From NCBI GenBank assembly GCA_002503285.1, contig DARI01000009.1:9049-73048 (forward strand): a DNA stretch of 64,000 bases. Reading direction: 5' to 3'. Under the pieces are notes generated by a model. That model was not told where the DNA came from. It was given only the letters and a program-made list of their open reading frames with translations, and ran no database searches. Source of the DNA: Euryarchaeota archaeon UBA557. Its GTDB lineage: Archaea; Thermoplasmatota; Poseidoniia; Poseidoniales; Thalassarchaeaceae. Shown here one piece after another: positions 1 through 64,000 of this stretch. A program made the position numbers and the translations under genes. The stretch's first letter is position 1. Every line of letters begins with the position of its first letter.

Positions 1-2
1 AC

Positions 3-1010
3 GTCGATGTGGTGTTGCATCAAAATAAAGGAAAAGTACAGGGAGAAATACTGGTAACTTCATCACTAGATCAGGTGAGTACTGCAGTTATTGGCGCAGC
101 TTTAGAAACTATTGAAAGAATAGGCCCATGTAAGTCATCGATAAAAGTAAAACAAATTGAAAATATACGTTCTGCAAAGCGTGATCATGTAATTGATCGT
201 GCAAAAGAATTACTCGTTAGTTTAGTTAATTCAGGTACAGATGAATCAAAGAATATATTGGAAGAAGTACGATCGGTTCTTACATTAGATACAGAAATCG
301 AAATTTCAGGAATGACCGCAGGCCCGAATGTTGAAAATAGCGAAGCGATAATTATCGTTGAAGGCAGAAACGATGTTAGAAACCTATTGAAATATGGTAT
401 TAAAAACGCTATTGCAACAATGGGCTCAGGTATAAATTCCGAATTATTAACTCTTGCAAGTAAGAAAAAAATTGTTACAGCATTCCTAGATGGAGATAGA
501 GGTGGAAAGTTATTACTTATGGAATTGAGTGGTAAATTAGGCAAATCTTTAACTCACGTTTCCATAGCCCCCCAAAGCAGAGAAGTAGAACATTTAGAAG
601 GTAAAGTAATAACAAAATGCTTGAATCAAAAAGAAGTTGCTTCAAAAGCCGTTGCTAGGATTCAAATAGAAATTCAGAAGGATGATGATGAAACAGTTGG
701 TACTGGAAGTGAACTATTAGAGGCGCCAGAACATGTCAAAAAATGGGCAGAATTATTGCAAGGCCTACCAAGGAATAATGCGATCATAATTCTTGAAGAT
801 GGCACGACTACAGATCCAATTGGTGCAAGTAGTCTAAAGGAATCCTTGGAAGAAACCAAAGGTGCACAAGGCCTTGTGTTTGCTGGAAAAATAAATGATA
901 AAATATTTGATTATGCATCCGGTGCAGGGATTGAAAATGTATTAGGAAATTCTAGAGGCAAAGTATCTAGAAAGCAAGATGTACAAGCATTTTCACCAGA
1001 TGATTTCTAA
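3..1010 (+). CDS. dnaG: archaeal DnaG-type primase (Toprim), 5'-truncated by the window edge
   Basis: The reading frame is open to the window start. Toprim blocks 'IIIVEGRNDVRNLLKYGIKNAIATMG' and 'FLDGDRGGK' are typical of archaeal DnaG. Confidence 0.85.
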   Translation, partial: VDVVLHQNKGKVQGEILVTSSLDQVSTAVIGAALETIERIGPCKSSIKVKQIENIRSAKRDHVIDRAKELLVSLVNSGTDESKNILEEVRSVLTLDTEIEISGMTAGPNVENSEAIIIVEGRNDVRNLLKYGIKNAIATMGSGINSELLTLASKKKIVTAFLDGDRGGKLLLMELSGKLGKSLTHVSIAPQSREVEHLEGKVITKCLNQKEVASKAVARIQIEIQKDDDETVGTGSELLEAPEHVKKWAELLQGLPRNNAIIILEDGTTTDPIGASSLKESLEETKGAQGLVFAGKINDKIFDYASGAGIENVLGNSRGKVSRKQDVQAFSPDDF

Positions 1011-1131
1011 AAATTATGATAATCTAAGTCAATTTTTATAAAACTGACTAATCCTAATTATATTAAAAATTAGCATAAAAGACATAAAAGTAATAGAAGC
1101 CATCAAAAGTCTTCTATGTCCGCTCGTAGTA

Positions 1132-3417
1132 ATGGAATCTTCCACCATGGCTGTTGTAACAGTTTATGCAATATTGATTATTGCATTGACAACTCTTTGG
1201 TTAAAACATAAAAGTATGATGAACAAAAGTAAAAAATTTCATTCAAGAATGGGATTATTACAAGGAAATTTAAATGAAACATCTAATTCTTTAGAATTAT
1301 TATCTAGGGGAGTTAACACCATTCTATCTGATGCTCCAGAAGTACATGGGCTACTCGACGTTCATAAATCCTTAGAAAATGCAGAAAAATTATTATTAAA
1401 TCAGAATTTTAGTATAAGTTCCAGTGAATCATGCGCAATCGCAACTCACGCAACTCACGCAATTCTAAACCACTATTCAGGAATTGATAATAATCAAACT
1501 ACAGATATAATTTCTGGACTTTTACCACTTACAAAAAGATTAGACTCAATTTTAACTCAGTCAAATATGAGGGCCGAAGATATCGAATTAAATGGTAATG
1601 AACATAGACGAATCGGTGAACTATTTCATGCGATAGGCAGAACTGATCGTGCATCAGATTTTTACAATGTGGCACATGAATTAAGCCCTGAAGATATTAA
1701 GCCATTAAGGGCCCTTGCAGGCATACAACGAAAAAATGGAGATCTAGAACTTCTAGATATTAGTTTAGAAAGACTATTAGCTATCAATCCAGATGATATC
1801 GAAGCTTTACAGGAACAAATTTTACTATTGACGGATTTAGATCCTTCAAGAGTAAAGAGAAATAAAAAACGATTAGAAGGGTTAGGAATAGAATTTACAA
1901 AAAACAATGGTCAATTATCAAATATTATAGAAAGGGCGAATATTGTCGGTCAGAATTTGCATATTCATAATTCCGAAGATATTGACGAATTATATAAAAA
2001 AGGATCAAAACTACTTTCTCTCGGAGAAATAAATACGGCCCTGGAATGTATTGAAAAAGTAATTAAATTAGATTCCAAAAATGGAAAGGCATGGCTTTTA
2101 CACTCAAGAATCTTAGCAACAAATCCTCATAAAATAAAAGAAGCACTTTCCAGTATAAAAAAAGCACAAGGTTTGGGCGAATTCGGTATTATAATTGAAT
2201 CAGAGATACTAGATAATAACGGGAAAAAACAACCAGCAATTGAAGTACTTGAAGAATATATTGTAAAATATCCCGAAAATCCTGAAGTTAGAGCAAAGCT
2301 AAGCCTTTTACTTCTTAGGTCTGGATCATTTGAATGGGCTAATAAAATACTAGAAGAAGCTCCTTTAGTTTCGTGGGAACATGAAGCATTGCATGTTATG
2401 AAAGGACGATTAAATCTTTCTAAAGTGGATGAAAATAGGGATAATACCGGTAAATATGATCAAATACTTCTTTTGGATTCAATTTCTTGTTTTGATTCAG
2501 CAATTGAATATAATCGCGAATCGGGATTAGCATGGTTAGGTAGGGCTAGAGCATTGCGCTACCAAATGTCATACAATGAAGCAGAAATAGCACTAATTAG
2601 GGCCAGACGCCTGATACCAGAAAATCCTTCAATATCATTAGAAGAAGCTCAATTAGCACTTGACTTAGGTAAAATTGATCAAGCAGATGTTATGATTTCA
2701 TCAGCATCTACTAGGTTAAAAAATAACTCGACTATTTATTTTATAAAAGGACTCATTGCGGCAAGAAAAGGACACTTGACTGAGGCACAAGACTTCTTCT
2801 CAAGAACACTTGAAATGGATAAAAATCACGTTAGAGCCCGATTAAACAGGTGTTCTGCAGCATTGTTGAGAGAAGAATTAAGCCTTGCGCTTGATGATGC
2901 TAATCTATTAGTTGAGAATAGGCCGAATCTAAGTTTAGCAAAATTAAGAAGATCTGAAATATTAATGAATCTTGGAGATTGGTCAGAAGCAGAATCTGAA
3001 TTAAGGGGCTTATTGAAAGAAAATTCTGAATATACAATGGCTCTAGTCCATTTAGGAACATGTATGAATGCAATGGGAAGGGCAGAACAAGCAGAAAAAC
3101 CATTAAATAAAGCAATAAATATCGATCCAACTCTTTCCGATGCATGGTATCAAAGGGGATTATTATATCTTGATTTTGGTAGATTAGATGAAGCCTTCTC
3201 CGATTTTGAAAATGCTGCGCGATGTAATCCTAGACATTTGGATGCCAATCTTAGAATCGCAGCCATATTACATGAAGGCGAATATCCAGAAAAAGCAATA
3301 TCAGCTTGGAGAGCAGTTTTGAATATAGACTCTGAACATAAACTAGCTAGGCGAAGACTAGAAGAATCTAGAGAAAAGGTTTCAACTAGAAATTCTAATT
3401 ATATTACAAAGCATTAA
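1132..3417 (+). CDS. membrane-anchored TPR-repeat protein
   Basis: N-terminal hydrophobic segment 'AVVTVYAILIIALTTLWL'. Many TPR-like units follow (e.g. 'AWLLHSRILA', 'AWLGRARALRYQMSYNEAE', 'AWYQRGLLYLDFGRLDEAFSDFENAARCNP'). Confidence 0.7.
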   Translation: MESSTMAVVTVYAILIIALTTLWLKHKSMMNKSKKFHSRMGLLQGNLNETSNSLELLSRGVNTILSDAPEVHGLLDVHKSLENAEKLLLNQNFSISSSESCAIATHATHAILNHYSGIDNNQTTDIISGLLPLTKRLDSILTQSNMRAEDIELNGNEHRRIGELFHAIGRTDRASDFYNVAHELSPEDIKPLRALAGIQRKNGDLELLDISLERLLAINPDDIEALQEQILLLTDLDPSRVKRNKKRLEGLGIEFTKNNGQLSNIIERANIVGQNLHIHNSEDIDELYKKGSKLLSLGEINTALECIEKVIKLDSKNGKAWLLHSRILATNPHKIKEALSSIKKAQGLGEFGIIIESEILDNNGKKQPAIEVLEEYIVKYPENPEVRAKLSLLLLRSGSFEWANKILEEAPLVSWEHEALHVMKGRLNLSKVDENRDNTGKYDQILLLDSISCFDSAIEYNRESGLAWLGRARALRYQMSYNEAEIALIRARRLIPENPSISLEEAQLALDLGKIDQADVMISSASTRLKNNSTIYFIKGLIAARKGHLTEAQDFFSRTLEMDKNHVRARLNRCSAALLREELSLALDDANLLVENRPNLSLAKLRRSEILMNLGDWSEAESELRGLLKENSEYTMALVHLGTCMNAMGRAEQAEKPLNKAINIDPTLSDAWYQRGLLYLDFGRLDEAFSDFENAARCNPRHLDANLRIAAILHEGEYPEKAISAWRAVLNIDSEHKLARRRLEESREKVSTRNSNYITKH

Positions 3418-3442
3418 TTCTCTAATTGCTTTGGATTATTAT

Positions 3443-3997
3443 ATGAATGTGTCACTAGGAATAGAACCAGGAGAATTAGCACCAGAATTTTCATTAAAAA
3501 ATGCTAATTTTTTAATAAACAAACCCACTGTTTCCCTTTCGGATATTATGGATGATAATGGCGCTATAATATTATTTACATGCAATCATTGTCCATATGT
3601 AGTTGGTTCAGAATCAAGAATTGAAATTTTATCTAAAAAAGCAAAGGAGAATAAAATTGGTTTTGTAGGAATAAATTCTAATGATCCAATAAATTACACT
3701 ACTGATTCATGGGAAAATATGGTAAAAAGAGCTAACTCTGGTATGTCATATCCGTACCTTGTAGATGATACGCAAGAAGTTGCAATAAAATATGGTGCAG
3801 AAAGAACCCCTGAATTCTATCTAGTAAATAAATCAGGATTAGTTGTTTATCGAGGAAGAATGGATGATTCACCACGTGATCCTTCTCATGCGACAACTTC
3901 AGAATTATCAGATGCAATAGATTTTATTGTAATGGGTAAAGATATTTCAGAATCTAGAACAGTAAGTATAGGGTGTTCTATTAAATGGAAAATATAA
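3443..3997 (+). CDS. thioredoxin-fold redoxin (AhpC/TSA-like thiol-disulfide oxidoreductase)
   Basis: 'APEFSL...ILFTCNHCPYV' CxxC-type motif in a redoxin context. The ATG at 3443 is preferred over the TTG at 3431. Confidence 0.7.
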   Translation: MNVSLGIEPGELAPEFSLKNANFLINKPTVSLSDIMDDNGAIILFTCNHCPYVVGSESRIEILSKKAKENKIGFVGINSNDPINYTTDSWENMVKRANSGMSYPYLVDDTQEVAIKYGAERTPEFYLVNKSGLVVYRGRMDDSPRDPSHATTSELSDAIDFIVMGKDISESRTVSIGCSIKWKI

Positions 3998-3999
3998 AT

Positions 4000-4422
4000 T
4001 TAATATTGTTCTAATACTAATTCAGTTTGTGTAGAACTTATATCACCGGGCGCAGCCAACCACATTTTATCTAGCATATTCCTGAGTCCAACAGTATCAT
4101 CAACGTGTACAATTGCAATCAAATCAGCATCTCCACTGATTTCATATACTGATTCAACACCATTCCATCCTGCAAATTCTCCGGCTAAAGTTCCAATTTC
4201 GGTCCCTGGTCCAATTTTCATTCTTATAAGTGCAGATAATCCAATTCCAGCCTCTCTAACGGTATATCCTCTTATGACACCCTCATCTTCCAATTTACGC
4301 ATTCTAGTTCTCACAGTCCTCTCAGTAACTCCAACAGTTTTTGCAATATCCACATAAGGGGCTCTGCCATTATCTCTCAATACGGATAATATTCCTCTAT
4401 CTAAAGAATCGATGTTTATCAT
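4000..4422 (-). CDS. Lrp/AsnC family transcriptional regulator
   Basis: N-terminal HTH 'LDRGILSVLRDNGRAPYVDIAKTVGVTERTVRTRMRKLEDEGVIRGY' plus a C-terminal RAM-like half. The 140-aa length is typical. Confidence 0.9.
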   Translation of the reverse strand: MINIDSLDRGILSVLRDNGRAPYVDIAKTVGVTERTVRTRMRKLEDEGVIRGYTVREAGIGLSALIRMKIGPGTEIGTLAGEFAGWNGVESVYEISGDADLIAIVHVDDTVGLRNMLDKMWLAAPGDISSTQTELVLEQY

Positions 4423-4739
4423 ATATAATCCGAAAAGTAAATCTTATTTGTACTTTTATTCCAGTTAATAATATATTTTTAAATATATATTACCGGTTTA
4501 TAGCATATATTTTAAATCATTAAAAAACTTATTTTAAAATATGAGCCCTGTAAATACAGTTTATCCGGATCGAAGTTTTATCTATTTATTCCAGGAATTA
4601 AAAGATATCATTGGAAAGATGACATAATTCTCAAATTAATATGGATGAATTATAAAAATAATATTGAAATGACTTTGCTGAGTTAATTAATATTTATAAT
4701 CCCGTTACATTCACAAAGACAATCCCATCCGTCTCATAT
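4423..4739. promoter_or_regulatory. divergent lrp/eno intergenic control region (AT-rich, TATA-like boxes)
   Basis: At 317 nt this is the longest spacer in the window. TATA-like 'TTTAAATATATA' lies at 4478-4489. 'ATATTTATAA' lies at 4690-4699, about 45 nt upstream of the eno ATG. Confidence 0.3.
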
Positions 4740-5993
4740 ATGGGATTGCCCATAAGCAATTTAAATGGAAGAATGATACTTGACTCGCGAGGAAACCCAA
4801 CGATTGAGGTAGATTGCTATGCTAGTATCGATATCCCGTCTAGGGCAGCAGTACCTTCAGGAGCATCTACAGGAAGTTATGAGGCTGTAGAATTACGAGA
4901 TAACCATGATGAAAAATGGAATGGTAAAGGAGTAGATATTGCCGTAGGCAATATAAATGGAATAATAAAAAATTCATTGGTCGGCATCGACGTATCAGAT
5001 CAAGAAAAAATTGATAAAATTATGCTAGATTTAGATGGGTCTCCAAACAAATCAAAATTAGGTGCAAATGCAATTCTAGGCGTTTCCTTGGCTTGCTTAC
5101 GAGGAGCTGCAGGTATAGGATATCCATTATGGTCATACATTGCAAAAAATGAAGAAAAATGTACTTTACCAGTACCTTTAATGAATATATTAAATGGTGG
5201 TGCACATGCAAACTCTAATGTAGATGTACAAGAATTTATGATTGTACCACATGGTTTCACCGATTTTAAAGTAGCCCTAAGGGCTGGAGTCGAAATATAT
5301 CACACTTTAAAATCAATTTTAAATAAAAATAATCTGTTAGGAGGTATCGGAGATGAAGGGGGCTTTGCCCCCAATTTAAGATGTAATGAGGATGGATTGA
5401 TATATGTTCAACAGGCAATATTAGAATCAGGATATAAACCAGGAACTGAGGTCTCAATAGCACTTGACGTCGCTGCTCAAGAATTTTATTATGAAGGAAA
5501 ATATAAAATTGATGGTAAACTAATCTCTGGATTAGAGTTAGCAAATATCTATTCCAAATGGATTTCATCTTATCCTATAGTTTCAATAGAAGATCCATTT
5601 GGAGAAGATGATTGGAATTCTTGGATTGAATTTACAAAAAAAGAAGGACATAGGGTACAAATAGTCGGGGACGATTTATACGTTACTAATCCAGAAAGAT
5701 TTGAAAAAGGAATTAAACTTTCTGCCTCTAATGCAATATTGATAAAATTAAATCAAATAGGGACTTTTACTGAAACTATGAAAGTTATAAAGATGGCAAA
5801 AGAAGCAGGATTTAGGACAATAATCAGTCATAGATCCGGAGAAACAAATGATGATATAATTTCTGATATAGCAGTTGGAACTAATGCGGGCCAAATAAAA
5901 ACAGGTGCACCTGCTAGAAGTGATAGAACATCAAAATATAATCAATTACTAAGAATTTATGAAGATTGTAATGAATACACTAAACTATTCTAG
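4740..5993 (+). CDS. eno: enolase (phosphopyruvate hydratase)
   Basis: 'ILDSRGNPTIEVD', 'VPSGASTGSYEAVELRD', 'LNGGAHA', 'SHRSGETNDD' and 'KTGAPARSDRTSKYNQLLRI' are canonical enolase blocks. Confidence 0.97.
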   Translation: MGLPISNLNGRMILDSRGNPTIEVDCYASIDIPSRAAVPSGASTGSYEAVELRDNHDEKWNGKGVDIAVGNINGIIKNSLVGIDVSDQEKIDKIMLDLDGSPNKSKLGANAILGVSLACLRGAAGIGYPLWSYIAKNEEKCTLPVPLMNILNGGAHANSNVDVQEFMIVPHGFTDFKVALRAGVEIYHTLKSILNKNNLLGGIGDEGGFAPNLRCNEDGLIYVQQAILESGYKPGTEVSIALDVAAQEFYYEGKYKIDGKLISGLELANIYSKWISSYPIVSIEDPFGEDDWNSWIEFTKKEGHRVQIVGDDLYVTNPERFEKGIKLSASNAILIKLNQIGTFTETMKVIKMAKEAGFRTIISHRSGETNDDIISDIAVGTNAGQIKTGAPARSDRTSKYNQLLRIYEDCNEYTKLF

Positions 5994-6932
5994 TGATTTT
6001 AATAGTAATGGTAAAACAATGGTAGCATCTGATTCTATCATAAATCTTGGAGTATCGACATCTAATTTTCCCCAACTTATCTTTTCAGTGGGAGGCGCTC
6101 CAGAATATCCTCCATATGATGATTTAGATTCGCTAATTTGTGCAAACCATTTCCAACGACTTACTTTTATGCCTACATCTTGTTCTAACATTGGCACGAC
6201 ACAAATTGCAAAATCTCCGGCAATACCGCCTCCAACTTGTAATATTCCAGTTGGAGAATCATCTTCTCTATACCAATCTGCAAGTTCCTGCATAGCATAC
6301 AAACCCCCCTTTACTATATCTGAACTCTTTAATGTACAATCTAAAACTCTCGCAGCAAGTATATTCCCCAATGTTGAATCTTCCCAACCAGGGACAAATA
6401 TTGGTAGATTGGCATCTGCCGCAGCCAATAACCATGAATTTTCTGGATTTGCATCAAATTCTATATCACTATGCAATAAGATGTCATATAGATATTCATG
6501 CGGAAATCTTTTGTCACCAGCCGCTTCAGCATTTTTCCATAAAGGCAATAGTAATTTCTCAATTTTCCTAACCGCCTCTTCTTCAGGTATCGCAACGTCC
6601 GTAACCCGATTCATTCCCCTGTCTCTGAGTGCAGCATCATTTTCTGCCGTCATCTCTCTCCAATTAGGAATCTTCTCATAACTTGAATGTGCAACTAAAT
6701 TAAACAAATCTTCTTCTAAATTGGCACCCGTACAACAAATTGCATGAATTTTTTGGGATCTGATTACAGGCGCCAGAGTCCTTCCTATTTCAGCAGTAGA
6801 CATGGCACCAGCCAAAGTAATCATCATCCTTCCTTTATTATCAATGAATTTTCTTAGAGAATCAGAACATTCTGCTAATACTCCAGCATTAAAATGCCTA
6901 TAATTTTCCTCAATGAACTTTCTTATTGACAT
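5985..6932 (-). CDS. dys: deoxyhypusine synthase
   Basis: 'MITLAGAMSTAEIG', 'ICCTGANLEEDLF' and 'GGGIAGDF' are DHS-family blocks. 315 aa. Its 3' end overlaps eno by 9 nt. Confidence 0.9.
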   Translation of the reverse strand: MSIRKFIEENYRHFNAGVLAECSDSLRKFIDNKGRMMITLAGAMSTAEIGRTLAPVIRSQKIHAICCTGANLEEDLFNLVAHSSYEKIPNWREMTAENDAALRDRGMNRVTDVAIPEEEAVRKIEKLLLPLWKNAEAAGDKRFPHEYLYDILLHSDIEFDANPENSWLLAAADANLPIFVPGWEDSTLGNILAARVLDCTLKSSDIVKGGLYAMQELADWYREDDSPTGILQVGGGIAGDFAICVVPMLEQDVGIKVSRWKWFAQISESKSSYGGYSGAPPTEKISWGKLDVDTPRFMIESDATIVLPLLLKSLE

Positions 6933-7346
6933 TTAATCACCCTTTAATAAAAATCTTTTTACAGATTCCTCTCTTACCAAATGCAAATTATCTATAGACA
7001 TTGAAAGAATAATTTTTAATTCATCCACAATTATTTGGGGATTATTTTTTCCACATGTAAAGACATCTATTGCGAGGATACCAATTTCCGAATAACAATG
7101 TGCAGTAACGTGACTTTCATCCACTAACACAACAGCTGCAAATCCCGGGGGGCTATCTGTTCCATCAAATTCTACAACGTGGGCGTGAACTTCCTTTACT
7201 CCGGCTTTTTTAATACAATTTCTAAGGATTTTTAACATCCATTTACCATCTTCGTGAACAGGTGGATTATAATTAATATAATCTAAAAAAATATGAACTC
7301 CTCTACTTTCATTCGTGTCCATATTGGTTGACCCATAATCTATCAT
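6933..7346 (-). CDS. speH: pyruvoyl-dependent S-adenosylmethionine decarboxylase proenzyme family
   Basis: 'VLVDESHVTAHCYSE' matches the '..ESH.S.HTWPE' self-cleavage block (Glu-Ser site). 137 aa. Its stop abuts the dys start with 0 nt between. Confidence 0.75.
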   Translation of the reverse strand: MIDYGSTNMDTNESRGVHIFLDYINYNPPVHEDGKWMLKILRNCIKKAGVKEVHAHVVEFDGTDSPPGFAAVVLVDESHVTAHCYSEIGILAIDVFTCGKNNPQIIVDELKIILSMSIDNLHLVREESVKRFLLKGD

Positions 7347-7391
7347 AAATATAATTTTAGATAGTATAATTATAAAAATAACTAATTAACT

Positions 7392-8525
7392 TTACTTAAT
7401 TAACCAATTTTTTAATCTTAACAATCCTTCTGTAATGACATCTTCATCCGAAGCATATGAAACTCTAACAAAACCTGCCCCTCCTGCAATTAATGATGCT
7501 GGAATTAATTGTACTCCGGCCTCTAGTGCACCATCTGCGAATTCAACATCACTCATCCCGGTTCCAGTAACATCAACGAAAACATAGAAAGCACCTTCTG
7601 GCTCAGTAATTCTCAATCCAGGTATTTCTGAAAGTCCCTCAATCATAAGTTTCCTCCTTTTCAAATATTCTTGATTAAACTCGTCAACTTCATTATCACA
7701 TTTTAATGCTATTTTTGCTGCATCCATTAGGAATGTTGGAACATGGGATGCAGAATTTGCTTGACTTTTTGCCGCGGCCTTCATTGCTTCTGATGGGCCT
7801 GCTAGAAATCCAAGTCGCATGCCAGTCATGGCCCAAGACTTTGACCACCCGTTAACTACAATCGTACGTTCCATTCCTCCAGGTAATGCAGCAGGTGAAA
7901 TATGGGGATAATCTACCCAGACTAACCTTGCATATATTTCATCGGATACAATCCAAAGATCGTATTCTTTAGCAATATCGACAATCTCTTGTATTTCCGA
8001 AGGGGTGAATACTGCTCCAGTTGGATTACATGGAGAATTTAACAAAATCATCTTAGTTTTATCAGTTATTGAATTTCTAATTGCATCCATATCAGGATGA
8101 AAATTATCTTTTCTAACTGGAACATGGACAGGTATAGCCCCAATAAATTTTAACATTGGTTCATATGATGCCCAAGATGGAGCAAGCAATATGGCCTCAT
8201 CTCCGGGCATAGTTGTAATTAAAAAAGAATAAAGCAAACCTTGTTTTGCACCGGGAGTAATAATTATATCTTCAGGAGGATATCTTAAATTGTGTTTATC
8301 ATCAAGGTAGTTTGCAACTTCTTTACACAAGTCTAAAGATCCCGCTCCCCTTGTATACTTTGTTTTACCCTCTCTTAAACCTTTAATTGCAGTTTCTATT
8401 ACTTTATCAGGAGTATCAAATCCCGGCTCGCCCACAGTCCACCTAATCACACCTTCTGCAGGTGGTTGAAGATAAGGTGCAAACCCTACTCCGAGTCCAT
8501 CATACCTCTCGGATACTCTCGGCAC
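7392..8525 (-). CDS. class I/II PLP-dependent aminotransferase (aspartate/alanine aminotransferase-like)
   Basis: 'NSPCNPTG', 'DEIYARL' and 'SKSWAMTGMRLG' (PLP-lysine block). Confidence 0.88.
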   Translation of the reverse strand: MPRVSERYDGLGVGFAPYLQPPAEGVIRWTVGEPGFDTPDKVIETAIKGLREGKTKYTRGAGSLDLCKEVANYLDDKHNLRYPPEDIIITPGAKQGLLYSFLITTMPGDEAILLAPSWASYEPMLKFIGAIPVHVPVRKDNFHPDMDAIRNSITDKTKMILLNSPCNPTGAVFTPSEIQEIVDIAKEYDLWIVSDEIYARLVWVDYPHISPAALPGGMERTIVVNGWSKSWAMTGMRLGFLAGPSEAMKAAAKSQANSASHVPTFLMDAAKIALKCDNEVDEFNQEYLKRRKLMIEGLSEIPGLRITEPEGAFYVFVDVTGTGMSDVEFADGALEAGVQLIPASLIAGGAGFVRVSYASDEDVITEGLLRLKNWLIK

Positions 8526-8623
8526 ATAGTTGTCCGAGTGTTTAACCTACATGATAGTATGCAAGGAAAATTAAATTATGGACGAACAATATTCAAAGAG
8601 AGCGTTCCACTCGCTGAGTACAA

Positions 8624-8697
8624 GCACGGATGGCAGAGTAGCTATGCAAGGGATTGCAGATCCCTGGACCTGGGTGCAAATCCCGGTCCGTGCTCCA
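8624..8697 (+). tRNA. tRNA-Cys (GCA), CCA encoded
   Basis: Acceptor GCACGGA/TCCGTGC. Anticodon arm AGGGA-TTGCAGA-TCCCT. T arm CTGGG-TGCAAAT-CCCGG. Discriminator U73 as expected for Cys. Confidence 0.9.
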
Positions 8698-8709
8698 AAA
8701 AATTATTTT

Positions 8710-9405
8710 TTATTTACCTAGCCTAGGTCGCCATTCCATATTGTAATGAGGCCCAATTCCGGATATTTCAAAAATATCTGATACAATCTTAAAGCCACAT
8801 CTTGAATACATTGATACAGCTCTAATTCTTGCATTACACCAGATACCAGTATTCTCTTTACTAACTTCATTTTGTAGATTTTTCACTATATACGAACCTA
8901 TTCCTTTATTCCTAAAATCAGGATCAACTGCCATGCCTCTAATCCTATATTTACAACCTGCTACAGCATCTATTTGTAACGTCGCACATCCTATTATTTT
9001 TTTCCCATTGTATACGCAAACAAATCTTGTTTCATCATCATCATCTACTCCGGGATAATATTCACTACCTTTGGGTAATCCAATCCTCAATACCCTATAT
9101 CTTAAATCTAAATGATCATTATCAATAGTTTTTAGCCATCTTAAATCATACTTCATACCAATCCGTGTATCCACAGGTATTTCAAACGGTTTTACAGTAT
9201 TATTTTTATTCTGACTCAATATTCTTCGGAGAAAATCAATTATTACCACCAAAATGAACAATATTGCCACTCCTATGCAAAAGATGAATGAGTATAATAA
9301 AATAACAAAGGTGTATTCCAATATGATACCCAAGATTGGATTCATGAAGATTAAGGGAAACTGGAGACATATAAACAATATGCTAAGGTAAAGAAATATT
9401 ACCAT
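8710..9405 (-). CDS. GNAT N-acetyltransferase with an N-terminal membrane anchor
   Basis: About 60 aa of hydrophobic N-terminus (two predicted TM segments). GNAT motif A follows: 'IRGMAVDPDFRNKGIGSYIV'. Confidence 0.75.
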   Translation of the reverse strand: MVIFLYLSILFICLQFPLIFMNPILGIILEYTFVILLYSFIFCIGVAILFILVVIIDFLRRILSQNKNNTVKPFEIPVDTRIGMKYDLRWLKTIDNDHLDLRYRVLRIGLPKGSEYYPGVDDDDETRFVCVYNGKKIIGCATLQIDAVAGCKYRIRGMAVDPDFRNKGIGSYIVKNLQNEVSKENTGIWCNARIRAVSMYSRCGFKIVSDIFEISGIGPHYNMEWRPRLGK

Positions 9406-9435
9406 AATTAACTCATCTTATATCGGCGCTTTAAA

Positions 9436-9870
9436 GTGATAATTATCCTCGGAAATGATATGAATGAGGCCAATGCGCCAAATTATAAAATCTGGGGGTT
9501 TCTCGGAATAGCACTTTTATTGAATGCAAGCATACTAAAAATTTCATTTCTAGGGCCATGGGATTCAAAATCATTTACACTTGGAATATTTGGTTTAATT
9601 GGTATTTGTTTTATTTATATCTCTTGGTACAGGTTTACCTTTAAGAATAATGGATTAATACCTTGGATGGATAACTGGCAATATCCGGCTAAATCAGCAA
9701 AATATGAATTATTAATTGGCATCTTTACTATTATTTTAGCAGGATTAACTGGCAATATTATTCCTCAATTACCAGATCCAACTGGATTAATATTGGCACT
9801 AATCGGTACGCTAATGGCCTTAAATTCAATTTATGTATTGTTGAGCCTAGGTCCTTTAAGAGATAATTAA
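9436..9870 (+). CDS. hypothetical multi-pass membrane protein
   Basis: Four hydrophobic stretches. No motif recognised. Confidence 0.5.
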   Translation: MIIILGNDMNEANAPNYKIWGFLGIALLLNASILKISFLGPWDSKSFTLGIFGLIGICFIYISWYRFTFKNNGLIPWMDNWQYPAKSAKYELLIGIFTIILAGLTGNIIPQLPDPTGLILALIGTLMALNSIYVLLSLGPLRDN

Positions 9871-10407
9871 TTACCTATTCCCAGGTTTCCAAAATTGTAG
9901 GGGTAAAGCGTTATTACCTTTCATTACTCTAAATGCCAAATGATCAGCTCTCTCATTCCATCTATGACCTATATGGGCACGAACATGCTCACATTTTATC
10001 GATTTAATTGACTCAACTTCCGACCATAATTGTTGTACTCTCAAAGCCAACTTTCGATTAGCTTTAGCTTTCCAAATTCCTTTTGCAATATTCATTGCAT
10101 ATTGAGAATCACCTCTAATAATTGCAGGCCTATTTGATTGATCCAATAATAACCACCTGAGTGCATATGCAATAGCGCTCAACTCTGCAGTATTATTTGA
10201 TCCAACATCCGCCCCGAGAAAATTTTTTAATTTGGAATTTGTCTCTACTTTACCACTTTCTTCATAAATTAAATTACCTTGGCCTTTACCTATTCCATTA
10301 TCGCCATCTATGACGCAAAACCCCCATCCAGCCGAAGTATCCGATGTTACATTTCTGTTATCTTCACAAGATCCATCAACATAGAGATATATTGGATTAA
10401 AATCCAT
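9871..10407 (-). CDS. rnhA: type 1 ribonuclease H (RNase HI)
   Basis: 'YVDGSC', 'NNTAELSAIAYAL', 'GDSQYAMN' and 'HIGHRWNERADHLA' give the DEDD catalytic pattern. Confidence 0.85.
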   Translation of the reverse strand: MDFNPIYLYVDGSCEDNRNVTSDTSAGWGFCVIDGDNGIGKGQGNLIYEESGKVETNSKLKNFLGADVGSNNTAELSAIAYALRWLLLDQSNRPAIIRGDSQYAMNIAKGIWKAKANRKLALRVQQLWSEVESIKSIKCEHVRAHIGHRWNERADHLAFRVMKGNNALPLQFWKPGNR

Positions 10408-10410
10408 AAC

Positions 10411-10803
10411 CTATTCTCCAATCAATTCCTCATATGTGTTGGAATCCAGCAAACCTTCTAGTTGAGTTACATCATCAATTGTCATTTTACAAATCCAACC
10501 GTTACCGTATGGATCAATATTAATGGTTTCAGGGGCATCTTCTAGTAATTCATTTACACCTGTTACAGTGCCTGATATTGGGGCATATATTTCACTAACA
10601 GATTTTACTGATTCCACACTAGCATAAGAGTCCATTGCATTAAAATGAACATCTATTTCAGGTAATTCTACCCATACTACATCCGTAAGTGCATTCTGAG
10701 CAAAATCTGTAATTCCAACTACGATTTCATTACCATCAATTCTAATCCATTCATGTTCAGCAGTATATTTCAATTCACTTGGTATGTTACTCATCGCACC
10801 CAC
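10411..10803 (-). CDS. gcvH: glycine cleavage system H protein (lipoyl carrier)
   Basis: 'YTAEHEWI', 'VGITDFAQNALTDVVWVELPE' and 'VESVKSVSEIYAPISG' (lipoyl-Lys block). 130 aa. Confidence 0.92.
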   Translation of the reverse strand: MGAMSNIPSELKYTAEHEWIRIDGNEIVVGITDFAQNALTDVVWVELPEIDVHFNAMDSYASVESVKSVSEIYAPISGTVTGVNELLEDAPETINIDPYGNGWICKMTIDDVTQLEGLLDSNTYEELIGE

Positions 10804-10850
10804 TCTCTATTTAGAGGAAGGCATAGAGAAAGTCAAGTTTTCGCTCATCA

Positions 10851-11207
10851 CTATTCCTCTCCGTGTTTACTTTCAAGATGTTCAATTTCCATTTTTGCCC
10901 ATGAAGACCCTAAATTAGCCACATCTGATTCATGATATTCCTCATTTAATCTTTCACGCATTTCTATATCTAATTCTTTACTAAACCATTTATCTAACTT
11001 ATTTGAATACTTTAAAACTAATAATAATAAACACAAAAATACAGTTAAAAATATCAATACAATTGAAATAATATAATTATTACAAATACCATTTTCGCAT
11101 TCTTTTATTAGGAAATTATTATCAATAAAAGTAATTGAAATTAAAAAAACTAAAGGAATTATGACTCCCAATAAAACTCTTTCCAATCGTCTAGCGGCAG
11201 AGTCCAT
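10851..11207 (-). CDS. hypothetical membrane protein
   Basis: Two hydrophobic segments and a charged C-terminus. No motif recognised. Confidence 0.45.
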   Translation of the reverse strand: MDSAARRLERVLLGVIIPLVFLISITFIDNNFLIKECENGICNNYIISIVLIFLTVFLCLLLLVLKYSNKLDKWFSKELDIEMRERLNEEYHESDVANLGSSWAKMEIEHLESKHGEE

Positions 11208-11248
11208 GGCCTACCCCGGGGGCTCCTAATCAATCAACTTGCCCTGCA

Positions 11249-11800
11249 TTAATAAATTTCTTTTATTAATTTATGAATTTTATATGGTAGTAAAGCCCTA
11301 TTTACAGGTGTTACTTCCAAAATCCTCCCATCATCGCGTCTTCTGATGTCCTGGAGTAAAGGGTGCCTGCTCTTTTTATGTAATGTCAATAGCGTAGGCA
11401 TATCATATTCTAGAGCTGTTCTGACCGCTGCAACAAAACCTTCACTTTCAACTGAAAACTTACCAACTTCATCAATCACTAAAATCTCACAGTTACCTAT
11501 ACTATCCAATATAGCAGGAACAGCAACTCTGTCAAGTTCTGTAGGATCAATTCCGAACCCCAAAATCCTCAATCTTGAATCTATATTTCTGTGTGCCATT
11601 ATTCCTTTTTCACCTGTTTGAATATTAACACATGCATAACCAACTCTTTCTCCATTTTCTATTATTGGCTCAGTCTTTATTCCTCCAATCATTTTATCCG
11701 CTGAAAATCCACTTCTTGTTCCTGAATTGCCATTTTTTCTTTCTTCAATAATCATATTGATTACTTTCTCGAGAACGGCTGACTTGCCAGATCTTGGCAA
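11249..11800 (-). CDS. THEP1-like nucleoside-triphosphatase (P-loop NTPase); true start probably upstream at a non-canonical codon
   Basis: 'GLPRSGKSAVLEKV' Walker A and 'LVIDEVGKF' Walker B. The called TTG start cuts into the P-loop strand 'KIGITG', which is encoded in frame just upstream (see finding). Confidence 0.75.
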   Translation of the reverse strand: MPRSGKSAVLEKVINMIIEERKNGNSGTRSGFSADKMIGGIKTEPIIENGERVGYACVNIQTGEKGIMAHRNIDSRLRILGFGIDPTELDRVAVPAILDSIGNCEILVIDEVGKFSVESEGFVAAVRTALEYDMPTLLTLHKKSRHPLLQDIRRRDDGRILEVTPVNRALLPYKIHKLIKEIY

Positions 11801-11963
11801 ACCAGTTATTCCAATTTTTGGATTTATTCCTATAATATCACCTCAATGGTCGCTTAGCCACAGCGCTACCAATAGGGGCACATACTGCAAAGGTATTAAT
11901 CAGTTTCATTAAAATATTATAATTACTGTCACAGACCGGAATTTAAAATCGGTTCTTAGGAAA

Positions 11964-14006
11964 TCAAACATCCCTTTTATTGCCCTTAAACGATAATGAG
12001 GAAACAATTTTTGGAGTAGGAAATGGTAAACCAGCAATTTCATAATTATTTACATTATTATTTGCAGCCCAAACTTTTGACCATGTATTCAGAGATTCTG
12101 AATTTAGATGATTTACTATCGTATTCAAACCTTCATGTAAGGATCCAAATTCTTCTTTGAGGACGTTACAGGTTTCTTTAGGAATCTGCAAATAATTTAC
12201 AGAATTACCAAGAACACAATTTCTAGGAACAACGCTCCATAATAAACGTCTCTTTAGCCCTGAATTGACTACAGCCTGACACGCAATCCTAGGAATTTCA
12301 TTATTTTTAACATCTCCTACCCACATTGATTGATGTGCTTGCATTGATTCTTGATCATAATTGTCATCAAATGCAGGATGATCAATTATCACTTTATTAC
12401 CATCTAATTTAAAATGATTACTTCTAATCAACGGTACTCCTGTATTTTCAAATTGCCAATTAATGATATTAAAATTATTACTTTGATCAATTTCTCCAAC
12501 CCTTACTCTGATACTCTTTCCACTTTGATTTAACCAGCAATCTTCTTCACAAAGTCTAGGTTGATCAGCAAGATCGTTAATTGCTTTCAAAGATAAATTT
12601 CTTTCATATGTGTCTCTAGGCATCTTAGGAACAGCCCATGACGCATCAGTCCATGTTGACCAAGGACCTCTTTCAAGTTCTAGGAACGGAGCTTTGGAAC
12701 TAAGTCCATTATTAGATAGATCACTCAATTCTAGGGGACCAAAACTAGTCAAAACCTCTGTCCTTCCTCCAACAATTACTCCGATTACTAGGACTCCTTG
12801 AGAAATTCCTGGGAAGATTTTTTGACTATCTGAAAACGACCATGCAGATTCCCAACGATTTTTAGAAACAAGTATTTTTCTCAAAGGTATACTACTTTTT
12901 TCTCTGAGTAAGGAATCAGGCACAACCATTGTTACTTTACCATCTTTTTTTGTTATTTGGAGTGCACGTTCCACATATAATCGATATAAGTTGACATTTC
13001 CTTTTAGGGCTGAAAATCGAAGCACTCCATCTTTTCCAGAAATAACCTTTAATTCATTAGACATTTTTTTACGTAGTTCACTACCATTTTCTTCATTACG
13101 AAATTTATCCTTTATCCTAACCCATGGGGGCTTAGAAACTAATAATATTGGCTCATCATTCCACGGCCACTCGCCTCTTAGCAAGTCATCACAAACAACA
13201 TTCTTTTCTAAAATATTTTCAGCCATTGATCTACTTATTTGACCATCAGTTTCTATGTCGGGACTAACTAATCCAAGTTTGATTAAAACTATTAGTAATC
13301 GTTTTCTAGTTATTTTGACGGACATCATGGATGAATCCATTAATTGTAATCCATTTAGAAGCCTCTTGGTATCTTCTTTTTGTTGCTTTTGATTCAAATC
13401 TTCGCACCTTTCAGAGTGAATTCTAAACATTCTTTCTGGAAATATTCCAGCACCCACAGCTGGATCTGCAAATGGAATTGGAATTCCAGTTTTAGTTTCA
13501 TTTTCGCTGACCTCATAGGTCTCTGATGAGATATCAGATTCTTTCTTCACCTCATTATTCATTTGTTCAGCATATGCACGAAATCCGGGAGGCAATGCAT
13601 CGAGAGAAATCGTTGCCAATGGTTCTTTTTTCTTTAATTTATTAGTATTTTTAAATTCATCTGCTAATATCATATCAGCAAATTTGGCAGGCATTATCGT
13701 AACTCCTTTTACTGACCTACCATCTTTTTCTGCCTCATTTCTAGAAACTAACTGGTCTAATACTATGCCTGGATCAGATATTAATCCTGCAGGGAGACCC
13801 GGCCAATTATTAGGAAGCCCAGTAGAAATCGGCACGTCATCTATTACTGATTTTTCCCAAGCTTCAATCCAAATCCCAATTTGTTGGTCTCTATCTTGAC
13901 ATGTCCCGTCTAGCCTAGCAAACCATCCAGAAGTCTCATTAACCATGATAAACAATAAGTCTAACTGTATTATGGCTTTGAAGGATTGTATTCTATAATC
14001 ATTCAA
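11964..14006 (-). CDS. Eco57I-like gamma-class N6-adenine methyltransferase-like protein with a C-terminal specificity-like region
   Basis: Motif I 'FADPAVGAGIF' (nt 13440-13466). Motif IV-like 'LLVSKPPWVRIK' (SKPPW at nt 13122-13136). 'NLYRLYVERALQITKKDGKVTMVVPDSLL' block. Confidence 0.7.
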   Translation of the reverse strand: MNDYRIQSFKAIIQLDLLFIMVNETSGWFARLDGTCQDRDQQIGIWIEAWEKSVIDDVPISTGLPNNWPGLPAGLISDPGIVLDQLVSRNEAEKDGRSVKGVTIMPAKFADMILADEFKNTNKLKKKEPLATISLDALPPGFRAYAEQMNNEVKKESDISSETYEVSENETKTGIPIPFADPAVGAGIFPERMFRIHSERCEDLNQKQQKEDTKRLLNGLQLMDSSMMSVKITRKRLLIVLIKLGLVSPDIETDGQISRSMAENILEKNVVCDDLLRGEWPWNDEPILLVSKPPWVRIKDKFRNEENGSELRKKMSNELKVISGKDGVLRFSALKGNVNLYRLYVERALQITKKDGKVTMVVPDSLLREKSSIPLRKILVSKNRWESAWSFSDSQKIFPGISQGVLVIGVIVGGRTEVLTSFGPLELSDLSNNGLSSKAPFLELERGPWSTWTDASWAVPKMPRDTYERNLSLKAINDLADQPRLCEEDCWLNQSGKSIRVRVGEIDQSNNFNIINWQFENTGVPLIRSNHFKLDGNKVIIDHPAFDDNYDQESMQAHQSMWVGDVKNNEIPRIACQAVVNSGLKRRLLWSVVPRNCVLGNSVNYLQIPKETCNVLKEEFGSLHEGLNTIVNHLNSESLNTWSKVWAANNNVNNYEIAGLPFPTPKIVSSLSFKGNKRDV

Positions 14007-14608
14007 TTTTCAAGTCCAAATATATCTTGATCGATTTCTATTATCATTTTTTTCTGAAGTAAAATAGAAATAGCCTCATCTATTTCTTCCTCTTTAATTG
14101 CAAGTGGAATAAATTGTTTTAATAATTGTTTAAAGTGAATAACCATTTTCCCAGATGATTTTTCATTTTCCATAAATGCCATGATGTGTTCAGCAACTAT
14201 TGCAAGTAAAGGATCATCATCAAAATCTAATGCTCCAAAATCAACCATCGGTTCTCTATGTTGATCTTCTGTATTTTGTTCTACAACATCAGTCGTTTCA
14301 TAAACATCAAATAAATTCCGTTGGTTGGGGTCTGATAGAACAATATTATCGGCAACCTCGCGCTGTCTCTTCAGCCTTTTTACCAAAGTTTCAATCCTAT
14401 GAAGCCTCTGTTCTAGTCGCAACCTCTCTCTTCCTAGATGGCTTTCTACTAATTCTAATTCTTCTCCTGCCCTTTCATCAAGCCAATTTGATAAATCCCA
14501 GTTAGGATCTAATCGCAACATAGTTTCCCAAAGTCTAGCTACAGAATCTGGAAGGGCATTAGCATCAATCCGAGAAACATCTTTTTCATCGCGCGCTTCT
14601 TTCTCCAT
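14003..14608 (-). CDS. hypothetical acidic coiled-coil protein (possible C-terminal winged helix)
   Basis: 'RERLRLEQRLHRIETLVKRLKRQRE' heptad-like stretch. Its stop overlaps the downstream MTase-like TTG start (TTGA). Confidence 0.55.
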   Translation of the reverse strand: MEKEARDEKDVSRIDANALPDSVARLWETMLRLDPNWDLSNWLDERAGEELELVESHLGRERLRLEQRLHRIETLVKRLKRQREVADNIVLSDPNQRNLFDVYETTDVVEQNTEDQHREPMVDFGALDFDDDPLLAIVAEHIMAFMENEKSSGKMVIHFKQLLKQFIPLAIKEEEIDEAISILLQKKMIIEIDQDIFGLEN

Positions 14609-14679
14609 ATGCTCCCATCATCATCGACCGTCTATGAATTATACCATTGTAATTTTTTAACAAATTAAGAGTTGCATTG

Positions 14680-15897
14680 ATGAATGATGAACGTTTGCCT
14701 ACCGATATGTCCGAGTATCGTTTAACAGTTCTCCCCGGCGATGGTTCTGGAAAAGAAGTAACCAAGGAGGCACAAAAAGTTATACAAGTATTCCAAGATT
14801 TTAGCCCCCTATCATTTGACATAACTGAAATTCCATGTGGGGGTGAATACTATCAAGAAACTGGTTTAGAGTGGCCTGAAGGGTCTTTTGAACATTGTAG
14901 AGATAATTCTGACGCAATATTATTGGGGGCCATAGGATGGCCAGGTGCCAAACTTCCTAATGGTGATAATGCTGGAGGGCAAGTAATTCTTGGTCTTCGT
15001 TCCGGCTTAGATTTGTATGCAAATATTCGACCTGTAAAATTATATGATGGAGTTTTACATAAAATTCATGGTAAACACAAAAAAGTGTGGGATTCAAAAG
15101 TAGTCAATATGGTCTTAATAAGAGAGAATACTGAAGGTTTGTACCATGCATTACTTCGTCGCTCAGCTCTAGCTGCAGCTGGAAGTAAGAAAGATGACCC
15201 AATAGTTATTGATAATTTCCCAGGTTTAGAGGGAGAAGTCGCATGGGATGTTAGGCCAATTTCTAGAAAAGGTAGTCAAAGAGTTATTAATTTTGCATTC
15301 GATTTAGCAAATAGGCGTGGAGAGAAAGTTGGAAAGAAACAAAAGGTAACCTGTGTTGATAAAAGCAATGTTACAAAGGGATGTAGACTTTTTAGACAGA
15401 TATTCAGAGAAATAGCTTCTAAATATCCAGATTTAGAAACTCATGAAGCATATATCGATGCTTTTACAATGTGGTTGATACGAAGCCCCGAAGATTTAGA
15501 TGTTGTAGTACTTCCAAATATGTTCGGAGATATTGCTACAGATTTAGCATCAGTACTTCAAGGAGGATTAGGGATGGCTGCAAGTGCGAATATTGGAGAT
15601 AATCATATGCTTTTTGAACCAGTTCATGGCTCCTCACCATTACATGCAGGTAAAAATATTGTAAATCCAATTGCTACAATCACATCAGTTCAGTTGATGT
15701 TTGATAATCTAGGTGCAAGGCATCAAGATTCCGATGCAACTCTTTGTGCTGATATTCTTGATAGAGCAATCGCCGAGCATCTTTCCGAAGGTGGTCCGGT
15801 AACATATGATCTTGGAGGCAATGCTTCGACATCTGATGTAGGGTCTGCAATCGCTAAACGCTGTGAAAAAATACTCAAAGAAACATTTGATAGTTAA
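14680..15897 (+). CDS. isocitrate/isopropylmalate dehydrogenase family protein (IPMDH/tartrate dehydrogenase-like)
   Basis: 'LPGDGSGKEV', 'LIRENTEGLY' and 'NMFGDIATDLASVLQGGLGMAASANIG' family blocks. ATG at 14680. Confidence 0.85.
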   Translation: MNDERLPTDMSEYRLTVLPGDGSGKEVTKEAQKVIQVFQDFSPLSFDITEIPCGGEYYQETGLEWPEGSFEHCRDNSDAILLGAIGWPGAKLPNGDNAGGQVILGLRSGLDLYANIRPVKLYDGVLHKIHGKHKKVWDSKVVNMVLIRENTEGLYHALLRRSALAAAGSKKDDPIVIDNFPGLEGEVAWDVRPISRKGSQRVINFAFDLANRRGEKVGKKQKVTCVDKSNVTKGCRLFRQIFREIASKYPDLETHEAYIDAFTMWLIRSPEDLDVVVLPNMFGDIATDLASVLQGGLGMAASANIGDNHMLFEPVHGSSPLHAGKNIVNPIATITSVQLMFDNLGARHQDSDATLCADILDRAIAEHLSEGGPVTYDLGGNASTSDVGSAIAKRCEKILKETFDS

Positions 15898-16046
15898 TCA
15901 ATTAACAGTGCCGAACCAAATTCGATATATTTTTCGACTAGTAAAAATTTAAAAATATTCCTAACATTGTTCTGAGTGGCCAATAATTTAGTATATACAA
16001 AAACTATGCATCTCCAATCTATAATTATGGTGTGCAATATTAATTA

Positions 16047-16631
16047 TTACATTTGTGCAGCAATTTTCTTAACAACGTAAGGCACTAATCCGATTTGGAA
16101 TAAAAATATCCCAAAAAATCCTACGGTTAATAAAAGTCCTCCCAAAACTGGAACGCTTTCGATAGAAATCGCCCCCAATAAAAGTATGACTAAAATACTA
16201 CCAAAAACTGCAATTGTTTCAATAATCATTTCAGCAGAAGCCTTCCAAGTTGCCATATAATTCATCCTTAGGCCGTCTGCTTTACCATCAGCTAATGCCA
16301 TAGAAACAGGATAAACCATAATTTGTATCGAACCCACAACAGCTACGAAGCCGGCGATTATAAGAAGTAACCCTAAAAGAATTGGTTGATTGCTCGCCGA
16401 TCCTATGACAAATGCAATTGTCATGGCAATAATTATCAATAAAATAGCAGGAATCATGGCAAGAATCGTTACTGCTCCATATTTAAGTATACTTAATCCA
16501 GCAGTAAAATCCAAACCCCTATTATTTATGGGCATAGCATCCTGCTCAACTAATATTGGAGTACTCTGTGGCGCTGGTTCCATATTTTCATTTACAAAAA
16601 CTAATTCGCTATCCGATTTTTCTTCTTCCAT
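16047..16631 (-). CDS. hypothetical multi-pass membrane protein
   Basis: Acidic N-terminus followed by at least four hydrophobic helices. No motif recognised. Confidence 0.5.
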   Translation of the reverse strand: MEEEKSDSELVFVNENMEPAPQSTPILVEQDAMPINNRGLDFTAGLSILKYGAVTILAMIPAILLIIIAMTIAFVIGSASNQPILLGLLLIIAGFVAVVGSIQIMVYPVSMALADGKADGLRMNYMATWKASAEMIIETIAVFGSILVILLLGAISIESVPVLGGLLLTVGFFGIFLFQIGLVPYVVKKIAAQM

Positions 16632-16710
16632 GTATGAAATTATATTTTTATTATATATATAAATTTTTTTATAAAATATAGATCTTCTACCTCAAAAACT
16701 AAAATTATAG

Positions 16711-17304
16711 ATGATTTATAAATACATAATGAAAAACCTGGGACACCGTCTTGGCGCCTCCGGTACTCCTATGGAAAATACTCTCCAAGGGCTCCGAAAC
16801 TCTCTTCATTTAGTTTCAAATCCTAGATTTAAGTACTGGGAATTTGATATTCATGAATCAAAAGATAATATTTTATTCCTATTTCATGATGATATTATAA
16901 ATATAAATAATTCAAGAGAAGAATTAAAGCACATGAAATTTATAGATATCAAAGCCGCAGGAATAGAAAATAACATCAATATTCCTACCTTAGATGAGAT
17001 AGTTCTAGAATTATTTCCAAGATCGGAAAAAATTATTATAGAAATTAAAAATATTATATCTGATAAATGTCGGACTAAAATAATAGAAACAGCATCAAGT
17101 ATCCCAAATTGTAAAATTATGATTACTCCAAATCGCTTTGACGTCGTATTTCCATCAGAAAATAGAGATTATTGGCATAATGAATTTAATAGAAATAGTA
17201 TCGAATTAATTATGGTAGGGCGTCATAAAGTTGATATGTTTAAGACTTCAAATAAACTCTTTGGGAAATATCTATTAAAACCGAAATGGTTTTTTGGGGT
17301 TTAG
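16711..17304 (+). CDS. glycerophosphodiester phosphodiesterase (GDPD)-like protein, short
   Basis: 'GHRLGASGTPMENTLQGLRNSL' and 'EFDIHESKDNILFLFHDD' resemble the GDPD 'HRG..ENT' and 'E.D......V..HD' blocks. Confidence 0.6.
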   Translation: MIYKYIMKNLGHRLGASGTPMENTLQGLRNSLHLVSNPRFKYWEFDIHESKDNILFLFHDDIININNSREELKHMKFIDIKAAGIENNINIPTLDEIVLELFPRSEKIIIEIKNIISDKCRTKIIETASSIPNCKIMITPNRFDVVFPSENRDYWHNEFNRNSIELIMVGRHKVDMFKTSNKLFGKYLLKPKWFFGV

Positions 17305-17362
17305 TCAATTTTCAAAGTTTAGGGCACCCTAAATTTAAAACATAATCTCATTTGGGCGTGTT

Positions 17363-18445
17363 ATGAATGAACGCAAAGGGATTCAAGATTTATCTAAATC
17401 ATTAAAATTTTTAGAAGAACAGGCGACTTTTACAAAGGCAATAATAATTACAGGATTAATAATCTCTGCATCTGTATTATATCTTACATTTAATGTAAAT
17501 TATGATGAATGTGAAGATGAAAACAACTGTCTTATTATAGCGTTTGAAGTCAAAGATACCTATTTAATATGGGATAAAAATCCGCAACATCTTGCAGATA
17601 AGTTACATATATTAACCGGTATGGATGTGGAAATTTATCCTGTTTCGAATTCAGGTGCGGCTATTGAAGCAGTTGACAAAGGAAATGCAGATTTGGCGTT
17701 TTTGGATGGAGCAGCTGCATGGCTGGCATGGGAGGTCTACGATCTTGAAGTTCTAGCCGCTGAACAAAAGGCAGATGGTAGAGTATATTATAATGCAACT
17801 GCATGGGTCAAATCTGATTCAGATATGGCCAACGCCTACTTCGATGATGACGAGTCTACAGATCCATTTGCATTAATGGAAGGCAAAACATCTTGCCATA
17901 CGGGTTGGTTAAAGAGTGCTGGAATGTTAATACCAATGGGATATCTCATTGGAAATGGTTATGCCGAAGTTATTGGCAATCCTAATGAGATTGAATCTTT
18001 ACGAAACACTGTTACCAATTTTTTCTCTGAAGAATCAAGTATCCCAGAAGGAGGTACTCAATATTCATCTTATAAAGGGGCATTAAGATGTCTTTCTGAT
18101 GGAACAGGAGATGTTGCACTTGTGAAGGATTCAGTAATCAATTCATATTGTACTGGCTCCAGTGCTGAAAGTTGGTGTCTAGAAGAGGATGAATATGTCA
18201 TGCTTCCTGCCTTTGGACAGGCCCCAAGTCATCCTGCGGTGTATAACCCTGAATATATGAATTCAGAGAAAATTAAATTAATTCAAGATGCTTTAGTGGC
18301 ATTAAATAATGACAATGATGGAACCCAAATTCTTAAGGATTTATTGAATACAGATGGAATGGTAATTACTGATGCACAAACGCATTTAGGGACATATGGA
18401 GAAGCCGTTTCAAATGTACCTGGAATTCAGGCATTTTTTAGTTGA
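17363..18445 (+). CDS. membrane-anchored single-lobe transferrin-family protein
   Basis: N-terminal TM 'AIIITGLIISASVLYLTF'. Transferrin blocks: 'KTSCHTGWLKSAGMLIPMGYL', 'VYYNATAWVKSDS', 'YKGALRCLSDGTGDVALVKDS', 'APSHPAV'. Confidence 0.75.
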   Translation: MNERKGIQDLSKSLKFLEEQATFTKAIIITGLIISASVLYLTFNVNYDECEDENNCLIIAFEVKDTYLIWDKNPQHLADKLHILTGMDVEIYPVSNSGAAIEAVDKGNADLAFLDGAAAWLAWEVYDLEVLAAEQKADGRVYYNATAWVKSDSDMANAYFDDDESTDPFALMEGKTSCHTGWLKSAGMLIPMGYLIGNGYAEVIGNPNEIESLRNTVTNFFSEESSIPEGGTQYSSYKGALRCLSDGTGDVALVKDSVINSYCTGSSAESWCLEEDEYVMLPAFGQAPSHPAVYNPEYMNSEKIKLIQDALVALNNDNDGTQILKDLLNTDGMVITDAQTHLGTYGEAVSNVPGIQAFFS

Positions 18446-18454
18446 GGTATTGTT

Positions 18455-26100: not shown

Positions 26101-28195
26101 CGATTTAGGTGGAGAAGTTTCTGTTATTCTTGAAGGAATAGATTTCGAAGATAGGGTTCATAGACAGATTGTAGAAAAATTATGTCCAAATGCCGGTTCA
26201 ATAAATCACAAAATTGTATTAAATCCACAATTATTACGTGATGATCCATTTTCTTTCCTTCCAGATGGATTTGGTCCAGTGAATGTAATTCTTAGATTTG
26301 AAGAAAATTTACCACATGAAGGATGTGAGCCGATAGTTGCAGAGATGTTAACCATATCAGGAGCATGGGACCCGTGTGTTTTAGTAACTAACAACGATCA
26401 TTTTAGAAAAGTAATGCAATTTCAAGTAGACGGCTTTAGTTTAATTGGTAGAACTGCATTAGATGTCGATGATCAAATTGTTTATACTTCTGAAATAGAT
26501 CCAAACACTGGAATTGCAGTTGAAAAACCAATGATAGTAACTGGGCAATTGACAGATGAATTAGGCGGACTACTCGACAATAGGGCAATTAGAGTTACTT
26601 ATGAGATGGATAATTCAGATAAGGGAATTGTTTCATGTATTCCTGGAATCACCGATTCTACAGGTAATTTTTCTATTATTTGTCCAATCTCAGGCGTTCA
26701 AGCCGGACAAGCAAAGGTAAGGGTTGAGTTTAATTCGTATGAAAATAATGATAGATATAGGTATGAAAATCAATCAGTAACTAGATTCTTCCCTGTATTT
26801 TCAAATTCATCTCTGAGTATCTCAGAAATAGGTCCTTTTAGGTCTGATTTTACGCAATATGAATTTTCTAATGGATCAAAATTTGACGTCTTGTACCTAA
26901 AAGAAGCATTCCATCTTGATGCTACATTAATTCAAACGAATGGAAATCCTATAGGTGGGAAATGTTTGAACATATATTTAGATCCACAAACAAATACTAG
27001 ACCTATGGCAACAATAGTCACAGAAGATGGTACTGGAGAAGTTTCTTGGTACTCAGGAGACCCAGATGACAATCCTAGCAGAAGAGGTGTTGAACCTAAT
27101 GGAAATCAATTGGAAGGATTCCGTACAATTAGGGTTGCATATGAACCAGATAAAGAAATTCCGGGAGGATGTAGGGCAGAATCTAATCCTGTTGTAAATA
27201 GCTCTTATGTGGATGTAGAAGTTTTAGTTCGTAGTAGAGTAGATATTTTACTCAAAGAACATTGGTCTAATCCCCAAGGATATCAAGAAGGAGATGTGAT
27301 ATCGGGAGCAGTTGCAATTCTTAGAGATCGCTTAGACATTACAGTTGAAGGTGAGCAAGTTGTATTTACAATACAATACTGGAATGGTTCCGGTTGGGAA
27401 ACCCATGATGTTGAGTATCTAATAACCAATGAACAAGGTGTTGCTAATTTCAGCTTTATATACACTGCTGAAGAAATACCAGGAGAGTTAGAAAAGACCG
27501 CAGAAGATGGAAAATGGAGAGTTTTAGTACAATTCCAAGAATCAGCCTTCTTTGAAGGAGAATATCTCAATAACACTCCCGTAATTGCCCTTGGAGGTGA
27601 TACGAATGTTGGTAAACAAAGTTTCTTCACCTCTCAAATATTAATCATCAGTGCAATTTCTATATCTATAGCTGCACTAGTTGGAGCAGTAATGTATCAG
27701 AATTATCGTGAAAGGCGTAAAATAGAAGTTATAAGAGGCATATTGACGGATTCCTTAATGGCTCTAAAAGCATCAAATAACTATATTGAAGCAATCTTTG
27801 ACTGTTATAAGAATCTAATAAAATTCTTTAGGTCTAAAGGTGCTATGAAGAAAGTATTTGAAACAACTCGTGAATTTGAGGACGTTATTAGTAATATGCT
27901 AACAGGAGTAATACCTCCAGAAGAAATGAATGTATTTTTCTCAATATTTGAAGAAGCAAGGTATTCTGATCATGAAATAGGGTCAGATCAAAGAGATCGC
28001 GCCATACAAGTTTTACAACAAATGATTACTCGTATTACAAATGCATTGGGAGAAAATATGTTAAATCGTAGCTCTGTTAATGAATCAGGATTATATGGTG
28101 CTGCAATAAAAGCTGGAGAGTTTATTGACTCGGATGGAAACGTCAGAGTTGCTGGTGCGGAAGATGAATCTGATAACAATGATTTTAGAATATAA
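20156..28195 (+). CDS. giant (2679 aa) acidic cell-surface protein with Asp-rich Ca-binding-type repeats, beta-sandwich-like region, C-terminal TM and cytoplasmic tail
   Basis: Single uninterrupted ORF. N-terminal hydrophobic segment. Many 'D.D.DG..D..D' units. C-terminal TM 'ILIISAISISIAALVGAVMY' followed by a basic stretch. Confidence 0.9.
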   Translation: MVVVRTRTSNKITNAGKKQTISALVLVSIMIFSTQMYTFQNFDSETNLSDSEKLPNKTIIQQSQLPSDEPNGQENQPFEFNPFDHAIFNDPTYHDPASYYGKISDLSALSAYPGYEFYLEETNTDDHDNDGIDDLNDLDDDNDGLNDLIERFDGCYGTDPFDHDNDGIQDELDWDDDNDGILEGPIDYTQGNDPRNVSSDRYLSSSVIHPWTGSAVGIGYLVDQNPFDHDNDGVPDEDIDGSGKGTYDEDDDNDARLDQFTWPCDFDGDGIQDYFDIDDDGDGVIDLWDEHPWDNTKTANITNTAELWVEAEIWASSLQYDISMTALGLSDSEITIEVGDTIRWTNDHTDDHSVRADDGSFDSGTLIAGGTFSHTFADEGSFTYTDTISQLESYSGTVTVRGDEGRPLPDVFNINAEVYGSETFDFVKKESSIWHPRDQSFSSIIDGDLDNDGLPNFIDPDNDNDGFPDSSDTDDDNDGLLDMYDVDDDNDGILDTCVQLDTNKDGNPDYPNLQPIGIPGIDCELDYDRDADDDIYRAIDSDYDLVWDWKDTDLGAAFPADNLLGNPGVDVTDLPYDLDNDGTPNEYDSFMNATDEEVLSWNCPSLENPNPQSSDDNCIFMRKSYTGNNDWDGDGFNNWIDVDDDNDGVLDWLDIDENCDLDDDNDLHLLNGSRYRDDGPNSIDTDIDGDGISNDEDWDDDNDGISDFYDPDDGNCGIVDNDASDNFYGNSYTHSDGDIIDGSADSQIYTGTGTLLWDMFWHFSPFIDGTQGFVLPYNGYETGTEEDSLTIVQQGVIPEIYWNIMMKWSPWNGNNYFDIDMDGDSLINGIDVDMDGDGMPDWWDQDEGNDGVLDVNDPAFGGSLDDSECGISLAFAVGQASGPIACGLSYAWMYGYPLLAATQSNGNTYTLPYSSRPDALYDDGEYDGSNSQGNNQCSDNCWWFTFDPGSNPTPTAAVTYDDIRNNRDLYIAYVGLNKGLFQWTADSNANLFPDEVADLLNDDVDPDNDCAAPIIGNLNPQCMSNDTTDLDDDFDGVYDHWDIDDDNDGLWDYFEVDTDDDWDDDDETNDGIYYFIGSNCVDADDDGLDTDPDADGWYQAVWDQGVLGQSLLFPEYYDVDNDNDGVPDGEDPDDDNNGILDVDQEVIAPQCFTGEEQSVWDHDNDGIQDWADDDWDADGINNTVELNSPNGLVSAFDHDNDGLRDDVDEDDDQDGMKDVDEVLLWPTRFGVESTNPWDHDDFGNGSGIANPLDPFTGPDSIDQDDDADNRSDIDFDQIEEDFGSSDWDSNNNGILDADDKIPSRITLNAPSILWLDAFNPAIFSGQVNLLADNGTFVPTENIPVQVHIVWTRNGTTALETVDVLTGSDGKYLVGQFLFPEDISVGPNSTYHVYAEVTEMFIHDSAVTESIPVEVRANTTSGYSAGTQFRSDEMPLKISLKTHYSADYDRGIFDNRISNAPFSFTVSDSKNLFGNVTHPTEFDGYGYGYRAGKDGWANLRFNQSNGNTGTWEQVQYNSALDNGEGTLAGGWEEILWNNFTKNHDVIKSPYVEIPTNVPTGDYFFVGTVNPSLGYDWPWPYLESSDTDSFTIRSMKRMFIESQLITPSDRPVYFYDSTQFTGSSFGAWRALFHAPSLASSGLDFTDISVGKSYPILWDGQAASLGTIAGGVLLDNNNQPFTSVNYLENNPHVPDGYYWSTRLQNGASFDVPPCGAVDPSDPESQVRCEIVPEMFTGEDWYVEGTVWNRTFAPWANDPLALQVDHDRNQVFAGSGETRRVARPNMVDGEAKFEFNDTWYSQFPAGTFGIKTSFTNSDYYFTGNQTQILAPVGSFGNISVIGTTDFQLTATPRLYRGQNATIEARLIDNAFQPVREVPVNYTWSADGSSDVVITDNNGVFKVNLTIDEGHQLGNFTLSYTYLGDSIREGNSAEINLWVVSRTFINLQSTTPNLLSSGDIWEFTAQVTDDNRTAFDKDLGQALSGCGDLGGEVSVILEGIDFEDRVHRQIVEKLCPNAGSINHKIVLNPQLLRDDPFSFLPDGFGPVNVILRFEENLPHEGCEPIVAEMLTISGAWDPCVLVTNNDHFRKVMQFQVDGFSLIGRTALDVDDQIVYTSEIDPNTGIAVEKPMIVTGQLTDELGGLLDNRAIRVTYEMDNSDKGIVSCIPGITDSTGNFSIICPISGVQAGQAKVRVEFNSYENNDRYRYENQSVTRFFPVFSNSSLSISEIGPFRSDFTQYEFSNGSKFDVLYLKEAFHLDATLIQTNGNPIGGKCLNIYLDPQTNTRPMATIVTEDGTGEVSWYSGDPDDNPSRRGVEPNGNQLEGFRTIRVAYEPDKEIPGGCRAESNPVVNSSYVDVEVLVRSRVDILLKEHWSNPQGYQEGDVISGAVAILRDRLDITVEGEQVVFTIQYWNGSGWETHDVEYLITNEQGVANFSFIYTAEEIPGELEKTAEDGKWRVLVQFQESAFFEGEYLNNTPVIALGGDTNVGKQSFFTSQILIISAISISIAALVGAVMYQNYRERRKIEVIRGILTDSLMALKASNNYIEAIFDCYKNLIKFFRSKGAMKKVFETTREFEDVISNMLTGVIPPEEMNVFFSIFEEARYSDHEIGSDQRDRAIQVLQQMITRITNALGENMLNRSSVNESGLYGAAIKAGEFIDSDGNVRVAGAEDESDNNDFRI
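20527..24055 (+). repeat. intragenic array of thrombospondin-type-3-like Asp-rich repeats (GAT/GAC-rich DNA)
   Basis: Recurrent 'DHDNDG', 'DDDNDG' (at least seven copies by my reading) and 'DxDGDG' units. The recurring 'gatgatgataatgatgg'-type DNA generates spurious His/Ile/Ser-rich ORFs in other frames. Confidence 0.85.
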
Positions 28196-28317
28196 TGAAC
28201 ACGTTAATCACACTCTTTTAAGTGATATTTTAACTTATTTTCATTATTGAGACTCCCGTAGCATTGATAACACAACCTAAAGTGGCGGCGATACCCAACA
28301 AATGTCGAGGGAGTCAT

Positions 28318-28683
28318 ATGAGTAAAAATAACAGAAAGACCAATCAGTCCCTTATCACTTTAATCAGTGATTTGAAGGACCAGAGCAGGTCATCTGGCTC
28401 AGCACTGTGGCGAGACGTCGCTCTGAGGCTTGAAACAAGCCGAAGTAATTGGGCCCAACCAAACCTAAGTCGCTTATCGCGATATGCTAAGGATGAAGAA
28501 ATGATTCTTGTTCCTGGTAAATTGCTAGGCAGTGGAGATATCTTTGGAAAGGCCAACGTCGCAGCTTTCAGTGTTAGTTCCAGTGCCCGCTCTAAGATAG
28601 AAGCCGCAGGGGGTCGTGTAATGACGATCCGCGAATTGATGAATGAAAACCCAAATGGAAAAGGAGTGAGAATACTTGGATGA
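28318..28683 (+). CDS. rpl18e: 50S ribosomal protein L18e
   Basis: 'LISDLKDQSRSSGSALWRDVALRL...PNLSRLSRY...ILVPGKLLGSG' L18e/L15-fold pattern. ATG at 28318 preferred over the upstream TTG. Confidence 0.88.
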   Translation: MSKNNRKTNQSLITLISDLKDQSRSSGSALWRDVALRLETSRSNWAQPNLSRLSRYAKDEEMILVPGKLLGSGDIFGKANVAAFSVSSSARSKIEAAGGRVMTIRELMNENPNGKGVRILG

Positions 28684-29167
28684 ATCAACAACTTTTGTTT
28701 ATGATGCCAAGGACAAAGTCCTTGGACGTCTTGCTAGTAAAGTTGCAAAGCAACTACTATCCGCAAGAAAATCTGGTGCACCAAACAAAGTGATTATAGT
28801 AAATGCTGAGGAAGCAATAGTTTCAGGTCCACGAAGGGCTATATTAGCAGATTATGATTTCAAATATAAATTAAATCATCCGAGAAAAGGACCTTTCTTT
28901 CCAAGAATGCCTGATCAAATACTAAAGCGTACAGTACGTGGTATGCTACCATATCAAAAAAATAGTAGTGGAAGAAATGCTCTTCGTGATCTTAGAGTTA
29001 TGATTGGATTTCCAGCTAATCTTTCTGGAGATAAATTACCAGAAGGGCATGAATGGGGAGATACAACTCAATTAGACAGGCCTCTCCCTTTGAAATATAT
29101 CCGATTAGGTGAAATAAGTTCTTCGCTAGGAGTCGATGCGAGTAGATGGAACAGGGGTGACAATTAA
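28676..29167 (+). CDS. rpl13: 50S ribosomal protein L13
   Basis: 'DAKDKVLGRLASKVAKQLL' and 'MLPYQKNSSGRNALRDLRV'. TTG start 7 nt after 'GGAGTGA'. Overlaps the end of rpl18e. Confidence 0.9.
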   Translation: MDESTTFVYDAKDKVLGRLASKVAKQLLSARKSGAPNKVIIVNAEEAIVSGPRRAILADYDFKYKLNHPRKGPFFPRMPDQILKRTVRGMLPYQKNSSGRNALRDLRVMIGFPANLSGDKLPEGHEWGDTTQLDRPLPLKYIRLGEISSSLGVDASRWNRGDN

Positions 29168-29610
29168 TGGCTGCAAAAAAATCACGCAAAATAGCAAATG
29201 TTACTACTAGTGGTAAGAGAAAAACATCTATCGCTAGAGCTGTAGTAAAGAAAGGACAGGGACGCGTTCGTGTTAACGGACAACCTCTGCACATTATGGA
29301 GCCAACCTTAGCTCGTAGAAAAGCGCTAGAACCTGTTCAAATTGCTGATGCAATGGACCGTCTTTCAAAAGTTGATGTCGTAGTAGACGTTCATGGAGGA
29401 GGGCAAATGGGCCAAGTAGACGCAATCAGAACAGCCATTGCACGCGGTTTAGTAAAATGGAACGGCGGAGCAGAAGGCGATGATGAAGAGCTCAGAGATG
29501 AATATATTCGTTTTGATCGTACATTACTTGTTAATGATCCACGAAGAAAGGAAGCCAAGCATCAAATGGGACGTGGTGCCCGTAAGAAATGGCAGAAGTC
29601 GTATAGATGA
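29167..29610 (+). CDS. rps9: 30S ribosomal protein S9
   Basis: 'GKRKTSIARAVVKKGQGRVRVNG', 'GGGQMGQVDAIRTAIARGL' and the C-terminal 'KKWQKSYR'. Confidence 0.95.
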   Translation: MAAKKSRKIANVTTSGKRKTSIARAVVKKGQGRVRVNGQPLHIMEPTLARRKALEPVQIADAMDRLSKVDVVVDVHGGGQMGQVDAIRTAIARGLVKWNGGAEGDDEELRDEYIRFDRTLLVNDPRRKEAKHQMGRGARKKWQKSYR

Positions 29611-29621
29611 GGTGAAGAAGT

Positions 29622-29831
29622 ATGTTAATTCCAGTTAGATGTTGGAGCTGTGGTAAAGTCATAGCTCAAGTATATGCAAAATATAAAGACGCTTTAGATA
29701 ATGAAGGAGATACTAGCAAAGTATTGGATGATGCAGGTATTAGAAGATACTGTTGTCGAAGGATGTTTGTTGGACACATTGATTTAATTGATGAAGTAGC
29801 TCCTTTCAGTATTGCACGTGAAGAACTTTGA
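29622..29831 (+). CDS. rpo10: DNA-directed RNA polymerase subunit N (Rpo10)
   Basis: 'MLIPVRCWSCGKVIA' ... 'RYCCRRMFVGHIDL' zinc-binding pattern. 69 aa. Confidence 0.92.
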   Translation: MLIPVRCWSCGKVIAQVYAKYKDALDNEGDTSKVLDDAGIRRYCCRRMFVGHIDLIDEVAPFSIAREEL

Positions 29832-29884
29832 TTTTCCGGCAATATTTTGAATACGAGCTATTTCGTTATTAAAAAACCATATGG

Positions 29885-29962
29885 GGGCTTGTAGGTTAGC
29901 TTGGCCAATACTTCGCGGCTGGGGGTCGCGAGACCCAGGTTCAAATCCTGGCAGGCCCACCA
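29885..29962 (+). tRNA. tRNA-Pro (GGG), CCA encoded
   Basis: Acceptor GGGCTTG/CAGGCCC. Anticodon arm CGCGG-CTGGGGG-TCGCG (U33, G37). T arm CCAGG-TTCAAAT-CCTGG. The D stem is imperfect. Confidence 0.85.
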
Positions 29963-30063
29963 TTAATTTACTTCAATTTCAATAGGATGATTCAAATTCA
30001 GGAACCTAGTCTATTTTAGCATAGAAAGAGAGGATTGAAGGGCATCACCTCTCCTCCCTAATT

Positions 30064-32214
30064 ATGGTTGAACAGAGTCCACTAGGCGGACCCTCATCAG
30101 CTCGAATTATCGAATTAGTAGATCTCATATCACACCATTCAGACCTATACTACAATAAGGCAGAGCCAGAGCTTTCCGATGCTGAATTTGATATTTTATG
30201 GAATGAATTACAACAACTATCTCCAAATAATCCTCAGCTTCAAAGAGTGGGCTCAGATCCTCCTCCAGGATCAATAAAAGTTAATCACCTATTTCCAATG
30301 CTTAGTCTCGATAAAGCATCTAAAAACGAAGAAGTAACTCATTATATTTCTCAAACTACTGCAAATGGCCGTAGGTTTGTTTGCCAACCCAAACTCGATG
30401 GTTCTGCTTTATCGTTGGAATACAGAAGAGGTAGACTTGTTCGAGCGGCAACCAGGGGAAGTGGAATACGAGGTGAAGACATTACTGCTAATGCACGTAG
30501 GATATCTAACGTTCCTGAATCAATAAAATGGCCTGGAGATTGTCACATTCGAGGCGAAGTTGTCATGCCTTTGGAAATATTTCGGAAAAAATATTCAAAA
30601 ATAGCTCCAAATCCAAGAAATTTAGCAGCAGGATCTTTGCGGCAAAAAACTATTGAATCAGGAAAAGGGAAACCTGAAGATTTAATTTTTTTAGCGTATA
30701 GTGCGGAATTTCCTAGTAGGGAACATCGACATCCAGATAGTCCAAAACCTCCTAAATTTATATATGATTCTGAAATAATTAATTGGCTAATTAGTATCGG
30801 AATTGAAGTAGCAGGAAAACATTTAGCCCAAGGCTTGGATGATGAATCAACGGCTAGTGCAGTAATGTCTGCAATTAAATATTGGACAGATAAGAGGATT
30901 GAGGCAGATTGGGAAATAGATGGAATTGTCATTAAATTAGATAGATTGGATAAAAGAGAACTATTGGGAATGACCGCCCATCATCCAAGGTGGGCGCTTG
31001 CATGGAAATTCCCTCCCGAAGAAGCAATAACTGTTCTAATGGACGTGGAGTGGCAAGTAGGAAGAACTGGTAACGTTACTCCTGTTTCAAGGGTCGCACC
31101 AGTAGTAGTTTCAGGAGTAACTGTAGAGAATACGACCTTACATAACCGGGGAGAGGTAATACGTCTTGGCATCAAAATAGGAGATAGAATACGTATTGTA
31201 AGGCGCGGGGACGTTATTCCAAAAATTATTGAAGTTTTAGGCCGTGCAACAACTTCAGATATATTAAATCGCAATCATGCAGATGGAACCCCATTTAATG
31301 AAAATCTGCCAAACAGTATTAAAATTAAAATCCCAAGTCATTGCCCTCGTTGCGATAGTAAATTACTGGAAGATGGTGCATTTATCCGTTGTGAAAGTCT
31401 CTCCTGCCCTTCAAGATTAGAACGTACAATCCTATATTGGTGTAGATATTTAGAAATGGATGGAATAGGTGAAAAGCTTGTAGAACAGTTATGTTCCTGT
31501 AACTTAGTCTCCAACCTAGCAGATCTATATCGATTAGATATCTCAGATTTAGTAACATTAGAACGAATGGCAACTAAATCAGCAAATAATGTGATTGAAG
31601 AGATCGAAAAAAGTAAATCTATGACTTTAGTACAATTTCTTTCTGCCCTTGGATTACCGCGAATTGGACCCGAGATAGCAGCATTAATAGCATCTAAAGT
31701 AAAATCTTTCGAAAAATTAATTAATTTAGTTAAAATTAAAGATGAAAATCCAATAAAGGATACTGATGGAAATATTCCAAAGCTGAATCATGCGTTAACT
31801 ACATTAGTTTCAATAGATGGAATTGGAGAAATTGTTGCAAAATTAATTTTAGATGGATTAGCAATAAGAATGAATATTGTCTTAGATTTAAAAGAGCACT
31901 TGAATATATCAGAAGAAGTAGAAACTTCAATATCTGGTAAATTAATTGGAAAGACGTTTTGTATAACTGGAACCTTGAGCAGGCCAAGAAAAGAAATAGT
32001 ACTTTCAATTAAATCTGAAGGAGGCAAAGTTCAGACATCAATATCAGGGAATTTAGATTATTTATTGGCAGGTGAATCTGCTGGTTCTAAATTAGATAAG
32101 GCAAATCGTTTAGGAGTTCAAATAATATCAGAAGAACAACTATCGTCACTAATTGGTTTAGAGATTCTGCAGACTCTACCTAATGAGGGACAAACTACCC
32201 TCGGTGATTTCTAA
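30064..32214 (+). CDS. ligA: NAD+-dependent DNA ligase (bacterial LigA type)
   Basis: Ia domain 'YYNKAEPELSDAEFDILW'. Adenylation site 'CQPKLDGSALSLEY'. Four-Cys zinc finger 'CPRCDSKL...CESLSCPSRL'. HhH region. C-terminal BRCT 'GKTFCITGTL...YLLAGESAGSKLDKANRLGVQII'. Confidence 0.93.
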   Translation: MVEQSPLGGPSSARIIELVDLISHHSDLYYNKAEPELSDAEFDILWNELQQLSPNNPQLQRVGSDPPPGSIKVNHLFPMLSLDKASKNEEVTHYISQTTANGRRFVCQPKLDGSALSLEYRRGRLVRAATRGSGIRGEDITANARRISNVPESIKWPGDCHIRGEVVMPLEIFRKKYSKIAPNPRNLAAGSLRQKTIESGKGKPEDLIFLAYSAEFPSREHRHPDSPKPPKFIYDSEIINWLISIGIEVAGKHLAQGLDDESTASAVMSAIKYWTDKRIEADWEIDGIVIKLDRLDKRELLGMTAHHPRWALAWKFPPEEAITVLMDVEWQVGRTGNVTPVSRVAPVVVSGVTVENTTLHNRGEVIRLGIKIGDRIRIVRRGDVIPKIIEVLGRATTSDILNRNHADGTPFNENLPNSIKIKIPSHCPRCDSKLLEDGAFIRCESLSCPSRLERTILYWCRYLEMDGIGEKLVEQLCSCNLVSNLADLYRLDISDLVTLERMATKSANNVIEEIEKSKSMTLVQFLSALGLPRIGPEIAALIASKVKSFEKLINLVKIKDENPIKDTDGNIPKLNHALTTLVSIDGIGEIVAKLILDGLAIRMNIVLDLKEHLNISEEVETSISGKLIGKTFCITGTLSRPRKEIVLSIKSEGGKVQTSISGNLDYLLAGESAGSKLDKANRLGVQIISEEQLSSLIGLEILQTLPNEGQTTLGDF

Positions 32215-32218
32215 AATC

Positions 32219-33076
32219 TTAACCAAACATTGATTCCGGCCCATTATGATCATCTATTGATGAATTTAGATTTACTGCCATCATATCTCGTATTTGTTTC
32301 TCTATTCTTTTAGCTTCTTCAAGTAATGGCTCAGGATCAAGGTGAATGGCTGGCAATAAACCATCTAGGCACTCAATTATTCTAGCTGCAGCCCTTGCAT
32401 CAGGAAATGGCTGGCCTTTCATTGGTCCACCATTAGATTCAGCAAGAATGGCAAGTGAATCTATGCCCCTACGCCTACTTTCTCCAAGCATAACTCCAGT
32501 CATTCCACCAACTAAGCCATGCTTAAGGAGAGGTAACCCAATATCCTTTAACATTTTAATTGCAGAATCGGTAGATCCTATTCCAAGCATAGTGGTATCT
32601 ATGTTATCATCATCTAATATTGTATGCCCTTCTGAATCACCTTTAGTAAACGAATCAATCATTATTGATATTCCCGACTTAGAATCTACTGTCCAATCAA
32701 TCAGACTACGGGCAAGACTCATTTTTATTTGATTTTCAATCTTAACTTCAGATATAATTAGTATTATTTTATCGCACTTATCTAATTTACAAATTGGTTC
32801 ACCAGTATAAAATCTCAGAGGTGGGAGAGGTTTACCATCTTGCACTAAACACATTGGAGGAAGTTTTGAATGATTCACGCCTCCAACTAATCGCAACTCC
32901 AGTTTATCAATCAGGTAGTGAGCTACAATGCTACTTACAAATCCTACTGATGGAAAACAATTGATCACTAAAGCCCCTGCAGCATTAACATCATCATCAA
33001 CTTCCACTATCGGCGCGTCTTTCATATTTCTTAATGAAACTAAATCACTGTTAACCGTTGCCTCCTCTGGTGCCAT
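32219..33076 (-). CDS. PAC2-family protein (proteasome assembly chaperone PbaA/PbaB-like), paralog 1
   Basis: 'LVINCFPSVGFVSSIVAHYLIDKLELRLVGGV' and 'PLRFY' are PAC2-type N-terminal blocks. ATG at 33076 preferred over the GTG at 33082. Confidence 0.7.
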   Translation of the reverse strand: MAPEEATVNSDLVSLRNMKDAPIVEVDDDVNAAGALVINCFPSVGFVSSIVAHYLIDKLELRLVGGVNHSKLPPMCLVQDGKPLPPLRFYTGEPICKLDKCDKIILIISEVKIENQIKMSLARSLIDWTVDSKSGISIMIDSFTKGDSEGHTILDDDNIDTTMLGIGSTDSAIKMLKDIGLPLLKHGLVGGMTGVMLGESRRRGIDSLAILAESNGGPMKGQPFPDARAAARIIECLDGLLPAIHLDPEPLLEEAKRIEKQIRDMMAVNLNSSIDDHNGPESMFG

Positions 33077-34261
33077 ATGCACACAGTGGAAATCGATTGG
33101 GGACCGCCGGACGGATATGAAATTCTAGAATATCAACTCTCACCCTCTTCATGGAATAGATATGAAGAATGTCCCAGAAAATATTGGCTATCGAGACAAG
33201 GACTTCCAAGAAAAACAGGAATGCCAATAGTTGTTGGAAATACAATTCATAATTCAGTTGAAGATATCTGTAACTTAGAGATTATAGATAAAGGCGACGA
33301 TGAAAAAAATTGGTTACCCAAACTAGCAAAAAAGACTTTAGATCATCATTGGAAATTACAAAAAGATATATTTTTTAATACCCCTAGGCATCCAAAATGG
33401 AAGCAAAATTCATACAATAAAGCAGTTGAAGGATTAAATAAGGCACTATACATGCTCCTAAGGCATGTCAAAATTGATAATGTTAAACTATCAAATGTCA
33501 CATTAAATATGTGGAAAAAAATCAAAATAAATATTTTAGCAAATGAAGGAACTATGAATTCTAAATGTGGTAAATTGATGGGTAGATTAGATTTATTATT
33601 GAGAGATTTTGATGATGAAGGCAATGAATCAGGGTGGATTGTTGTAGATTTGAAAACCGGTAAACCTCCAAAAGAAAAGTTAAGTGATACAATAAATAGG
33701 CAATTACTCTTCTACCGTGATCTCTTAAAATTAATTAATCCTGATCATCCACCAATGCGTGCAGAAGGTTGGTATACATCAAACCAAACAATACATGAGG
33801 CAACAGGCCCATCAGTAACAGATACTGCATTAGCAACACATAGTTTGATTGAATTAACTAATACTCCATTTCAGGCTACTCCTGAAGACTTTACTTGTGG
33901 ATTTTGTGAATGGAAAGCATGGTGCCCTAGTTGGCTAATTGGCATTGAGGATGGTGTTTTAAAAAAAGGTGGTAGATTCACTAATGAAGTTGTGACATTA
34001 GCAAACTTTGATTCAGAAGAAGGACTTGCCCTATTTAAAAAGATGATTCCTGATGGCCAAAACGGTAATCTAAAAGATTCTGGGGAAAAATTTGGTGCGT
34101 TTTTAACTAATCAACCATTAGATCAACTAAGGACATTATGTTCAGAAGGGTATGAAGGGGCATTGTTCATTGGAAGTGCGAGAATAGATGGAGAAACCAG
34201 ACATCTCGGAGACTGGTCTGAGATATTGCCATGGAATCCATTATTGGAATCAATCAGATAA
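33077..34261 (+). CDS. Cas4/RecB-like PD-(D/E)XK nuclease with a 4Fe-4S cysteine signature and a C-terminal extension
   Basis: N-terminal 'ECPRKYW'. 'GRLDLLLRD...WIVVDLKTGK' (D..D.K core). 'CGFCEWKAWC' (C-x2-C-x5-C). About 95 further aa of unknown fold. Confidence 0.75.
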   Translation: MHTVEIDWGPPDGYEILEYQLSPSSWNRYEECPRKYWLSRQGLPRKTGMPIVVGNTIHNSVEDICNLEIIDKGDDEKNWLPKLAKKTLDHHWKLQKDIFFNTPRHPKWKQNSYNKAVEGLNKALYMLLRHVKIDNVKLSNVTLNMWKKIKINILANEGTMNSKCGKLMGRLDLLLRDFDDEGNESGWIVVDLKTGKPPKEKLSDTINRQLLFYRDLLKLINPDHPPMRAEGWYTSNQTIHEATGPSVTDTALATHSLIELTNTPFQATPEDFTCGFCEWKAWCPSWLIGIEDGVLKKGGRFTNEVVTLANFDSEEGLALFKKMIPDGQNGNLKDSGEKFGAFLTNQPLDQLRTLCSEGYEGALFIGSARIDGETRHLGDWSEILPWNPLLESIR

Positions 34262-34822
34262 AGATTCTACTAATTCATTCCACCATTCTTGAAATTCTTC
34301 CGGATAAGATTTCATTATTTTCCATAAAAGCAAAAGTGTTGCTCCAGCATCAGCATCAGCTGAATGTGCGTTTTCTAATGAAATATCATATTTTTCACAT
34401 AACGCACCTAAACTTCTTTTACCATATTGACTTATCTTAAATTTCTTTGCAAGAATCCATGTATCGATGATGGCGTAAGGTTCAGGTGCCTCCATTCCAC
34501 AACGTAAATATTCCATTTTCAAGAAAGGCCAATCAAATCTTATAACATTATGTCCAACAAGTATTGAGCCATTAATAAGATTTGAAATTTCTTCAACATG
34601 CTCGAGAAATAATTTTGAATTTTTTACATCTTTATCAGATATTCCATGAATTCTTGTAGTTTCTGGTGGTATTTTCATATTTGGTTTGACTAATGATTCA
34701 GCATTGATGTGCGTTCCATCTACATCACTTCCAATAAATGCATATTGAACTATACGATGCTTAGATGAATCAAAACCAGTTGTTTCCAAATCAAATCCTA
34801 AAACTCTAAATCCGCTTAACAT
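34250..34822 (-). CDS. DEDDh 3'-5' exonuclease (DnaQ/epsilon-like)
   Basis: Exo I 'GFDLETTG', Exo II 'VGHNVIRFDWPFL', Exo III 'HSADADA'. 190 aa. Confidence 0.85.
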   Translation of the reverse strand: MLSGFRVLGFDLETTGFDSSKHRIVQYAFIGSDVDGTHINAESLVKPNMKIPPETTRIHGISDKDVKNSKLFLEHVEEISNLINGSILVGHNVIRFDWPFLKMEYLRCGMEAPEPYAIIDTWILAKKFKISQYGKRSLGALCEKYDISLENAHSADADAGATLLLLWKIMKSYPEEFQEWWNELVESLSD

Positions 34823-34930
34823 GACTTATTCCTATTCTATCGAAAGTGGCCAAGTCCATGAACTCTCTTAACTCAATAAAATAATGCTAATGTCCCAACA
34901 TACATATGAGTATAGCACGCATCACGCGTA

Positions 34931-36106
34931 ATGATGAAGATTGGCGGCCGCCCGATAGCGTTGATGATTACATCAATGTTAATCGCCACAGTATTCGCTG
35001 GATGCAGCGGTCTTGGAAATATTAATCCAAATGCTAAACTAACCTCTGATATGGATGAAATAAATGCTGGAGAAACAGTAAATTTCGATGCAAGAGAGTC
35101 AACAACTCCAAATCCAACAATAATCGAAGAATATAGGTGGGACTTTGATGATGGAAATAAAAAAACTACAAAACAAGGAGTCGTAAGTCACCAATATATT
35201 AATCCTGGATATTATTCTATACAAGTAACCGTTGTCAACGATCAAGGAGGAATTGATACTGAATATTCCTCACTTTTTGTAAATTCACCTCCAATTTTGA
35301 TTTTCGAAGTATCTAATGTAATTAGAACAGGTTCTACCGTACTTCTAGATGCAAGTGAATCATTAGACCCAGAAGGAGGAGTTGTAAGTTTTGAATGGGA
35401 TTTTGATATAACTGAAGATTCAAATAACGACGGAGATCCTTCTAATGATGCAGATGCAACGTCAGCTATTTCAAATCAGTTATTACTGACTGAATCAGGC
35501 AATCGGACAGGTAGAATTACAGTTATAGACGATAAAGGTGCTACAAACACCTCTATATGGACTGTAATGGTTATTTCTAGGACTTTTAGGATAATTTGGG
35601 AGCCCAAACATGTAGAATTTGAATGGAATGGCTATTTAGAACAGGGGAAATCATATGAGATAATAAAAAATCCATTTCCTGAATCTAGGATGATTAGTAT
35701 GAATTCTACATTAATATTAGCAAGGGATCTTATTCCAATTATGTGGCCAGAAGATAATTTCACTCTTTCAATTAGGGTGCCCACTTCAGGTTGGAGTACA
35801 TTTTCATCTACAACGCATGAAAATATAACTCAAAATGCATCGGTTACTATACTCAAAGATGAAATGAATACTTATCCTGAAACTGGATATACAATTTCAG
35901 CAGACTCTTCTGATGATCTTTTGTATTCACTACTTAATCAAGCAGGTCAAAGATTTGGCCAAGGAGACTGGATTTGGACAATAACTGCTGATGATTGCCA
36001 TCCAGATATACCAATAGATGATATAGATCCTGATCAAGGGAATGACTGGAAATTAGTAATTGATTTTTTGGTACTGGTACCAAGAATAAGTGAAATTGGA
36101 ATATAA
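34931..36106 (+). CDS. secreted PKD-domain lipoprotein
   Basis: Signal plus lipobox-like 'VFAGCSG'. Two PKD-like units ('VNFDARESTTP...YRWDFDDGN...HQY.NPGYYSIQVTVVND', 'LLDASESLDPEGG.VSFEWDFD'). Confidence 0.75.
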   Translation: MMKIGGRPIALMITSMLIATVFAGCSGLGNINPNAKLTSDMDEINAGETVNFDARESTTPNPTIIEEYRWDFDDGNKKTTKQGVVSHQYINPGYYSIQVTVVNDQGGIDTEYSSLFVNSPPILIFEVSNVIRTGSTVLLDASESLDPEGGVVSFEWDFDITEDSNNDGDPSNDADATSAISNQLLLTESGNRTGRITVIDDKGATNTSIWTVMVISRTFRIIWEPKHVEFEWNGYLEQGKSYEIIKNPFPESRMISMNSTLILARDLIPIMWPEDNFTLSIRVPTSGWSTFSSTTHENITQNASVTILKDEMNTYPETGYTISADSSDDLLYSLLNQAGQRFGQGDWIWTITADDCHPDIPIDDIDPDQGNDWKLVIDFLVLVPRISEIGI

Positions 36107-36160
36107 TTATTCACTATTATTAGTGCGAAGTGCTTTGAACTTGATGTTAATGCCAAGTAC

Positions 36161-36514
36161 ATGGTTAAGTCAATGCTGATAACCAAGACTTCTATCAGAG
36201 ATCGTGTCATAATTGATGCTGAGGTACAAATGAATAATCCTAGTGACTACGACTTTTCTCCAAGGGCAGACATCGAAGGAAATATTCTACAACTTCGTAA
36301 TGAAGGAGATATTGAGGCAACAACATCAGTGCAATTAGATGATGAACAAATGATAGTTATCGAGAGAGATAGATTAGTAGAATTACGTGTAAAATTTTCT
36401 GTTCAGGGTATGCATGGTCAACTCACTCATAAGACAAAAATTACTAGAGATGGTCCGAATTCCAAAAAATTAGCCGAACCAAGATGGAAAACTGTATTGC
36501 CAATAGTTATGTGA
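36161..36514 (+). CDS. hypothetical protein (117 aa)
   Basis: ORF only. No motif recognised. Confidence 0.4.
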   Translation: MVKSMLITKTSIRDRVIIDAEVQMNNPSDYDFSPRADIEGNILQLRNEGDIEATTSVQLDDEQMIVIERDRLVELRVKFSVQGMHGQLTHKTKITRDGPNSKKLAEPRWKTVLPIVM

Positions 36515-36571
36515 TACTGGATTTCTACAACCGTCGAGATTAAACAGAAGCCACTATTCGACGGGATTATT

Positions 36572-36648
36572 GGACCCATAGTGTAGCCTGGATATCACAG
36601 GGGCTTGCGGAGCCTTTAACCCGTGTTCAAATCGCGGTGGGTCCGCCA
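36572..36648 (+). tRNA. tRNA-Arg (GCG), CCA encoded
   Basis: Acceptor GGACCCA/TGGGTCC. Anticodon arm GGGGC-TTGCGGA-GCCTT. T arm CCGTG-TTCAAAT-CGCGG. Discriminator G. Confidence 0.88.
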
Positions 36649-36759
36649 CTCAAATAGGTAATTAACTGATTGTTTTGCAGGTTTTTTCATAATTTTTAAT
36701 ACATTTACTCAATGTTTTGATAAGGTTTTGCATTCAATCATAATTTAGGGTGCAAAGGT

Positions 36760-37893
36760 ATGAAGCCAGAAACAAAAGAGAATAATAGACAAAAAAGATC
36801 ACTAAGCATAATAACTGTATTGGCTGTAATTTCATTACTAGCAGGCGCATCAGTAAGTACGAGCGTGGATGAGTTAATGGAACCAAGATATGTGGAAGAT
36901 AATCCATATGCTGGAGTGGTTGATGATGCTGTTGGAGGTGCTACTTGGGATATGATTGATGAAGATAAAAAAGGCTTCAAAGGTATGTTGAAATCCTTCT
37001 TATCGGATAAAATAGAAATTTCCGAAGAAGATAGAATGGAACATCTAGAAAAAAGAGTCGAGGCCAATGGTATACTTGCTATAGCGTTACAATATTGTAT
37101 TGAAAACGATGAATGCAATGTAGACTCAGAATCATTAACCATGATGAAAGATTCCATTGAAGTTAGATCTCCTTCAATGATGGAAAAGGTTGATGATGAT
37201 AAAGGAGATTGGTATGATTGTAGAACCAAAGAACTTTGGACTGATGAAAAACAAGAATGGTGCGATAATGTTAATTCTATGAAGGAACATAAAAGAGAAT
37301 CAATGAATAAAAGCCATTCCGATTGGGACGATTTGAATCAAGACGAATTAACCAGCAAACTTCATTTGACAGAAAACGCAGCTATAGCCATATCATACTG
37401 TATTGCAAATAGTGATTGTGCCGGATTGGGTATTTCACATGACGCCCGCCATTCATTTAATTCAATACTTACACAAATAGGTACAGAGATGGCACAACGT
37501 TACGCCGATTATCAAGAATGCTTCGAAGGTGAAAATTGTGAACGCCAAGATAGGAAAGAAATGTCTAGTCCAAAAGGACTTATTTCAAAATTCAGAGAAA
37601 CATTTGATCGCGAGGGAAAAGGTGAACCATTACCAACACGTCATAATATGGATTTTAATAAATTTGAAGTAACACAGGAAATGTGTGAATCTCGCACAGG
37701 AACATGGACTACAATCGAGGACAAATCATACTGTGAATGGCCAAAAATAGATTATCAAGAAGTTTGTTACGATGATGATGAGAAAGTAGTATGTGGAGAT
37801 GAAGATAAAGAAAGTTCAAACGAAGCTTCTTTACAAGAGGAATGTGAAGCCAATGATGGAACATGGTCCGAAGATCGTCAGGATTGTTATTAA
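36760..37893 (+). CDS. secreted/anchored acidic cysteine-rich protein with internal repeats
   Basis: N-terminal hydrophobic 'LSIITVLAVISLLAGASV'. 14 Cys. Repeated 'A(I/L)A(L/I).YCI.N..C' and 'CE...GTW.......C' units. Confidence 0.6.
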   Translation: MKPETKENNRQKRSLSIITVLAVISLLAGASVSTSVDELMEPRYVEDNPYAGVVDDAVGGATWDMIDEDKKGFKGMLKSFLSDKIEISEEDRMEHLEKRVEANGILAIALQYCIENDECNVDSESLTMMKDSIEVRSPSMMEKVDDDKGDWYDCRTKELWTDEKQEWCDNVNSMKEHKRESMNKSHSDWDDLNQDELTSKLHLTENAAIAISYCIANSDCAGLGISHDARHSFNSILTQIGTEMAQRYADYQECFEGENCERQDRKEMSSPKGLISKFRETFDREGKGEPLPTRHNMDFNKFEVTQEMCESRTGTWTTIEDKSYCEWPKIDYQEVCYDDDEKVVCGDEDKESSNEASLQEECEANDGTWSEDRQDCY

Positions 37894-37921
37894 GACTTTA
37901 ATATAAATTCTAATGTTTCAA

Positions 37922-37946
37922 GGGGGCTCTTTACACAGAGCCACCC
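37922..37946 (+). other. GC-rich stem-loop immediately downstream of the Cys-rich protein gene
   Basis: GGGGGCTCT-ttacac-AGAGCC(a)CCC gives 9 bp with one bulge. It is flanked by CAAGGG/CCCTTG, which could extend the structure. No T-tract follows. Confidence 0.5.
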
Positions 37947-37979
37947 AACCCTTGAATTATAATTGCTTGTCGTGTTAAT

Positions 37980-38462
37980 ATGAGTGAAGATGAAATGGAT
38001 AATTCTTCAGACTCAATGAATCAGATAGCCAAGCTTACTTTGGGAATGGCAACTTTTATGCTATTTCTCCTGATTTTAGTTCCATTTACAGTTTCTTCGG
38101 CTTCCTTCGATGATATTTTTCCATATTTGATATACTCATTATTTTTGACAAGTATAGGAATTCTTATTGGAATTTCAATTACCTGGTTATTGAATAATAA
38201 TGAGAAATTAAATAAAGAATTAACTAATGATATTAGTACAAAAAAACTACCAATATTGTCTTCAGCTGAAAAAACTGTAGTTAACATTTTACAATCTAAT
38301 GAAAATAAGATGTGGCAGGCTGAATTAGTACGCCAGGGTGCATTTACAAATTCAAAGGCAAGTAGGTTACTTTCAAGTATGGAAAATAGAGGATTAGTTA
38401 GACGCGTGCGTGATGGGATGGGAAAACGAGTTGAATTAACAATTATGGAGGATAATGCATGA
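37980..38462 (+). CDS. membrane-anchored winged-helix (MarR/TrmB-like) transcriptional regulator
   Basis: Two N-terminal TM segments, then 'AEKTVVNILQSNENKMWQAELVRQGAFTNSKASRLLSSMENRGLVRRVRDGMGKRVEL'. Confidence 0.65.
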   Translation: MSEDEMDNSSDSMNQIAKLTLGMATFMLFLLILVPFTVSSASFDDIFPYLIYSLFLTSIGILIGISITWLLNNNEKLNKELTNDISTKKLPILSSAEKTVVNILQSNENKMWQAELVRQGAFTNSKASRLLSSMENRGLVRRVRDGMGKRVELTIMEDNA

Positions 38463-38896
38463 ATAACCGACTAAATCAGAATTTTTTTGCTATCGCTGTC
38501 TTATTGATGATTATTATCATGTCATTAATTACTCAAATAATACTAAATTTGGAAACTAACGCTGAAATTATTGAAGATGAGGGAATTTTCACAATTCCAT
38601 TATTATTTTTAATATTATTTTTAATCTTAATTCTTACAATTATATATCAATTAGGCCCCTTTAAGGATAATAAAATAGGATTAAAACGTGAAGATATAAG
38701 TATAACTTTATTGATAATTTCAATGTTTATATTCGGTTACATTATTGGGCCATCATTATCTATCTATAATATTTTACCAAATTCTAAAATTACCGGCTTA
38801 ATAATTATATTAGTACCAATATTAATGATATCATTAATGTTATCAACTTTCCAAAAAAGTACTAAAATTGAAGTTGTTAATGATTGCGAAGAGTAA
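38459..38896 (+). CDS. hypothetical multi-pass membrane protein (4-nt ATGA overlap with the upstream wHTH gene)
   Basis: Four hydrophobic segments. The overlapping start/stop suggests translational coupling. Confidence 0.5.
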   Translation: MNNRLNQNFFAIAVLLMIIIMSLITQIILNLETNAEIIEDEGIFTIPLLFLILFLILILTIIYQLGPFKDNKIGLKREDISITLLIISMFIFGYIIGPSLSIYNILPNSKITGLIIILVPILMISLMLSTFQKSTKIEVVNDCEE

Positions 38897-38921
38897 TATT
38901 ATTCAATTAATTAAAAATAAA

Positions 38922-39383
38922 TTAAGAAAAAACAATATAGTGCCCTTTTCTTTCATTAGAATAATCTTTTGATTTTAAAATATTACCTTCTAAAGAACTT
39001 TCTGCAATATCTCGCATTGCTTGACTTATCCAATCAATATTCTCAAAATCTGACTGTTCAAACCACCCATAATCGGATATTTCATCTGGATCAATTTTAA
39101 TCTTTTCATCCTGAACCACTACAGAATATGCTAAAAATATTCCAGGAATATTTTTATTGATGCGTTCTCTTATGGCTATCAGCCCAACGACATCTCCATC
39201 AATTCCACATTCTTCTTTCAATTCTCTAATTACTGCCTTTGTAGGGGCTTCTCCCTGATCAACAGCACCTTTAGGCATGCCCCAAAGCCCTTCACTAGTT
39301 CCTCGAGACTCTTTTACGAGTAATATTTTATTTTCATTTACGACGCAGGCTGCAACACCTAAATCAGTATTAACGGACCTCAT
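38922..39383 (-). CDS. NUDIX hydrolase
   Basis: Nudix box 'GMPKGAVDQGEAPTKAVIRELKEECGI'. Confidence 0.88.
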   Translation of the reverse strand: MRSVNTDLGVAACVVNENKILLVKESRGTSEGLWGMPKGAVDQGEAPTKAVIRELKEECGIDGDVVGLIAIRERINKNIPGIFLAYSVVVQDEKIKIDPDEISDYGWFEQSDFENIDWISQAMRDIAESSLEGNILKSKDYSNERKGHYIVFS

Positions 39384-39479
39384 GCTTACAAGAAAGAATG
39401 ATTACTTATGAATCATATTCTTACTGTTTTCAGTCAATACCTATTTGTGATGGGCTTTACCATGGACTAGGAAGTATTC

Positions 39480-40235
39480 ATGGCAGGAGGAAAATATGGC
39501 GATAGTAGTGCCAAAGATCTCTCAGATTGGGGGAGGCCAATAGCTAGATTTTTTGCTAAAAAAATAGAAAATACACCCATCACGGTAATTCAGGTAACTA
39601 ATTTTCACCTCTTACTTTCTATTTTATGTGCATGGCTAATTATTGAGAATAATATCATTTTAGCTTGTTTCTTATTGGTCATTAAGGGCGTTATTGATGC
39701 AATTGATGGTGAATTAGCCAGAATACGTAAGAAACCATCTCATGTTGGTCGGTATTGGGATACTGTTGCAGATACAATCGGACTAGTATTGGTAATGATT
39801 GCATTTGGAGAAGCATTAGATTGGGATATTAGTTTGTCAATTGGAATAATATTAGCCATTTTATTTCAATATTCATTATTTAATCATTTTTCAGTAAGGA
39901 TGAGATTATTGGGTTCAGGAGATACTACTAGTAGAATTGATGAAAGGATGCGTCCAAATGCTCACCCTTGGGAGAAACAAAGAAATGTAGATATATTTCA
40001 TTTAATATATTTATTATTTTTTAGTTGGCAAGATAGAATTATTTCAATCCTTACAGGCAAGGGTTCAGAGAAATTAGTATGGGAACTAACTCTATCATCC
40101 CTCCTTGGTTATGGATTCCAATCACTAATAATTTTAATCCTATCTATTTCAAACAATATGCAGTATCTCCCTAAGTTAGTTTTAGAATTAAATATTTTTA
40201 TAATGCTGATTATCATAATTAAAAGTAGACTTTGA
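39480..40235 (+). CDS. CDP-alcohol phosphatidyltransferase family protein
   Basis: 'DAIDGELARIRKKPSHVGRYWDTVADTIG' fits D-x2-D-G-x2-A-R...G-x3-D-x3-D. Multi-pass membrane protein. Confidence 0.85.
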   Translation: MAGGKYGDSSAKDLSDWGRPIARFFAKKIENTPITVIQVTNFHLLLSILCAWLIIENNIILACFLLVIKGVIDAIDGELARIRKKPSHVGRYWDTVADTIGLVLVMIAFGEALDWDISLSIGIILAILFQYSLFNHFSVRMRLLGSGDTTSRIDERMRPNAHPWEKQRNVDIFHLIYLLFFSWQDRIISILTGKGSEKLVWELTLSSLLGYGFQSLIILILSISNNMQYLPKLVLELNIFIMLIIIIKSRL

Positions 40236-40272
40236 AAGTGAATACTAAGTATGGTGACATATTGGACATACT

Positions 40273-41043
40273 ATGGAAACAGGGCTAAAGAATAGTGTAG
40301 TTTTAGTGACGGGAGGAGCAGGGGGCATTGGCCAATCCATATGTAAAAAATTTGCTTTAGAAGGAGCTACAGTAATAATTCACTATTATGAATCCTCTGA
40401 AAAGGCAATTGCTCTAGCCAAAGAAATCGATGGCTTTGCTGTACAATCCGATCTCCGCGATTCAGATTCAACTATGTTAATGGTAGATAAAATAATTTCA
40501 AAGTATGGAAAACTAGACATTTGCATAGCTAATGCAGGGTATTATCCTAGTGAACCTAAACCACTGTGGCAAATAAGTTCCGAAAGATGGAATTCCACCA
40601 TAACTTCCAATCTTAACATTGCGTTTAATACGGCTAGAGCATTTCTTTTGCATGCCAAACAGAAAAGACACGGATCTTTAGTATTTGTTGGTTCAACGGC
40701 TGGAATTTATGGAGAATCTGGGCATTCTGATTACGCAGCAGCAAAAGGAGCACTCACATCTGGATTACTAATGTCATTAAAGAATGATGTCGCGGTATTT
40801 GGAAATATTAGAGTTAATGCCGTCGCCCCAGGTTGGACCTTAACTCCTAAAAAATTAGAGCAAGGTATTGATAAAAATACAATTGATATTGCTACTGCTA
40901 CTATGGCCCTTAAGAAATTAGCAACTCCTGATGATGTTGCAAATATCATAGTGTCTCTTTCATCTGACAAGATATCTGGACATGTTACAGGGCAAGTGAT
41001 TGAAGTTGCCGGTGGCATGGAAGGTAGACTAATTTATTCTTGA
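40273..41043 (+). CDS. short-chain dehydrogenase/reductase (FabG-like)
   Basis: 'VLVTGGAGGIGQS', 'NAG' and 'YAAAKGAL' (Y-x3-K). Confidence 0.88.
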   Translation: METGLKNSVVLVTGGAGGIGQSICKKFALEGATVIIHYYESSEKAIALAKEIDGFAVQSDLRDSDSTMLMVDKIISKYGKLDICIANAGYYPSEPKPLWQISSERWNSTITSNLNIAFNTARAFLLHAKQKRHGSLVFVGSTAGIYGESGHSDYAAAKGALTSGLLMSLKNDVAVFGNIRVNAVAPGWTLTPKKLEQGIDKNTIDIATATMALKKLATPDDVANIIVSLSSDKISGHVTGQVIEVAGGMEGRLIYS

Positions 41044-41209
41044 TCAAAATTTTATATTAGAATTACTAACTTTATGTATGAGTATCAGTTTTATTCTGGC
41101 AATATCTATTAATTATATAGCATCTTGTCACATTATATCTCGTATTTGTTAATCTATAGTCAAATTATGATGGGCTGGCCATTTTATCCATAGATTTCAA
41201 ACACACAAT

Positions 41210-41638
41210 ATGATACGCTTAATCATGACTTTCACATCATCTCGAAGAATTGACTTCCCAATGGTAGATCTCGCTGGCATAGCTTATTATCCAAAGTTTT
41301 GGGATTTAGCACATCGATTTTTTGAAGAATCATGGCATTATACTTGTAATTTACACTATAACGAAGTTTTACAAAAACATAAAATCGGATTCCCTTTAGT
41401 GCATAGTGAAGCATCCTTCTTACATCCATTGAAGTATGGCGATACCGTATTTTGTAAAATAAATGTATCTAATATTGGTAATTCATCAATCACATGGTCC
41501 TATGAACTTTCAAATCAAGATGGAAAGATATGTTGGTCAGCAATCCAAACTACTGTTTGTACAAACATGAATTCAATAACTGAAAAAACCAATGTACCCG
41601 ATTGGATAAGAGAAGGATTAGAGAAAATAATGATTTGA
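41210..41638 (+). CDS. hotdog-fold acyl-CoA thioesterase (4HBT/YbgC-like)
   Basis: 'VDLAGIAYYPKFWDLAHRFFEESW' and 'GFPLVHSEASFLHPLKYGD'. An alternative start exists at ATG 41225. Confidence 0.7.
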   Translation: MIRLIMTFTSSRRIDFPMVDLAGIAYYPKFWDLAHRFFEESWHYTCNLHYNEVLQKHKIGFPLVHSEASFLHPLKYGDTVFCKINVSNIGNSSITWSYELSNQDGKICWSAIQTTVCTNMNSITEKTNVPDWIREGLEKIMI

Positions 41639-42037
41639 TTATTTACTATTTTTATCTCTTGGCCATTTTTTCGATAAAGCTTCACGTAAATCATCATTCA
41701 TTTTTGCATCCCACCAATTTGCTTTACGCCAAATCGCATATCTACCTCTAATGCCCCTTAAATCAGCTCTATCCAATTTCGTACCTTGAAAATTTGATAG
41801 ATTCATTTTAGCCTTTAAAAAAATTGCATCTCGCATATCTGCATTATCAAAGGATGCTTTCATTAGATTTGCTTGTTTAAATGACGCCCTTCTCATATCA
41901 GCACCTGATAAATTAGCACCTTCGAGATCGGAACTATCAAAAACTGCTCTTCTTAAATCTGCACCTGATAGGTCAATGCCCCGCAAGTCTTTTCCTATGT
42001 GGGAACTAAAAGACCAATTTTTTTTTTCTTTGTCCAT
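41639..42037 (-). CDS. pentapeptide-repeat protein
   Basis: Tandem A(D/N)LXX units: 'DLSGADLRRAVFDSSDLEGANLSGADMRRASFKQANLMKASFDNADMRDAIF'. Confidence 0.88.
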   Translation of the reverse strand: MDKEKKNWSFSSHIGKDLRGIDLSGADLRRAVFDSSDLEGANLSGADMRRASFKQANLMKASFDNADMRDAIFLKAKMNLSNFQGTKLDRADLRGIRGRYAIWRKANWWDAKMNDDLREALSKKWPRDKNSK

Positions 42038-42193
42038 TTTCTCTACTCTTTTTCGGATTTACAAATAAGATTTATTTAACCTTCTTATTGATACCATTAG
42101 ATATTAATACATAAATGTTTTATTAAAATTTTTTATTTTTGAAATATACAACTTACCCGTGAAATTAAAATTAGTAGGCCCTGAGCGCTACAC

Positions 42194-42955
42194 ATGGATG
42201 ACAGCACAAGCTCAGGTTATCCACTAATTTTACATCAAGGAGCAGATCCTTCAAAATTAGGTGGCGTAGCAATATGTGGATTCTCAACGGTTGGATCAGT
42301 TGGCGTAATAGCAACTTCTCATTTGATAAAATCATTTAATTTACAACCCATGGGGACAGTTATGCATCCAAAATTTCCGGCAATTGCATTAATTCATGAC
42401 TCGGTACCTAAACATCCAGTTAGAGTTTATCAAGGAGAAAAAATTGGAGTATTTACTTCTGAAATACAATTTCCAAATGAGAATGATGTCTACTTTGGTC
42501 AAACAGTTTTAGAGTGGTTTACAAAAGGAGGATTCGAAAAATTGATTGTTATAGATGGTGTTGTTAGTAATGATTTAGGAATAAAAGAAGAAAGTGACCT
42601 TTGGGGAGTATCTTCAACTATGTCAGGTAGAAACAATTTAGATAACTCGAACATCAAAAGAATACAACAAGGTATAGTTTCTGGAATAGCAGGCTATCTC
42701 ATTGCAGAAGGAGAACGACAGGGATTGGATATTACAGCATTACTTTCAGAATGTAATCCTATGTATCCAGATGCGAGAGCGGCCCTAGTTGCAGTAGAGG
42801 GAGTAAGTGAATTATTGGATATGGAAATTCCCGTAAATAGTCTACTTGAAGATGCTCGTAATATTGAGGAAAAAGTTCGTGAAGCATTTACTAGGGCTAA
42901 TTCTATAGCATTACCAGCACCTGATTCAGATGAAGATGATGTATCAATGTACTAA
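42194..42955 (+). CDS. PAC2-family protein (proteasome assembly chaperone PbaA/PbaB-like), paralog 2
   Basis: 'VAICGFSTVGSVGVIATSHLIKSFNLQPMG' and 'PVRVY' are PAC2-type blocks. The organisation is similar to 32219-33076. Confidence 0.7.
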   Translation: MDDSTSSGYPLILHQGADPSKLGGVAICGFSTVGSVGVIATSHLIKSFNLQPMGTVMHPKFPAIALIHDSVPKHPVRVYQGEKIGVFTSEIQFPNENDVYFGQTVLEWFTKGGFEKLIVIDGVVSNDLGIKEESDLWGVSSTMSGRNNLDNSNIKRIQQGIVSGIAGYLIAEGERQGLDITALLSECNPMYPDARAALVAVEGVSELLDMEIPVNSLLEDARNIEEKVREAFTRANSIALPAPDSDEDDVSMY

Positions 42956-43528
42956 TCAATAGAATGGATTTGTACCAGCAGTGTGATCAGTAATATCAAC
43001 AACTTCAATAATTCCAGGAACTTTATCTTTAATCATAACTTCTACGCCTTGCTTTAATGTAACATCAACCATTCCGCACCCTTGGCATCCTCCTCCAAAA
43101 GAAATTATTGCTTTACCTTCATCTACTCCAATTAAGTTTACATGACCGCCATGTGATGCAACTGCAGGATTAACCTCTTCAGATATTATTTCAGCAACTG
43201 CTTTCGATAAATCATCCACCCATAATGGATTGGGGTTATCAAAACTAAATCCCCCTCCCATCAAGGTTTCTTTGTAATCTATGGTAGTCCCTTCGAGATA
43301 TATTTTACTTTTTGCGGCAACTAATACGTCCATACCATCTATTTTAAGAGAAATATCGTCATCTTTTCCTTCTTCCGAATTTACTAACTGCAAATCGTAT
43401 TGAAATCCTTTAGGGCCTCTTCCAATAATTTCTATCCTTAGAACTAATTGTTCAGAATCATCTGAATTTGTTGCAAATTGATCAAGCATTTCACGTGCCT
43501 TTGAACTAATCGACAGCATATCTCTCAC
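42956..43528 (-). CDS. nfuA: NfuA-type Fe-S cluster carrier (degenerate A-type N-domain plus Nfu C-domain)
   Basis: 'INPAVASHGGHVNLIGVDEGKAIISFGGGCQGCGMVDVTLKQGVE' closely parallels E. coli NfuA 'INPQLAGHGGRVSLMEI...[20 protein letters not shown]'. 190 aa. Confidence 0.85.
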   Translation of the reverse strand: MRDMLSISSKAREMLDQFATNSDDSEQLVLRIEIIGRGPKGFQYDLQLVNSEEGKDDDISLKIDGMDVLVAAKSKIYLEGTTIDYKETLMGGGFSFDNPNPLWVDDLSKAVAEIISEEVNPAVASHGGHVNLIGVDEGKAIISFGGGCQGCGMVDVTLKQGVEVMIKDKVPGIIEVVDITDHTAGTNPFY

Positions 43529-43574
43529 CTTACCCTATCACGCAACCTCTATTCAACCTGTTCAATATTTGTTT

Positions 43575-43802
43575 TCACGACGATACAAAACTTTCTCTGA
43601 CAATTCCCCATTCTAGATTAGCCCATCCTCTTTCATGTAAATAATATAAAAAGACTTTAGTAACTATTTCAATTCCTCCTATTGCAATTCCTGCCCCCCA
43701 ACTTCCGGTAATCAATCTTGCAATAATTACTGTATCAGTAGTGGCCAAAATTCTCCAAGTCATTGTTTTTGCAAAACTTCTTTTTCGAGTTGCGTGGTCC
43801 AT
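43575..43802 (-). CDS. small membrane protein, DUF2061-like
   Basis: 'RSFAKTMTWRILATTDTVIIA' pattern. 75 aa. Confidence 0.55.
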   Translation of the reverse strand: MDHATRKRSFAKTMTWRILATTDTVIIARLITGSWGAGIAIGGIEIVTKVFLYYLHERGWANLEWGIVRESFVSS

Positions 43803-43922
43803 GCACGGTGCTATGATGATTCTGATTTTACCTTTTATATTTAATACAATAAATATATTAATTTATATAATTTTTATAATTCTTAACATAATACTCATCA
43901 TCTCTTGCCTACACGTATCGAT

Positions 43923-44921
43923 ATGCTGGTCGACAAACATGGCAGGCAATTGAAAGATTTACGAATATCTGTAACTGATAGATGTAATTTCAGATGTAGA
44001 TATTGTATGCCTAGGGAAAAATTTGGCTCTAACCATGCATTTATGCCCCGAAGGGCTTTTCTTTCTTTTGAAGAAATAGAAAAAGTTGTCATATCTTGCA
44101 AAGAATTAGGATTAGAGAAGGTAAGAATAACTGGAGGAGAGCCGTTACTAAGGCCAAAACTTCATGAATTAATAAAAAAACTCTCTAAGTTAAATTTAGA
44201 TATTGCATTAACTACTAATGGTTCTTTATTACGTAAGCATGCCAAAGACCTAGCTGCAGCGGGACTAAATAGAGTCACAATAAGTTTAGATGCATTGAGC
44301 CAGGAAATACATACTAAAATGACAGACAGTCAAACATCTATTGAAACAATTCTTGATGGAATAGATGCAGCAATTGAGTTTGGATTAACTCCGGTTAAGG
44401 TAAATTGTGTAGTTCAAAAAGGAGTCAATGAAGCAGAAGTCAAAAAATTAGTATCGCACTTTCAAGGTACTGATGTCATAGTCCGATTCATTGAATATAT
44501 GGATGTAGGATGTACAAATGATTGGATGCTTGGACAAGTTATTCCATCAAAAGATTTATTGAAATATCTTCAAAAAGATTTTGACTTAATCCCAATAAAC
44601 TCAATTTCTTCAAGCGATGTAGCAAAACGATGGATGCATTCTGATAATTCAGGAGAAATTGGAGTTATTTCTTCAGTTTCTAATCCATTCTGTGGTGATT
44701 GTGTTCGTGCTAGGCTTTCAGCGAATGGATATTTGCATACTTGTTTATTTGCATCTGGTGGCCATGATTTAAGGGCCATAATTCATAACTCTGAAAATAT
44801 AACAACTTTGACAAATGCAATCAAGGCCATCTGGGCAAGAAGAGATGATAGATACAGTGAACAAAGATCAACTGGAAATTCTGCATTACCTAGAATTGAA
44901 ATGTCCTATATAGGCGGATGA
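43923..44921 (+). CDS. moaA: GTP 3',8-cyclase MoaA (radical SAM, molybdenum cofactor biosynthesis)
   Basis: 'LRISVTDRCNFRCRYCMP' and 'ITGGEPLLR'. C-terminal 'FCGDCVRARLSANG' second cluster. ATG at 43923 preferred over the TTG at 43905. Confidence 0.92.
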   Translation: MLVDKHGRQLKDLRISVTDRCNFRCRYCMPREKFGSNHAFMPRRAFLSFEEIEKVVISCKELGLEKVRITGGEPLLRPKLHELIKKLSKLNLDIALTTNGSLLRKHAKDLAAAGLNRVTISLDALSQEIHTKMTDSQTSIETILDGIDAAIEFGLTPVKVNCVVQKGVNEAEVKKLVSHFQGTDVIVRFIEYMDVGCTNDWMLGQVIPSKDLLKYLQKDFDLIPINSISSSDVAKRWMHSDNSGEIGVISSVSNPFCGDCVRARLSANGYLHTCLFASGGHDLRAIIHNSENITTLTNAIKAIWARRDDRYSEQRSTGNSALPRIEMSYIGG

Positions 44922-46240
44922 ACCTCTAAAGCTAATTTTATAATCACATCCCAAGGGGCATCTGTTCTTATCGATGGTTTTTTCCCATAATTGGCCAGAC
45001 CTGCCGCATAACCATTATTTCTCAATAAATCTACTAGTTTTTTAGGACTAGGAGGTGATCCAATTTCCAACCAACTGGATAAGTAATCGACTAGAATATG
45101 ATGTGGAGTTTCTATTCCATTAGCTTCATCGGATAAATTTTTAACACTTTTTACAATTCTTCTTCTTTCATATTCAAAATCTTTCTCCGACCATCCAAGA
45201 TAATCATCTTTACAATCGATTGGTGCACACATTTCAATAGCCCGTTCTTCTGTCATAAAAGCTAAAACATCCTTTTTCCCCATTTTTCCAATCCATAAGG
45301 GCCCTGATATTCTTTTATCATTTCTTTCAATCGGATGAGAAAGGGGCAGAAAACAATCCATTGGTAAGATTTCTAGTGAGGTATCTGGTTGAAGTCCAAT
45401 CTTTATAGAGGCTTTAACTTCCTCAATTGTGGGTGAATAAATTCTCCATCCAATTGACTCCTCAACTCTATTTGCATTTTCAATACTCCTAATTACTCTT
45501 ACAGAAACTCTTAGATGATGTGAATCCCAAACTGACATCAATGGTTCAATCGATCTTTCATGCCTCGCAGCGCTCCTGGCAACATTGGCCAATAAAACTC
45601 TAAGAGCAGAATCATGAGCCAAACCATCATTTCTTACTCTGGCTCCATAACGTCTTAATAGGGCATTTTTTGACGATCCTGTTAGTGCGGCGGTATCAGT
45701 TGCACTTACTTCTAAAACTCCTCTACGAGCTATTGATTGTATTGCTGTATCTATGAAAGGTACTGGAGATCCATATGGATCTATATCTACCCAATGCCAA
45801 CCTTGTTCTAATATCGACGCTCGTAAATCTCCTCTTATGGTTTTTAATTTTCCACCTTTATTGTTAGGAGGAAACTCTTCATGATTCCTCAGAGCTAATT
45901 TTAGTGCTTCCGGATCCATATCGATAATAGTCGCATTTATTCTTTTGGATGACTCTGGTGGTAATTCATTTAACCACCTTCTTGCTCTTAATCCTGTAGC
46001 AGAAAGACCATCTAAAGCATATATTTCGCCATTTCCTAACAAATTATTTTCAATTGCATATTGCATTAACAATACACTTCTAGTTCTACTTCTGTTCATT
46101 GCTGGATTGTAGAAAACTAATGATTCACCTTTAATTGCTGGCCCAACTCTAGTTTCATTCGGTTTAACATCTAACTTCATTAGAGTTTTACCTTCTCTGT
46201 GTACAAACGTATCCAGTGTCTCGGAGGTATGCACAACCAT
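44906..46240 (-). CDS. trm1: tRNA (guanine26-N2)-dimethyltransferase Trm1
   Basis: 'VFYNPAMNRSRTRSVL', 'ALDGLSATGLRARRW' and 'VDIDPYGSPVPFIDTAI'. Confidence 0.88.
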   Translation of the reverse strand: MVVHTSETLDTFVHREGKTLMKLDVKPNETRVGPAIKGESLVFYNPAMNRSRTRSVLLMQYAIENNLLGNGEIYALDGLSATGLRARRWLNELPPESSKRINATIIDMDPEALKLALRNHEEFPPNNKGGKLKTIRGDLRASILEQGWHWVDIDPYGSPVPFIDTAIQSIARRGVLEVSATDTAALTGSSKNALLRRYGARVRNDGLAHDSALRVLLANVARSAARHERSIEPLMSVWDSHHLRVSVRVIRSIENANRVEESIGWRIYSPTIEEVKASIKIGLQPDTSLEILPMDCFLPLSHPIERNDKRISGPLWIGKMGKKDVLAFMTEERAIEMCAPIDCKDDYLGWSEKDFEYERRRIVKSVKNLSDEANGIETPHHILVDYLSSWLEIGSPPSPKKLVDLLRNNGYAAGLANYGKKPSIRTDAPWDVIIKLALEVHPPI

Positions 46241-46287
46241 GCCTCTCGGAACTACTACTCACAAAAGGTTCTGACGATTAGCATTAT

Positions 46288-47439
46288 TCAATAGTGCTCG
46301 AAAATAACTTTAGGATCAATATGCGTGACTCTGTGACCATTATCATTTACGATACCTATAATTTTACATCCAGATAACCTATTATTTAACCAATTTAGAA
46401 CTTCTTGAGCATAATTAGGAGATACAGCAAGTACCATTCCAAGGCCCATATTAAATGTTCTATGCATTTCTTTATTACTAATTGATCCAACTTCTGATAT
46501 CCACTTGAATTCTGGAGGAATAGGCATGGGCTGAGTGATATTCCAGCCTAATGAGTCATGTAATCTTAGTAAATTAGACAAACCACCTCCTGTGATATGT
46601 GCCAATGCTTTCAAGTTAGATGAACTACATGGGCCGTCTTCGCCCCTACATGATAATATTAAATCAATTATCGGATCTACATAAATTCTAGTGGGATTAA
46701 GTAATACTTCTCCAATGCATAAATCACCTGTTGAATTAGGAAATCTTTCAATTTCTCTACCTTTATGTGAAGCATCAAATGGAGTAACATCATTAAGTTG
46801 TAAACCAGATCTTTCCAACACTGCTCTTACTAAGGTGTATCCGTTAGAATGAATGCCACTACTTGGTAAACCAATTAAAACATCATCAACTTTCAGATTT
46901 TCACCAGTTATTGCTGCGCCTTTGGGAAACCATCCTAGTGCCGTCCCAGACATATCTAATTCATTTACAATCCCAGGTAATGTTGCAGTTTCTCCTCCTG
47001 CAAGAGTTATTCTTGATCTTCTACAAGCTTCTGATAATGAGGCACCTAGAATTGCATGAACTCCTGGATCAGTTTTTGGAACGGCTATGTAGTCAACAAA
47101 TGCAAGCGGTTCTGCCCCTACACACAGCAAATCATTGACATTCATAGCTACACAATCTATGCCTACTCCCTCCCATCTTCTAATTTCATTAGCTATTTGG
47201 AGTTTAGAGCCAACTCCATCAGTTGCTAGCGCAAGTCTCGAATCTCCAAATTCTATAATCCCTCCAAATCCACCTGGTAAATCTACTGGAGCACCCTTTT
47301 GTCCACTTTTTCTCGTGGATGAACTTAGTGCTGAAATTAAACTAGAAACGGCCAGTCCTTCTGCATCTATGTCTACTCCGCTCGATGCATAATCCATAGG
47401 CTTAGACGAATCCACGCCCCGGCGAGTGACTGACATCAT
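46288..47439 (-). CDS. purM: phosphoribosylformylglycinamidine cyclo-ligase (AIR synthetase)
   Basis: 'YASSGVDIDAEG', 'LATDGVGSKL', 'DCVAMNVNDLLCVGAEPL', 'LAGGETA' and 'HSNGYTL'. Confidence 0.93.
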   Translation of the reverse strand: MMSVTRRGVDSSKPMDYASSGVDIDAEGLAVSSLISALSSSTRKSGQKGAPVDLPGGFGGIIEFGDSRLALATDGVGSKLQIANEIRRWEGVGIDCVAMNVNDLLCVGAEPLAFVDYIAVPKTDPGVHAILGASLSEACRRSRITLAGGETATLPGIVNELDMSGTALGWFPKGAAITGENLKVDDVLIGLPSSGIHSNGYTLVRAVLERSGLQLNDVTPFDASHKGREIERFPNSTGDLCIGEVLLNPTRIYVDPIIDLILSCRGEDGPCSSSNLKALAHITGGGLSNLLRLHDSLGWNITQPMPIPPEFKWISEVGSISNKEMHRTFNMGLGMVLAVSPNYAQEVLNWLNNRLSGCKIIGIVNDNGHRVTHIDPKVIFEHY

Positions 47440-47589
47440 ATCATATTCTCGGATTTAGATATCATTTGTAAAAAAGTTAGTTTTTATATGCTATTGCTAA
47501 CTTAATTTACTATAGTATATAAAATATTTAGATGATAGAGTCTATATATGTTACACATTCTCGGCCGGCCACGGAGTGTGTTTAACACA

Positions 47590-50500
47590 ATGAATAATAA
47601 TAAAATAATTGCAATGATGATGACATTGAGTATGCTTGCAGCAGCGTTTGCAGGATGTCTCGGTGGAGATGATGAAGAAGATGTTGAAGATTGGACATTA
47701 ATGGTCGCTAGCGACGTTAATGCTGAATTTGTAACATCTGATTGGGACCCAATAATTCCCAATTTGAACGCCGCGACTGGAATGTGTGATGCAATTCTTT
47801 CGTCTATGACAATAACTGACGCAAGAGAAGAAGTTGTCGATTTCACACGTGCTTACTACACAAGTGCCCAGGGAGTCATTGGAGCTAGCGGATCTGCTGC
47901 TATCACTGATGTTTCCGAGTTGAATATGGCTGGTACTACTGTAGCAGTACAATCAGGAACAACTTCTGACCTTTATGCAGCTGATAATCTAGCAGCAGCT
48001 ACAATTCAAGCATATGCAGACTGGCCATCAGTTATGGCTGCTGTTGCAGATGGAACAGCGCACTATGCTATTGGTGATGCACCTGTTGTAGCTCTTCAAG
48101 GAACATTGTTAACTACTTTCTCACCTGAGAATTTTGGTATAGCAGTTCGTGACGAGGCTGATAATGAATTGGAAGATGCTCTTAACGTTGCCATTACTGC
48201 TATAGTTGCAAATGGTGAAGAGGCTGCTATCTTTGCTGCTTGGTTCCCAGGCGATCCAAATACATTAGTGGATACTTCAACTGCTTCAACAGCAACTGCT
48301 TATCCAACTCCTACTGAAGGAAGCACACTAACTATGATTTTAGAATCTGGATCATTAAAATTCTGCTCAGATACGACATACCCTCCTTTTGAGAGTATAG
48401 ACTCTAATGGGAATGCTGTTGGTTTCAGTGTAGACATGGGTCATGCAATCGTTGACGAAATAGCTGAACACTATGCTAATGTAGCAGATACAACTGTTCT
48501 AGGATGTACTGACATGGATGCTTCAAACTATGATGCAACTGCTAACCTAGACGACGGAAGTTGTATTGAAGATACTATAGTCAAAATTGGTTTCTTGAAT
48601 CCTATCACAGGAGGAATATCACAATTCGCTCCTGCATTTACATATGCAGCAGCAGCAGCAGCTAGTGACTTGAATACAAATAATGACGGATATACTTTTG
48701 AAATTGTTACAGCAGATTCAGGATGCGATGGTACAGTAGCAGCAGCAGCAGCTCAAACATTAATTGATGCTGGCGTAGTTGCAGTAGCCGGAGCAGCATG
48801 TTCTGGTGCTTCAATGGCAGCAAATGCAGTACTTTCTGCAGCCGGAGTTCCAATGATCTCCTATGCAAGTACAAGCCCATCATTAACTGACTCAACTGCA
48901 TACCCTCATTTCTATCGTGTAGTTCCTAGTGATGCAATCCAAGGCCAAGCAATGAACGCTATGGTTGCTTCAACAGGAGTTACAAATCCTGCTTTAATCC
49001 ATATGACTAACTCCTATGGTGCAGGTCTAGCCGATTCATTTGAATCAAATTGGGGTACAGAAAATCTATGTACAAAGATAGGATATGATGAAACTGCAAC
49101 TTCTGATTTCTCAGGAGCAGTTCTAGCAGTTGTTGACGCTGGATGCGATTCAGTAGTTCTAGCATCTTATTCTACAGATGGTGCAATGATTATCGAAACT
49201 ATGGCAGTTATGGGGGCAACTCTTCCTATATTTGGTGCTGATGGTATCGCTGGTGAAGCAGCATTAAACGATTATACAGAATCTGCAGTAGCTAACGGTG
49301 TTATGGCAACTAAGCCAAAAGCAGCAGTTGGCGCAGGTACTTTCTCTGCAGATTGTGCAGCAGATACAGTATGTTCAGCTGGTATATACCAATCTGAAGT
49401 ATATGATTCAGTTATGATGATTGGAGCAGCTGCTTTGATGGAAGATGGTGCAAATATGGGTATGCATATTCCTATGGTTGCAACTGCTTCAAGTCCATAT
49501 GCCGGTGCAAGTGGATCTCATCAATTCTTAGAAAATGGTGATGTTGCTGGTGCAGGTTACGATGTGTGTATGTTCGCTCACGTACCAACATACGGCGATT
49601 ACTTCAATTGTCAAATGGTATGGACTGCAACTGGTGGCCTCGAAGCAGCATCATTCATGGGACAAACCGTTAAGATTGGTTTCTTGAATGATGCAACTGG
49701 AGCTATCGCAGTGTATGCAGATGGTTTCGTAGCAGCATCTCAAATTGCTCTTCAAATTGCAAATACTATCGGATGGAACAGTATGGTTCAATTCGAACTA
49801 GTTTACGCTGATTCCGGTTGTGATGGAACAGCAGGCGGTACTGCAGCTCAATCATTAATTGATGCAGGTGTAGTTGGTGTAGTTGGAGCAGCATGCTCCG
49901 GTGCAACAATGGGTGCTAATGCAGTATTATCTGCAGTAGGAATCCCAATGATCTCCTATGCAAGCACGAGCCCAGCATTAACTGATGCGACTGCTTACCC
50001 TGATTTCTTCCGTGTTGTGCCAAGCGATGCCCTACAAGGCCAAGCTCTCAATGCAGTAGTTGCAGCTGACATGCCAGCAGATGAAACAGTAGCTCTAGTC
50101 CACATGACTAACAGCTATGGTTCCGGATTAGCTGATTCTTTTGCTGCTGCTTATACAGCATCTGGTAACACACTATGTACACAAATCGGATATGAAGAGA
50201 CTGCTACTGATTTCCAGTCAGCTGTAGCAGCTGTTATGGAAAACGGATGTACTTCAGTTGTATTAGTATCATATGCTGCCGATGGTGCAATGATAGTTGA
50301 TGAGATGGCTCTCCAAGGATTCACTGGTCAAATTTATGGTGGAGATGGAGTTGCTGAAGAAGGACTAGCAGCAGATGCAACATCCACTGTTAATGGAATT
50401 ATCGCAACTAAACCATCATCAGGAACTATGGGTACAGTTGGATATGTATTCGCAAGTCTATGTGGTGCAAATGAAGCATGTGCTGGTGGTATCTATACTG

Positions 50501-50763
50501 CTGAAGCATTTGATTCAGTTGTAGTAATGGCTTTATCGGCATTCGCACAGATGGCATCACCAGGTGCATCTCTAAGCCAAGTTATTATGGCTACAGGACA
50601 AGGCGTCGAAGGTGCTAGTGGAGATATTACTTTCCTAGCAAACGGAGATGTACCAGGAGCAGGATATTGTGTAGGTGTTTTCACTGAATCTGCAGATGCA
50701 GTTTCATTTGATTGCACACGTACATGGGACCCAGCAAATGGTCTAGTAGATGTTACAGCTTAA
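47590..50763 (+). CDS. chimeric multi-domain ABC substrate-binding lipoprotein (SBP3-like module, Cys-flanked short module, two LivJ/Peripla_BP_6-like modules)
   Basis: Lipobox-like 'AAFAGCLGG'. SBP3 blocks 'DWDPIIPNL..DAILSSMTITDAREEVVDFTRAYY'. Two copies of 'VKIGFLN...DSGCDGT...GAACSGA.M.ANAVLSA.G.PMISYASTSP.LTD..AYP.F.RVVPSDA.QGQA'. Confidence 0.85.
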   Translation: MNNNKIIAMMMTLSMLAAAFAGCLGGDDEEDVEDWTLMVASDVNAEFVTSDWDPIIPNLNAATGMCDAILSSMTITDAREEVVDFTRAYYTSAQGVIGASGSAAITDVSELNMAGTTVAVQSGTTSDLYAADNLAAATIQAYADWPSVMAAVADGTAHYAIGDAPVVALQGTLLTTFSPENFGIAVRDEADNELEDALNVAITAIVANGEEAAIFAAWFPGDPNTLVDTSTASTATAYPTPTEGSTLTMILESGSLKFCSDTTYPPFESIDSNGNAVGFSVDMGHAIVDEIAEHYANVADTTVLGCTDMDASNYDATANLDDGSCIEDTIVKIGFLNPITGGISQFAPAFTYAAAAAASDLNTNNDGYTFEIVTADSGCDGTVAAAAAQTLIDAGVVAVAGAACSGASMAANAVLSAAGVPMISYASTSPSLTDSTAYPHFYRVVPSDAIQGQAMNAMVASTGVTNPALIHMTNSYGAGLADSFESNWGTENLCTKIGYDETATSDFSGAVLAVVDAGCDSVVLASYSTDGAMIIETMAVMGATLPIFGADGIAGEAALNDYTESAVANGVMATKPKAAVGAGTFSADCAADTVCSAGIYQSEVYDSVMMIGAAALMEDGANMGMHIPMVATASSPYAGASGSHQFLENGDVAGAGYDVCMFAHVPTYGDYFNCQMVWTATGGLEAASFMGQTVKIGFLNDATGAIAVYADGFVAASQIALQIANTIGWNSMVQFELVYADSGCDGTAGGTAAQSLIDAGVVGVVGAACSGATMGANAVLSAVGIPMISYASTSPALTDATAYPDFFRVVPSDALQGQALNAVVAADMPADETVALVHMTNSYGSGLADSFAAAYTASGNTLCTQIGYEETATDFQSAVAAVMENGCTSVVLVSYAADGAMIVDEMALQGFTGQIYGGDGVAEEGLAADATSTVNGIIATKPSSGTMGTVGYVFASLCGANEACAGGIYTAEAFDSVVVMALSAFAQMASPGASLSQVIMATGQGVEGASGDITFLANGDVPGAGYCVGVFTESADAVSFDCTRTWDPANGLVDVTA
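48577..50760 (+). repeat. intragenic tandem duplication of a LivJ-like binding module (copy 1 about 48577-49668, copy 2 about 49669-50760)
   Basis: Long collinear protein similarity between the two halves. An identical 20-mer 'ccaatgatctcctatgcaag' occurs at 48850-48869 and 49945-49964. Confidence 0.8.
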
Positions 50764-50800
50764 TTAAGAAATATTTTCTTAAATATTCTGTATACGTAAA

Positions 50801-50829
50801 GCAGTATGGCGGTTTTTCCGCCATACTGC
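50801..50829 (+). terminator. perfect 12-bp stem / 5-nt loop hairpin between the receptor and permease genes (attenuator or mRNA-stabiliser candidate)
   Basis: GCAGTATGGCGG-ttttt-CCGCCATACTGC. A weaker AT hairpin TTAAGAAA-tat-TTTCTTAA lies at 50764-50782. Confidence 0.6.
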
Positions 50830-50868
50830 CCTAATCTTTTTCAAAGTAATATATTGGTGTCACAAATA

Positions 50869-53800
50869 ATGGATGCACCCCTTGACTCTATTCTTTCAAA
50901 GTTTGAGTCTTCTAAAAATAATCTCATTTCACCTCGTGGATCAAAAAGGCTATTAATTGCTTTAATAATATTTTTTGATGCAATTGTTCTTGGACTAATA
51001 TTTCAGTGGGGATTTCTTAATATAATTGACAAATTACTTGCAAATAAATTACCAAATGATTTTGTGTGGTTAATGCAATTATTAGAATCACTGTCAGCAG
51101 GTTTTCTAGTAATAAAAATATTTTTTGATGATTTGGAGCCAAATATTTTAAGAAATATATTAATATTCACTTCACCTTTATTTATGTTGTTTGTGATTGG
51201 AATCACACTCGATTCTTTACTAAAAGGGCTCGACACCAGGGCAACAGTCACTTTAGACTTAATTTCTATTAGTACAGGAACTCTGACATGGGCTTCTACT
51301 TACCTAGCAATCGCAACTGGGTTAACTTTAACTTACAAAGTCCAAAGATATGGAAATTTTGCACAATCTGAATTCTTTATGATTGGCATGTATCTAGCAA
51401 TGATTATGGTTTGGAGCGACTTTTATTATCCATTATATGATGCCCCAAAAGACGGAGTATTAGTCTATTCATTACTCTTATGGACAATGATAGGGGCATT
51501 CGTATTAACAGGAATTGCGGGCATAATTATTGATCGTGTAGTTTATCGAGGTTTTCGAAAAGAAAAAGCTTCACCACAAGTGATGATGATTGCCTCATTA
51601 GGTGTAGCATTAATTTTAAGGGCCCTAACATATCTTCGCTTTGGTGCATCTAGAAATATGTTTGAACCCGATGCAGATTGGAGAGTATCTACTTTAAGGT
51701 GGAAATTACCTACCACTAAATTTCGTTTCAATCTTGGAGAACGTAACTTAACTGATGGTAAAACATATACTCATTTTACCTGTGAAGAGACTGGTTTAGA
51801 TCCTACTACCGGAGAACCAATATTAACACGAATAATAAGTGAAATATCAAGGCCTTTATTAGAAATATACAATAAAAATACTGATTGTATAACAGGTGCA
51901 ACAACAAATTATGCGTATTTCAAAGGAATAGTACCTCTGGTAATATTTGCTAGTGTTATATTACTATTTTTATTCTTGAATAAATCAAGATTGGGTAGGC
52001 GCATGAGGGCTGTAGCTGATAACCCTGAATTAGCAGCTAGTAGTGGAATAAATGTAGAAAGAATTCAATTAACAAGCGCATTCCTATCGGCTGGAATCTC
52101 TGGATTAGGTGGGGCGATATTCGCAATTACTCTAAGATTCAATCCAGAAACAGCATTTACTCTCCTACTTCCTTCTTTTGCAGTAATTGTTCTAGGTACA
52201 ATAGGTTCACTATCAGGTGCAATTATAGCTTCTTTAATTGTAGGATTTGTACGTGCACTTTCATCACCAATTTTGATTGGTATTGGACTGCCATTGGGGC
52301 GCTCAAATTACACTGCATTAGATGGAGTAATGCCATTTATTTTCTTGGTTGCAGTACTAATGATACTTCCAGAAGGTATTGGAGATGCTTATGAGAAGTG
52401 GAAAATAGATAGATTGAGGGCAAGAAGAGAAAAAAATACAAAACCTTCCAAAATAATCTATACATTATTGGCCCTATTTCCATTAACAGGTATTTTTGGT
52501 ATCCATCATTGGTACAACAATAGGTCTGATAAAACTCAAATTGTATCATCTATAACCTTAGGTGCGTTCATTTATCATAAAATTGCAGGTTTTATTGGTA
52601 AACAATCGTTCGCAAATGGTTCATGCTCTGATGCATGTTTAAACGACCCAAATACAGAAACAAATTTAGATCTTATCACCGGTACCGATGGCATACTTCA
52701 GGCCTCAGATTCTCCCTACTTTGTTGACAATGTATCTGATATTGATTTATCCTGGTTTGAACTAATGCAAACAGAGTTATTGTTTGTAGATACTATTATG
52801 AATATAGATTCCTTAATTTGGCCATTAATTCCAATAATTATGTCGATTATAGCCATATATCAGGGTATTAATTTATATTTAGATGGTAAATTATCAAATT
52901 TTATATCATTAAAAAATCATTCCTTTTCAAATATTCTCAAATCAATATTTGGTAACAATTCAGAAGATAATAAATCATCTATTGCTCAATCTCTTAAGCA
53001 AATAAAATTCACGTTTACTAATGTTAAATTACGTTGGGGGGAATTAAATCGTCAGCATGAAACAATTCTTAAGAATCTTACAGTAAAAATAAAATCTTTC
53101 ATATCTTCTGAAAAAATACCTCCAATCAAAGATTATATTCCTAAATCCATAACACCGATGTATGGCAGAGAAAGTCCAAAAGGGTCTTGGATGGCATTCG
53201 CAATCTTAATGATTATATTATTGTCATTTTTATATTGGTTACCTATTGCAGATAATCCTAATTTCTCATGGAATTATCTTAAAATCGGCCAAGTATCTAA
53301 CTCAATAATTGTTGCTTCAATATTTATTTTAATGGCCTTTTCACTTAACCTTCATACTGGAATAACTGGAATGACTAATTTTGGAGTTATTTTCTTTGTT
53401 GCTGTTGGCGCAATAAGTGTGGGAATTCTAACAGCACCAACTGACGTACATGGCTACGGATGGGGCATATTACCTGCTACAATTATGGGGATGTTACTTG
53501 CTGCTGCTTGCGGCTGGGCATTAGCATACCCCACTGCTCGATTGAGAATGGATTACTTCGCTATTGTAACCATTTCTCTAGGGGAAATACTACGTGTATT
53601 ATTAGCTGGAGAACCATTACTAAGAGTTGGAACTGTTGGATCTGCAATAGGCATAAATCATTATCCTTTGCCACTTAAACAATTATGGTTTTGTGGCCGG
53701 GGAGTTGATATTGGGCCAACTTCTAATTATATTAGTGCAGATGCCTGTAGAAACGACACTACTCTTTTGGGGCCAGCTGATAAAATAGGGGAAATACTAA

Positions 53801-54576
53801 ATCTTGGAGAACCCGCTCCATATTCATTTTTATTAGCAATAATGAGTATTATTTCTGTTATATTGGTATGGCGTTTGCTTGAAACTATCTTATCATCACC
53901 TTGGGGTAGAATTTTGAAATCAATAAGAGAAGATGAGGATGTTGCACAACATCATGGTCATGATGTACTCACTCACAAGGCCGCAAGCCTTGCATTGGGG
54001 GCTGCGATTGCAGGATTGGCAGGTGCGCTCTGGGCATGGAAACTAACCGGTTTTGAACCATCATTCATGTCTCCTGCTAGATCGACATTCTTGGTCTGGG
54101 CAGCATTCATAATTGGAGGTGCTGCAAATAATAAGGGAATGATAATTGGTGCACTAATGTATGCTTTAATGGAATCCGTATTCAATGTTTTAGTTGCGGG
54201 CCAAGGCTCGCCAGATTTACCTCTACACGCTACCGCAGATAGAATAGATAGATTATTCGAATGGCTAGTAGTAAATCAATGGGATGCAGCTCAAATATTC
54301 TTGATAATAACTCTGATAGGCTTCATAATCCGTAGTAGGAATATTACTGAAATAGGTCTTTCTGGTGCATTTATTTTTATTATGACATTTGTATTATTTG
54401 GGCAGAGATCCATTGATGAGTCATTCAGCACAGGCATTATTCAAGCAAATATGGCATATGTGAAGTTATTGTTAATTGGATTAGTAATGTTACTATCGTT
54501 GAAATTAAATCCAAAAGGATTACTTCCTGAAGTTCCATTTAGGCCGGATAGAGAATCTAGGGAGGACATTCAATGA
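50869..54576 (+). CDS. fused LivH-LivM type branched-chain amino acid ABC permease with a long internal linker
   Basis: N-half 'LTYKVQRYGNFAQSEFFMIGMY' and 'MRAVADNPELAASSGINV' (LivH-like). C-half 'FSLNLHTGITGMTNFGVIFFVAVGA' and 'ILKSIREDEDVAQHHGHDV' (LivM-like). The ATG at 50806 lies inside the hairpin, so 50869 is preferred. Confidence 0.8.
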   Translation: MDAPLDSILSKFESSKNNLISPRGSKRLLIALIIFFDAIVLGLIFQWGFLNIIDKLLANKLPNDFVWLMQLLESLSAGFLVIKIFFDDLEPNILRNILIFTSPLFMLFVIGITLDSLLKGLDTRATVTLDLISISTGTLTWASTYLAIATGLTLTYKVQRYGNFAQSEFFMIGMYLAMIMVWSDFYYPLYDAPKDGVLVYSLLLWTMIGAFVLTGIAGIIIDRVVYRGFRKEKASPQVMMIASLGVALILRALTYLRFGASRNMFEPDADWRVSTLRWKLPTTKFRFNLGERNLTDGKTYTHFTCEETGLDPTTGEPILTRIISEISRPLLEIYNKNTDCITGATTNYAYFKGIVPLVIFASVILLFLFLNKSRLGRRMRAVADNPELAASSGINVERIQLTSAFLSAGISGLGGAIFAITLRFNPETAFTLLLPSFAVIVLGTIGSLSGAIIASLIVGFVRALSSPILIGIGLPLGRSNYTALDGVMPFIFLVAVLMILPEGIGDAYEKWKIDRLRARREKNTKPSKIIYTLLALFPLTGIFGIHHWYNNRSDKTQIVSSITLGAFIYHKIAGFIGKQSFANGSCSDACLNDPNTETNLDLITGTDGILQASDSPYFVDNVSDIDLSWFELMQTELLFVDTIMNIDSLIWPLIPIIMSIIAIYQGINLYLDGKLSNFISLKNHSFSNILKSIFGNNSEDNKSSIAQSLKQIKFTFTNVKLRWGELNRQHETILKNLTVKIKSFISSEKIPPIKDYIPKSITPMYGRESPKGSWMAFAILMIILLSFLYWLPIADNPNFSWNYLKIGQVSNSIIVASIFILMAFSLNLHTGITGMTNFGVIFFVAVGAISVGILTAPTDVHGYGWGILPATIMGMLLAAACGWALAYPTARLRMDYFAIVTISLGEILRVLLAGEPLLRVGTVGSAIGINHYPLPLKQLWFCGRGVDIGPTSNYISADACRNDTTLLGPADKIGEILNLGEPAPYSFLLAIMSIISVILVWRLLETILSSPWGRILKSIREDEDVAQHHGHDVLTHKAASLALGAAIAGLAGALWAWKLTGFEPSFMSPARSTFLVWAAFIIGGAANNKGMIIGALMYALMESVFNVLVAGQGSPDLPLHATADRIDRLFEWLVVNQWDAAQIFLIITLIGFIIRSRNITEIGLSGAFIFIMTFVLFGQRSIDESFSTGIIQANMAYVKLLLIGLVMLLSLKLNPKGLLPEVPFRPDRESREDIQ

Positions 54577-55367
54577 ATTCAGAATCTCAAGATAATACTA
54601 TTTTGAAAGTAACAAATCTTCGTAAAGAATTCGGAGGACTGATTGCTGTTAAAGATGTATCCTTTGAAATTAAAAAAGGTGAATTTATAGGTTTAATAGG
54701 TCCCAATGGATGTGGTAAATCTACAACCTTTAATTGTATTAGTGGTCTTCTGAACCAGACCTCTGGAAAAGTAGAAATTTATGGCACCGATGTCTCAAAA
54801 ATGAGACCAGATCAAATACATGGATTAGGCATGACTAGGACTTTCCAACATACTAGGTTGTGGCGTAAGATGACCGTACTTGAAAATCTATTAGTCCCAC
54901 CTCGTAAACAATTCTCTCCAAATATATTAAAATCCTTATTGATGCCAAATAAAAGCAAAGAAGAGCAAGAAAGATTAAATCAAGCATATGAGATATTAGA
55001 TGAGCTTGAGGTCCCTCATATGGCGCATAATTTAGCAAGCGAACTTTCAGGTGGCCAATCAAAATTAGTAGATATTGGACGTTCAAGAATGGGCTCACCA
55101 AACTTATTATTGCTTGATGAGCCAGTAGCAGGAGTAGCAGGGCCATTAGCCATGAAGATATTCAATAACCTTAGAAAGACAGTTAACGAAACTGGTATTT
55201 CGGTATTAATAATCGAACATAATATGGATTTTATTTTACGTCAAGGCGTTGATAGGATAATAGTAATGAATGAAGGAGAGGTATTGATGATCGGAACTCC
55301 TGATGAAGTCAAATCAAATAAAGCAGTTATTGCAGCATATCTCGGCGCTGCAGGAGAGGAAGAATAA
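54573..55367 (+). CDS. livG: LIV-type ABC transporter ATP-binding protein (LivG-like)
   Basis: 'FGGLIAVKDVSF', Walker A 'GPNGCGKST', signature 'LSGGQSK', Walker B 'LLLLDEP'. 4-nt overlap with the permease gene. Confidence 0.9.
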   Translation: MNSESQDNTILKVTNLRKEFGGLIAVKDVSFEIKKGEFIGLIGPNGCGKSTTFNCISGLLNQTSGKVEIYGTDVSKMRPDQIHGLGMTRTFQHTRLWRKMTVLENLLVPPRKQFSPNILKSLLMPNKSKEEQERLNQAYEILDELEVPHMAHNLASELSGGQSKLVDIGRSRMGSPNLLLLDEPVAGVAGPLAMKIFNNLRKTVNETGISVLIIEHNMDFILRQGVDRIIVMNEGEVLMIGTPDEVKSNKAVIAAYLGAAGEEE

Positions 55368-55368
55368 T

Positions 55369-56088
55369 ATGACTAGATTGTTAGATGTGAAAGGACTCAA
55401 TGGAGGATATGGTAGTGTACAAATTCTTTACGACATAAACGTACATGTCGATGAAGGAGAATTTGTAACTATTATAGGGCCTAATGGATGTGGAAAATCA
55501 ACATTTATCAAAATCATATTTGGAATTGCTACACATTATTCAGGAAATGTAGAACATAATGGGGATGATGTATCTGGATGGAGGACAGACCAATTAGTAA
55601 ATAGGGGAATTGCATATGTCCCACAAGTGGATAATGTATTTCCTTCTTTAACGATATATGAGAATTTACAGATGGGTGGAAATAATTTATCTACCAAAAT
55701 CCTGAATGAAAGAATAGAACGTGCATTAAATATGTTTCCAGATTTAAGAGAAAGAGTCCACGATTTAGCGGCATCCCTCTCTGGAGGAGAGCGTCAAATG
55801 TTAGCAATATCTAGGGCGCTTATTTCTAACCCAAAATTCCTTTTACTCGATGAGCCAACTGCTGCCCTGAGTCCATTATATCAACAACAAATAATAGAAA
55901 GGATTGATTCTCTTAGACATGAGGGGATTACAGTGTTAATTGTCGAGCAAAATGCACGACTTTCACTTGCTCGTTCAGATAGAGGTTATATCTTTGCTGG
56001 CGGTAAAGTAGTTCACACAGGAGACGCTCAAAGTATCCTAAATGACCCAGAAATTGGTGAATATTTCCTTGGAAATAAATCTGAGTAA
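55369..56088 (+). CDS. livF: LIV-type ABC transporter ATP-binding protein (LivF-like)
   Basis: 'GPNGCGKST', 'LSGGERQMLAISRAL' and 'LLLDEPTAALSP'. The ATG at 55369 follows 'GGAGAGGAAGAATAAT'. Confidence 0.9.
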   Translation: MTRLLDVKGLNGGYGSVQILYDINVHVDEGEFVTIIGPNGCGKSTFIKIIFGIATHYSGNVEHNGDDVSGWRTDQLVNRGIAYVPQVDNVFPSLTIYENLQMGGNNLSTKILNERIERALNMFPDLRERVHDLAASLSGGERQMLAISRALISNPKFLLLDEPTAALSPLYQQQIIERIDSLRHEGITVLIVEQNARLSLARSDRGYIFAGGKVVHTGDAQSILNDPEIGEYFLGNKSE

Positions 56089-56093
56089 GAATT

Positions 56094-57119
56094 TCACTTT
56101 GTCAATGCATTATACATAAATGGAAATGAAATATCCATTCTATAATCTATTGATGAGTGGTTATCATCGAATTCTTCATGAATGTGGGAAATTCCCAATT
56201 TATTGAGTTTATCTGATAATTGTCTTGCACCAAAATGAAGATTATATTGATCTCTAAATCCGCAGTCAATAAATATCCCCTTCAAACTTTTCAAACTCTC
56301 TTGAACATCCATCCGATCTATCATAAAAACAGGATCATGTTTCAACCACGCACTCCATCTCTCTTCATCAAGGACACAAGTTCTCAAGTCAACTGGTAGC
56401 CTAATTCCCATTGGAGCATTAGGATCCGGATCATAAAAAGCCCCCATTGCAGTCATCATTAAGACATGAAAATCCTCACCACTCATTTTCTTGACATTCT
56501 TTATATGATCGAGAAAATTTTGAATTCCTCCATGCTTTTCTAGATGAGTTACAGATTTAGGGAAATCGCCCAAAAATAATGAATCGAACCCCATATCTCC
56601 AGAATGACAAGCCAAAGCACCCCAGTGGTTTCCATATAACATTCCATGTACGATTGCACCGTACCCTCCACTAGATTTTCCAAATACTCCTCGATTATTT
56701 TTACCTTTTTTTACAGGAAATTGTCTTTCTATTTCGGGAATCATTTCTTCAATCAAAAAATCAGCCCAATTTCCCACTGCAATACTATTGATATATTGAT
56801 TACCACCTAAGGTTGTAAAACAATCTGGAAGTGCTATGATGACTTCTCCCATTTTATCTTCAGAAATTAGTCTTTCAACTCTTTGAGGTACTGATTCTGC
56901 AAAAGGTTTCCAATTAATATGGGCAAGACCACTTCCCGTAAATCCTACTAAATCTACAAATAAAGGATAATCTTTATCATTTTTATTCCAATTTTCTGGT
57001 AAATAGACGGCCACTTGTCTACTAGTTGGATCTCCTAACATATTCCCTTGAAGAGCATCAGATTCTATTGTTATTATTTTTATTTCACCCTTTAAAGATC
57101 CGAATGCATGTTTGGGCAA
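56094..57119 (-). CDS. alpha/beta-hydrolase esterase (putative esterase / enterochelin-esterase-like family)
   Basis: Nucleophile elbow 'FGKSSGGYGA'. 'PLFVDLVGFTGSG' family-like N-region. Confidence 0.7.
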   Translation of the reverse strand: MPKHAFGSLKGEIKIITIESDALQGNMLGDPTSRQVAVYLPENWNKNDKDYPLFVDLVGFTGSGLAHINWKPFAESVPQRVERLISEDKMGEVIIALPDCFTTLGGNQYINSIAVGNWADFLIEEMIPEIERQFPVKKGKNNRGVFGKSSGGYGAIVHGMLYGNHWGALACHSGDMGFDSLFLGDFPKSVTHLEKHGGIQNFLDHIKNVKKMSGEDFHVLMMTAMGAFYDPDPNAPMGIRLPVDLRTCVLDEERWSAWLKHDPVFMIDRMDVQESLKSLKGIFIDCGFRDQYNLHFGARQLSDKLNKLGISHIHEEFDDNHSSIDYRMDISFPFMYNALTK

Positions 57120-57120
57120 A

Positions 57121-57558
57121 CTATTCTCTCCTTAATTCTAATTTGACAAAATCGCCATCTCCAGCGACTCTACACATCATATTAGGTCTAATTTCATCAT
57201 CAAGAATTCTTAGATGAATTTCTGCAGTTATTGTGACTATTGCTTTAAATAAATGACCTCCAAGTACTGTATGATTATCATCAACCATTACTATGTGAAT
57301 GTGAGTAAATGCACCATCTGGACCTGGGCAAAGATTTCCTTGAGTAGATAATAATTCAACGGGACCAGTGTACGTAGTTTTACGATATACTCCATCTGAG
57401 TCTAAAAAACCAACTTCTACATCTTCTATTCTTCCTATTCCACTTGTTATTGCTGCACTAATTATGCCTTCTTTAGCAAGACTTTGTAATGACTGATGAA
57501 TTTCTTCTCCGGGATCTAGTCTGACAAAAACGTCTCTATCTGATACAATGTGTTCCAT
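57121..57558 (-). CDS. PPC (DUF296) domain protein
   Basis: 'VRLDPGEEIHQSLQSLAKEGIISAAITSGIGRIEDVEVGF' ... 'HIHIVMVDDNHTVLGGHL' is the typical DUF296 pattern. 1-nt spacing to the downstream esterase gene. Confidence 0.75.
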   Translation of the reverse strand: MEHIVSDRDVFVRLDPGEEIHQSLQSLAKEGIISAAITSGIGRIEDVEVGFLDSDGVYRKTTYTGPVELLSTQGNLCPGPDGAFTHIHIVMVDDNHTVLGGHLFKAIVTITAEIHLRILDDEIRPNMMCRVAGDGDFVKLELRRE

Positions 57559-57770
57559 AATTCGGGATTACCCTCCCTCCTTTGAAGGTCTCGTTGTATT
57601 CTTGTAATATTGCTGGCAAATTTTAATTTTATCTGCACTAGAACAATTTTATTACCTAACTTTACTTTACTATGCCGTTTTTATTTTCCAGTGGAAATGA
57701 AGGGGTTGAGAACACGTCCAATTTGATTATGTACCCCGCCCATTCTTCGACAAAGCCGGGGAGTGAAATC

Positions 57771-59927
57771 ATGACAATGCAATTGCAAGATTCAAGTGCA
57801 CGATGGAAAACTTTTCTCACTGCTGCTAAAGAAGATGAAATCCTTTTAATCCTATCAAAACAATCCTCAACTCCTGTTTTAAACACATCATTTCATGAAT
57901 TACAATCTTTTGATTCTGAATTTGCGGATTGGGTATTAGAAAATCCTCGTACCATTCTTGATACAGGTTCAAAAGTACTTAATGATATTTGTATGGAAAG
58001 AGGCGGATCGTCTATTGATTGCTTGATTCGTATCGGAGAACTACCCGGTGATGCTTGTATCCCATTAAGAGAAATAGGCAGCGAATCTATTGGTAAATTT
58101 TGTAGTATAGATGTAGTAGTAAACAAGGTTTCAGACATCAAACCTCGATTATATATGGCCACATTTAAATGTGAAACATGTGGTTTTGAACTAGATGTTG
58201 AACAAAAAGATGAGAGAGAATTGAAAGAGCCATTAAGATGTCCAGAAGTTAAAGGCGGATGTGGCTCTTTTGTACGTAAAGGAGAAACTACATTTATGTT
58301 AATGATGCAAGCATCTAGAATGGTAAATAATCAATTAATTGAGGTATCAGAACTACCTGAAAACGTTCCAGGCGGGTCTCAACCAACAAGAGGAATACTA
58401 TTTTTAGAAAGGGACCTTGTGTTGACTTTAACTCCCGGAGATAGAGTATCTGCAAATGTAATACCACAAGTTAGGCCAGAATATAAGAGAAACAAAAAAA
58501 CTCCAATGTTTGAAATATACTATGATTTAGTTAGTGCAGAACAAGAATCCACTCCTTTCACTGAAATTATCATCGAAGATGAAGATAAAGAAAAAATAAT
58601 TGAAATATCTCAGAAAAAGGATTTATTGAATTATTTGTATAAATCAATCGCACCGTCTATTTTTGCTGCAAATGAGAAACTAGCATATGTTAAACGAACC
58701 CTTGCATTGCAATTATTCGGAGGAGTTTCTAGAATCAATGAAGACGGAACAAGGACAAGAGGCGATATACACATTCTTTTGATGGGGGATCCTGGGGTTG
58801 CAAAATCACAATTATTACGATATATGTCTAATCTTTCTCCTAGGGGAAAATATGCATCAGGAGGAGGAGTTTCAGCAGCAGGTCTTACTGCTGCAGCAAT
58901 AAAAGATGCATTTGGAGATGGAAGATTTGCACTTGAAGCAGGAATATTGCCCTTATCAGATCAAGGGTTGGCAGCTATTGACGAATTTGATAAGATCTCA
59001 GCCTCTGATCAAGGATCTATGCATGAGGCAATGGAACAACAAAGTATCCATATAGCAAAAGGAGGATTAACTGCCAGACTTCCAACACGATGCGCCGTAT
59101 TAGCCGCTGCTAACCCTACGGGTGGTCGGTTTAGTGATAGACATCCTAACGCATCAGTAATGTATTCCTTTGAAGAAACAGGACTACCTGCCCCATTAGC
59201 ATCAAGATTCGATGTCATATGGCTTTTAAGGGATGAAATTGTATTAGAAAATGATGAGCGAATCGCGGGCCATATACTAGCTACTCGTTCTAAAGGAGTT
59301 GCCGAAACACAATTAGAAAGAGGTTTTGTTTCTGATAAATCTGACGATGATAGTGTTACTAGAGTCGGAGTAGATGGTGTTGAACATCTGACAACTTCAT
59401 TTTTAAGAAAATATGTTGCATATGCAAAATTGAATTTTCATCCACAGTTGAATGATGGTGCAAAAGTAGTTTTACAAGAGTTTTATAGGGATACTAGGCA
59501 AAACTTTGCCAAAGAAGATCAAGGAAGTCCAGCATCTCAAACACTCGTACCAATCACAGCAAGAGCACTCGAAGCCCTAAGCAGACTTTCAGAGGCACAT
59601 GCACGCATGCATCTTAGAAATATAGCTACTGAAGACGATGCAAAGGTTGCCTTAGCAGTATTCAAACATTGGAGATCAGAGAATAATGTTAATGATGAAA
59701 CAGCATTCCATTCCAAAGTTCCTCAGCAAAAAATGATTATTGATAGGGAAATAAGAAAAATTATCACAAGTATTTGTTATGAAAAAGGTCAAGCAATGAT
59801 AGAAGAGATTTATGATCAAGCAAATAAAAAAGGAATTACTCCAAATGCCGTTGATGATATAGTTGGAAAATTAAGACAAGGTGGAATTTTATTCAGCCCC
59901 AGTAATGATGTATACTCTTTCGCTTGA
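57771..59927 (+). CDS. mcm: MCM replicative helicase
   Basis: Zinc motif 'CETCGFE...RCPEVKGGCGS'. Walker A 'GDPGVAKSQ'. Walker B 'AAIDEFDK'. 'SRFD' arginine finger. C-terminal winged helix. ATG at 57771 follows 'GGGGAGTGAAATC'. No intein-sized insertion. Confidence 0.93.
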   Translation: MTMQLQDSSARWKTFLTAAKEDEILLILSKQSSTPVLNTSFHELQSFDSEFADWVLENPRTILDTGSKVLNDICMERGGSSIDCLIRIGELPGDACIPLREIGSESIGKFCSIDVVVNKVSDIKPRLYMATFKCETCGFELDVEQKDERELKEPLRCPEVKGGCGSFVRKGETTFMLMMQASRMVNNQLIEVSELPENVPGGSQPTRGILFLERDLVLTLTPGDRVSANVIPQVRPEYKRNKKTPMFEIYYDLVSAEQESTPFTEIIIEDEDKEKIIEISQKKDLLNYLYKSIAPSIFAANEKLAYVKRTLALQLFGGVSRINEDGTRTRGDIHILLMGDPGVAKSQLLRYMSNLSPRGKYASGGGVSAAGLTAAAIKDAFGDGRFALEAGILPLSDQGLAAIDEFDKISASDQGSMHEAMEQQSIHIAKGGLTARLPTRCAVLAAANPTGGRFSDRHPNASVMYSFEETGLPAPLASRFDVIWLLRDEIVLENDERIAGHILATRSKGVAETQLERGFVSDKSDDDSVTRVGVDGVEHLTTSFLRKYVAYAKLNFHPQLNDGAKVVLQEFYRDTRQNFAKEDQGSPASQTLVPITARALEALSRLSEAHARMHLRNIATEDDAKVALAVFKHWRSENNVNDETAFHSKVPQQKMIIDREIRKIITSICYEKGQAMIEEIYDQANKKGITPNAVDDIVGKLRQGGILFSPSNDVYSFA

Positions 59928-59984
59928 TATCAACAACACATCCTAGTGATATATGAAAGGTAACCGTCTCCCGAAAGTGATAAT

Positions 59985-62036
59985 ATGGAGCCGATAGGAG
60001 AAGTTTCAGATCCTGAAAGTTTGAATCCTACGGCTTTAGGTTTCATGTGCGGCCTAGAAATCCATCAACAATTGGATACTGGAAAACTTCATTCGAGAAT
60101 GTCAAGTGAGTTATTTGATTTCAAATTTGAAGAAATACCAAAGAATTGGAACAGATTTGAAAGAAAATTGAGAGCAGCTAGGGGGGAAGGTGGAAAAATC
60201 GATGTTGCTGCAAGATTTGAACAACTCAGAAACAGATCATTTGTATATTTTCAGTCACCAAATGCAAGTCTAATAGAATTGGATGAAGCACCACCCGATA
60301 TTCATGATGAAAATGCAGTCGATATCGTACTTACTATGTCTGCAATGATGAATGCAAAACCAATTAATTCTTTACAAGCAATGCGTAAAACTGTAGTAGA
60401 TGGTTCAAATACAAGTGGATTTCAAAGAACTACTCTTGTTGCAACTCATGGTATTCTGGATACTAAATCCGGAGATGTGGGCATAGATGTAGTATGCTTG
60501 GAAGAAGACTCTGCTAGGAAACTAAATTCAGAAACAACTACAGATGGAGAAAAAGTCTACTATACTCTAGATAGATTAGGAATACCACTTGTCGAAGTTG
60601 CAACCGCCCCTGATATTCAATCTCCTGAACATGCAAAGGAGACTGCAATTAGGTTAGGATCTCTACTCAGAGATACACGAAGGGTTCGTAGAGGATTAGG
60701 ATCAATTCGACAAGACCTCAATGTAAGTATTGCATGTGGTGATAGAGTAGAAATTAAAGGCTGCCAAGATCTTGATTGGATTCCAAAGATAATTAGATTA
60801 GAAATGGCTCGCCAAATCCATATGTACAAATTAGCAAATCAATTACGTGTTGAAGCAAATTTACCACTACTTCCTCCGGACAGATCAAATGATAATATTC
60901 CAGTTGAAAATAGAGTGGCAGCTTCGGCAAAATCTCGATTACCAATAAATATACTAGATGTATCTGAAATATTTTCAACTTCTGAATCAAGTATGATACA
61001 AAAATCATTATCAAACGATGAAGTAGTTTTAGCAGTTATTTTGCCAGGTTTTGCTGGAAAATTGGGAGTTAAAACATTAGATTCTCAAGGATCTCAATTA
61101 CCACGTTTAGGTAGGGAATTAGCAAGTGCTGCTAAGTTAGCAGGTGTTGCAGGTATTTTTCATTCTGATGAATTGCCGGCATATGGAATTACAGAACATG
61201 ATAAAAAATCTGTTATGGATAAACTTTCATTATCAAATTCTGATGCATTCATACTTTGTGTGGCTCCTAGATGGCAGGCAAATTTAGCCTTAGAATCAGT
61301 GATTAATAGAGCTAGACTCGCATATCATAGAATAATTCAAGAAGTTAGAAATGTAGTTATTAAGAAAGGTCAGCCAGATGATGGAACTACAACTGCAATG
61401 AGACCTCTTCCGGGAGGAGCACGAATGTATCCCGAAACCGATGTCCCTATTCTTCACATCACTCATGAAAGATGGCTTGCGATAGAACAAAATTTACCAC
61501 TTAATCAAGAACAAAGATACTCACTTTTTTCAGAAGTAGAGATATCAGAAAATCAAATTGATGCATTGATAAGGGCTGAATTAGATGATATTTTTCTTTC
61601 AGGAATTTCTGGTAAGCTTAACAAATCTTTACCTCCTTTACCTTCAAAGGCATGGGCATCAGGACTTTTAGAAAATACTGAATCAATTTCAAATGATTCA
61701 TTAGCAGCAGCCATACATCTACGTGAAACAAATTTGTTAACCCGGGAGGGAGTTATGCCACTTAGTAAATTGGCAGATAAATCTAATATATCGCAGTCCG
61801 ACTTAGTTTCATGGATGTCAAGTAAAATTAAAGATTTAGGATTTGAACCAGCAGATACAAGCTCTGTAGAAGGTGCTGTAGATGAGGCAATAGAAGAAAT
61901 GAGGGGAATGATTGATGCAAAAGGTATGGGGGCAATCGGACCATTAATGGGCATAGTTATGAAAAAATTGGGAGGTTCTGCTGATGGTAAGGTAGTAAAT
62001 TCAATACTACGATCCAAAATTCAAAAACTCAAATGA
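59985..62036 (+). CDS. gatE: Glu-tRNA(Gln) amidotransferase subunit E (archaeal GatE)
   Basis: 'MCGLEIHQQL', 'VVDGSNTSGFQRT', 'VCLEEDSARK' and 'IRQDLNVSI'. C-terminal YqeY/GatB-like tail. Confidence 0.9.
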   Translation: MEPIGEVSDPESLNPTALGFMCGLEIHQQLDTGKLHSRMSSELFDFKFEEIPKNWNRFERKLRAARGEGGKIDVAARFEQLRNRSFVYFQSPNASLIELDEAPPDIHDENAVDIVLTMSAMMNAKPINSLQAMRKTVVDGSNTSGFQRTTLVATHGILDTKSGDVGIDVVCLEEDSARKLNSETTTDGEKVYYTLDRLGIPLVEVATAPDIQSPEHAKETAIRLGSLLRDTRRVRRGLGSIRQDLNVSIACGDRVEIKGCQDLDWIPKIIRLEMARQIHMYKLANQLRVEANLPLLPPDRSNDNIPVENRVAASAKSRLPINILDVSEIFSTSESSMIQKSLSNDEVVLAVILPGFAGKLGVKTLDSQGSQLPRLGRELASAAKLAGVAGIFHSDELPAYGITEHDKKSVMDKLSLSNSDAFILCVAPRWQANLALESVINRARLAYHRIIQEVRNVVIKKGQPDDGTTTAMRPLPGGARMYPETDVPILHITHERWLAIEQNLPLNQEQRYSLFSEVEISENQIDALIRAELDDIFLSGISGKLNKSLPPLPSKAWASGLLENTESISNDSLAAAIHLRETNLLTREGVMPLSKLADKSNISQSDLVSWMSSKIKDLGFEPADTSSVEGAVDEAIEEMRGMIDAKGMGAIGPLMGIVMKKLGGSADGKVVNSILRSKIQKLK

Positions 62037-62096
62037 TATTTATTTTGCATTAGATTAACAATGATTAAGTTCCTTATGGCATGCCAGTGAAATTTA

Positions 62097-62729
62097 ATGA
62101 ATCCACTGATTAATTACGTTACAATATTTATATTGATATCATTATTTATTTATACGACTGTAAACAAGGAGAATCTTGCAAAAGCTATTGGTACGTTTTC
62201 ATTAGTATTTCTAATAATTTCTTTTTCATCTATGTCTACTGACTATTACAGGTGGACTTCTGAATTCATTGATGAAGTTGACAACCCTCATTATGGACTT
62301 CCAGATTTGTGGGATGACAAACAGGCCGTTTGCTTTCATTTTCCTGCAGGATATGCGCCGTCCGGTTTAGATGATGGCAGACATCATTTTGATTTTGATG
62401 GTACTGATTTTAAGACAGATAAGGATTGGAACTCAACAGGTGCATGTGTTGGAGGATTTGAAAATTTTGATAATGGTTTAGAACTATTTAATGCTGCTGT
62501 AGGGGCCACTGGAAATACTTTTTCTTACAACTCTACTCAATTTTCATTTGGATTACAGATTGACAGTATTGCTGGAGTCTCGCCTTGTGAAGCATATACC
62601 TGTGCAGCAGATTTTTCATCTGGGGCATATTGGGAACTTTTGCATAATGGAGCATATTCAATGGTTGGAATTTCAGATCTTATTCTTGACCCAGATAGTG
62701 TGATAACATGGCAAATCGCGTCATATTAA
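62097..62729 (+). CDS. membrane-anchored DUF4430-like (transcobalamin-beta-like) protein
   Basis: N-terminal TM. C-terminal 'GLQIDSIAGV....GAYWELLHNGAYSMVGISDLILDPDSVITWQ' resembles the DUF4430 'W.y.vNg....g.....l.dgD.i.W' signature. Confidence 0.55.
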   Translation: MNPLINYVTIFILISLFIYTTVNKENLAKAIGTFSLVFLIISFSSMSTDYYRWTSEFIDEVDNPHYGLPDLWDDKQAVCFHFPAGYAPSGLDDGRHHFDFDGTDFKTDKDWNSTGACVGGFENFDNGLELFNAAVGATGNTFSYNSTQFSFGLQIDSIAGVSPCEAYTCAADFSSGAYWELLHNGAYSMVGISDLILDPDSVITWQIASY

Positions 62730-62748
62730 TTAAATAATTAACACAAGC

Positions 62749-63444
62749 ATGAATAACATCCTAGGGGACGAGGAGGATGCGATTACCATGATTGATGCAC
62801 ATGCTATTAATTTAGGCCCCAATGGTATACTCTTTGTTAATGTAGCATTACTTACAATGATAGGTTGGGCTTTATGGAGGGCAGAGAAGAGTATTACTAC
62901 TCAAAGTGAGATGATTACACTGTTCCTCTTAGGCATATTTGCTATTTCAGGTAGAATATTACTAGATCCTATTCCCAATATTCAGCCAGTGACAGTTATT
63001 GTATTATTGGCCGGGATTCATTTTGGAGCTGCCAGGTCAATAATTTTAGCGACTTCAATTGCATTAATTTCTAATTTATATTTGGGCCATGGACTTTGGA
63101 CAATCTATCAAGCATTAGGCTGGTCCTTGATTGGTGTATTTGGTGCAATGATATCTAGTAAAATTTATTCAAATAATAAACTATCAGTAAATCCACTAAT
63201 GGCAGTTGCAGCAGTATCTGGTTTTGTATTCGATTGGATAGTATCAATAAGTGCATTACATGTCTTAAGTCCAGATATTTTCTTCTTATACATCCTAAAT
63301 GGAATCCCATTTGACCTCTTACATGCAGCAGGTAATATGTTCTTTGTCGCATGGTTTGCAGTACCTTTGAGTGAAATAATGACTAGACATATGGCATTCA
63401 AACAACCATCGGTGGTGGATAATTTTGCCAAGACCAGAGTATGA
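62749..63444 (+). CDS. multi-pass membrane protein, possibly ECF-type S-component-like
   Basis: About six TM helices. 'PNIQPVTVIVLLAGIHFG' and 'GIPFDLLHAAGN' are reminiscent of vitamin S-components. Low certainty. Confidence 0.4.
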   Translation: MNNILGDEEDAITMIDAHAINLGPNGILFVNVALLTMIGWALWRAEKSITTQSEMITLFLLGIFAISGRILLDPIPNIQPVTVIVLLAGIHFGAARSIILATSIALISNLYLGHGLWTIYQALGWSLIGVFGAMISSKIYSNNKLSVNPLMAVAAVSGFVFDWIVSISALHVLSPDIFFLYILNGIPFDLLHAAGNMFFVAWFAVPLSEIMTRHMAFKQPSVVDNFAKTRV

Positions 63445-63451
63445 AACTACT

Positions 63452-63796
63452 ATGGTATTGATCACTAGAAGTGATCTAAATTTATCTAAAGGAAAACTTG
63501 CTGCACAATGTAGCCATGCTACTGCAGAGTGTATTCTAAAGGCAAAAAGACAATCTCCAACAATCCTGGAAAAATATCTGAAAAGTGGTGCAAGAAAGAT
63601 TGTATGTTCTGCTTCAAATATTGATGTACTAAAAAGAATATATGGAGAGGCCAAAGCTGCAGGTCTAATTTGTTACATGGTAATGGATGCAGGACATACA
63701 GAGATACCTGCAGGGACCACTACAGTTGTTGGGATAGGTCCGGGAATGAGAAATTCTATTGATAAAATAACAAGTAGTCTACCTTTAGTTAAATAA
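63452..63796 (+). CDS. pth2: peptidyl-tRNA hydrolase, archaeal/eukaryotic Pth2 type
   Basis: 'MVLITRSDLNLSKGKLAAQCSHA', 'KIVCSA' and 'DAGHTEIPAGTTTVVGIGP'. ATG at 63452 preferred over the TTG at 63425. Confidence 0.9.
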   Translation: MVLITRSDLNLSKGKLAAQCSHATAECILKAKRQSPTILEKYLKSGARKIVCSASNIDVLKRIYGEAKAAGLICYMVMDAGHTEIPAGTTTVVGIGPGMRNSIDKITSSLPLVK

Positions 63797-63838
63797 TCTT
63801 CCAAAATAGTCATGAGTAATGTTCTGTTCTGAACAACC

Positions 63839-64000
63839 ATGGCAACACATGTAGTGCTCTCTCCTGATGTCAGAGAAAAACTACTTTCAGAATGTTCAGA
63901 GATAACTAATTTCTTAGATTGGTTAGAATCAATTGATAGACGACCAGGGCTTGACGAATTGGCCATGAATTTATCTAATCTGAATCCAAATATTGATGCT
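63839..64000 (+). CDS. hypothetical protein, 3'-truncated by the window edge
   Basis: ATG at 63839 and open frame to the window end ('MATHVVLSPDVREKLLSECSEITNFLDWLESIDRRPGLDE...'). Not in the ORF track and no motif recognised. Confidence 0.3.
   Translation, partial: MATHVVLSPDVREKLLSECSEITNFLDWLESIDRRPGLDELAMNLSNLNPNIDA

Follow-up and report, generated by a model that had tools for sequence, protein, structure and literature searches.

A Marine Group II methyltransferase homologue with a basic residue in place of the catalytic asparagine

The methyltransferase gene and its neighbours

We analysed a window of 64,000 nucleotides from Euryarchaeota archaeon UBA557, in which an open reading frame for a methyltransferase homologue lies on the minus strand directly behind the gene for an acidic 201-aa protein (14003..14608, minus strand). 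Read from a TTG codon at 14006, the frame (11964-14006, minus strand) encodes 680 aa, and an earlier sequence-only reading took this TTG, which overlaps the stop codon of the upstream gene (TTGA), as the start. The overlap exists, but translation probably begins at ATG 13946, since Met21 of the TTG reading is invariant among aligned homologues and most homologues begin there. The coding sequence from this conserved ATG (11964..13946, minus strand) specifies 660 aa, and the overlap with the upstream gene is therefore probably unused. The in-frame extension of 20 codons up to the TTG (13947..14006, minus strand) would then probably be untranslated, with the ATG start leaving a spacer of 56 nt behind the 201-aa gene. 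Inside this spacer lies a conserved element, CCTTCAAAG (13976-13984, minus strand). Elements of the form C[CA]TTCAAA[GCA] occur 26-33 nt 5' of the methylase ATG in both families of the order, regardless of which gene lies upstream, and they show no enrichment across the window as a whole. The same spacer contains ATAATA at -27 to -22 relative to the ATG at 13946 (minus strand).

The encoded protein consists of an N-terminal helical domain, motif X, an insertion, a Rossmann methyltransferase domain and a target-recognition domain (TRD). The N-terminal 180 residues or so, which had seemed free of recognisable motifs, in fact contain a degenerate motif X, GVTIMP (13689..13706, minus strand; canonical form G-x-[FY]-Y-T-P), and also an insertion of roughly 45 aa, specific to the family, that is apparent from alignment with relatives. 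In this motif X, Thr occupies the equivalent of the cage residue Tyr30 of the methyltransferase CamA, and Met replaces a conserved Thr. Motif I, FADPAVGAGIF (13440..13472), would bind AdoMet, with D161 and G167 essentially invariant in the family. The ribose-binding acidic residue of motif II, Asp204, is kept (13335..13337), as is the motif VIII aromatic residue Phe378 (12813..12815), the equivalent of CamA Phe253. Motif IV reads KPPW (K272-W275; 13122..13133), with Lys in place of the catalytic Asn. The TRD (12012..12746) is supported by a TIGR02987 match over residues 504-667, by alignment and by Foldseek; within it, position 564 (12255..12257), a Leu in the window, falls in a β-hairpin loop according to the AlphaFold secondary structure. 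All of these features lie on the minus strand.

The next gene on the same strand is indeed the THEP1-type NTPase noticed earlier (11249..11800, minus strand; Pfam NTPase_1, 3.2e-32), a conserved downstream neighbour. The locus in the window further includes genes for isocitrate/isopropylmalate dehydrogenase, GcvH and RNase H.

Relationship to gamma-class N6-adenine methyltransferases

Sequence and predicted structure together identify the open reading frame at 11964-14006 (minus strand) as a gamma-class N6-adenine DNA methyltransferase homologue, in agreement with the sequence-only reading. The Pfam Eco57I model (PF07669) matches residues 331-398 with 38.3 bits against a gathering score of 25.3, and alignments with canonical relatives recover the motif order X, I, II, III, IV, V-VIII, followed by the C-terminal TRD. 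At the sequence level, the AdoMet-binding set D161, G165, G167, D204 and D254, which covers the D-x-x-x-G-x-G of motif I, the acidic residue of motif II and the D/N of motif III, is present and conserved in the window protein. The AlphaFold model (pLDDT 88, pTM 0.85) superposes on CamA, M.BseCI and M.TaqI over about 570-630 columns in Foldseek (E values of 9e-18 for CamA, 1e-14 for BseCI and 1e-12 for TaqI), and CamA is followed in the ranking by BseCI, PglX and TaqI. A profile search of the PDB likewise returned CamA, at 8e-34. The superposition on these three enzymes indicates that the TaqI-like C-terminal TRD suspected from the sequence is real.

The closest relatives beyond the archaeal family are TIGR02987-type (Alw26I/Eco31I/Esp3I) methylases. 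The window protein itself scores 83.7 bits on TIGR02987, below the cut-off of 353.5 and chiefly through its C-terminal TRD; distant relatives outside the order score 165-340 bits. These matches indicate that the family descended from Alw26I/Eco31I/Esp3I-type methylases.

Gamma-class enzymes carry a catalytic tetrapeptide of the form (D/N/S)PP(Y/F/W), from which the KPPW of the window protein departs. In our alignment K272 falls exactly on the Asn of all 37 distant canonical relatives (37/37, all NPP[YWF]), so the unusual Lys, first placed at the catalytic position by eye, does not stem from a shifted alignment.

Distribution in Marine Group II

The methylase gene is present in single copy in 117 of the 151 species genomes of Marine Group II (Poseidoniales). 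Internal stop codons are absent from the methylase genes of the order, except for a single TGA in one genome (G065). Searches outside Marine Group II returned only local motif matches, with E values of at least 3e-8, and the family itself was absent there. Synteny is conserved across the order, the locus being fixed among housekeeping genes. The methylase has been cleanly deleted in four genera (g5, g12, g14 and g19), and the THEP1-type NTPase remains in place at these loci. As anticipated, no restriction endonuclease adjoins the methylase, its neighbours being housekeeping genes in the window and at every sampled locus. The window's genome contains no further recognisable DNA methylase.

In the gene tree every sampled genus forms its own clade, and family f3 forms one clade. 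The patchy distribution by horizontal transfer that is typical of restriction-modification (R-M) genes was not found; the gene is single-copy at a fixed syntenic locus across the order. Tree and synteny thus point to a restriction-free gene that has been inherited vertically, in single copy, since the ancestor of Marine Group II.

Loss of the catalytic asparagine

We surveyed the first residue of motif IV in 116 species genomes and found Asn in 78, Asp in one, Arg in 34 and Lys in three. Most of the order thus retains a canonical (N/D)PPW. Arg and Lys are confined to one clade of five genera, in which the three Lys genomes constitute the window's genus; one metagenomic sequence carries His at position 272. 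In an early FastTree tree built from the 120 closest homologues, the base stayed unresolved and N-type sequences were under-sampled; this tree was replaced by the 116-genome census and a genome-sampled IQ-TREE analysis. In the latter, the R/K/H sequences form a single clade (SH-aLRT 98). The phylogeny therefore indicates that the catalytic Asn changed to Arg once, in the common ancestor of the clade's five genera, which have small genomes, and later to Lys in the window's genus. The sequence-only reading had named a canonical N, D or S in homologues as a sign that its alignment was wrong; other genera do have N or D, but the Lys is a true lineage-specific substitution.

Constraint and erosion after the substitution

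Variation at four further positions (Q564, F378, T85 and Y83) is confined to the R/K clade. Gln564 is found in 78 of 78 N/D-type genomes and in 13 of 19 outgroup sequences, and in none of the 36 R/K-type genomes. Sister genus g9 has Leu or Pro in place of F378, T85 has given way to Pro or Met in the R/K clade, and Y83 to Thr, Ser or Gly in the K clade. In the profile alignment, the drifted positions, F378 among them, align with the cage residues Tyr30 and Phe253 of CamA. In CamA, Asn165 forms a hydrogen bond with the flipped adenine (PMC8187626), and work on a catalytic-site mutant of that enzyme used N165A (bioRxiv 10.1101/398891). The change from Asn to Arg was a single event, hence the co-loss of Q564 counts as one correlated event; site 564 kept varying afterwards.

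The remainder of the protein is strongly constrained. D161, G167, D204, D254 and the PPW turn are essentially invariant. Within-genus dN/dS lies at 0.054-0.093 in R/K genera, compared with 0.02-0.057 in N genera, and at 0.08 for the methyltransferase domain of the K pair. Arg at position 272 is encoded by six different codons, which indicates that Arg itself is selected. The gene is retained in all 37 genomes of the R/K genera and in 80 of 114 elsewhere (Fisher p = 2e-5, counting genomes as independent). Asp204 of motif II has changed to Gly only in one R-type sub-lineage, within g4, a loss in keeping with a function independent of catalysis. The R/K-type gene thus shows the pattern of a pseudo-enzyme, having lost its catalytic residue under purifying selection while residues of the substrate pocket were released from constraint.

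The upstream 201-aa protein

The product of the upstream gene is as acidic as first noted (pI 4.6; 46 D+E versus 26 K+R), and its predicted structure bears out the suggested coiled coil and winged helix: a short helix is followed by a long one of 49 residues and then by a disordered linker rich in acidic residues, with a winged helix at the C terminus (14012..14212, minus strand). Searches of Pfam, NCBIfam and PADLOC gave no significant family assignment for this protein; weak matches were returned to Pfam RPA_C (0.0069, in 1 of 15 members) and MCM4_WHD. The top structural match of the winged helix is that of Pyrococcus abyssi Rpa2 (9f2a_C; Foldseek TM 0.92 on the target, rmsd 1.1 Å, 28% identity, E 3.7e-3). 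The linker contains the linear motif QRNLFDVY (14300..14323, minus strand), whose order-wide consensus, Q-x-N-[LI]-F-[DE]-x-[FY], resembles a PIP box.

The 201-aa gene is found in 147 of the 151 genomes of the order, including genera g5, g12, g14 and g19 that lack the methylase. In most lineages the two genes lie 3.5-15 kb apart or on separate contigs; at the g8 and g15 loci (3.5-5 kb spacing), the intervening genes are sugar-nucleotide and TerB-like genes. Gene order across these genomes indicates that the 201-aa gene adjoins the methylase only through lineage-specific deletion of about 4-5 kb of intervening genes. On this comparison the 201-aa protein is a separate, order-wide core gene, and the proposal that the two genes form a coupled pair finds no support.

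Discussion

We propose, with a probability of about 0.58, that the R/K-type protein has been repurposed as a catalytically disabled, putatively sequence-specific DNA-binding protein, encoded in single copy at a vertically inherited locus. AdoMet binding was probably kept. We infer the loss of activity from the chemistry of the basic residue and from the pattern of constraint. A protonated Lys or Arg could not serve as acceptor for the hydrogen bond that holds the flipped adenine in position, and it would place a basic side chain beside the AdoMet sulfonium; through the lost acceptor and the added charge, N6-methyl transfer would be abolished or crippled. In the R/K clade only, residues known solely for caging the flipped adenine and one TRD loop residue appear to have been freed from constraint; strong purifying selection appears to hold the PPW turn, the TRD and the acidic residues that bind AdoMet, and this combination would suggest maintenance for DNA binding without methyl transfer. 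Such a protein could act as a regulator or as a mark-free 'reader'. The basic residue is probably itself selected, possibly because it plugs the empty adenine pocket or touches a DNA phosphate. As counterpoints, strict conservation of the AdoMet residues and PPW would also be compatible with continued methyl transfer, and selection for a basic residue could signal a new substrate and not a plug.

The substitution can also be read as a gain. Tentatively, at distinctly lower odds than the disabled DNA-binding protein, this clade of abundant ocean archaea may have turned the one DNA methyltransferase it has into a regulator that senses AdoMet and binds specific DNA sequences, or else into an enzyme acting on a new acceptor. 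The Arg or Lys would then have been selected because it fills the adenine pocket or gives it a new use. If this is true, the clade would hold the first natural (R/K)PPW class in the amino-methyltransferase superfamily, and a prokaryotic counterpart of METTL14- and DNMT3L-type pseudo-enzymes with no active partner.

It is unlikely, in our assessment, that the K/R-type protein is a still-active N6-adenine DNA methyltransferase in which the essential work falls to the Trp and to the main-chain carbonyl of the first Pro, with Lys or Arg tolerated or deprotonated. Such activity would account for the intact AdoMet residues, PPW and TRD, the window's motif VIII Phe, the dN/dS below 0.1 and the gene's never having been lost in 37 genomes. 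It sits poorly with the Asn or Asp found in all 37 distant relatives and in the 79 orthologues that keep Q564, with a drift of cage residues and Q564 that occurs only where Asn was lost, and with the disappearance of the motif II Asp from one R-type sub-lineage. Furthermore, mutating the motif IV Asn is the standard means of inactivation, as in CamA N165A, and our literature search yielded no (K/R)PP(W/Y/F) methyltransferase. Less likely again is a retargeted methyltransferase with new chemistry, whose basic pocket would serve another base atom, an anionic group, RNA or protein. The constraint on position 272 (R in 34 genomes, K in three, H in one metagenomic sequence), its synonymous codon turnover and the conserved AdoMet site speak for retargeting; yet no new invariant residues have appeared near the pocket, whose residues instead turn variable, the TRD is still of the DNA-methylase type, and one sub-lineage lacks the motif II Asp.

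The remaining alternatives concern the genomic context. The 201-aa protein and the methylase homologue could form a two-gene module in this clade, for example with the winged helix recruiting the pseudo-enzyme to the replisome. The two genes adjoin and are co-oriented in g1, g4, g6, g7, g9 and g13, the winged helix resembles that of Rpa2 (a domain that docks primase and PolD), and a PIP-like motif is present. We nevertheless regard a module as quite improbable: the 201-aa gene occurs in 147 of 151 genomes, four genera without the methylase among them, unrelated genes or different contigs separate the pair elsewhere, adjacency is also seen in the N-type genus g6, the methylase keeps its own conserved upstream element, and translational overlap needs the unlikely TTG start. 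Very improbable, to our mind, is a remnant of an R-M or other defence system (type IIS/IIG, BREX-like or MADS-like), to which the descent from a type IIS methylase family and weak PADLOC and NCBIfam matches to PglX and MAD2 might point. These defence-model matches (E 0.02-0.15) are confined to the shared motif block: the BREX PglX and MADS MAD2 models in NCBIfam reach only 9.8 bits (NF033452, cut-off 500) and 12.8 bits (NF047738, cut-off 720) over about 50 residues, and the PADLOC PglX match stands at 0.024. In addition, the gene occupies an order-wide fixed housekeeping locus in single copy, its distribution is not patchy, and no nuclease or other defence gene adjoins it.

Among the roles suggested by the sequence-only reading, that of an orphan methyltransferase suits the family as a whole and that of an inactivated enzyme suits this lineage; a non-DNA methyltransferase and a small modification-based module found no support. 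The non-DNA methyltransferase was rejected on account of a TRD homologous to those of type IIS DNA methylases and of best structural matches that are DNA-bound DNA methylases.

Few planktonic archaea are as abundant as those of Marine Group II. To our knowledge the group has no cultured member, and its conserved lineage-specific genes are therefore poorly understood. The family offers a natural experiment within one orthologous gene, in which sister lineages have an intact site, a basic replacement or gene loss. It raises two testable questions: what an order-wide archaeal orphan methylase does, and whether a DNA methyltransferase scaffold can be kept non-catalytically without an active partner. 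A public record names one family member 'Eco57I restriction-modification methylase domain-containing protein', a label that is misleading here. Marine methylomes show GATC methylation in most archaeal metagenome-assembled genomes, without a link to this gene (PMC8919816). We considered that the family may be the maker of this GATC m6A. Dam-type genes are sporadic in Marine Group II, and a conserved β-class methylase of about 320 aa, found in one family and some genera, is an equally good GATC candidate. The assignment of methylomes to genes in Marine Group II genomes should not presume activity.

Comparison with known systems

CamA of Clostridioides difficile (PDB 7LNI, 7LT5) is the top structural and profile match, and its cage residues align with those of the family. 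Like CamA, the family consists of a monomeric-type gamma-class methyltransferase with a TRD, conserved taxon-wide as an orphan with no nuclease partner. CamA itself has NPPY and is active on CAAAAA, whereas the window protein has KPPW and a partly eroded cage; it is furthermore archaeal, shares just about 12-13% identity with CamA, and has an extra N-terminal helical domain and the 45-aa insertion. With the Alw26I/Eco31I/Esp3I family it has motifs X to VIII in common, together with TRD blocks such as RIACQ...N...RRL and LNS...NNNVNNYE. Members of that family are all NPP[YWF], and those characterised belong to R-M systems, while the window gene is an orphan on the chromosome whose site looks dead. 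The two-domain fold and the motif order also recur in M.TaqI and M.BseCI, type II m6A enzymes of the gamma class whose DNA complexes have been solved; these are shorter enzymes of R-M systems, with a canonical NPPY and no N-terminal domain. For the 201-aa protein, the likeness to Pyrococcus abyssi Rpa2 (PDB 9F2A, 9F26) is limited to the C-terminal winged helix, its N-terminal part being a coiled coil and not an OB fold.

METTL14 (EPPL) and DNMT3L are dead methyltransferase paralogues that are kept as binding subunits, with their fold under purifying selection. The proposed DNA-binding role of the R/K-type protein would resemble theirs in that the catalytic motif is gone, the fold is conserved and the protein is kept for binding. 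METTL14 and DNMT3L are eukaryotic, belong to other methyltransferase classes and work alongside an active paralogue; the window's genome lacks one, and here the basic replacement residue is itself conserved.

Gene model and identity of the methylase homologue

Opened at a TTG, the reading frame of the methyltransferase homologue (hereafter the methylase) spans 680 codons (11964-14006, minus strand) and lies immediately downstream of a 201-codon frame (14003-14608, minus strand) encoding what we call the 201-aa protein. The sequence-only reading took this TTG as the start. It does overlap the TGA of the upstream frame, but its use is improbable: Met21 of the 680-codon reading is invariant in 18 diverse homologues, most of which begin there. 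Because of this conserved start, the product is probably a 660-aa protein read from the ATG at 13946, which leaves a 56-nt spacer upstream; residues are numbered on the 660-aa protein throughout. The downstream neighbour had been read as a THEP1-like NTPase gene, and a Pfam domain match bears this out. As listed, the NTPase frame begins within its own P-loop (MPRSGKS; window 11800-11845, minus strand), and in-frame codons upstream of the listed start would complete the strand and P-loop.

The 660-aa protein scores 38.3 bits against Pfam Eco57I, above the gathering score of 25.3, and 83.7 bits against NCBIfam TIGR02987 (Alw26I/Eco31I/Esp3I adenine methylases; cut-off 353.5), mainly over its C-terminal part; PADLOC returned generic type II methylase models only. 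For alignment, 37 distant relatives were recovered by searching 1.8 billion representative proteins with a profile. All 37 carry NPP(Y/W/F), and Lys272 of the window aligns on their Asn. On both sides of KPPW (motif IV, Lys272 first; codons 13122-13133, minus strand), motifs X, I, II and III as well as the NLYRL...VVPDS block after motif IV stay in register, so the unusual tetrapeptide first picked out by eye holds. An AlphaFold model built from the alignment with distant relatives reached a pLDDT of 88 and a pTM of 0.85. Its best PDB matches, nearly full length, are DNA-bound gamma-class adenine methylases: CamA, the orphan N6-adenine DNA methyltransferase of Clostridioides difficile (E 9e-18), M.BseCI, PglX/BrxX and M.TaqI. 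CamA also came first in a profile search of PDB sequences (8e-34), and together these matches confirm the proposed gamma-class fold, motif order and target-recognition domain (TRD).

Origin of the basic residue

We retrieved the methylase gene from all 116 species genomes that contain the greater part of it and inspected the key alignment columns (genera and families are given as anonymous codes; the window is placed in genus g1, family f1). Motif IV is NPPW in 78 genomes, covering all sampled f3 genera except g22 and, in f1, genera g2, g3, g6, g8, g10 and g11. It is DPPW in one genome (g22), RPPW in 34 (g4, g7, g9, g13) and KPPW in three, all from the window's genus. In an IQ-TREE phylogeny rooted on canonical relatives, all Arg, Lys and His sequences form one clade (SH-aLRT 98), with the Lys sequences nested within Arg. 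By this topology, the ancestral Asn was lost once, and Arg changed to Lys later in g1, the latter being one codon step (AGR to AAR). A canonical residue in homologues had been taken in advance as a sign of a shifted by-eye alignment; Asn or Asp is indeed found in other lineages, but the alignment was not shifted, as the change is lineage-specific.

Released and retained positions

Sequences with Asn or Asp at position 272 (N/D-type, 34) were compared with those carrying Arg, Lys or His (R/K/H-type, 111), and the comparison was repeated on the 116-genome census. A few positions are fixed where Asn/Asp is kept and free where it is lost. Within a TRD beta-hairpin loop, Gln occupies position 564 in 78/78 N/D genomes and 13 of 19 canonical outgroup proteins, and in 0/36 R/K genomes, where L, K, S, N, D, A, V or M is found instead. 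Phe378 is replaced by Leu or Pro in g9, Thr85 (motif X) by Pro in g9 and Met in g1, and the aromatic residue at position 83 by Thr, Ser or Gly in the Lys clade. By profile alignment, positions 83 and 378 are equivalent to Tyr30 and Phe253 of CamA. These two residues and the motif IV aromatic cage the flipped adenine, to which Asn165 hydrogen-bonds (PMC8187626); the catalytic-site mutant used in vivo is N165A (bioRxiv 10.1101/398891).

Both groups keep Asp161 and Gly167 (motif I), Asp204 (motif II), Asp254 (motif III), Pro-Pro-Trp and the TRD blocks almost without exception. Calculated within genera, dN/dS is 0.054-0.093 for the R/K type; N-type genera give 0.04-0.06 if they belong to the same family and 0.02-0.04 if they belong to the other; for the methyltransferase domain alone, the Lys-type pair of window and congener gives 0.08. 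Since six different codons encode Arg at position 272 across the clade, selection acts on the amino acid itself. Apart from Arg, the clade shows just Lys and His there, and the basic residue itself seems to be under selection. The gene is present in 37/37 genomes of the five R/K genera versus 80/114 elsewhere (Fisher p = 2e-5, phylogeny-uncorrected). In one g4 sub-lineage (G075, G111, G129; loci L066, L063, L068), the motif II Asp has become Gly (MDSS to MGFS) in an intact frame, a further step of active-site decay; the lost Asp is the AdoMet ribose-binding residue. These comparisons establish descent from a canonical DNA adenine methylase, one Asn-to-basic replacement, and erosion limited to adenine-pocket and TRD-loop residues under strong purifying selection elsewhere.

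Distribution and locus

Homologues are 650-690 aa long and 43-96% identical. Those with a named source all belong to Marine Group II archaea, under the labels Candidatus Thalassarchaeaceae, Poseidoniia or Thermoplasmatota. Within the window's order, the gene occurs in 117/151 species genomes, always as a single copy, with one internal stop among the hits (TGA in G065). The 170 genomes from the rest of the phylum gave only short matches to the common motif block (E >= 3e-8). In the representative library, the family proper comprises two full-length clusters, and its next relatives are TIGR02987-type methylases (E 1e-29). The locus runs from an isocitrate/isopropylmalate-type dehydrogenase gene (opposite strand) through the 201-aa gene, methylase, NTPase, a small ORF and GcvH to RNase H. 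As first noted, it holds no nuclease, nor any defence gene. The methylase gene is cleanly missing from the same locus in g5 (L028), g12 (L029), g19 (L030) and g14 (L031). These removals from one syntenic slot were independent and occurred several times; in g5, the NTPase gene has become the immediate neighbour of the 201-aa gene. The methylase is thus an orphan, vertically inherited, losable gene of one archaeal order. A mobile restriction-modification module was rejected on the fixed locus among the same neighbours, the single copy, the lack of a nuclease at the locus and the confinement to one order.

In both families, and whichever gene comes before it, the methylase ATG is preceded at a distance of 26-33 nt by a conserved non-coding element, C[CA]TTCAAA[GCA] (13976-13984, minus strand, in the window; also at loci L003, L006-L012, L017, L018, L021, L023 and L026). 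With 10 matches in the window against 7.5 expected, it is not a common word. Its conserved position irrespective of the upstream gene points to a putative promoter or operator of the methylase's own; the element could act as a promoter specific to this gene or as an operator for autoregulation.

Functional interpretation

In (D/N/S)PP(Y/F/W) amino-methyltransferases, the target amino group donates a hydrogen bond to the first residue. Lys or Arg, when protonated, could not accept it, and its positive charge would lie beside the AdoMet sulfonium; on this chemistry, N6 methylation would be lost or greatly slowed. The gene encodes an orphan archaeal DNA methyltransferase homologue whose catalytic residue has been naturally replaced, most likely a conserved pseudo-enzyme. 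We favour, with a probability of about 0.58, that sequence-specific DNA binding is what the protein is kept for in this clade, probably with AdoMet or AdoHcy still as ligand, the basic side chain having been selected to fill the vacated pocket or touch DNA. Proof of a new function for this residue would raise the importance of the gene.

Among the alternatives, residual methyltransferase activity in the R/K-type protein would sit with the near-invariant motifs I to III and Pro-Pro-Trp; the predicted loss of the hydrogen-bond acceptor and the release of the adenine-cage positions make it improbable. A changed acceptor, against which the released pocket positions speak, is slightly less probable still. 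That the gene is a defence remnant, as its descent from a type IIS methylase family might suggest, is very hard to reconcile with a locus of this stability and composition.

If the pseudo-enzyme reading is true, genus g1 may have essentially no DNA methylation. From the window's genome (85% complete), DNA methylases of the Dam, beta-class N4/N6 and C5 types are all missing, and its HsdM-type match falls below the cut-off (18 bits versus 20.4). Most genomes sampled from one family encode a conserved beta-class N6/N4 methylase of ~320 aa (PF01555, E ~1e-50; e.g. G003:C1:378608-379270), as do g2, g3, g11 and g14; the sampled g1 genomes and most small-genome genera lack it. This enzyme is a candidate source of the GATC or CGCG methylation that has been described for Marine Group II bins. 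Marine methylome studies describe GATC m6A in most archaeal bins and sporadic other motifs (PMC8919816; PMC9516812), and neither assigns a motif to the methylase gene. Our literature search for (K/R)PP(W/Y/F) methyltransferases found no mention of them.

The upstream 201-aa protein

The sequence-only reading also coupled the methylase to the 201-aa protein, and the two genes do abut in g1, g4, g6, g7, g9 and g13, the only genera where they do so. They are separated by 3.5-5 kb in g8 and in the other family, where unknown ORFs, genes for a sugar nucleotidyltransferase and a UDP-glucose dehydrogenase-like protein, and two TerB-like genes intervene; they lie 15 kb apart in g11 and on different contigs in g2 and g10. 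The 201-aa protein is present in 147/151 genomes and all 22 genera of the order, including the four with methylase deletion confirmed at the locus. Given this wide presence, also where the methylase is deleted, the separation elsewhere and the methylase's own upstream element, adjacency is a by-product of lineage-specific deletion, coupling is unsupported, and a functional pairing is unlikely. In N-type lineages, a pair of ~145-aa ORFs lies directly upstream of the methylase (L013:4754-5637, L012:6956-7818); both are TerB-like at the g8 locus, as is the one scanned at the g15 locus. The sugar nucleotidyltransferase and UDP-glucose dehydrogenase-like genes precede this pair, and all are deleted in the window's clade.

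The 201-aa protein is an order-restricted core protein, not detectable in the rest of the phylum. The acidic, coiled-coil character and C-terminal winged helix ascribed to it are supported by a pI of 4.6 and a model in which a short helix and one of 49 residues are followed by a disordered acidic linker and a winged helix. Structurally, this last domain is best matched by the Pyrococcus abyssi Rpa2 domain (TM-score 0.92 on the target, with an E of only 3.7e-3), a winged helix that docks primase and PolD. Its linker carries a linear motif resembling a PIP box, Q-x-N-[LI]-F-[DE]-x-[FY] (14300-14323, minus strand), which all three families of the order strictly conserve. The protein may be a replisome-associated adaptor.

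What the first reader, a model, noticed from the sequence alone, without database searches (positions are those of the whole stretch)
47590..50763. Chimeric ~1057-aa lipoprotein receptor fusing two different substrate-binding-protein families
One ORF with a lipobox-like signal ('AAFAGC') contains, in order: an SBP family 3 (polar amino acid)-like module (aa ~49-233 of the track ORF), a Thr/Ser/Pro linker, a ~50-aa SBP3 N-terminal-like segment, a short Cys-flanked module, and two LivJ/Peripla_BP_6-like modules of ~360 aa each. Binding proteins of ABC importers are normally single-module. A receptor with three or more potential ligand sites from two structural classes, feeding a single LIV-type translocator, is very unusual. 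It may broaden substrate range (amino acids or peptides) while saving genes in a streamlined genome. The gene is Ala-rich and visibly GC-richer than its surroundings.
Basis: partly seen in the sequence, partly recalled or inferred. Interest (0 to 1): 0.65.

Follow-up and report, generated by a model that had tools for sequence, protein, structure and literature searches.

The report
Three-module amino-acid receptor of marine archaea
This is a real, conserved surface lipoprotein of Marine Group II archaea, reportedly highly transcribed, that strings three amino-acid-binding domains (one circularly permuted polar-amino-acid type, two leucine-binding-protein type) in front of one ABC importer; it is an unusual variant of known multi-domain binding proteins, not a new kind of system.

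Summary
The ORF is real (47590..50763, 1057 aa, conserved lipobox).

It is not an assembly fusion. More than 230 full-length homologues (51-97% identity) were retrieved, and 278 relatives lie in GTDB species genomes. These include single-cell genomes and long-read 1.5-1.6 Mb contigs. All sit in the same locus: TRM1-AIRS-[SBP-fused LivHM-LivG-LivF]-PCC-MCM of Poseidoniales/Thalassarchaeaceae.

New points:
- The "SBP3 module" and the "50-aa N-terminal-like segment" are one circularly permuted SBP3 domain, so there are three ligand sites.
- Predicted pocket residues of all three modules are invariant or nearly so, and the permuted module is the most conserved.
- Related marine-archaeal SBP3 proteins use at least two other permutation frames. 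Standalone ones sit beside polar-amino-acid-type (PAAT) permeases, not LIV-type ones.
- A natural Thalassarchaeaceae variant lacks the permuted module cleanly.
- The GC excess comes from amino-acid composition (18% Ala, 1.4% Lys+Arg). GC3 equals that of the neighbours, so it is not horizontal transfer.

Best reading: three independent binding heads on one lipid anchor. The LivJ heads serve the adjacent LIV translocator. The partner of the permuted head is unresolved. New variant of a known kind.

The parts
47590..47658 (+). Signal peptide with lipobox (MNNNKIIAMMMTLSMLAAAFAG|C23)
   Evidence: The N-terminus is conserved in all homologues. A21, G22 and C23 are invariant in 46 sequences. AF2 predicts a helix with low pLDDT over aa 1-33. 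Lipid modification itself was not testable.
47659..47703 (+). Short acidic tether (LGGDDEEDVEDW...)
   Evidence: Length varies between homologues and pLDDT is low.
47704..48264 (+). Circularly permuted SBP3 domain, segment A (canonical beta3 to the C-terminal helices; aa 39-225)
   Evidence: Pfam SBP_bac_3. Aligns to AncCDT-1 residues 62-245. Foldseek aligns about 180 columns at rmsd 1.8-2.6 A to liganded SBP3 structures. Predicted pocket residues W52, S71, T74, R79, Q121, T124-S126 and D163 are invariant.
48265..48318 (+). Closure linker joining the ancestral C-terminus to the ancestral N-terminus (aa 226-243, T/S/P-rich)
   Evidence: Conserved: mean pairwise identity 0.70. The domain-only model has no residue below pLDDT 50, and the 10-residue blocks covering the linker average 89-97. 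The same VVLTDDTDAxTATxYP motif occurs in standalone permuted relatives.
48319..48480 (+). Circularly permuted SBP3 domain, segment B (canonical beta1-beta2-alpha1; aa 244-297)
   Evidence: Aligns to AncCDT-1 residues 13-60. The in-silico un-permuted B+A sequence gives one full-length match to TIGR01096 (profile 17-250 of 250) and to GlnBP residues 6-225. D261, Y264 and F267 are invariant. A+B model: pTM 0.89.
48505..48564 (+). Cys-flanked mini-module CTDMDASNYDATANLDDGSC (aa 306-325) within the linker to LivJ1
   Evidence: It is an indel. It is present in this clade (P0002, P0003, P0119), lies at a shifted place in the same linker in P0004, and lies right after the lipobox in P0091, P0415 and P0395. 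It is repeated about 18 times in the unrelated protein P0259. No Pfam match; pLDDT below 50.
48574..49647 (+). LivJ-type module 1 (aa 329-686)
   Evidence: One of the two Peripla_BP_6 / ANF_receptor stretches. Aligns to LivK 1usg residues 3-330. pLDDT is mostly above 90. S405, A426-S427-T428, Y476, Y527 and D551-G552 are invariant.
49663..50751 (+). LivJ-type module 2 (aa 692-1054)
   Evidence: NCBIfam LivJ profile 20-364 matches aa 687-1037. 52% identical to module 1. Matches 4n0q and 1z15 by sequence. The full-length model matches liganded LivJ-like structures at TMt 0.84-0.90, though Foldseek does not say which module aligned. C769-S770, A791-S792-T793, Y843, Y895 and D919-G920 are invariant.
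50806..54576 (+). Fused LivH-LivM permease (1256 aa, two BPD_transp_2 domains)
   Evidence: Pfam and NCBIfam. It follows the SBP gene in every locus that extends far enough. A crude hydropathy scan gives about 20 hydrophobic segments and several 65-100-aa loops.
54573..55367 (+). LivG-type ATPase
   Evidence: NCBIfam LivG 223.8 bits, plus BCA_ABC_TP_C.
55303..56088 (+). LivF-type ATPase (true start probably about 25 codons downstream of the listed ATG)
   Evidence: NCBIfam LivF 204.5 bits. The match begins at aa 26.

Best explanation
The gene encodes the membrane-anchored receptor of the Marine Group II (Thalassarchaeaceae) LIV-type amino-acid ABC importer. It has been built up into a 'three heads on one lipid anchor' protein.

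After the lipobox Cys and a short acidic tether come three modules:
1. A circularly permuted SBP3 (cluster F) Venus-flytrap domain. The ancestral termini are closed by a conserved ~18-25-aa linker. The new termini lie in the former alpha1-beta3 loop, so the chain should enter and leave the domain at nearly the same point, like a plug-in cassette.
2. A LivJ-type (cluster B) domain.
3. A second LivJ-type domain.

Each module keeps residues that, in characterised relatives, hold the alpha-amino and alpha-carboxyl groups of a free amino acid. Each most likely binds its own amino acid independently, as the tandem SBDs of GlnPQ do.

The two LivJ heads dock on, and deliver to, the co-transcribed fused LivHM permease with the LivG and LivF ATPases.

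The permuted SBP3 head binds a polar amino acid. It descends from a marine-archaeal SBP lineage that normally serves PAAT-type (GlnP/HisM-like) permeases. I favour delivery in trans to such a translocator encoded elsewhere (about 40%) over delivery to LivHM (about 30%) or no delivery role (about 30%).

Shown: architecture, permutation, conservation, synteny, modular gain and loss. Inferred: ligand classes, independence of the heads, docking partners.
For: Architecture and folds:
- Pfam and NCBIfam domain calls.
- AF2 full-length model: mean pLDDT 84, LivJ modules mostly above 90.
- The model matches liganded LivJ/LivK/Atu2422-like structures at TMt 0.84-0.90.

Circular permutation:
- Against AncCDT-1, query residues (numbered from Leu24) 221-268 match chain 13-60 and 20-196 match chain 62-245.
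- The un-permuted B+A sequence gives one full-length hit to TIGR01096 (148 bits against 137.5 bits in two pieces) and to GlnBP 6-225.
- The A+B model has pLDDT 92.8 and pTM 0.89 with no residue below 50.
- About 180 alignment columns superpose on closed SBP3 structures at about 2 A.

Conservation:
- Predicted pocket residues are invariant in 46 sequences, apart from S72 and C404 and the two positions aligned to LivK W18.
- Mean pairwise identity: cpSBP3 0.73, LivJ1 0.64, LivJ2 0.60.
- LivK alignment: C78-S79, T102, Y150 and Y202 are kept; E226 is D and W18 is F.

Reality of the gene and the operon:
- 120 full-length hits of 1019-1081 aa, on contigs up to 1.5 Mb, and a further 120 at 54-100% identity to P0122.
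- 278 relatives in GTDB species genomes, including SAGs and long-read MAGs.
- SBP-LivHM-LivG-LivF, with conserved flanks, in essentially all 80 loci.

Modularity:
- The P0415 cluster (787 aa) has several independent full-length contigs and one member named Thalassarchaeaceae.
- It lacks cpSBP3, has LivJ1-2 92% identical to three-module proteins, and sits in the same operon.
- The same cp frame, 89% identical, is embedded in a non-ABC surface protein, P0131.

Origin of the cpSBP3 head:
- Standalone permuted relatives lie next to a GlnP/HisM-type permease and an ATPase.

Literature:
- livK and aapJ are among the most transcribed Thalassarchaeaceae genes, and each lies with a full transporter (PMC9723583).
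- MGIIb carry BCAA and L-amino-acid SBPs (PMC6336850).
- GlnPQ tandem SBDs bind independently, and linker length tunes transport (PMC8025302).
Against: - No binding or transport data exist for any module. Ligand classes rest on conserved backbone-binding residues only.
- The cpSBP3 head is fused to, and co-transcribed with, the LIV system in hundreds of genomes. Ordinary fusion logic then argues that it serves LivHM, not a distant PAAT system.
- The PAAT system reported in MGIIb has its own aapJ.
- I could not show that a PAAT permease exists in this genome. None lies in the 64-kb window.
- The named standalone relatives are from Heimdall/Kariarchaeaceae or unclassified Euryarchaeota, not from named MGIIb.
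- The inter-module arrangement in the full-length model is uncertain (pTM 0.62).
Confidence: 0.72

Rival explanations
1. One reading: all three heads, including the SBP3-type one, dock on the single fused LivHM translocator. One LIV-type importer then takes up both hydrophobic and polar amino acids. This would be cross-class docking of a cluster-F domain on a BPD_transp_2 permease.
For: - The fusion and operon are strictly conserved.
- The cpSBP3 head is the most conserved module.
- MGII LivHM is atypical: fused, 1256 aa, with several 65-100-aa loops between hydrophobic segments that could offer extra docking surface.
- No PAAT permease lies in the window.
Against: - To my knowledge no SBP3 domain is known to serve a BPD_transp_2 permease.
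- The two standalone permuted relatives whose neighbours were scanned (L086, L093) lie next to BPD_transp_1 permeases.
- The natural variant without cpSBP3 keeps a fused two-BPD_transp_2 LivHM of 1240 aa, so no coupled change in the permease's architecture is seen.
Confidence: 0.3
2. The permuted SBP3 head binds a ligand but does not deliver it. It would act as a sensor or regulator of the LivJ heads or the translocator, a local ligand buffer, or a membrane-proximal spacer.
For: - SBP3 domains do have non-transport roles in other proteins, for example MltF (an SBP3-containing family that scores weakly here).
- The same cp cassette occurs in a non-ABC surface protein with LDL-A repeats, P0131.
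- A lineage lost the head cleanly without losing the transporter.
Against: - The predicted pocket is almost fully invariant, and close homologues lie in PAAT ABC operons, so a delivery function is the default.
- GlnPQ tandem domains show no cooperativity.
- Nothing in the sequence suggests a signalling output.
Confidence: 0.2
3. The long ORF is an artefact: an assembly or annotation fusion of separate SBP genes, or a decaying pseudogene.
For: - One related 681-aa 'cpSBP3 + single LivJ' protein (P0121, also locus L141) is an exact LivJ1/LivJ2 hybrid of a three-module protein.
- It could therefore be an assembly collapse across the conserved repeat.
Against: - More than 230 independent full-length homologues have the same domain set.
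- They include single-cell genomes (AG-xxx isolates) and long-read MAGs with 0.7-1.6 Mb contigs.
- There is no stop or frameshift in the window ORF.
- All modules are conserved.
Confidence: 0.01
4. The GC-rich gene is a recent horizontal acquisition (a foreign island) in a low-GC genome.
For: - GC is 0.41-0.46 against 0.32-0.38 in the flanks.
- cpSBP3 relatives occur in Heimdall-group archaea. An ancient transfer of that module between marine archaea is therefore plausible.
Against: - GC3 is 0.213, the same as neighbouring genes at 0.22-0.26.
- The excess lies in GC1 and GC2 and comes from 18% Ala, 10% Gly and only 1.4% Lys+Arg.
- The locus is syntenic across the 80 loci examined.
Confidence: 0.03

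Closest known systems
GlnPQ of Lactococcus lactis and other Gram-positives (tandem SBD1-SBD2 ABC importer, PAAT family)
   Same: - Several Venus-flytrap amino-acid-binding domains sit in one polypeptide, joined by short linkers.
- The domains differ in sequence.
- The tandem crystal structure 6h30 is the best PDB sequence hit of the N-module.
- In GlnPQ the heads bind independently and compete for one translocator (PMC8025302). That is the working model adopted here.
   Different: - GlnPQ SBDs are all SBP3 type, have canonical topology, and are fused to the permease itself.
- Here the receptor is a separate lipoprotein and mixes cluster F and cluster B domains.
- The SBP3 domain is circularly permuted.
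- The adjacent permease is LIV-type (BPD_transp_2).
E. coli LivJ/LivK-LivHMGF (HAAT family)
   Same: - Two paralogous LivJ-type receptors serve one LivHMGF translocator (E. coli facts from my own knowledge).
- The fold matches (TMt 0.84-0.90 to liganded LivJ-like structures).
- The residues aligned to the LivK backbone-binding positions are kept.
- Same gene order: SBP, permease, LivG, LivF.
   Different: - The two receptors are fused head to tail (52% identical) and lipid-anchored.
- LivH and LivM are fused into one 1256-aa protein.
- An extra SBP3-type head is present.
TpMglB-2 (Tp0684) of Treponema pallidum, a naturally circularly permuted binding lipoprotein ('Type Ic / Cluster Bc')
   Same: - A natural circular permutation of a binding protein moves the first strands of the N-lobe to the C-terminus.
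- The protein is a tethered lipoprotein.
- The authors link the permutation to tethering (PMC4990184).
   Different: - TpMglB-2 is a cluster B sugar binder.
- Here the permuted domain is a cluster F amino-acid binder.
- Its relatives show at least three different permutation frames, plus tandem arrays that look like the duplication intermediates.
Eukaryotic ionotropic glutamate receptors and plant GLRs
   Same: - One polypeptide combines a LIVBP-like (ANF_receptor / Peripla_BP_6) domain with a LAOBP/GlnBP-like (SBP_bac_3 / Lig_chan-Glu_bd) domain (PMC9739336).
- The window protein also scores on ANF_receptor, and weakly on Lig_chan-Glu_bd.
   Different: - The domain order is reversed.
- There is no ion-channel domain.
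- The context is an ABC importer.
- This is a resemblance in domain content only; no common origin of the fusion is implied.
Standalone circularly permuted SBP3 proteins of marine archaea (Kariarchaeaceae/Heimdallarchaeota and unclassified Euryarchaeota), found here
   Same: - 35-67% identical, by segment, to the window's N-module.
- They share the conserved closure motif (A-tail helices, then VVLTDDTDAxTATxYP, then FGSDTTYPPFE).
   Different: - The chain opens at other positions: before the C-terminal helices (type 1), or at the lobe 1/lobe 2 crossover (type 2).
- They are anchored by a C-terminal TM segment with a basic tail instead of a lipobox.
- They lie next to a GlnP/HisM-type permease with an N-terminal BNR-type propeller and an ATPase.

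Membership tests
SBP_bac_3 / cluster F polar amino-acid binding proteins | Profile match above the curated threshold | tested here: met
   PF00497 scores 85.4 bits against a cut-off of 26.4. TIGR01096 scores 133 bits, below its subfamily cut-off of 256.
SBP_bac_3 / cluster F polar amino-acid binding proteins | Bilobed class II fold | tested here: met
   AF2 N-module: pLDDT 92.8, pTM 0.89. Foldseek aligns about 180 columns at rmsd 1.8-2.6 A to AncCDT-1, GlnBP and LAO.
SBP_bac_3 / cluster F polar amino-acid binding proteins | Canonical N-to-C order of secondary structure (beta1-beta2-alpha1 first) | tested here: not met
   Circularly permuted. Canonical residues 13-60 follow residues 62-245. The re-ordered sequence gives one full-length match.
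SBP_bac_3 / cluster F polar amino-acid binding proteins | Conserved residues that bind the ligand's alpha-carboxylate and alpha-amino groups (GlnBP R75, T70, D157, D10 equivalents; GlnBP numbering recalled from memory) | tested here: met
   R79, T74, D163 and D261 are invariant in 46 sequences, as are W52, Y264 and F267.
SBP_bac_3 / cluster F polar amino-acid binding proteins | Genomic association with a BPD_transp_1 (PAAT) permease | tested here: not met
   The adjacent permease is BPD_transp_2. Standalone permuted relatives do sit next to BPD_transp_1 permeases.
SBP_bac_3 / cluster F polar amino-acid binding proteins | Binds a polar amino acid | not testable with these tools
   Needs ITC or DSF on the recombinant module.
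Peripla_BP_6 / LivJ-type (cluster B, HAAT) binding proteins | Profile match above threshold, for each of the two modules | tested here: met
   PF13458 176 bits and PF01094 195.5 bits, each in two stretches.
Peripla_BP_6 / LivJ-type (cluster B, HAAT) binding proteins | Class I Venus-flytrap fold | tested here: met
   TMt 0.84-0.90 to 3td9, 3ip5, 3ipc, 4n0q and 4gnr. pLDDT is mostly above 90.
Peripla_BP_6 / LivJ-type (cluster B, HAAT) binding proteins | Amino-acid backbone-binding residues (LivJ/LivK S79, A100-T102, Y150, Y202, E226; roles recalled from memory) | tested here: met
   S405, A426-S427-T428, Y476, Y527 and D551 in module 1, and S770, A791-S792-T793, Y843, Y895 and D919 in module 2, are invariant. 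E226 is replaced by Asp.
Peripla_BP_6 / LivJ-type (cluster B, HAAT) binding proteins | Operon with LivH/LivM permease and LivG/LivF ATPases | tested here: met
   Conserved across the 80 GTDB loci wherever they extend far enough.
Tandem-SBD ABC importers (GlnPQ type) | Two or more substrate-binding domains in one polypeptide | tested here: met
   Three domains.
Tandem-SBD ABC importers (GlnPQ type) | SBDs covalently fused to the transmembrane domain | tested here: not met
   The SBP gene ends at 50763. The permease is a separate ORF from 50806.
Tandem-SBD ABC importers (GlnPQ type) | All SBDs belong to the class cognate to the translocator | tested here: not met
   The cpSBP3 head is cluster F, whereas the translocator is HAAT/BPD_transp_2.
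Prokaryotic lipoproteins | Signal peptide ending in a lipobox with an invariant Cys | tested here: met
   LAAAFAG|C, with A21-G22-C23 invariant.
Prokaryotic lipoproteins | Lipid modification of the Cys | not testable with these tools
   Requires mass spectrometry or labelling. The organism is uncultured.
Circularly permuted binding proteins ('Cluster Bc', TpMglB-2) | N-lobe's first strands relocated to the C-terminus of the domain | tested here: met
   The precedent is described in PMC4990184.
Circularly permuted binding proteins ('Cluster Bc', TpMglB-2) | Homology to MglB-type cluster B sugar binders | tested here: not met
   The permuted domain is SBP_bac_3 / cluster F. It is analogous to TpMglB-2, not a member of that family.

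The most novel reading that the evidence does not exclude
The permuted SBP3 head is a working delivery module. On this reading it does one of two things. Either it docks on the LIV-type (BPD_transp_2) LivHM permease, which would be the first cross-class pairing of an SBP with a translocator. Or it makes this one lipoprotein a receptor shared by two ABC translocators of different families (HAAT and PAAT). The permutation would have been selected because adjacent chain termini let the domain be plugged into other surface proteins. In addition, the marine-archaeal SBP3 clade, with three natural permutation frames plus tandem intermediates, would be an unusually complete natural record of 'permutation by duplication'.
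Probability: 0.3. Interest if true: 0.8.

Novelty: new variant of a known kind. Interest (0 to 1): 0.58.

Why it matters
Marine Group II archaea are described as the most abundant planktonic archaea of the surface ocean (abstracts). The gene annotated as 'livK' is reported among their most transcribed genes (PMC9723583).

If that 'livK' is in fact a three-site receptor spanning two binding-protein classes, two things follow:
- Transcript and protein counts assigned to 'branched-chain amino-acid uptake' probably cover a wider substrate range.
- KEGG-style annotation of MGII transport is too narrow.

For ABC-transporter biology, the protein offers a natural heterologous multi-head receptor. It could be used to test competition, linker-length and docking-specificity ideas developed on GlnPQ.

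For protein evolution, the permuted SBP3 clade gives a clean natural case of circular permutation by duplication and truncation. It has several frames, tandem intermediates, canonical-order relatives, and gain and loss as a cassette.

Tried and rejected
- **Assembly fusion.** Rejected on the number and quality of independent full-length homologues.
- **HGT as the cause of the GC excess.** Rejected, because GC3 equals that of the neighbours.
- **Two paralogues per genome.** MAG_45 gives L001 at 96% and L011 at 69%. Both copies have identical flanking synteny, so the bin is most likely a mix of two populations.
- **'cpSBP3 + one LivJ' as a natural variant (P0121, L141).** Its single LivJ is 100% LivJ1 and then 100% LivJ2 of P0041. 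The crossover lies in the conserved GAACSG..SYASTSP stretch. This is unequal recombination or an assembly collapse, and I cannot tell which.
- **'LivJ-LivJ only' proteins as the ancestral state.** P0415 nests within the three-module clade (92% identity), so it is a recent loss. P0123 is on a giant-virus-like contig.
- **IMG/VR scan for viral copies.** Found none.
- **Foldseek as a test of segment B.** Foldseek aligns in sequence order and model coordinates are not exposed. It therefore could not show segment B in its canonical place. I relied on pTM 0.89 and on the re-ordered-sequence test instead.
- **Segment 'TLMVASDVNAEF' as beta1.** This was my first reading. The PDB alignment shows it is beta3.
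- **A C66-C259 disulfide stapling segments A and B.** Both Cys are invariant. My register estimate against GlnBP, done from memory, puts them about four residues out of register, and without coordinates I could not check it. Left as untested.
- **Search for a second SBP3 gene in the window.** None found by tblastn, and no PAAT permease among the genes I scanned.
- **Literature searches for this architecture.** MGII transporter papers and the paired Pfam names SBP_bac_3 and Peripla_BP_6 turned up no description of it.

Full report
**1. The observation**

An uninterrupted ORF runs from 47548 to 50763 on the + strand. Homologues uniformly start at the second ATG with MNN[KN]KIIAMMMTLSMLAAAFAGC. 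The gene is therefore 47590..50763, 1057 aa. A21-G22-C23 of the lipobox are invariant in 46 diverse homologues.

Pfam finds SBP_bac_3 (85.4 bits, cut-off 26.4). It also finds Peripla_BP_6 (176 bits) and ANF_receptor (195.5 bits), each in two stretches. NCBIfam gives a LAO-binding-protein profile for aa 43-219 and LivJ for the C-terminal modules.

The downstream genes are:
- a fused LivH-LivM permease of 1256 aa with two BPD_transp_2 domains;
- LivG;
- LivF.

Flanking genes are archaeal: MCM, TRM1 and PAC2.

**2. Not an artefact; the organism**

The word-indexed search returned 120 full-length proteins of 1019-1081 aa, 68-97% identical and with the same Pfam set. They lie on contigs up to 1.5 Mb. 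A second search, seeded with a 55%-identical representative, returned another 120 proteins at 54-100% identity to that seed.

In one-genome-per-species GTDB contigs, 278 relatives were confirmed. The best 80 are all Poseidoniales, Thalassarchaeaceae, 'Methanobacteriota' or 'Euryarchaeota' MAGs, apart from one titled only 'bacterium'. They include single-cell genomes (AG-xxx) and long-read MAGs (LRMED-022 at 1.6 Mb, LRMED-021). The window is 96% identical in this protein to Thalassarchaeaceae MAG_45.

The block TRM1-AIRS-[SBP-LivHM-LivG-LivF]-(esterase)-PCC-MCM is syntenic in essentially all loci that reach far enough. This is a vertically inherited core operon of MGIIb.

Published work is consistent with this:
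- 'livK' is reported among the most highly transcribed Thalassarchaeaceae genes, present in MGIIb but not MGIIa (PMC9723583).
- MGIIb carry binding proteins for branched-chain and L-amino acids (PMC6336850).
- MG-II express amino-acid transporters in Atlantic metaproteomes (PMC5776962).

None of the papers found mentions the three-module build.

**3. The N-terminal part is one circularly permuted SBP3 domain**

Against the crystal sequence of AncCDT-1 (5t0w), two pieces of the N-module align. Residues here are numbered from Leu24.
- Residues 221-268 align to chain 13-60.
- Residues 20-196 align to chain 62-245.

This is an exact permutation. The break falls in the alpha1-beta3 loop.

Re-ordering the sequence in silico (segment B, then segment A) turns the two-piece match into a single match:
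- to nearly the whole TIGR01096 profile (17-250 of 250; 148 bits against 137.5 bits);
- to AncCDT-1 13-245;
- to GlnBP 6-225.

AlphaFold2 on aa 34-300 alone gives mean pLDDT 92.8 and pTM 0.89, with no residue below 50. The 10-residue blocks that cover the ~18-25-aa T/S/P linker closing the old termini average pLDDT 89-97. The two pieces are thus predicted to form one compact domain.

Foldseek aligns about 180 columns (segment A) on closed, liganded SBP3 structures at 1.8-2.6 A. When it is forced onto the sequential A1-B2 arrangement of the GlnPQ tandem, the fit is 16-18 A. That is expected if B packs back onto A.

Because the new termini come from cutting a short loop, they should lie next to each other in space. 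This is an inference from the canonical fold.

**4. The two LivJ modules**

They are 52% identical to each other. They are modelled with pLDDT mostly above 90. The full-length model matches liganded LivJ/LivK/Atu2422-like structures at TMt 0.84-0.90.

In the alignment to LivK, the residues at the positions I recall as binding the ligand's backbone are retained:
- C78-S79;
- the A/G-A-T102 triplet, here A-S-T;
- Y150 and Y202;
- E226-G227, here D-G.

**5. Conservation**

Mean pairwise identity across the 46 sequences is 0.73 for cpSBP3 segment A, 0.70 for the closure linker and 0.70 for segment B. It is 0.64 for LivJ1 and 0.60 for LivJ2.

Almost all predicted pocket residues of all three modules are invariant. 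The exceptions are S72, C404, and the position aligned to LivK W18: F/Y in LivJ1 and Y/L/F in LivJ2.

All three sites are therefore under purifying selection. The permuted head is, if anything, the most constrained.

**6. Evolutionary context of the permuted head**

The exhaustive representative search (126 representatives at E<1e-30), with my module mapping, shows the full order A-B-LivJ-LivJ only in representatives 41-89% identical to the window protein, i.e. its own family. Other architectures also appeared:
- Tandem, triple (P0269) and five-fold (P0182, 1943 aa) LivJ proteins exist elsewhere.
- The SBP3 relatives form a clade that shares one conserved closure: A-tail helices, then VVLTDDTDAxTATxYP, then FGSDTTYPPFE.
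- Members of that clade open the chain at three different places: the window's frame; 'type 1', starting at the C-terminal helices (P0170 and others); and 'type 2', starting in lobe 2 (P0186 and others).
- A tandem of type-2 units exists (P0160). Tandems in the canonical order also exist, and I judge them bacterial from their sequences only (P0244, P0249, P0254, P0267).
- Single-copy relatives in the canonical order, 50-53% identical, also turned up in the metagenome scan (L106, L108).

This is what permutation by duplication and truncation predicts.

Standalone type-1 and type-2 proteins carry an N-terminal hydrophobic leader that looks like a signal peptide. They also carry a C-terminal TM segment with a basic tail. 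The two whose neighbours I scanned (L086, L093) lie divergently next to a GlnP/HisM-type permease (BPD_transp_1 with an N-terminal BNR-type propeller) and an ABC ATPase. Their source names are Candidatus Kariarchaeum, Kariarchaeaceae, Heimdallarchaeota, Asgard group and 'Euryarchaeota/Methanobacteriota archaeon'.

**7. Modularity in nature**

A variant cluster (P0415; several independent 787-aa contigs; one member named Thalassarchaeaceae) keeps the same signal peptide, a Cys mini-module and LivJ1-LivJ2. Its LivJ region is 92% identical to three-module proteins. It sits in the same operon but lacks the permuted head entirely. That is a recent, clean loss.

Conversely, the same cp frame at 89% identity is embedded in a non-ABC surface protein with LDL-receptor class A repeats (P0131). 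The head thus behaves as a cassette.

A 'cpSBP3 + single LivJ' form (P0121, L141) is an exact LivJ1/LivJ2 hybrid. It may be an assembly collapse.

**8. Composition**

The gene's GC (0.43) exceeds that of its neighbours (0.35-0.39) only at codon positions 1 and 2. GC3 is 0.213 against 0.22-0.26. The protein is 18% Ala and 10% Gly, with 0.8% Lys and 0.6% Arg. Each module has a net charge of about -30. This reflects the make-up of an acidic, Ala-rich extracellular protein, not foreign DNA.

**9. How it most likely works**

Shown:
- three intact Venus-flytrap modules on one lipobox anchor;
- an adjacent LIV-type translocator;
- independent gain and loss of the SBP3 head.

Inferred:
- Each head binds one free amino acid and opens and closes independently, as shown for GlnPQ tandem SBDs (PMC8025302).
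- The two LivJ heads compete for docking on LivHM. Their specificities differ at least at the position aligned to LivK W18.
- The permuted head binds a polar amino acid.

The partner of the permuted head is open. Its ancestry points to a PAAT-type translocator, and MGIIb are reported to have such a system (aapJ with a full transporter). Its fusion and co-transcription point instead to LivHM. Its dispensability, and its use in a non-ABC protein, leave room for a non-delivery role. I rate these at about 40%, 30% and 30%.

**10. Comparison with what is known, and verdict**

The system works like GlnPQ (several heads, one translocator) and like E. coli LivJ/LivK-LivHMGF. It differs from both in four ways:
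- It mixes cluster F and cluster B domains.
- The receptor is a separate lipoprotein.
- It contains a naturally permuted SBP3.
- LivH and LivM are fused.

Natural circular permutation of a binding lipoprotein has a precedent in TpMglB-2, a cluster B protein (PMC4990184). Combining LIVBP-like and LAOBP-like domains in one chain is the hallmark of iGluR and GLR channels, but in another order and context.

I file it as a new variant of a known kind.

Noticed in passing
L081/L083 (ENA ERZ28548057 contig_33015_pilon, 35.7 kb); gene at L083 10001-12379: A LivJ-LivJ-only protein (P0123, 792 aa) is 69% identical to the MGII three-module proteins and has an N-terminal TM anchor instead of a lipobox. 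Its contig has 21% GC over the 14-kb stretch read. The contig also carries fragments of NCLDV major capsid genes (Capsid_N, Capsid_NCLDV), ADP-ribosylglycohydrolase, fatty-acid hydroxylase and a glycosyltransferase. It looks like a giant-virus contig that acquired an archaeal binding-protein gene. An IMG/VR scan found no further copies.
   Followed up: partly
window 48505-48564; also P0091, P0415, P0259, P0193, P0161: A ~20-aa Cys-flanked mini-module (C-x-D-x2-A-x-N-Y-x4-A-x2-DDGSC) behaves as a mobile linker insert. It appears at different positions in different homologues. It is repeated about 18 times in an unrelated 1416-aa PKD/He_PIG surface protein. It has no Pfam family and low pLDDT.
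   Followed up: partly
window 50806-54576: LivH and LivM are fused into one 1256-aa permease. A crude hydropathy scan gives about 20 hydrophobic segments, an N-terminal extension of about 150 aa and several 65-100-aa loops. The fusion is conserved downstream of the SBP gene across Poseidoniales.
   Followed up: partly
L086 4401-6167 (-) and L093 5982-7802 (-): The PAAT-type permeases next to standalone permuted SBP3 genes carry an N-terminal BNR/Ycf48-like beta-propeller domain fused to the GlnP/HisM-type membrane domain. The SBP gene clusters are named Kariarchaeum/Heimdallarchaeota/Asgard group (L086) and Euryarchaeota/Methanobacteriota archaeon (L093).
   Followed up: no
L090 about 6870-8040, compared with L093: In a contig with the same neighbouring ORF layout as L093, the PAAT permease and ATPase ORFs are absent. 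The permuted SBP3 ORF is only 201 aa. This suggests decay of that transporter in some lineages.
   Followed up: no
L001 and L011 (both from JAJPRD01, Thalassarchaeaceae MAG_45); likewise L005 and L010 (CAXGTB01): One MAG carries two copies of the whole syntenic locus (96% and 69% identity to the window protein). The bin most likely mixes two populations rather than holding paralogues.
   Followed up: yes
window 47590-50763: The secreted receptor almost lacks Lys and Arg (0.8% and 0.6%). It is 18% Ala, and each module has a net charge of about -30. The invariant R79, aligned to the ligand-binding GlnBP R75, is among the few Arg left. Possible explanations are nitrogen saving or an acidic surface proteome.
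   Followed up: partly
window 20156-28195 (+): A giant ORF of 2679 aa is very Asp-rich (13.9%). It has many DxDxDG-like 'DHDNDG(I/V)xD' repeats at its N-terminus, resembling calcium-binding repeats. It is probably a large surface protein.
   Followed up: no
P0131 (878 aa) and L108 7074-10127 (1017 aa): SBP3 domains are embedded in large surface proteins with LDL-receptor class A repeats. The P0131 domain is in the window's permuted frame and 89% identical to it; the L108 domain is in canonical order. P0131 ends in a hydrophobic segment with a basic tail.
   Followed up: partly
window 55303-55377: The listed LivF ORF overlaps LivG by 65 nt, and the LivF profile match starts at aa 26. The real start is probably a downstream codon.
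   Followed up: no
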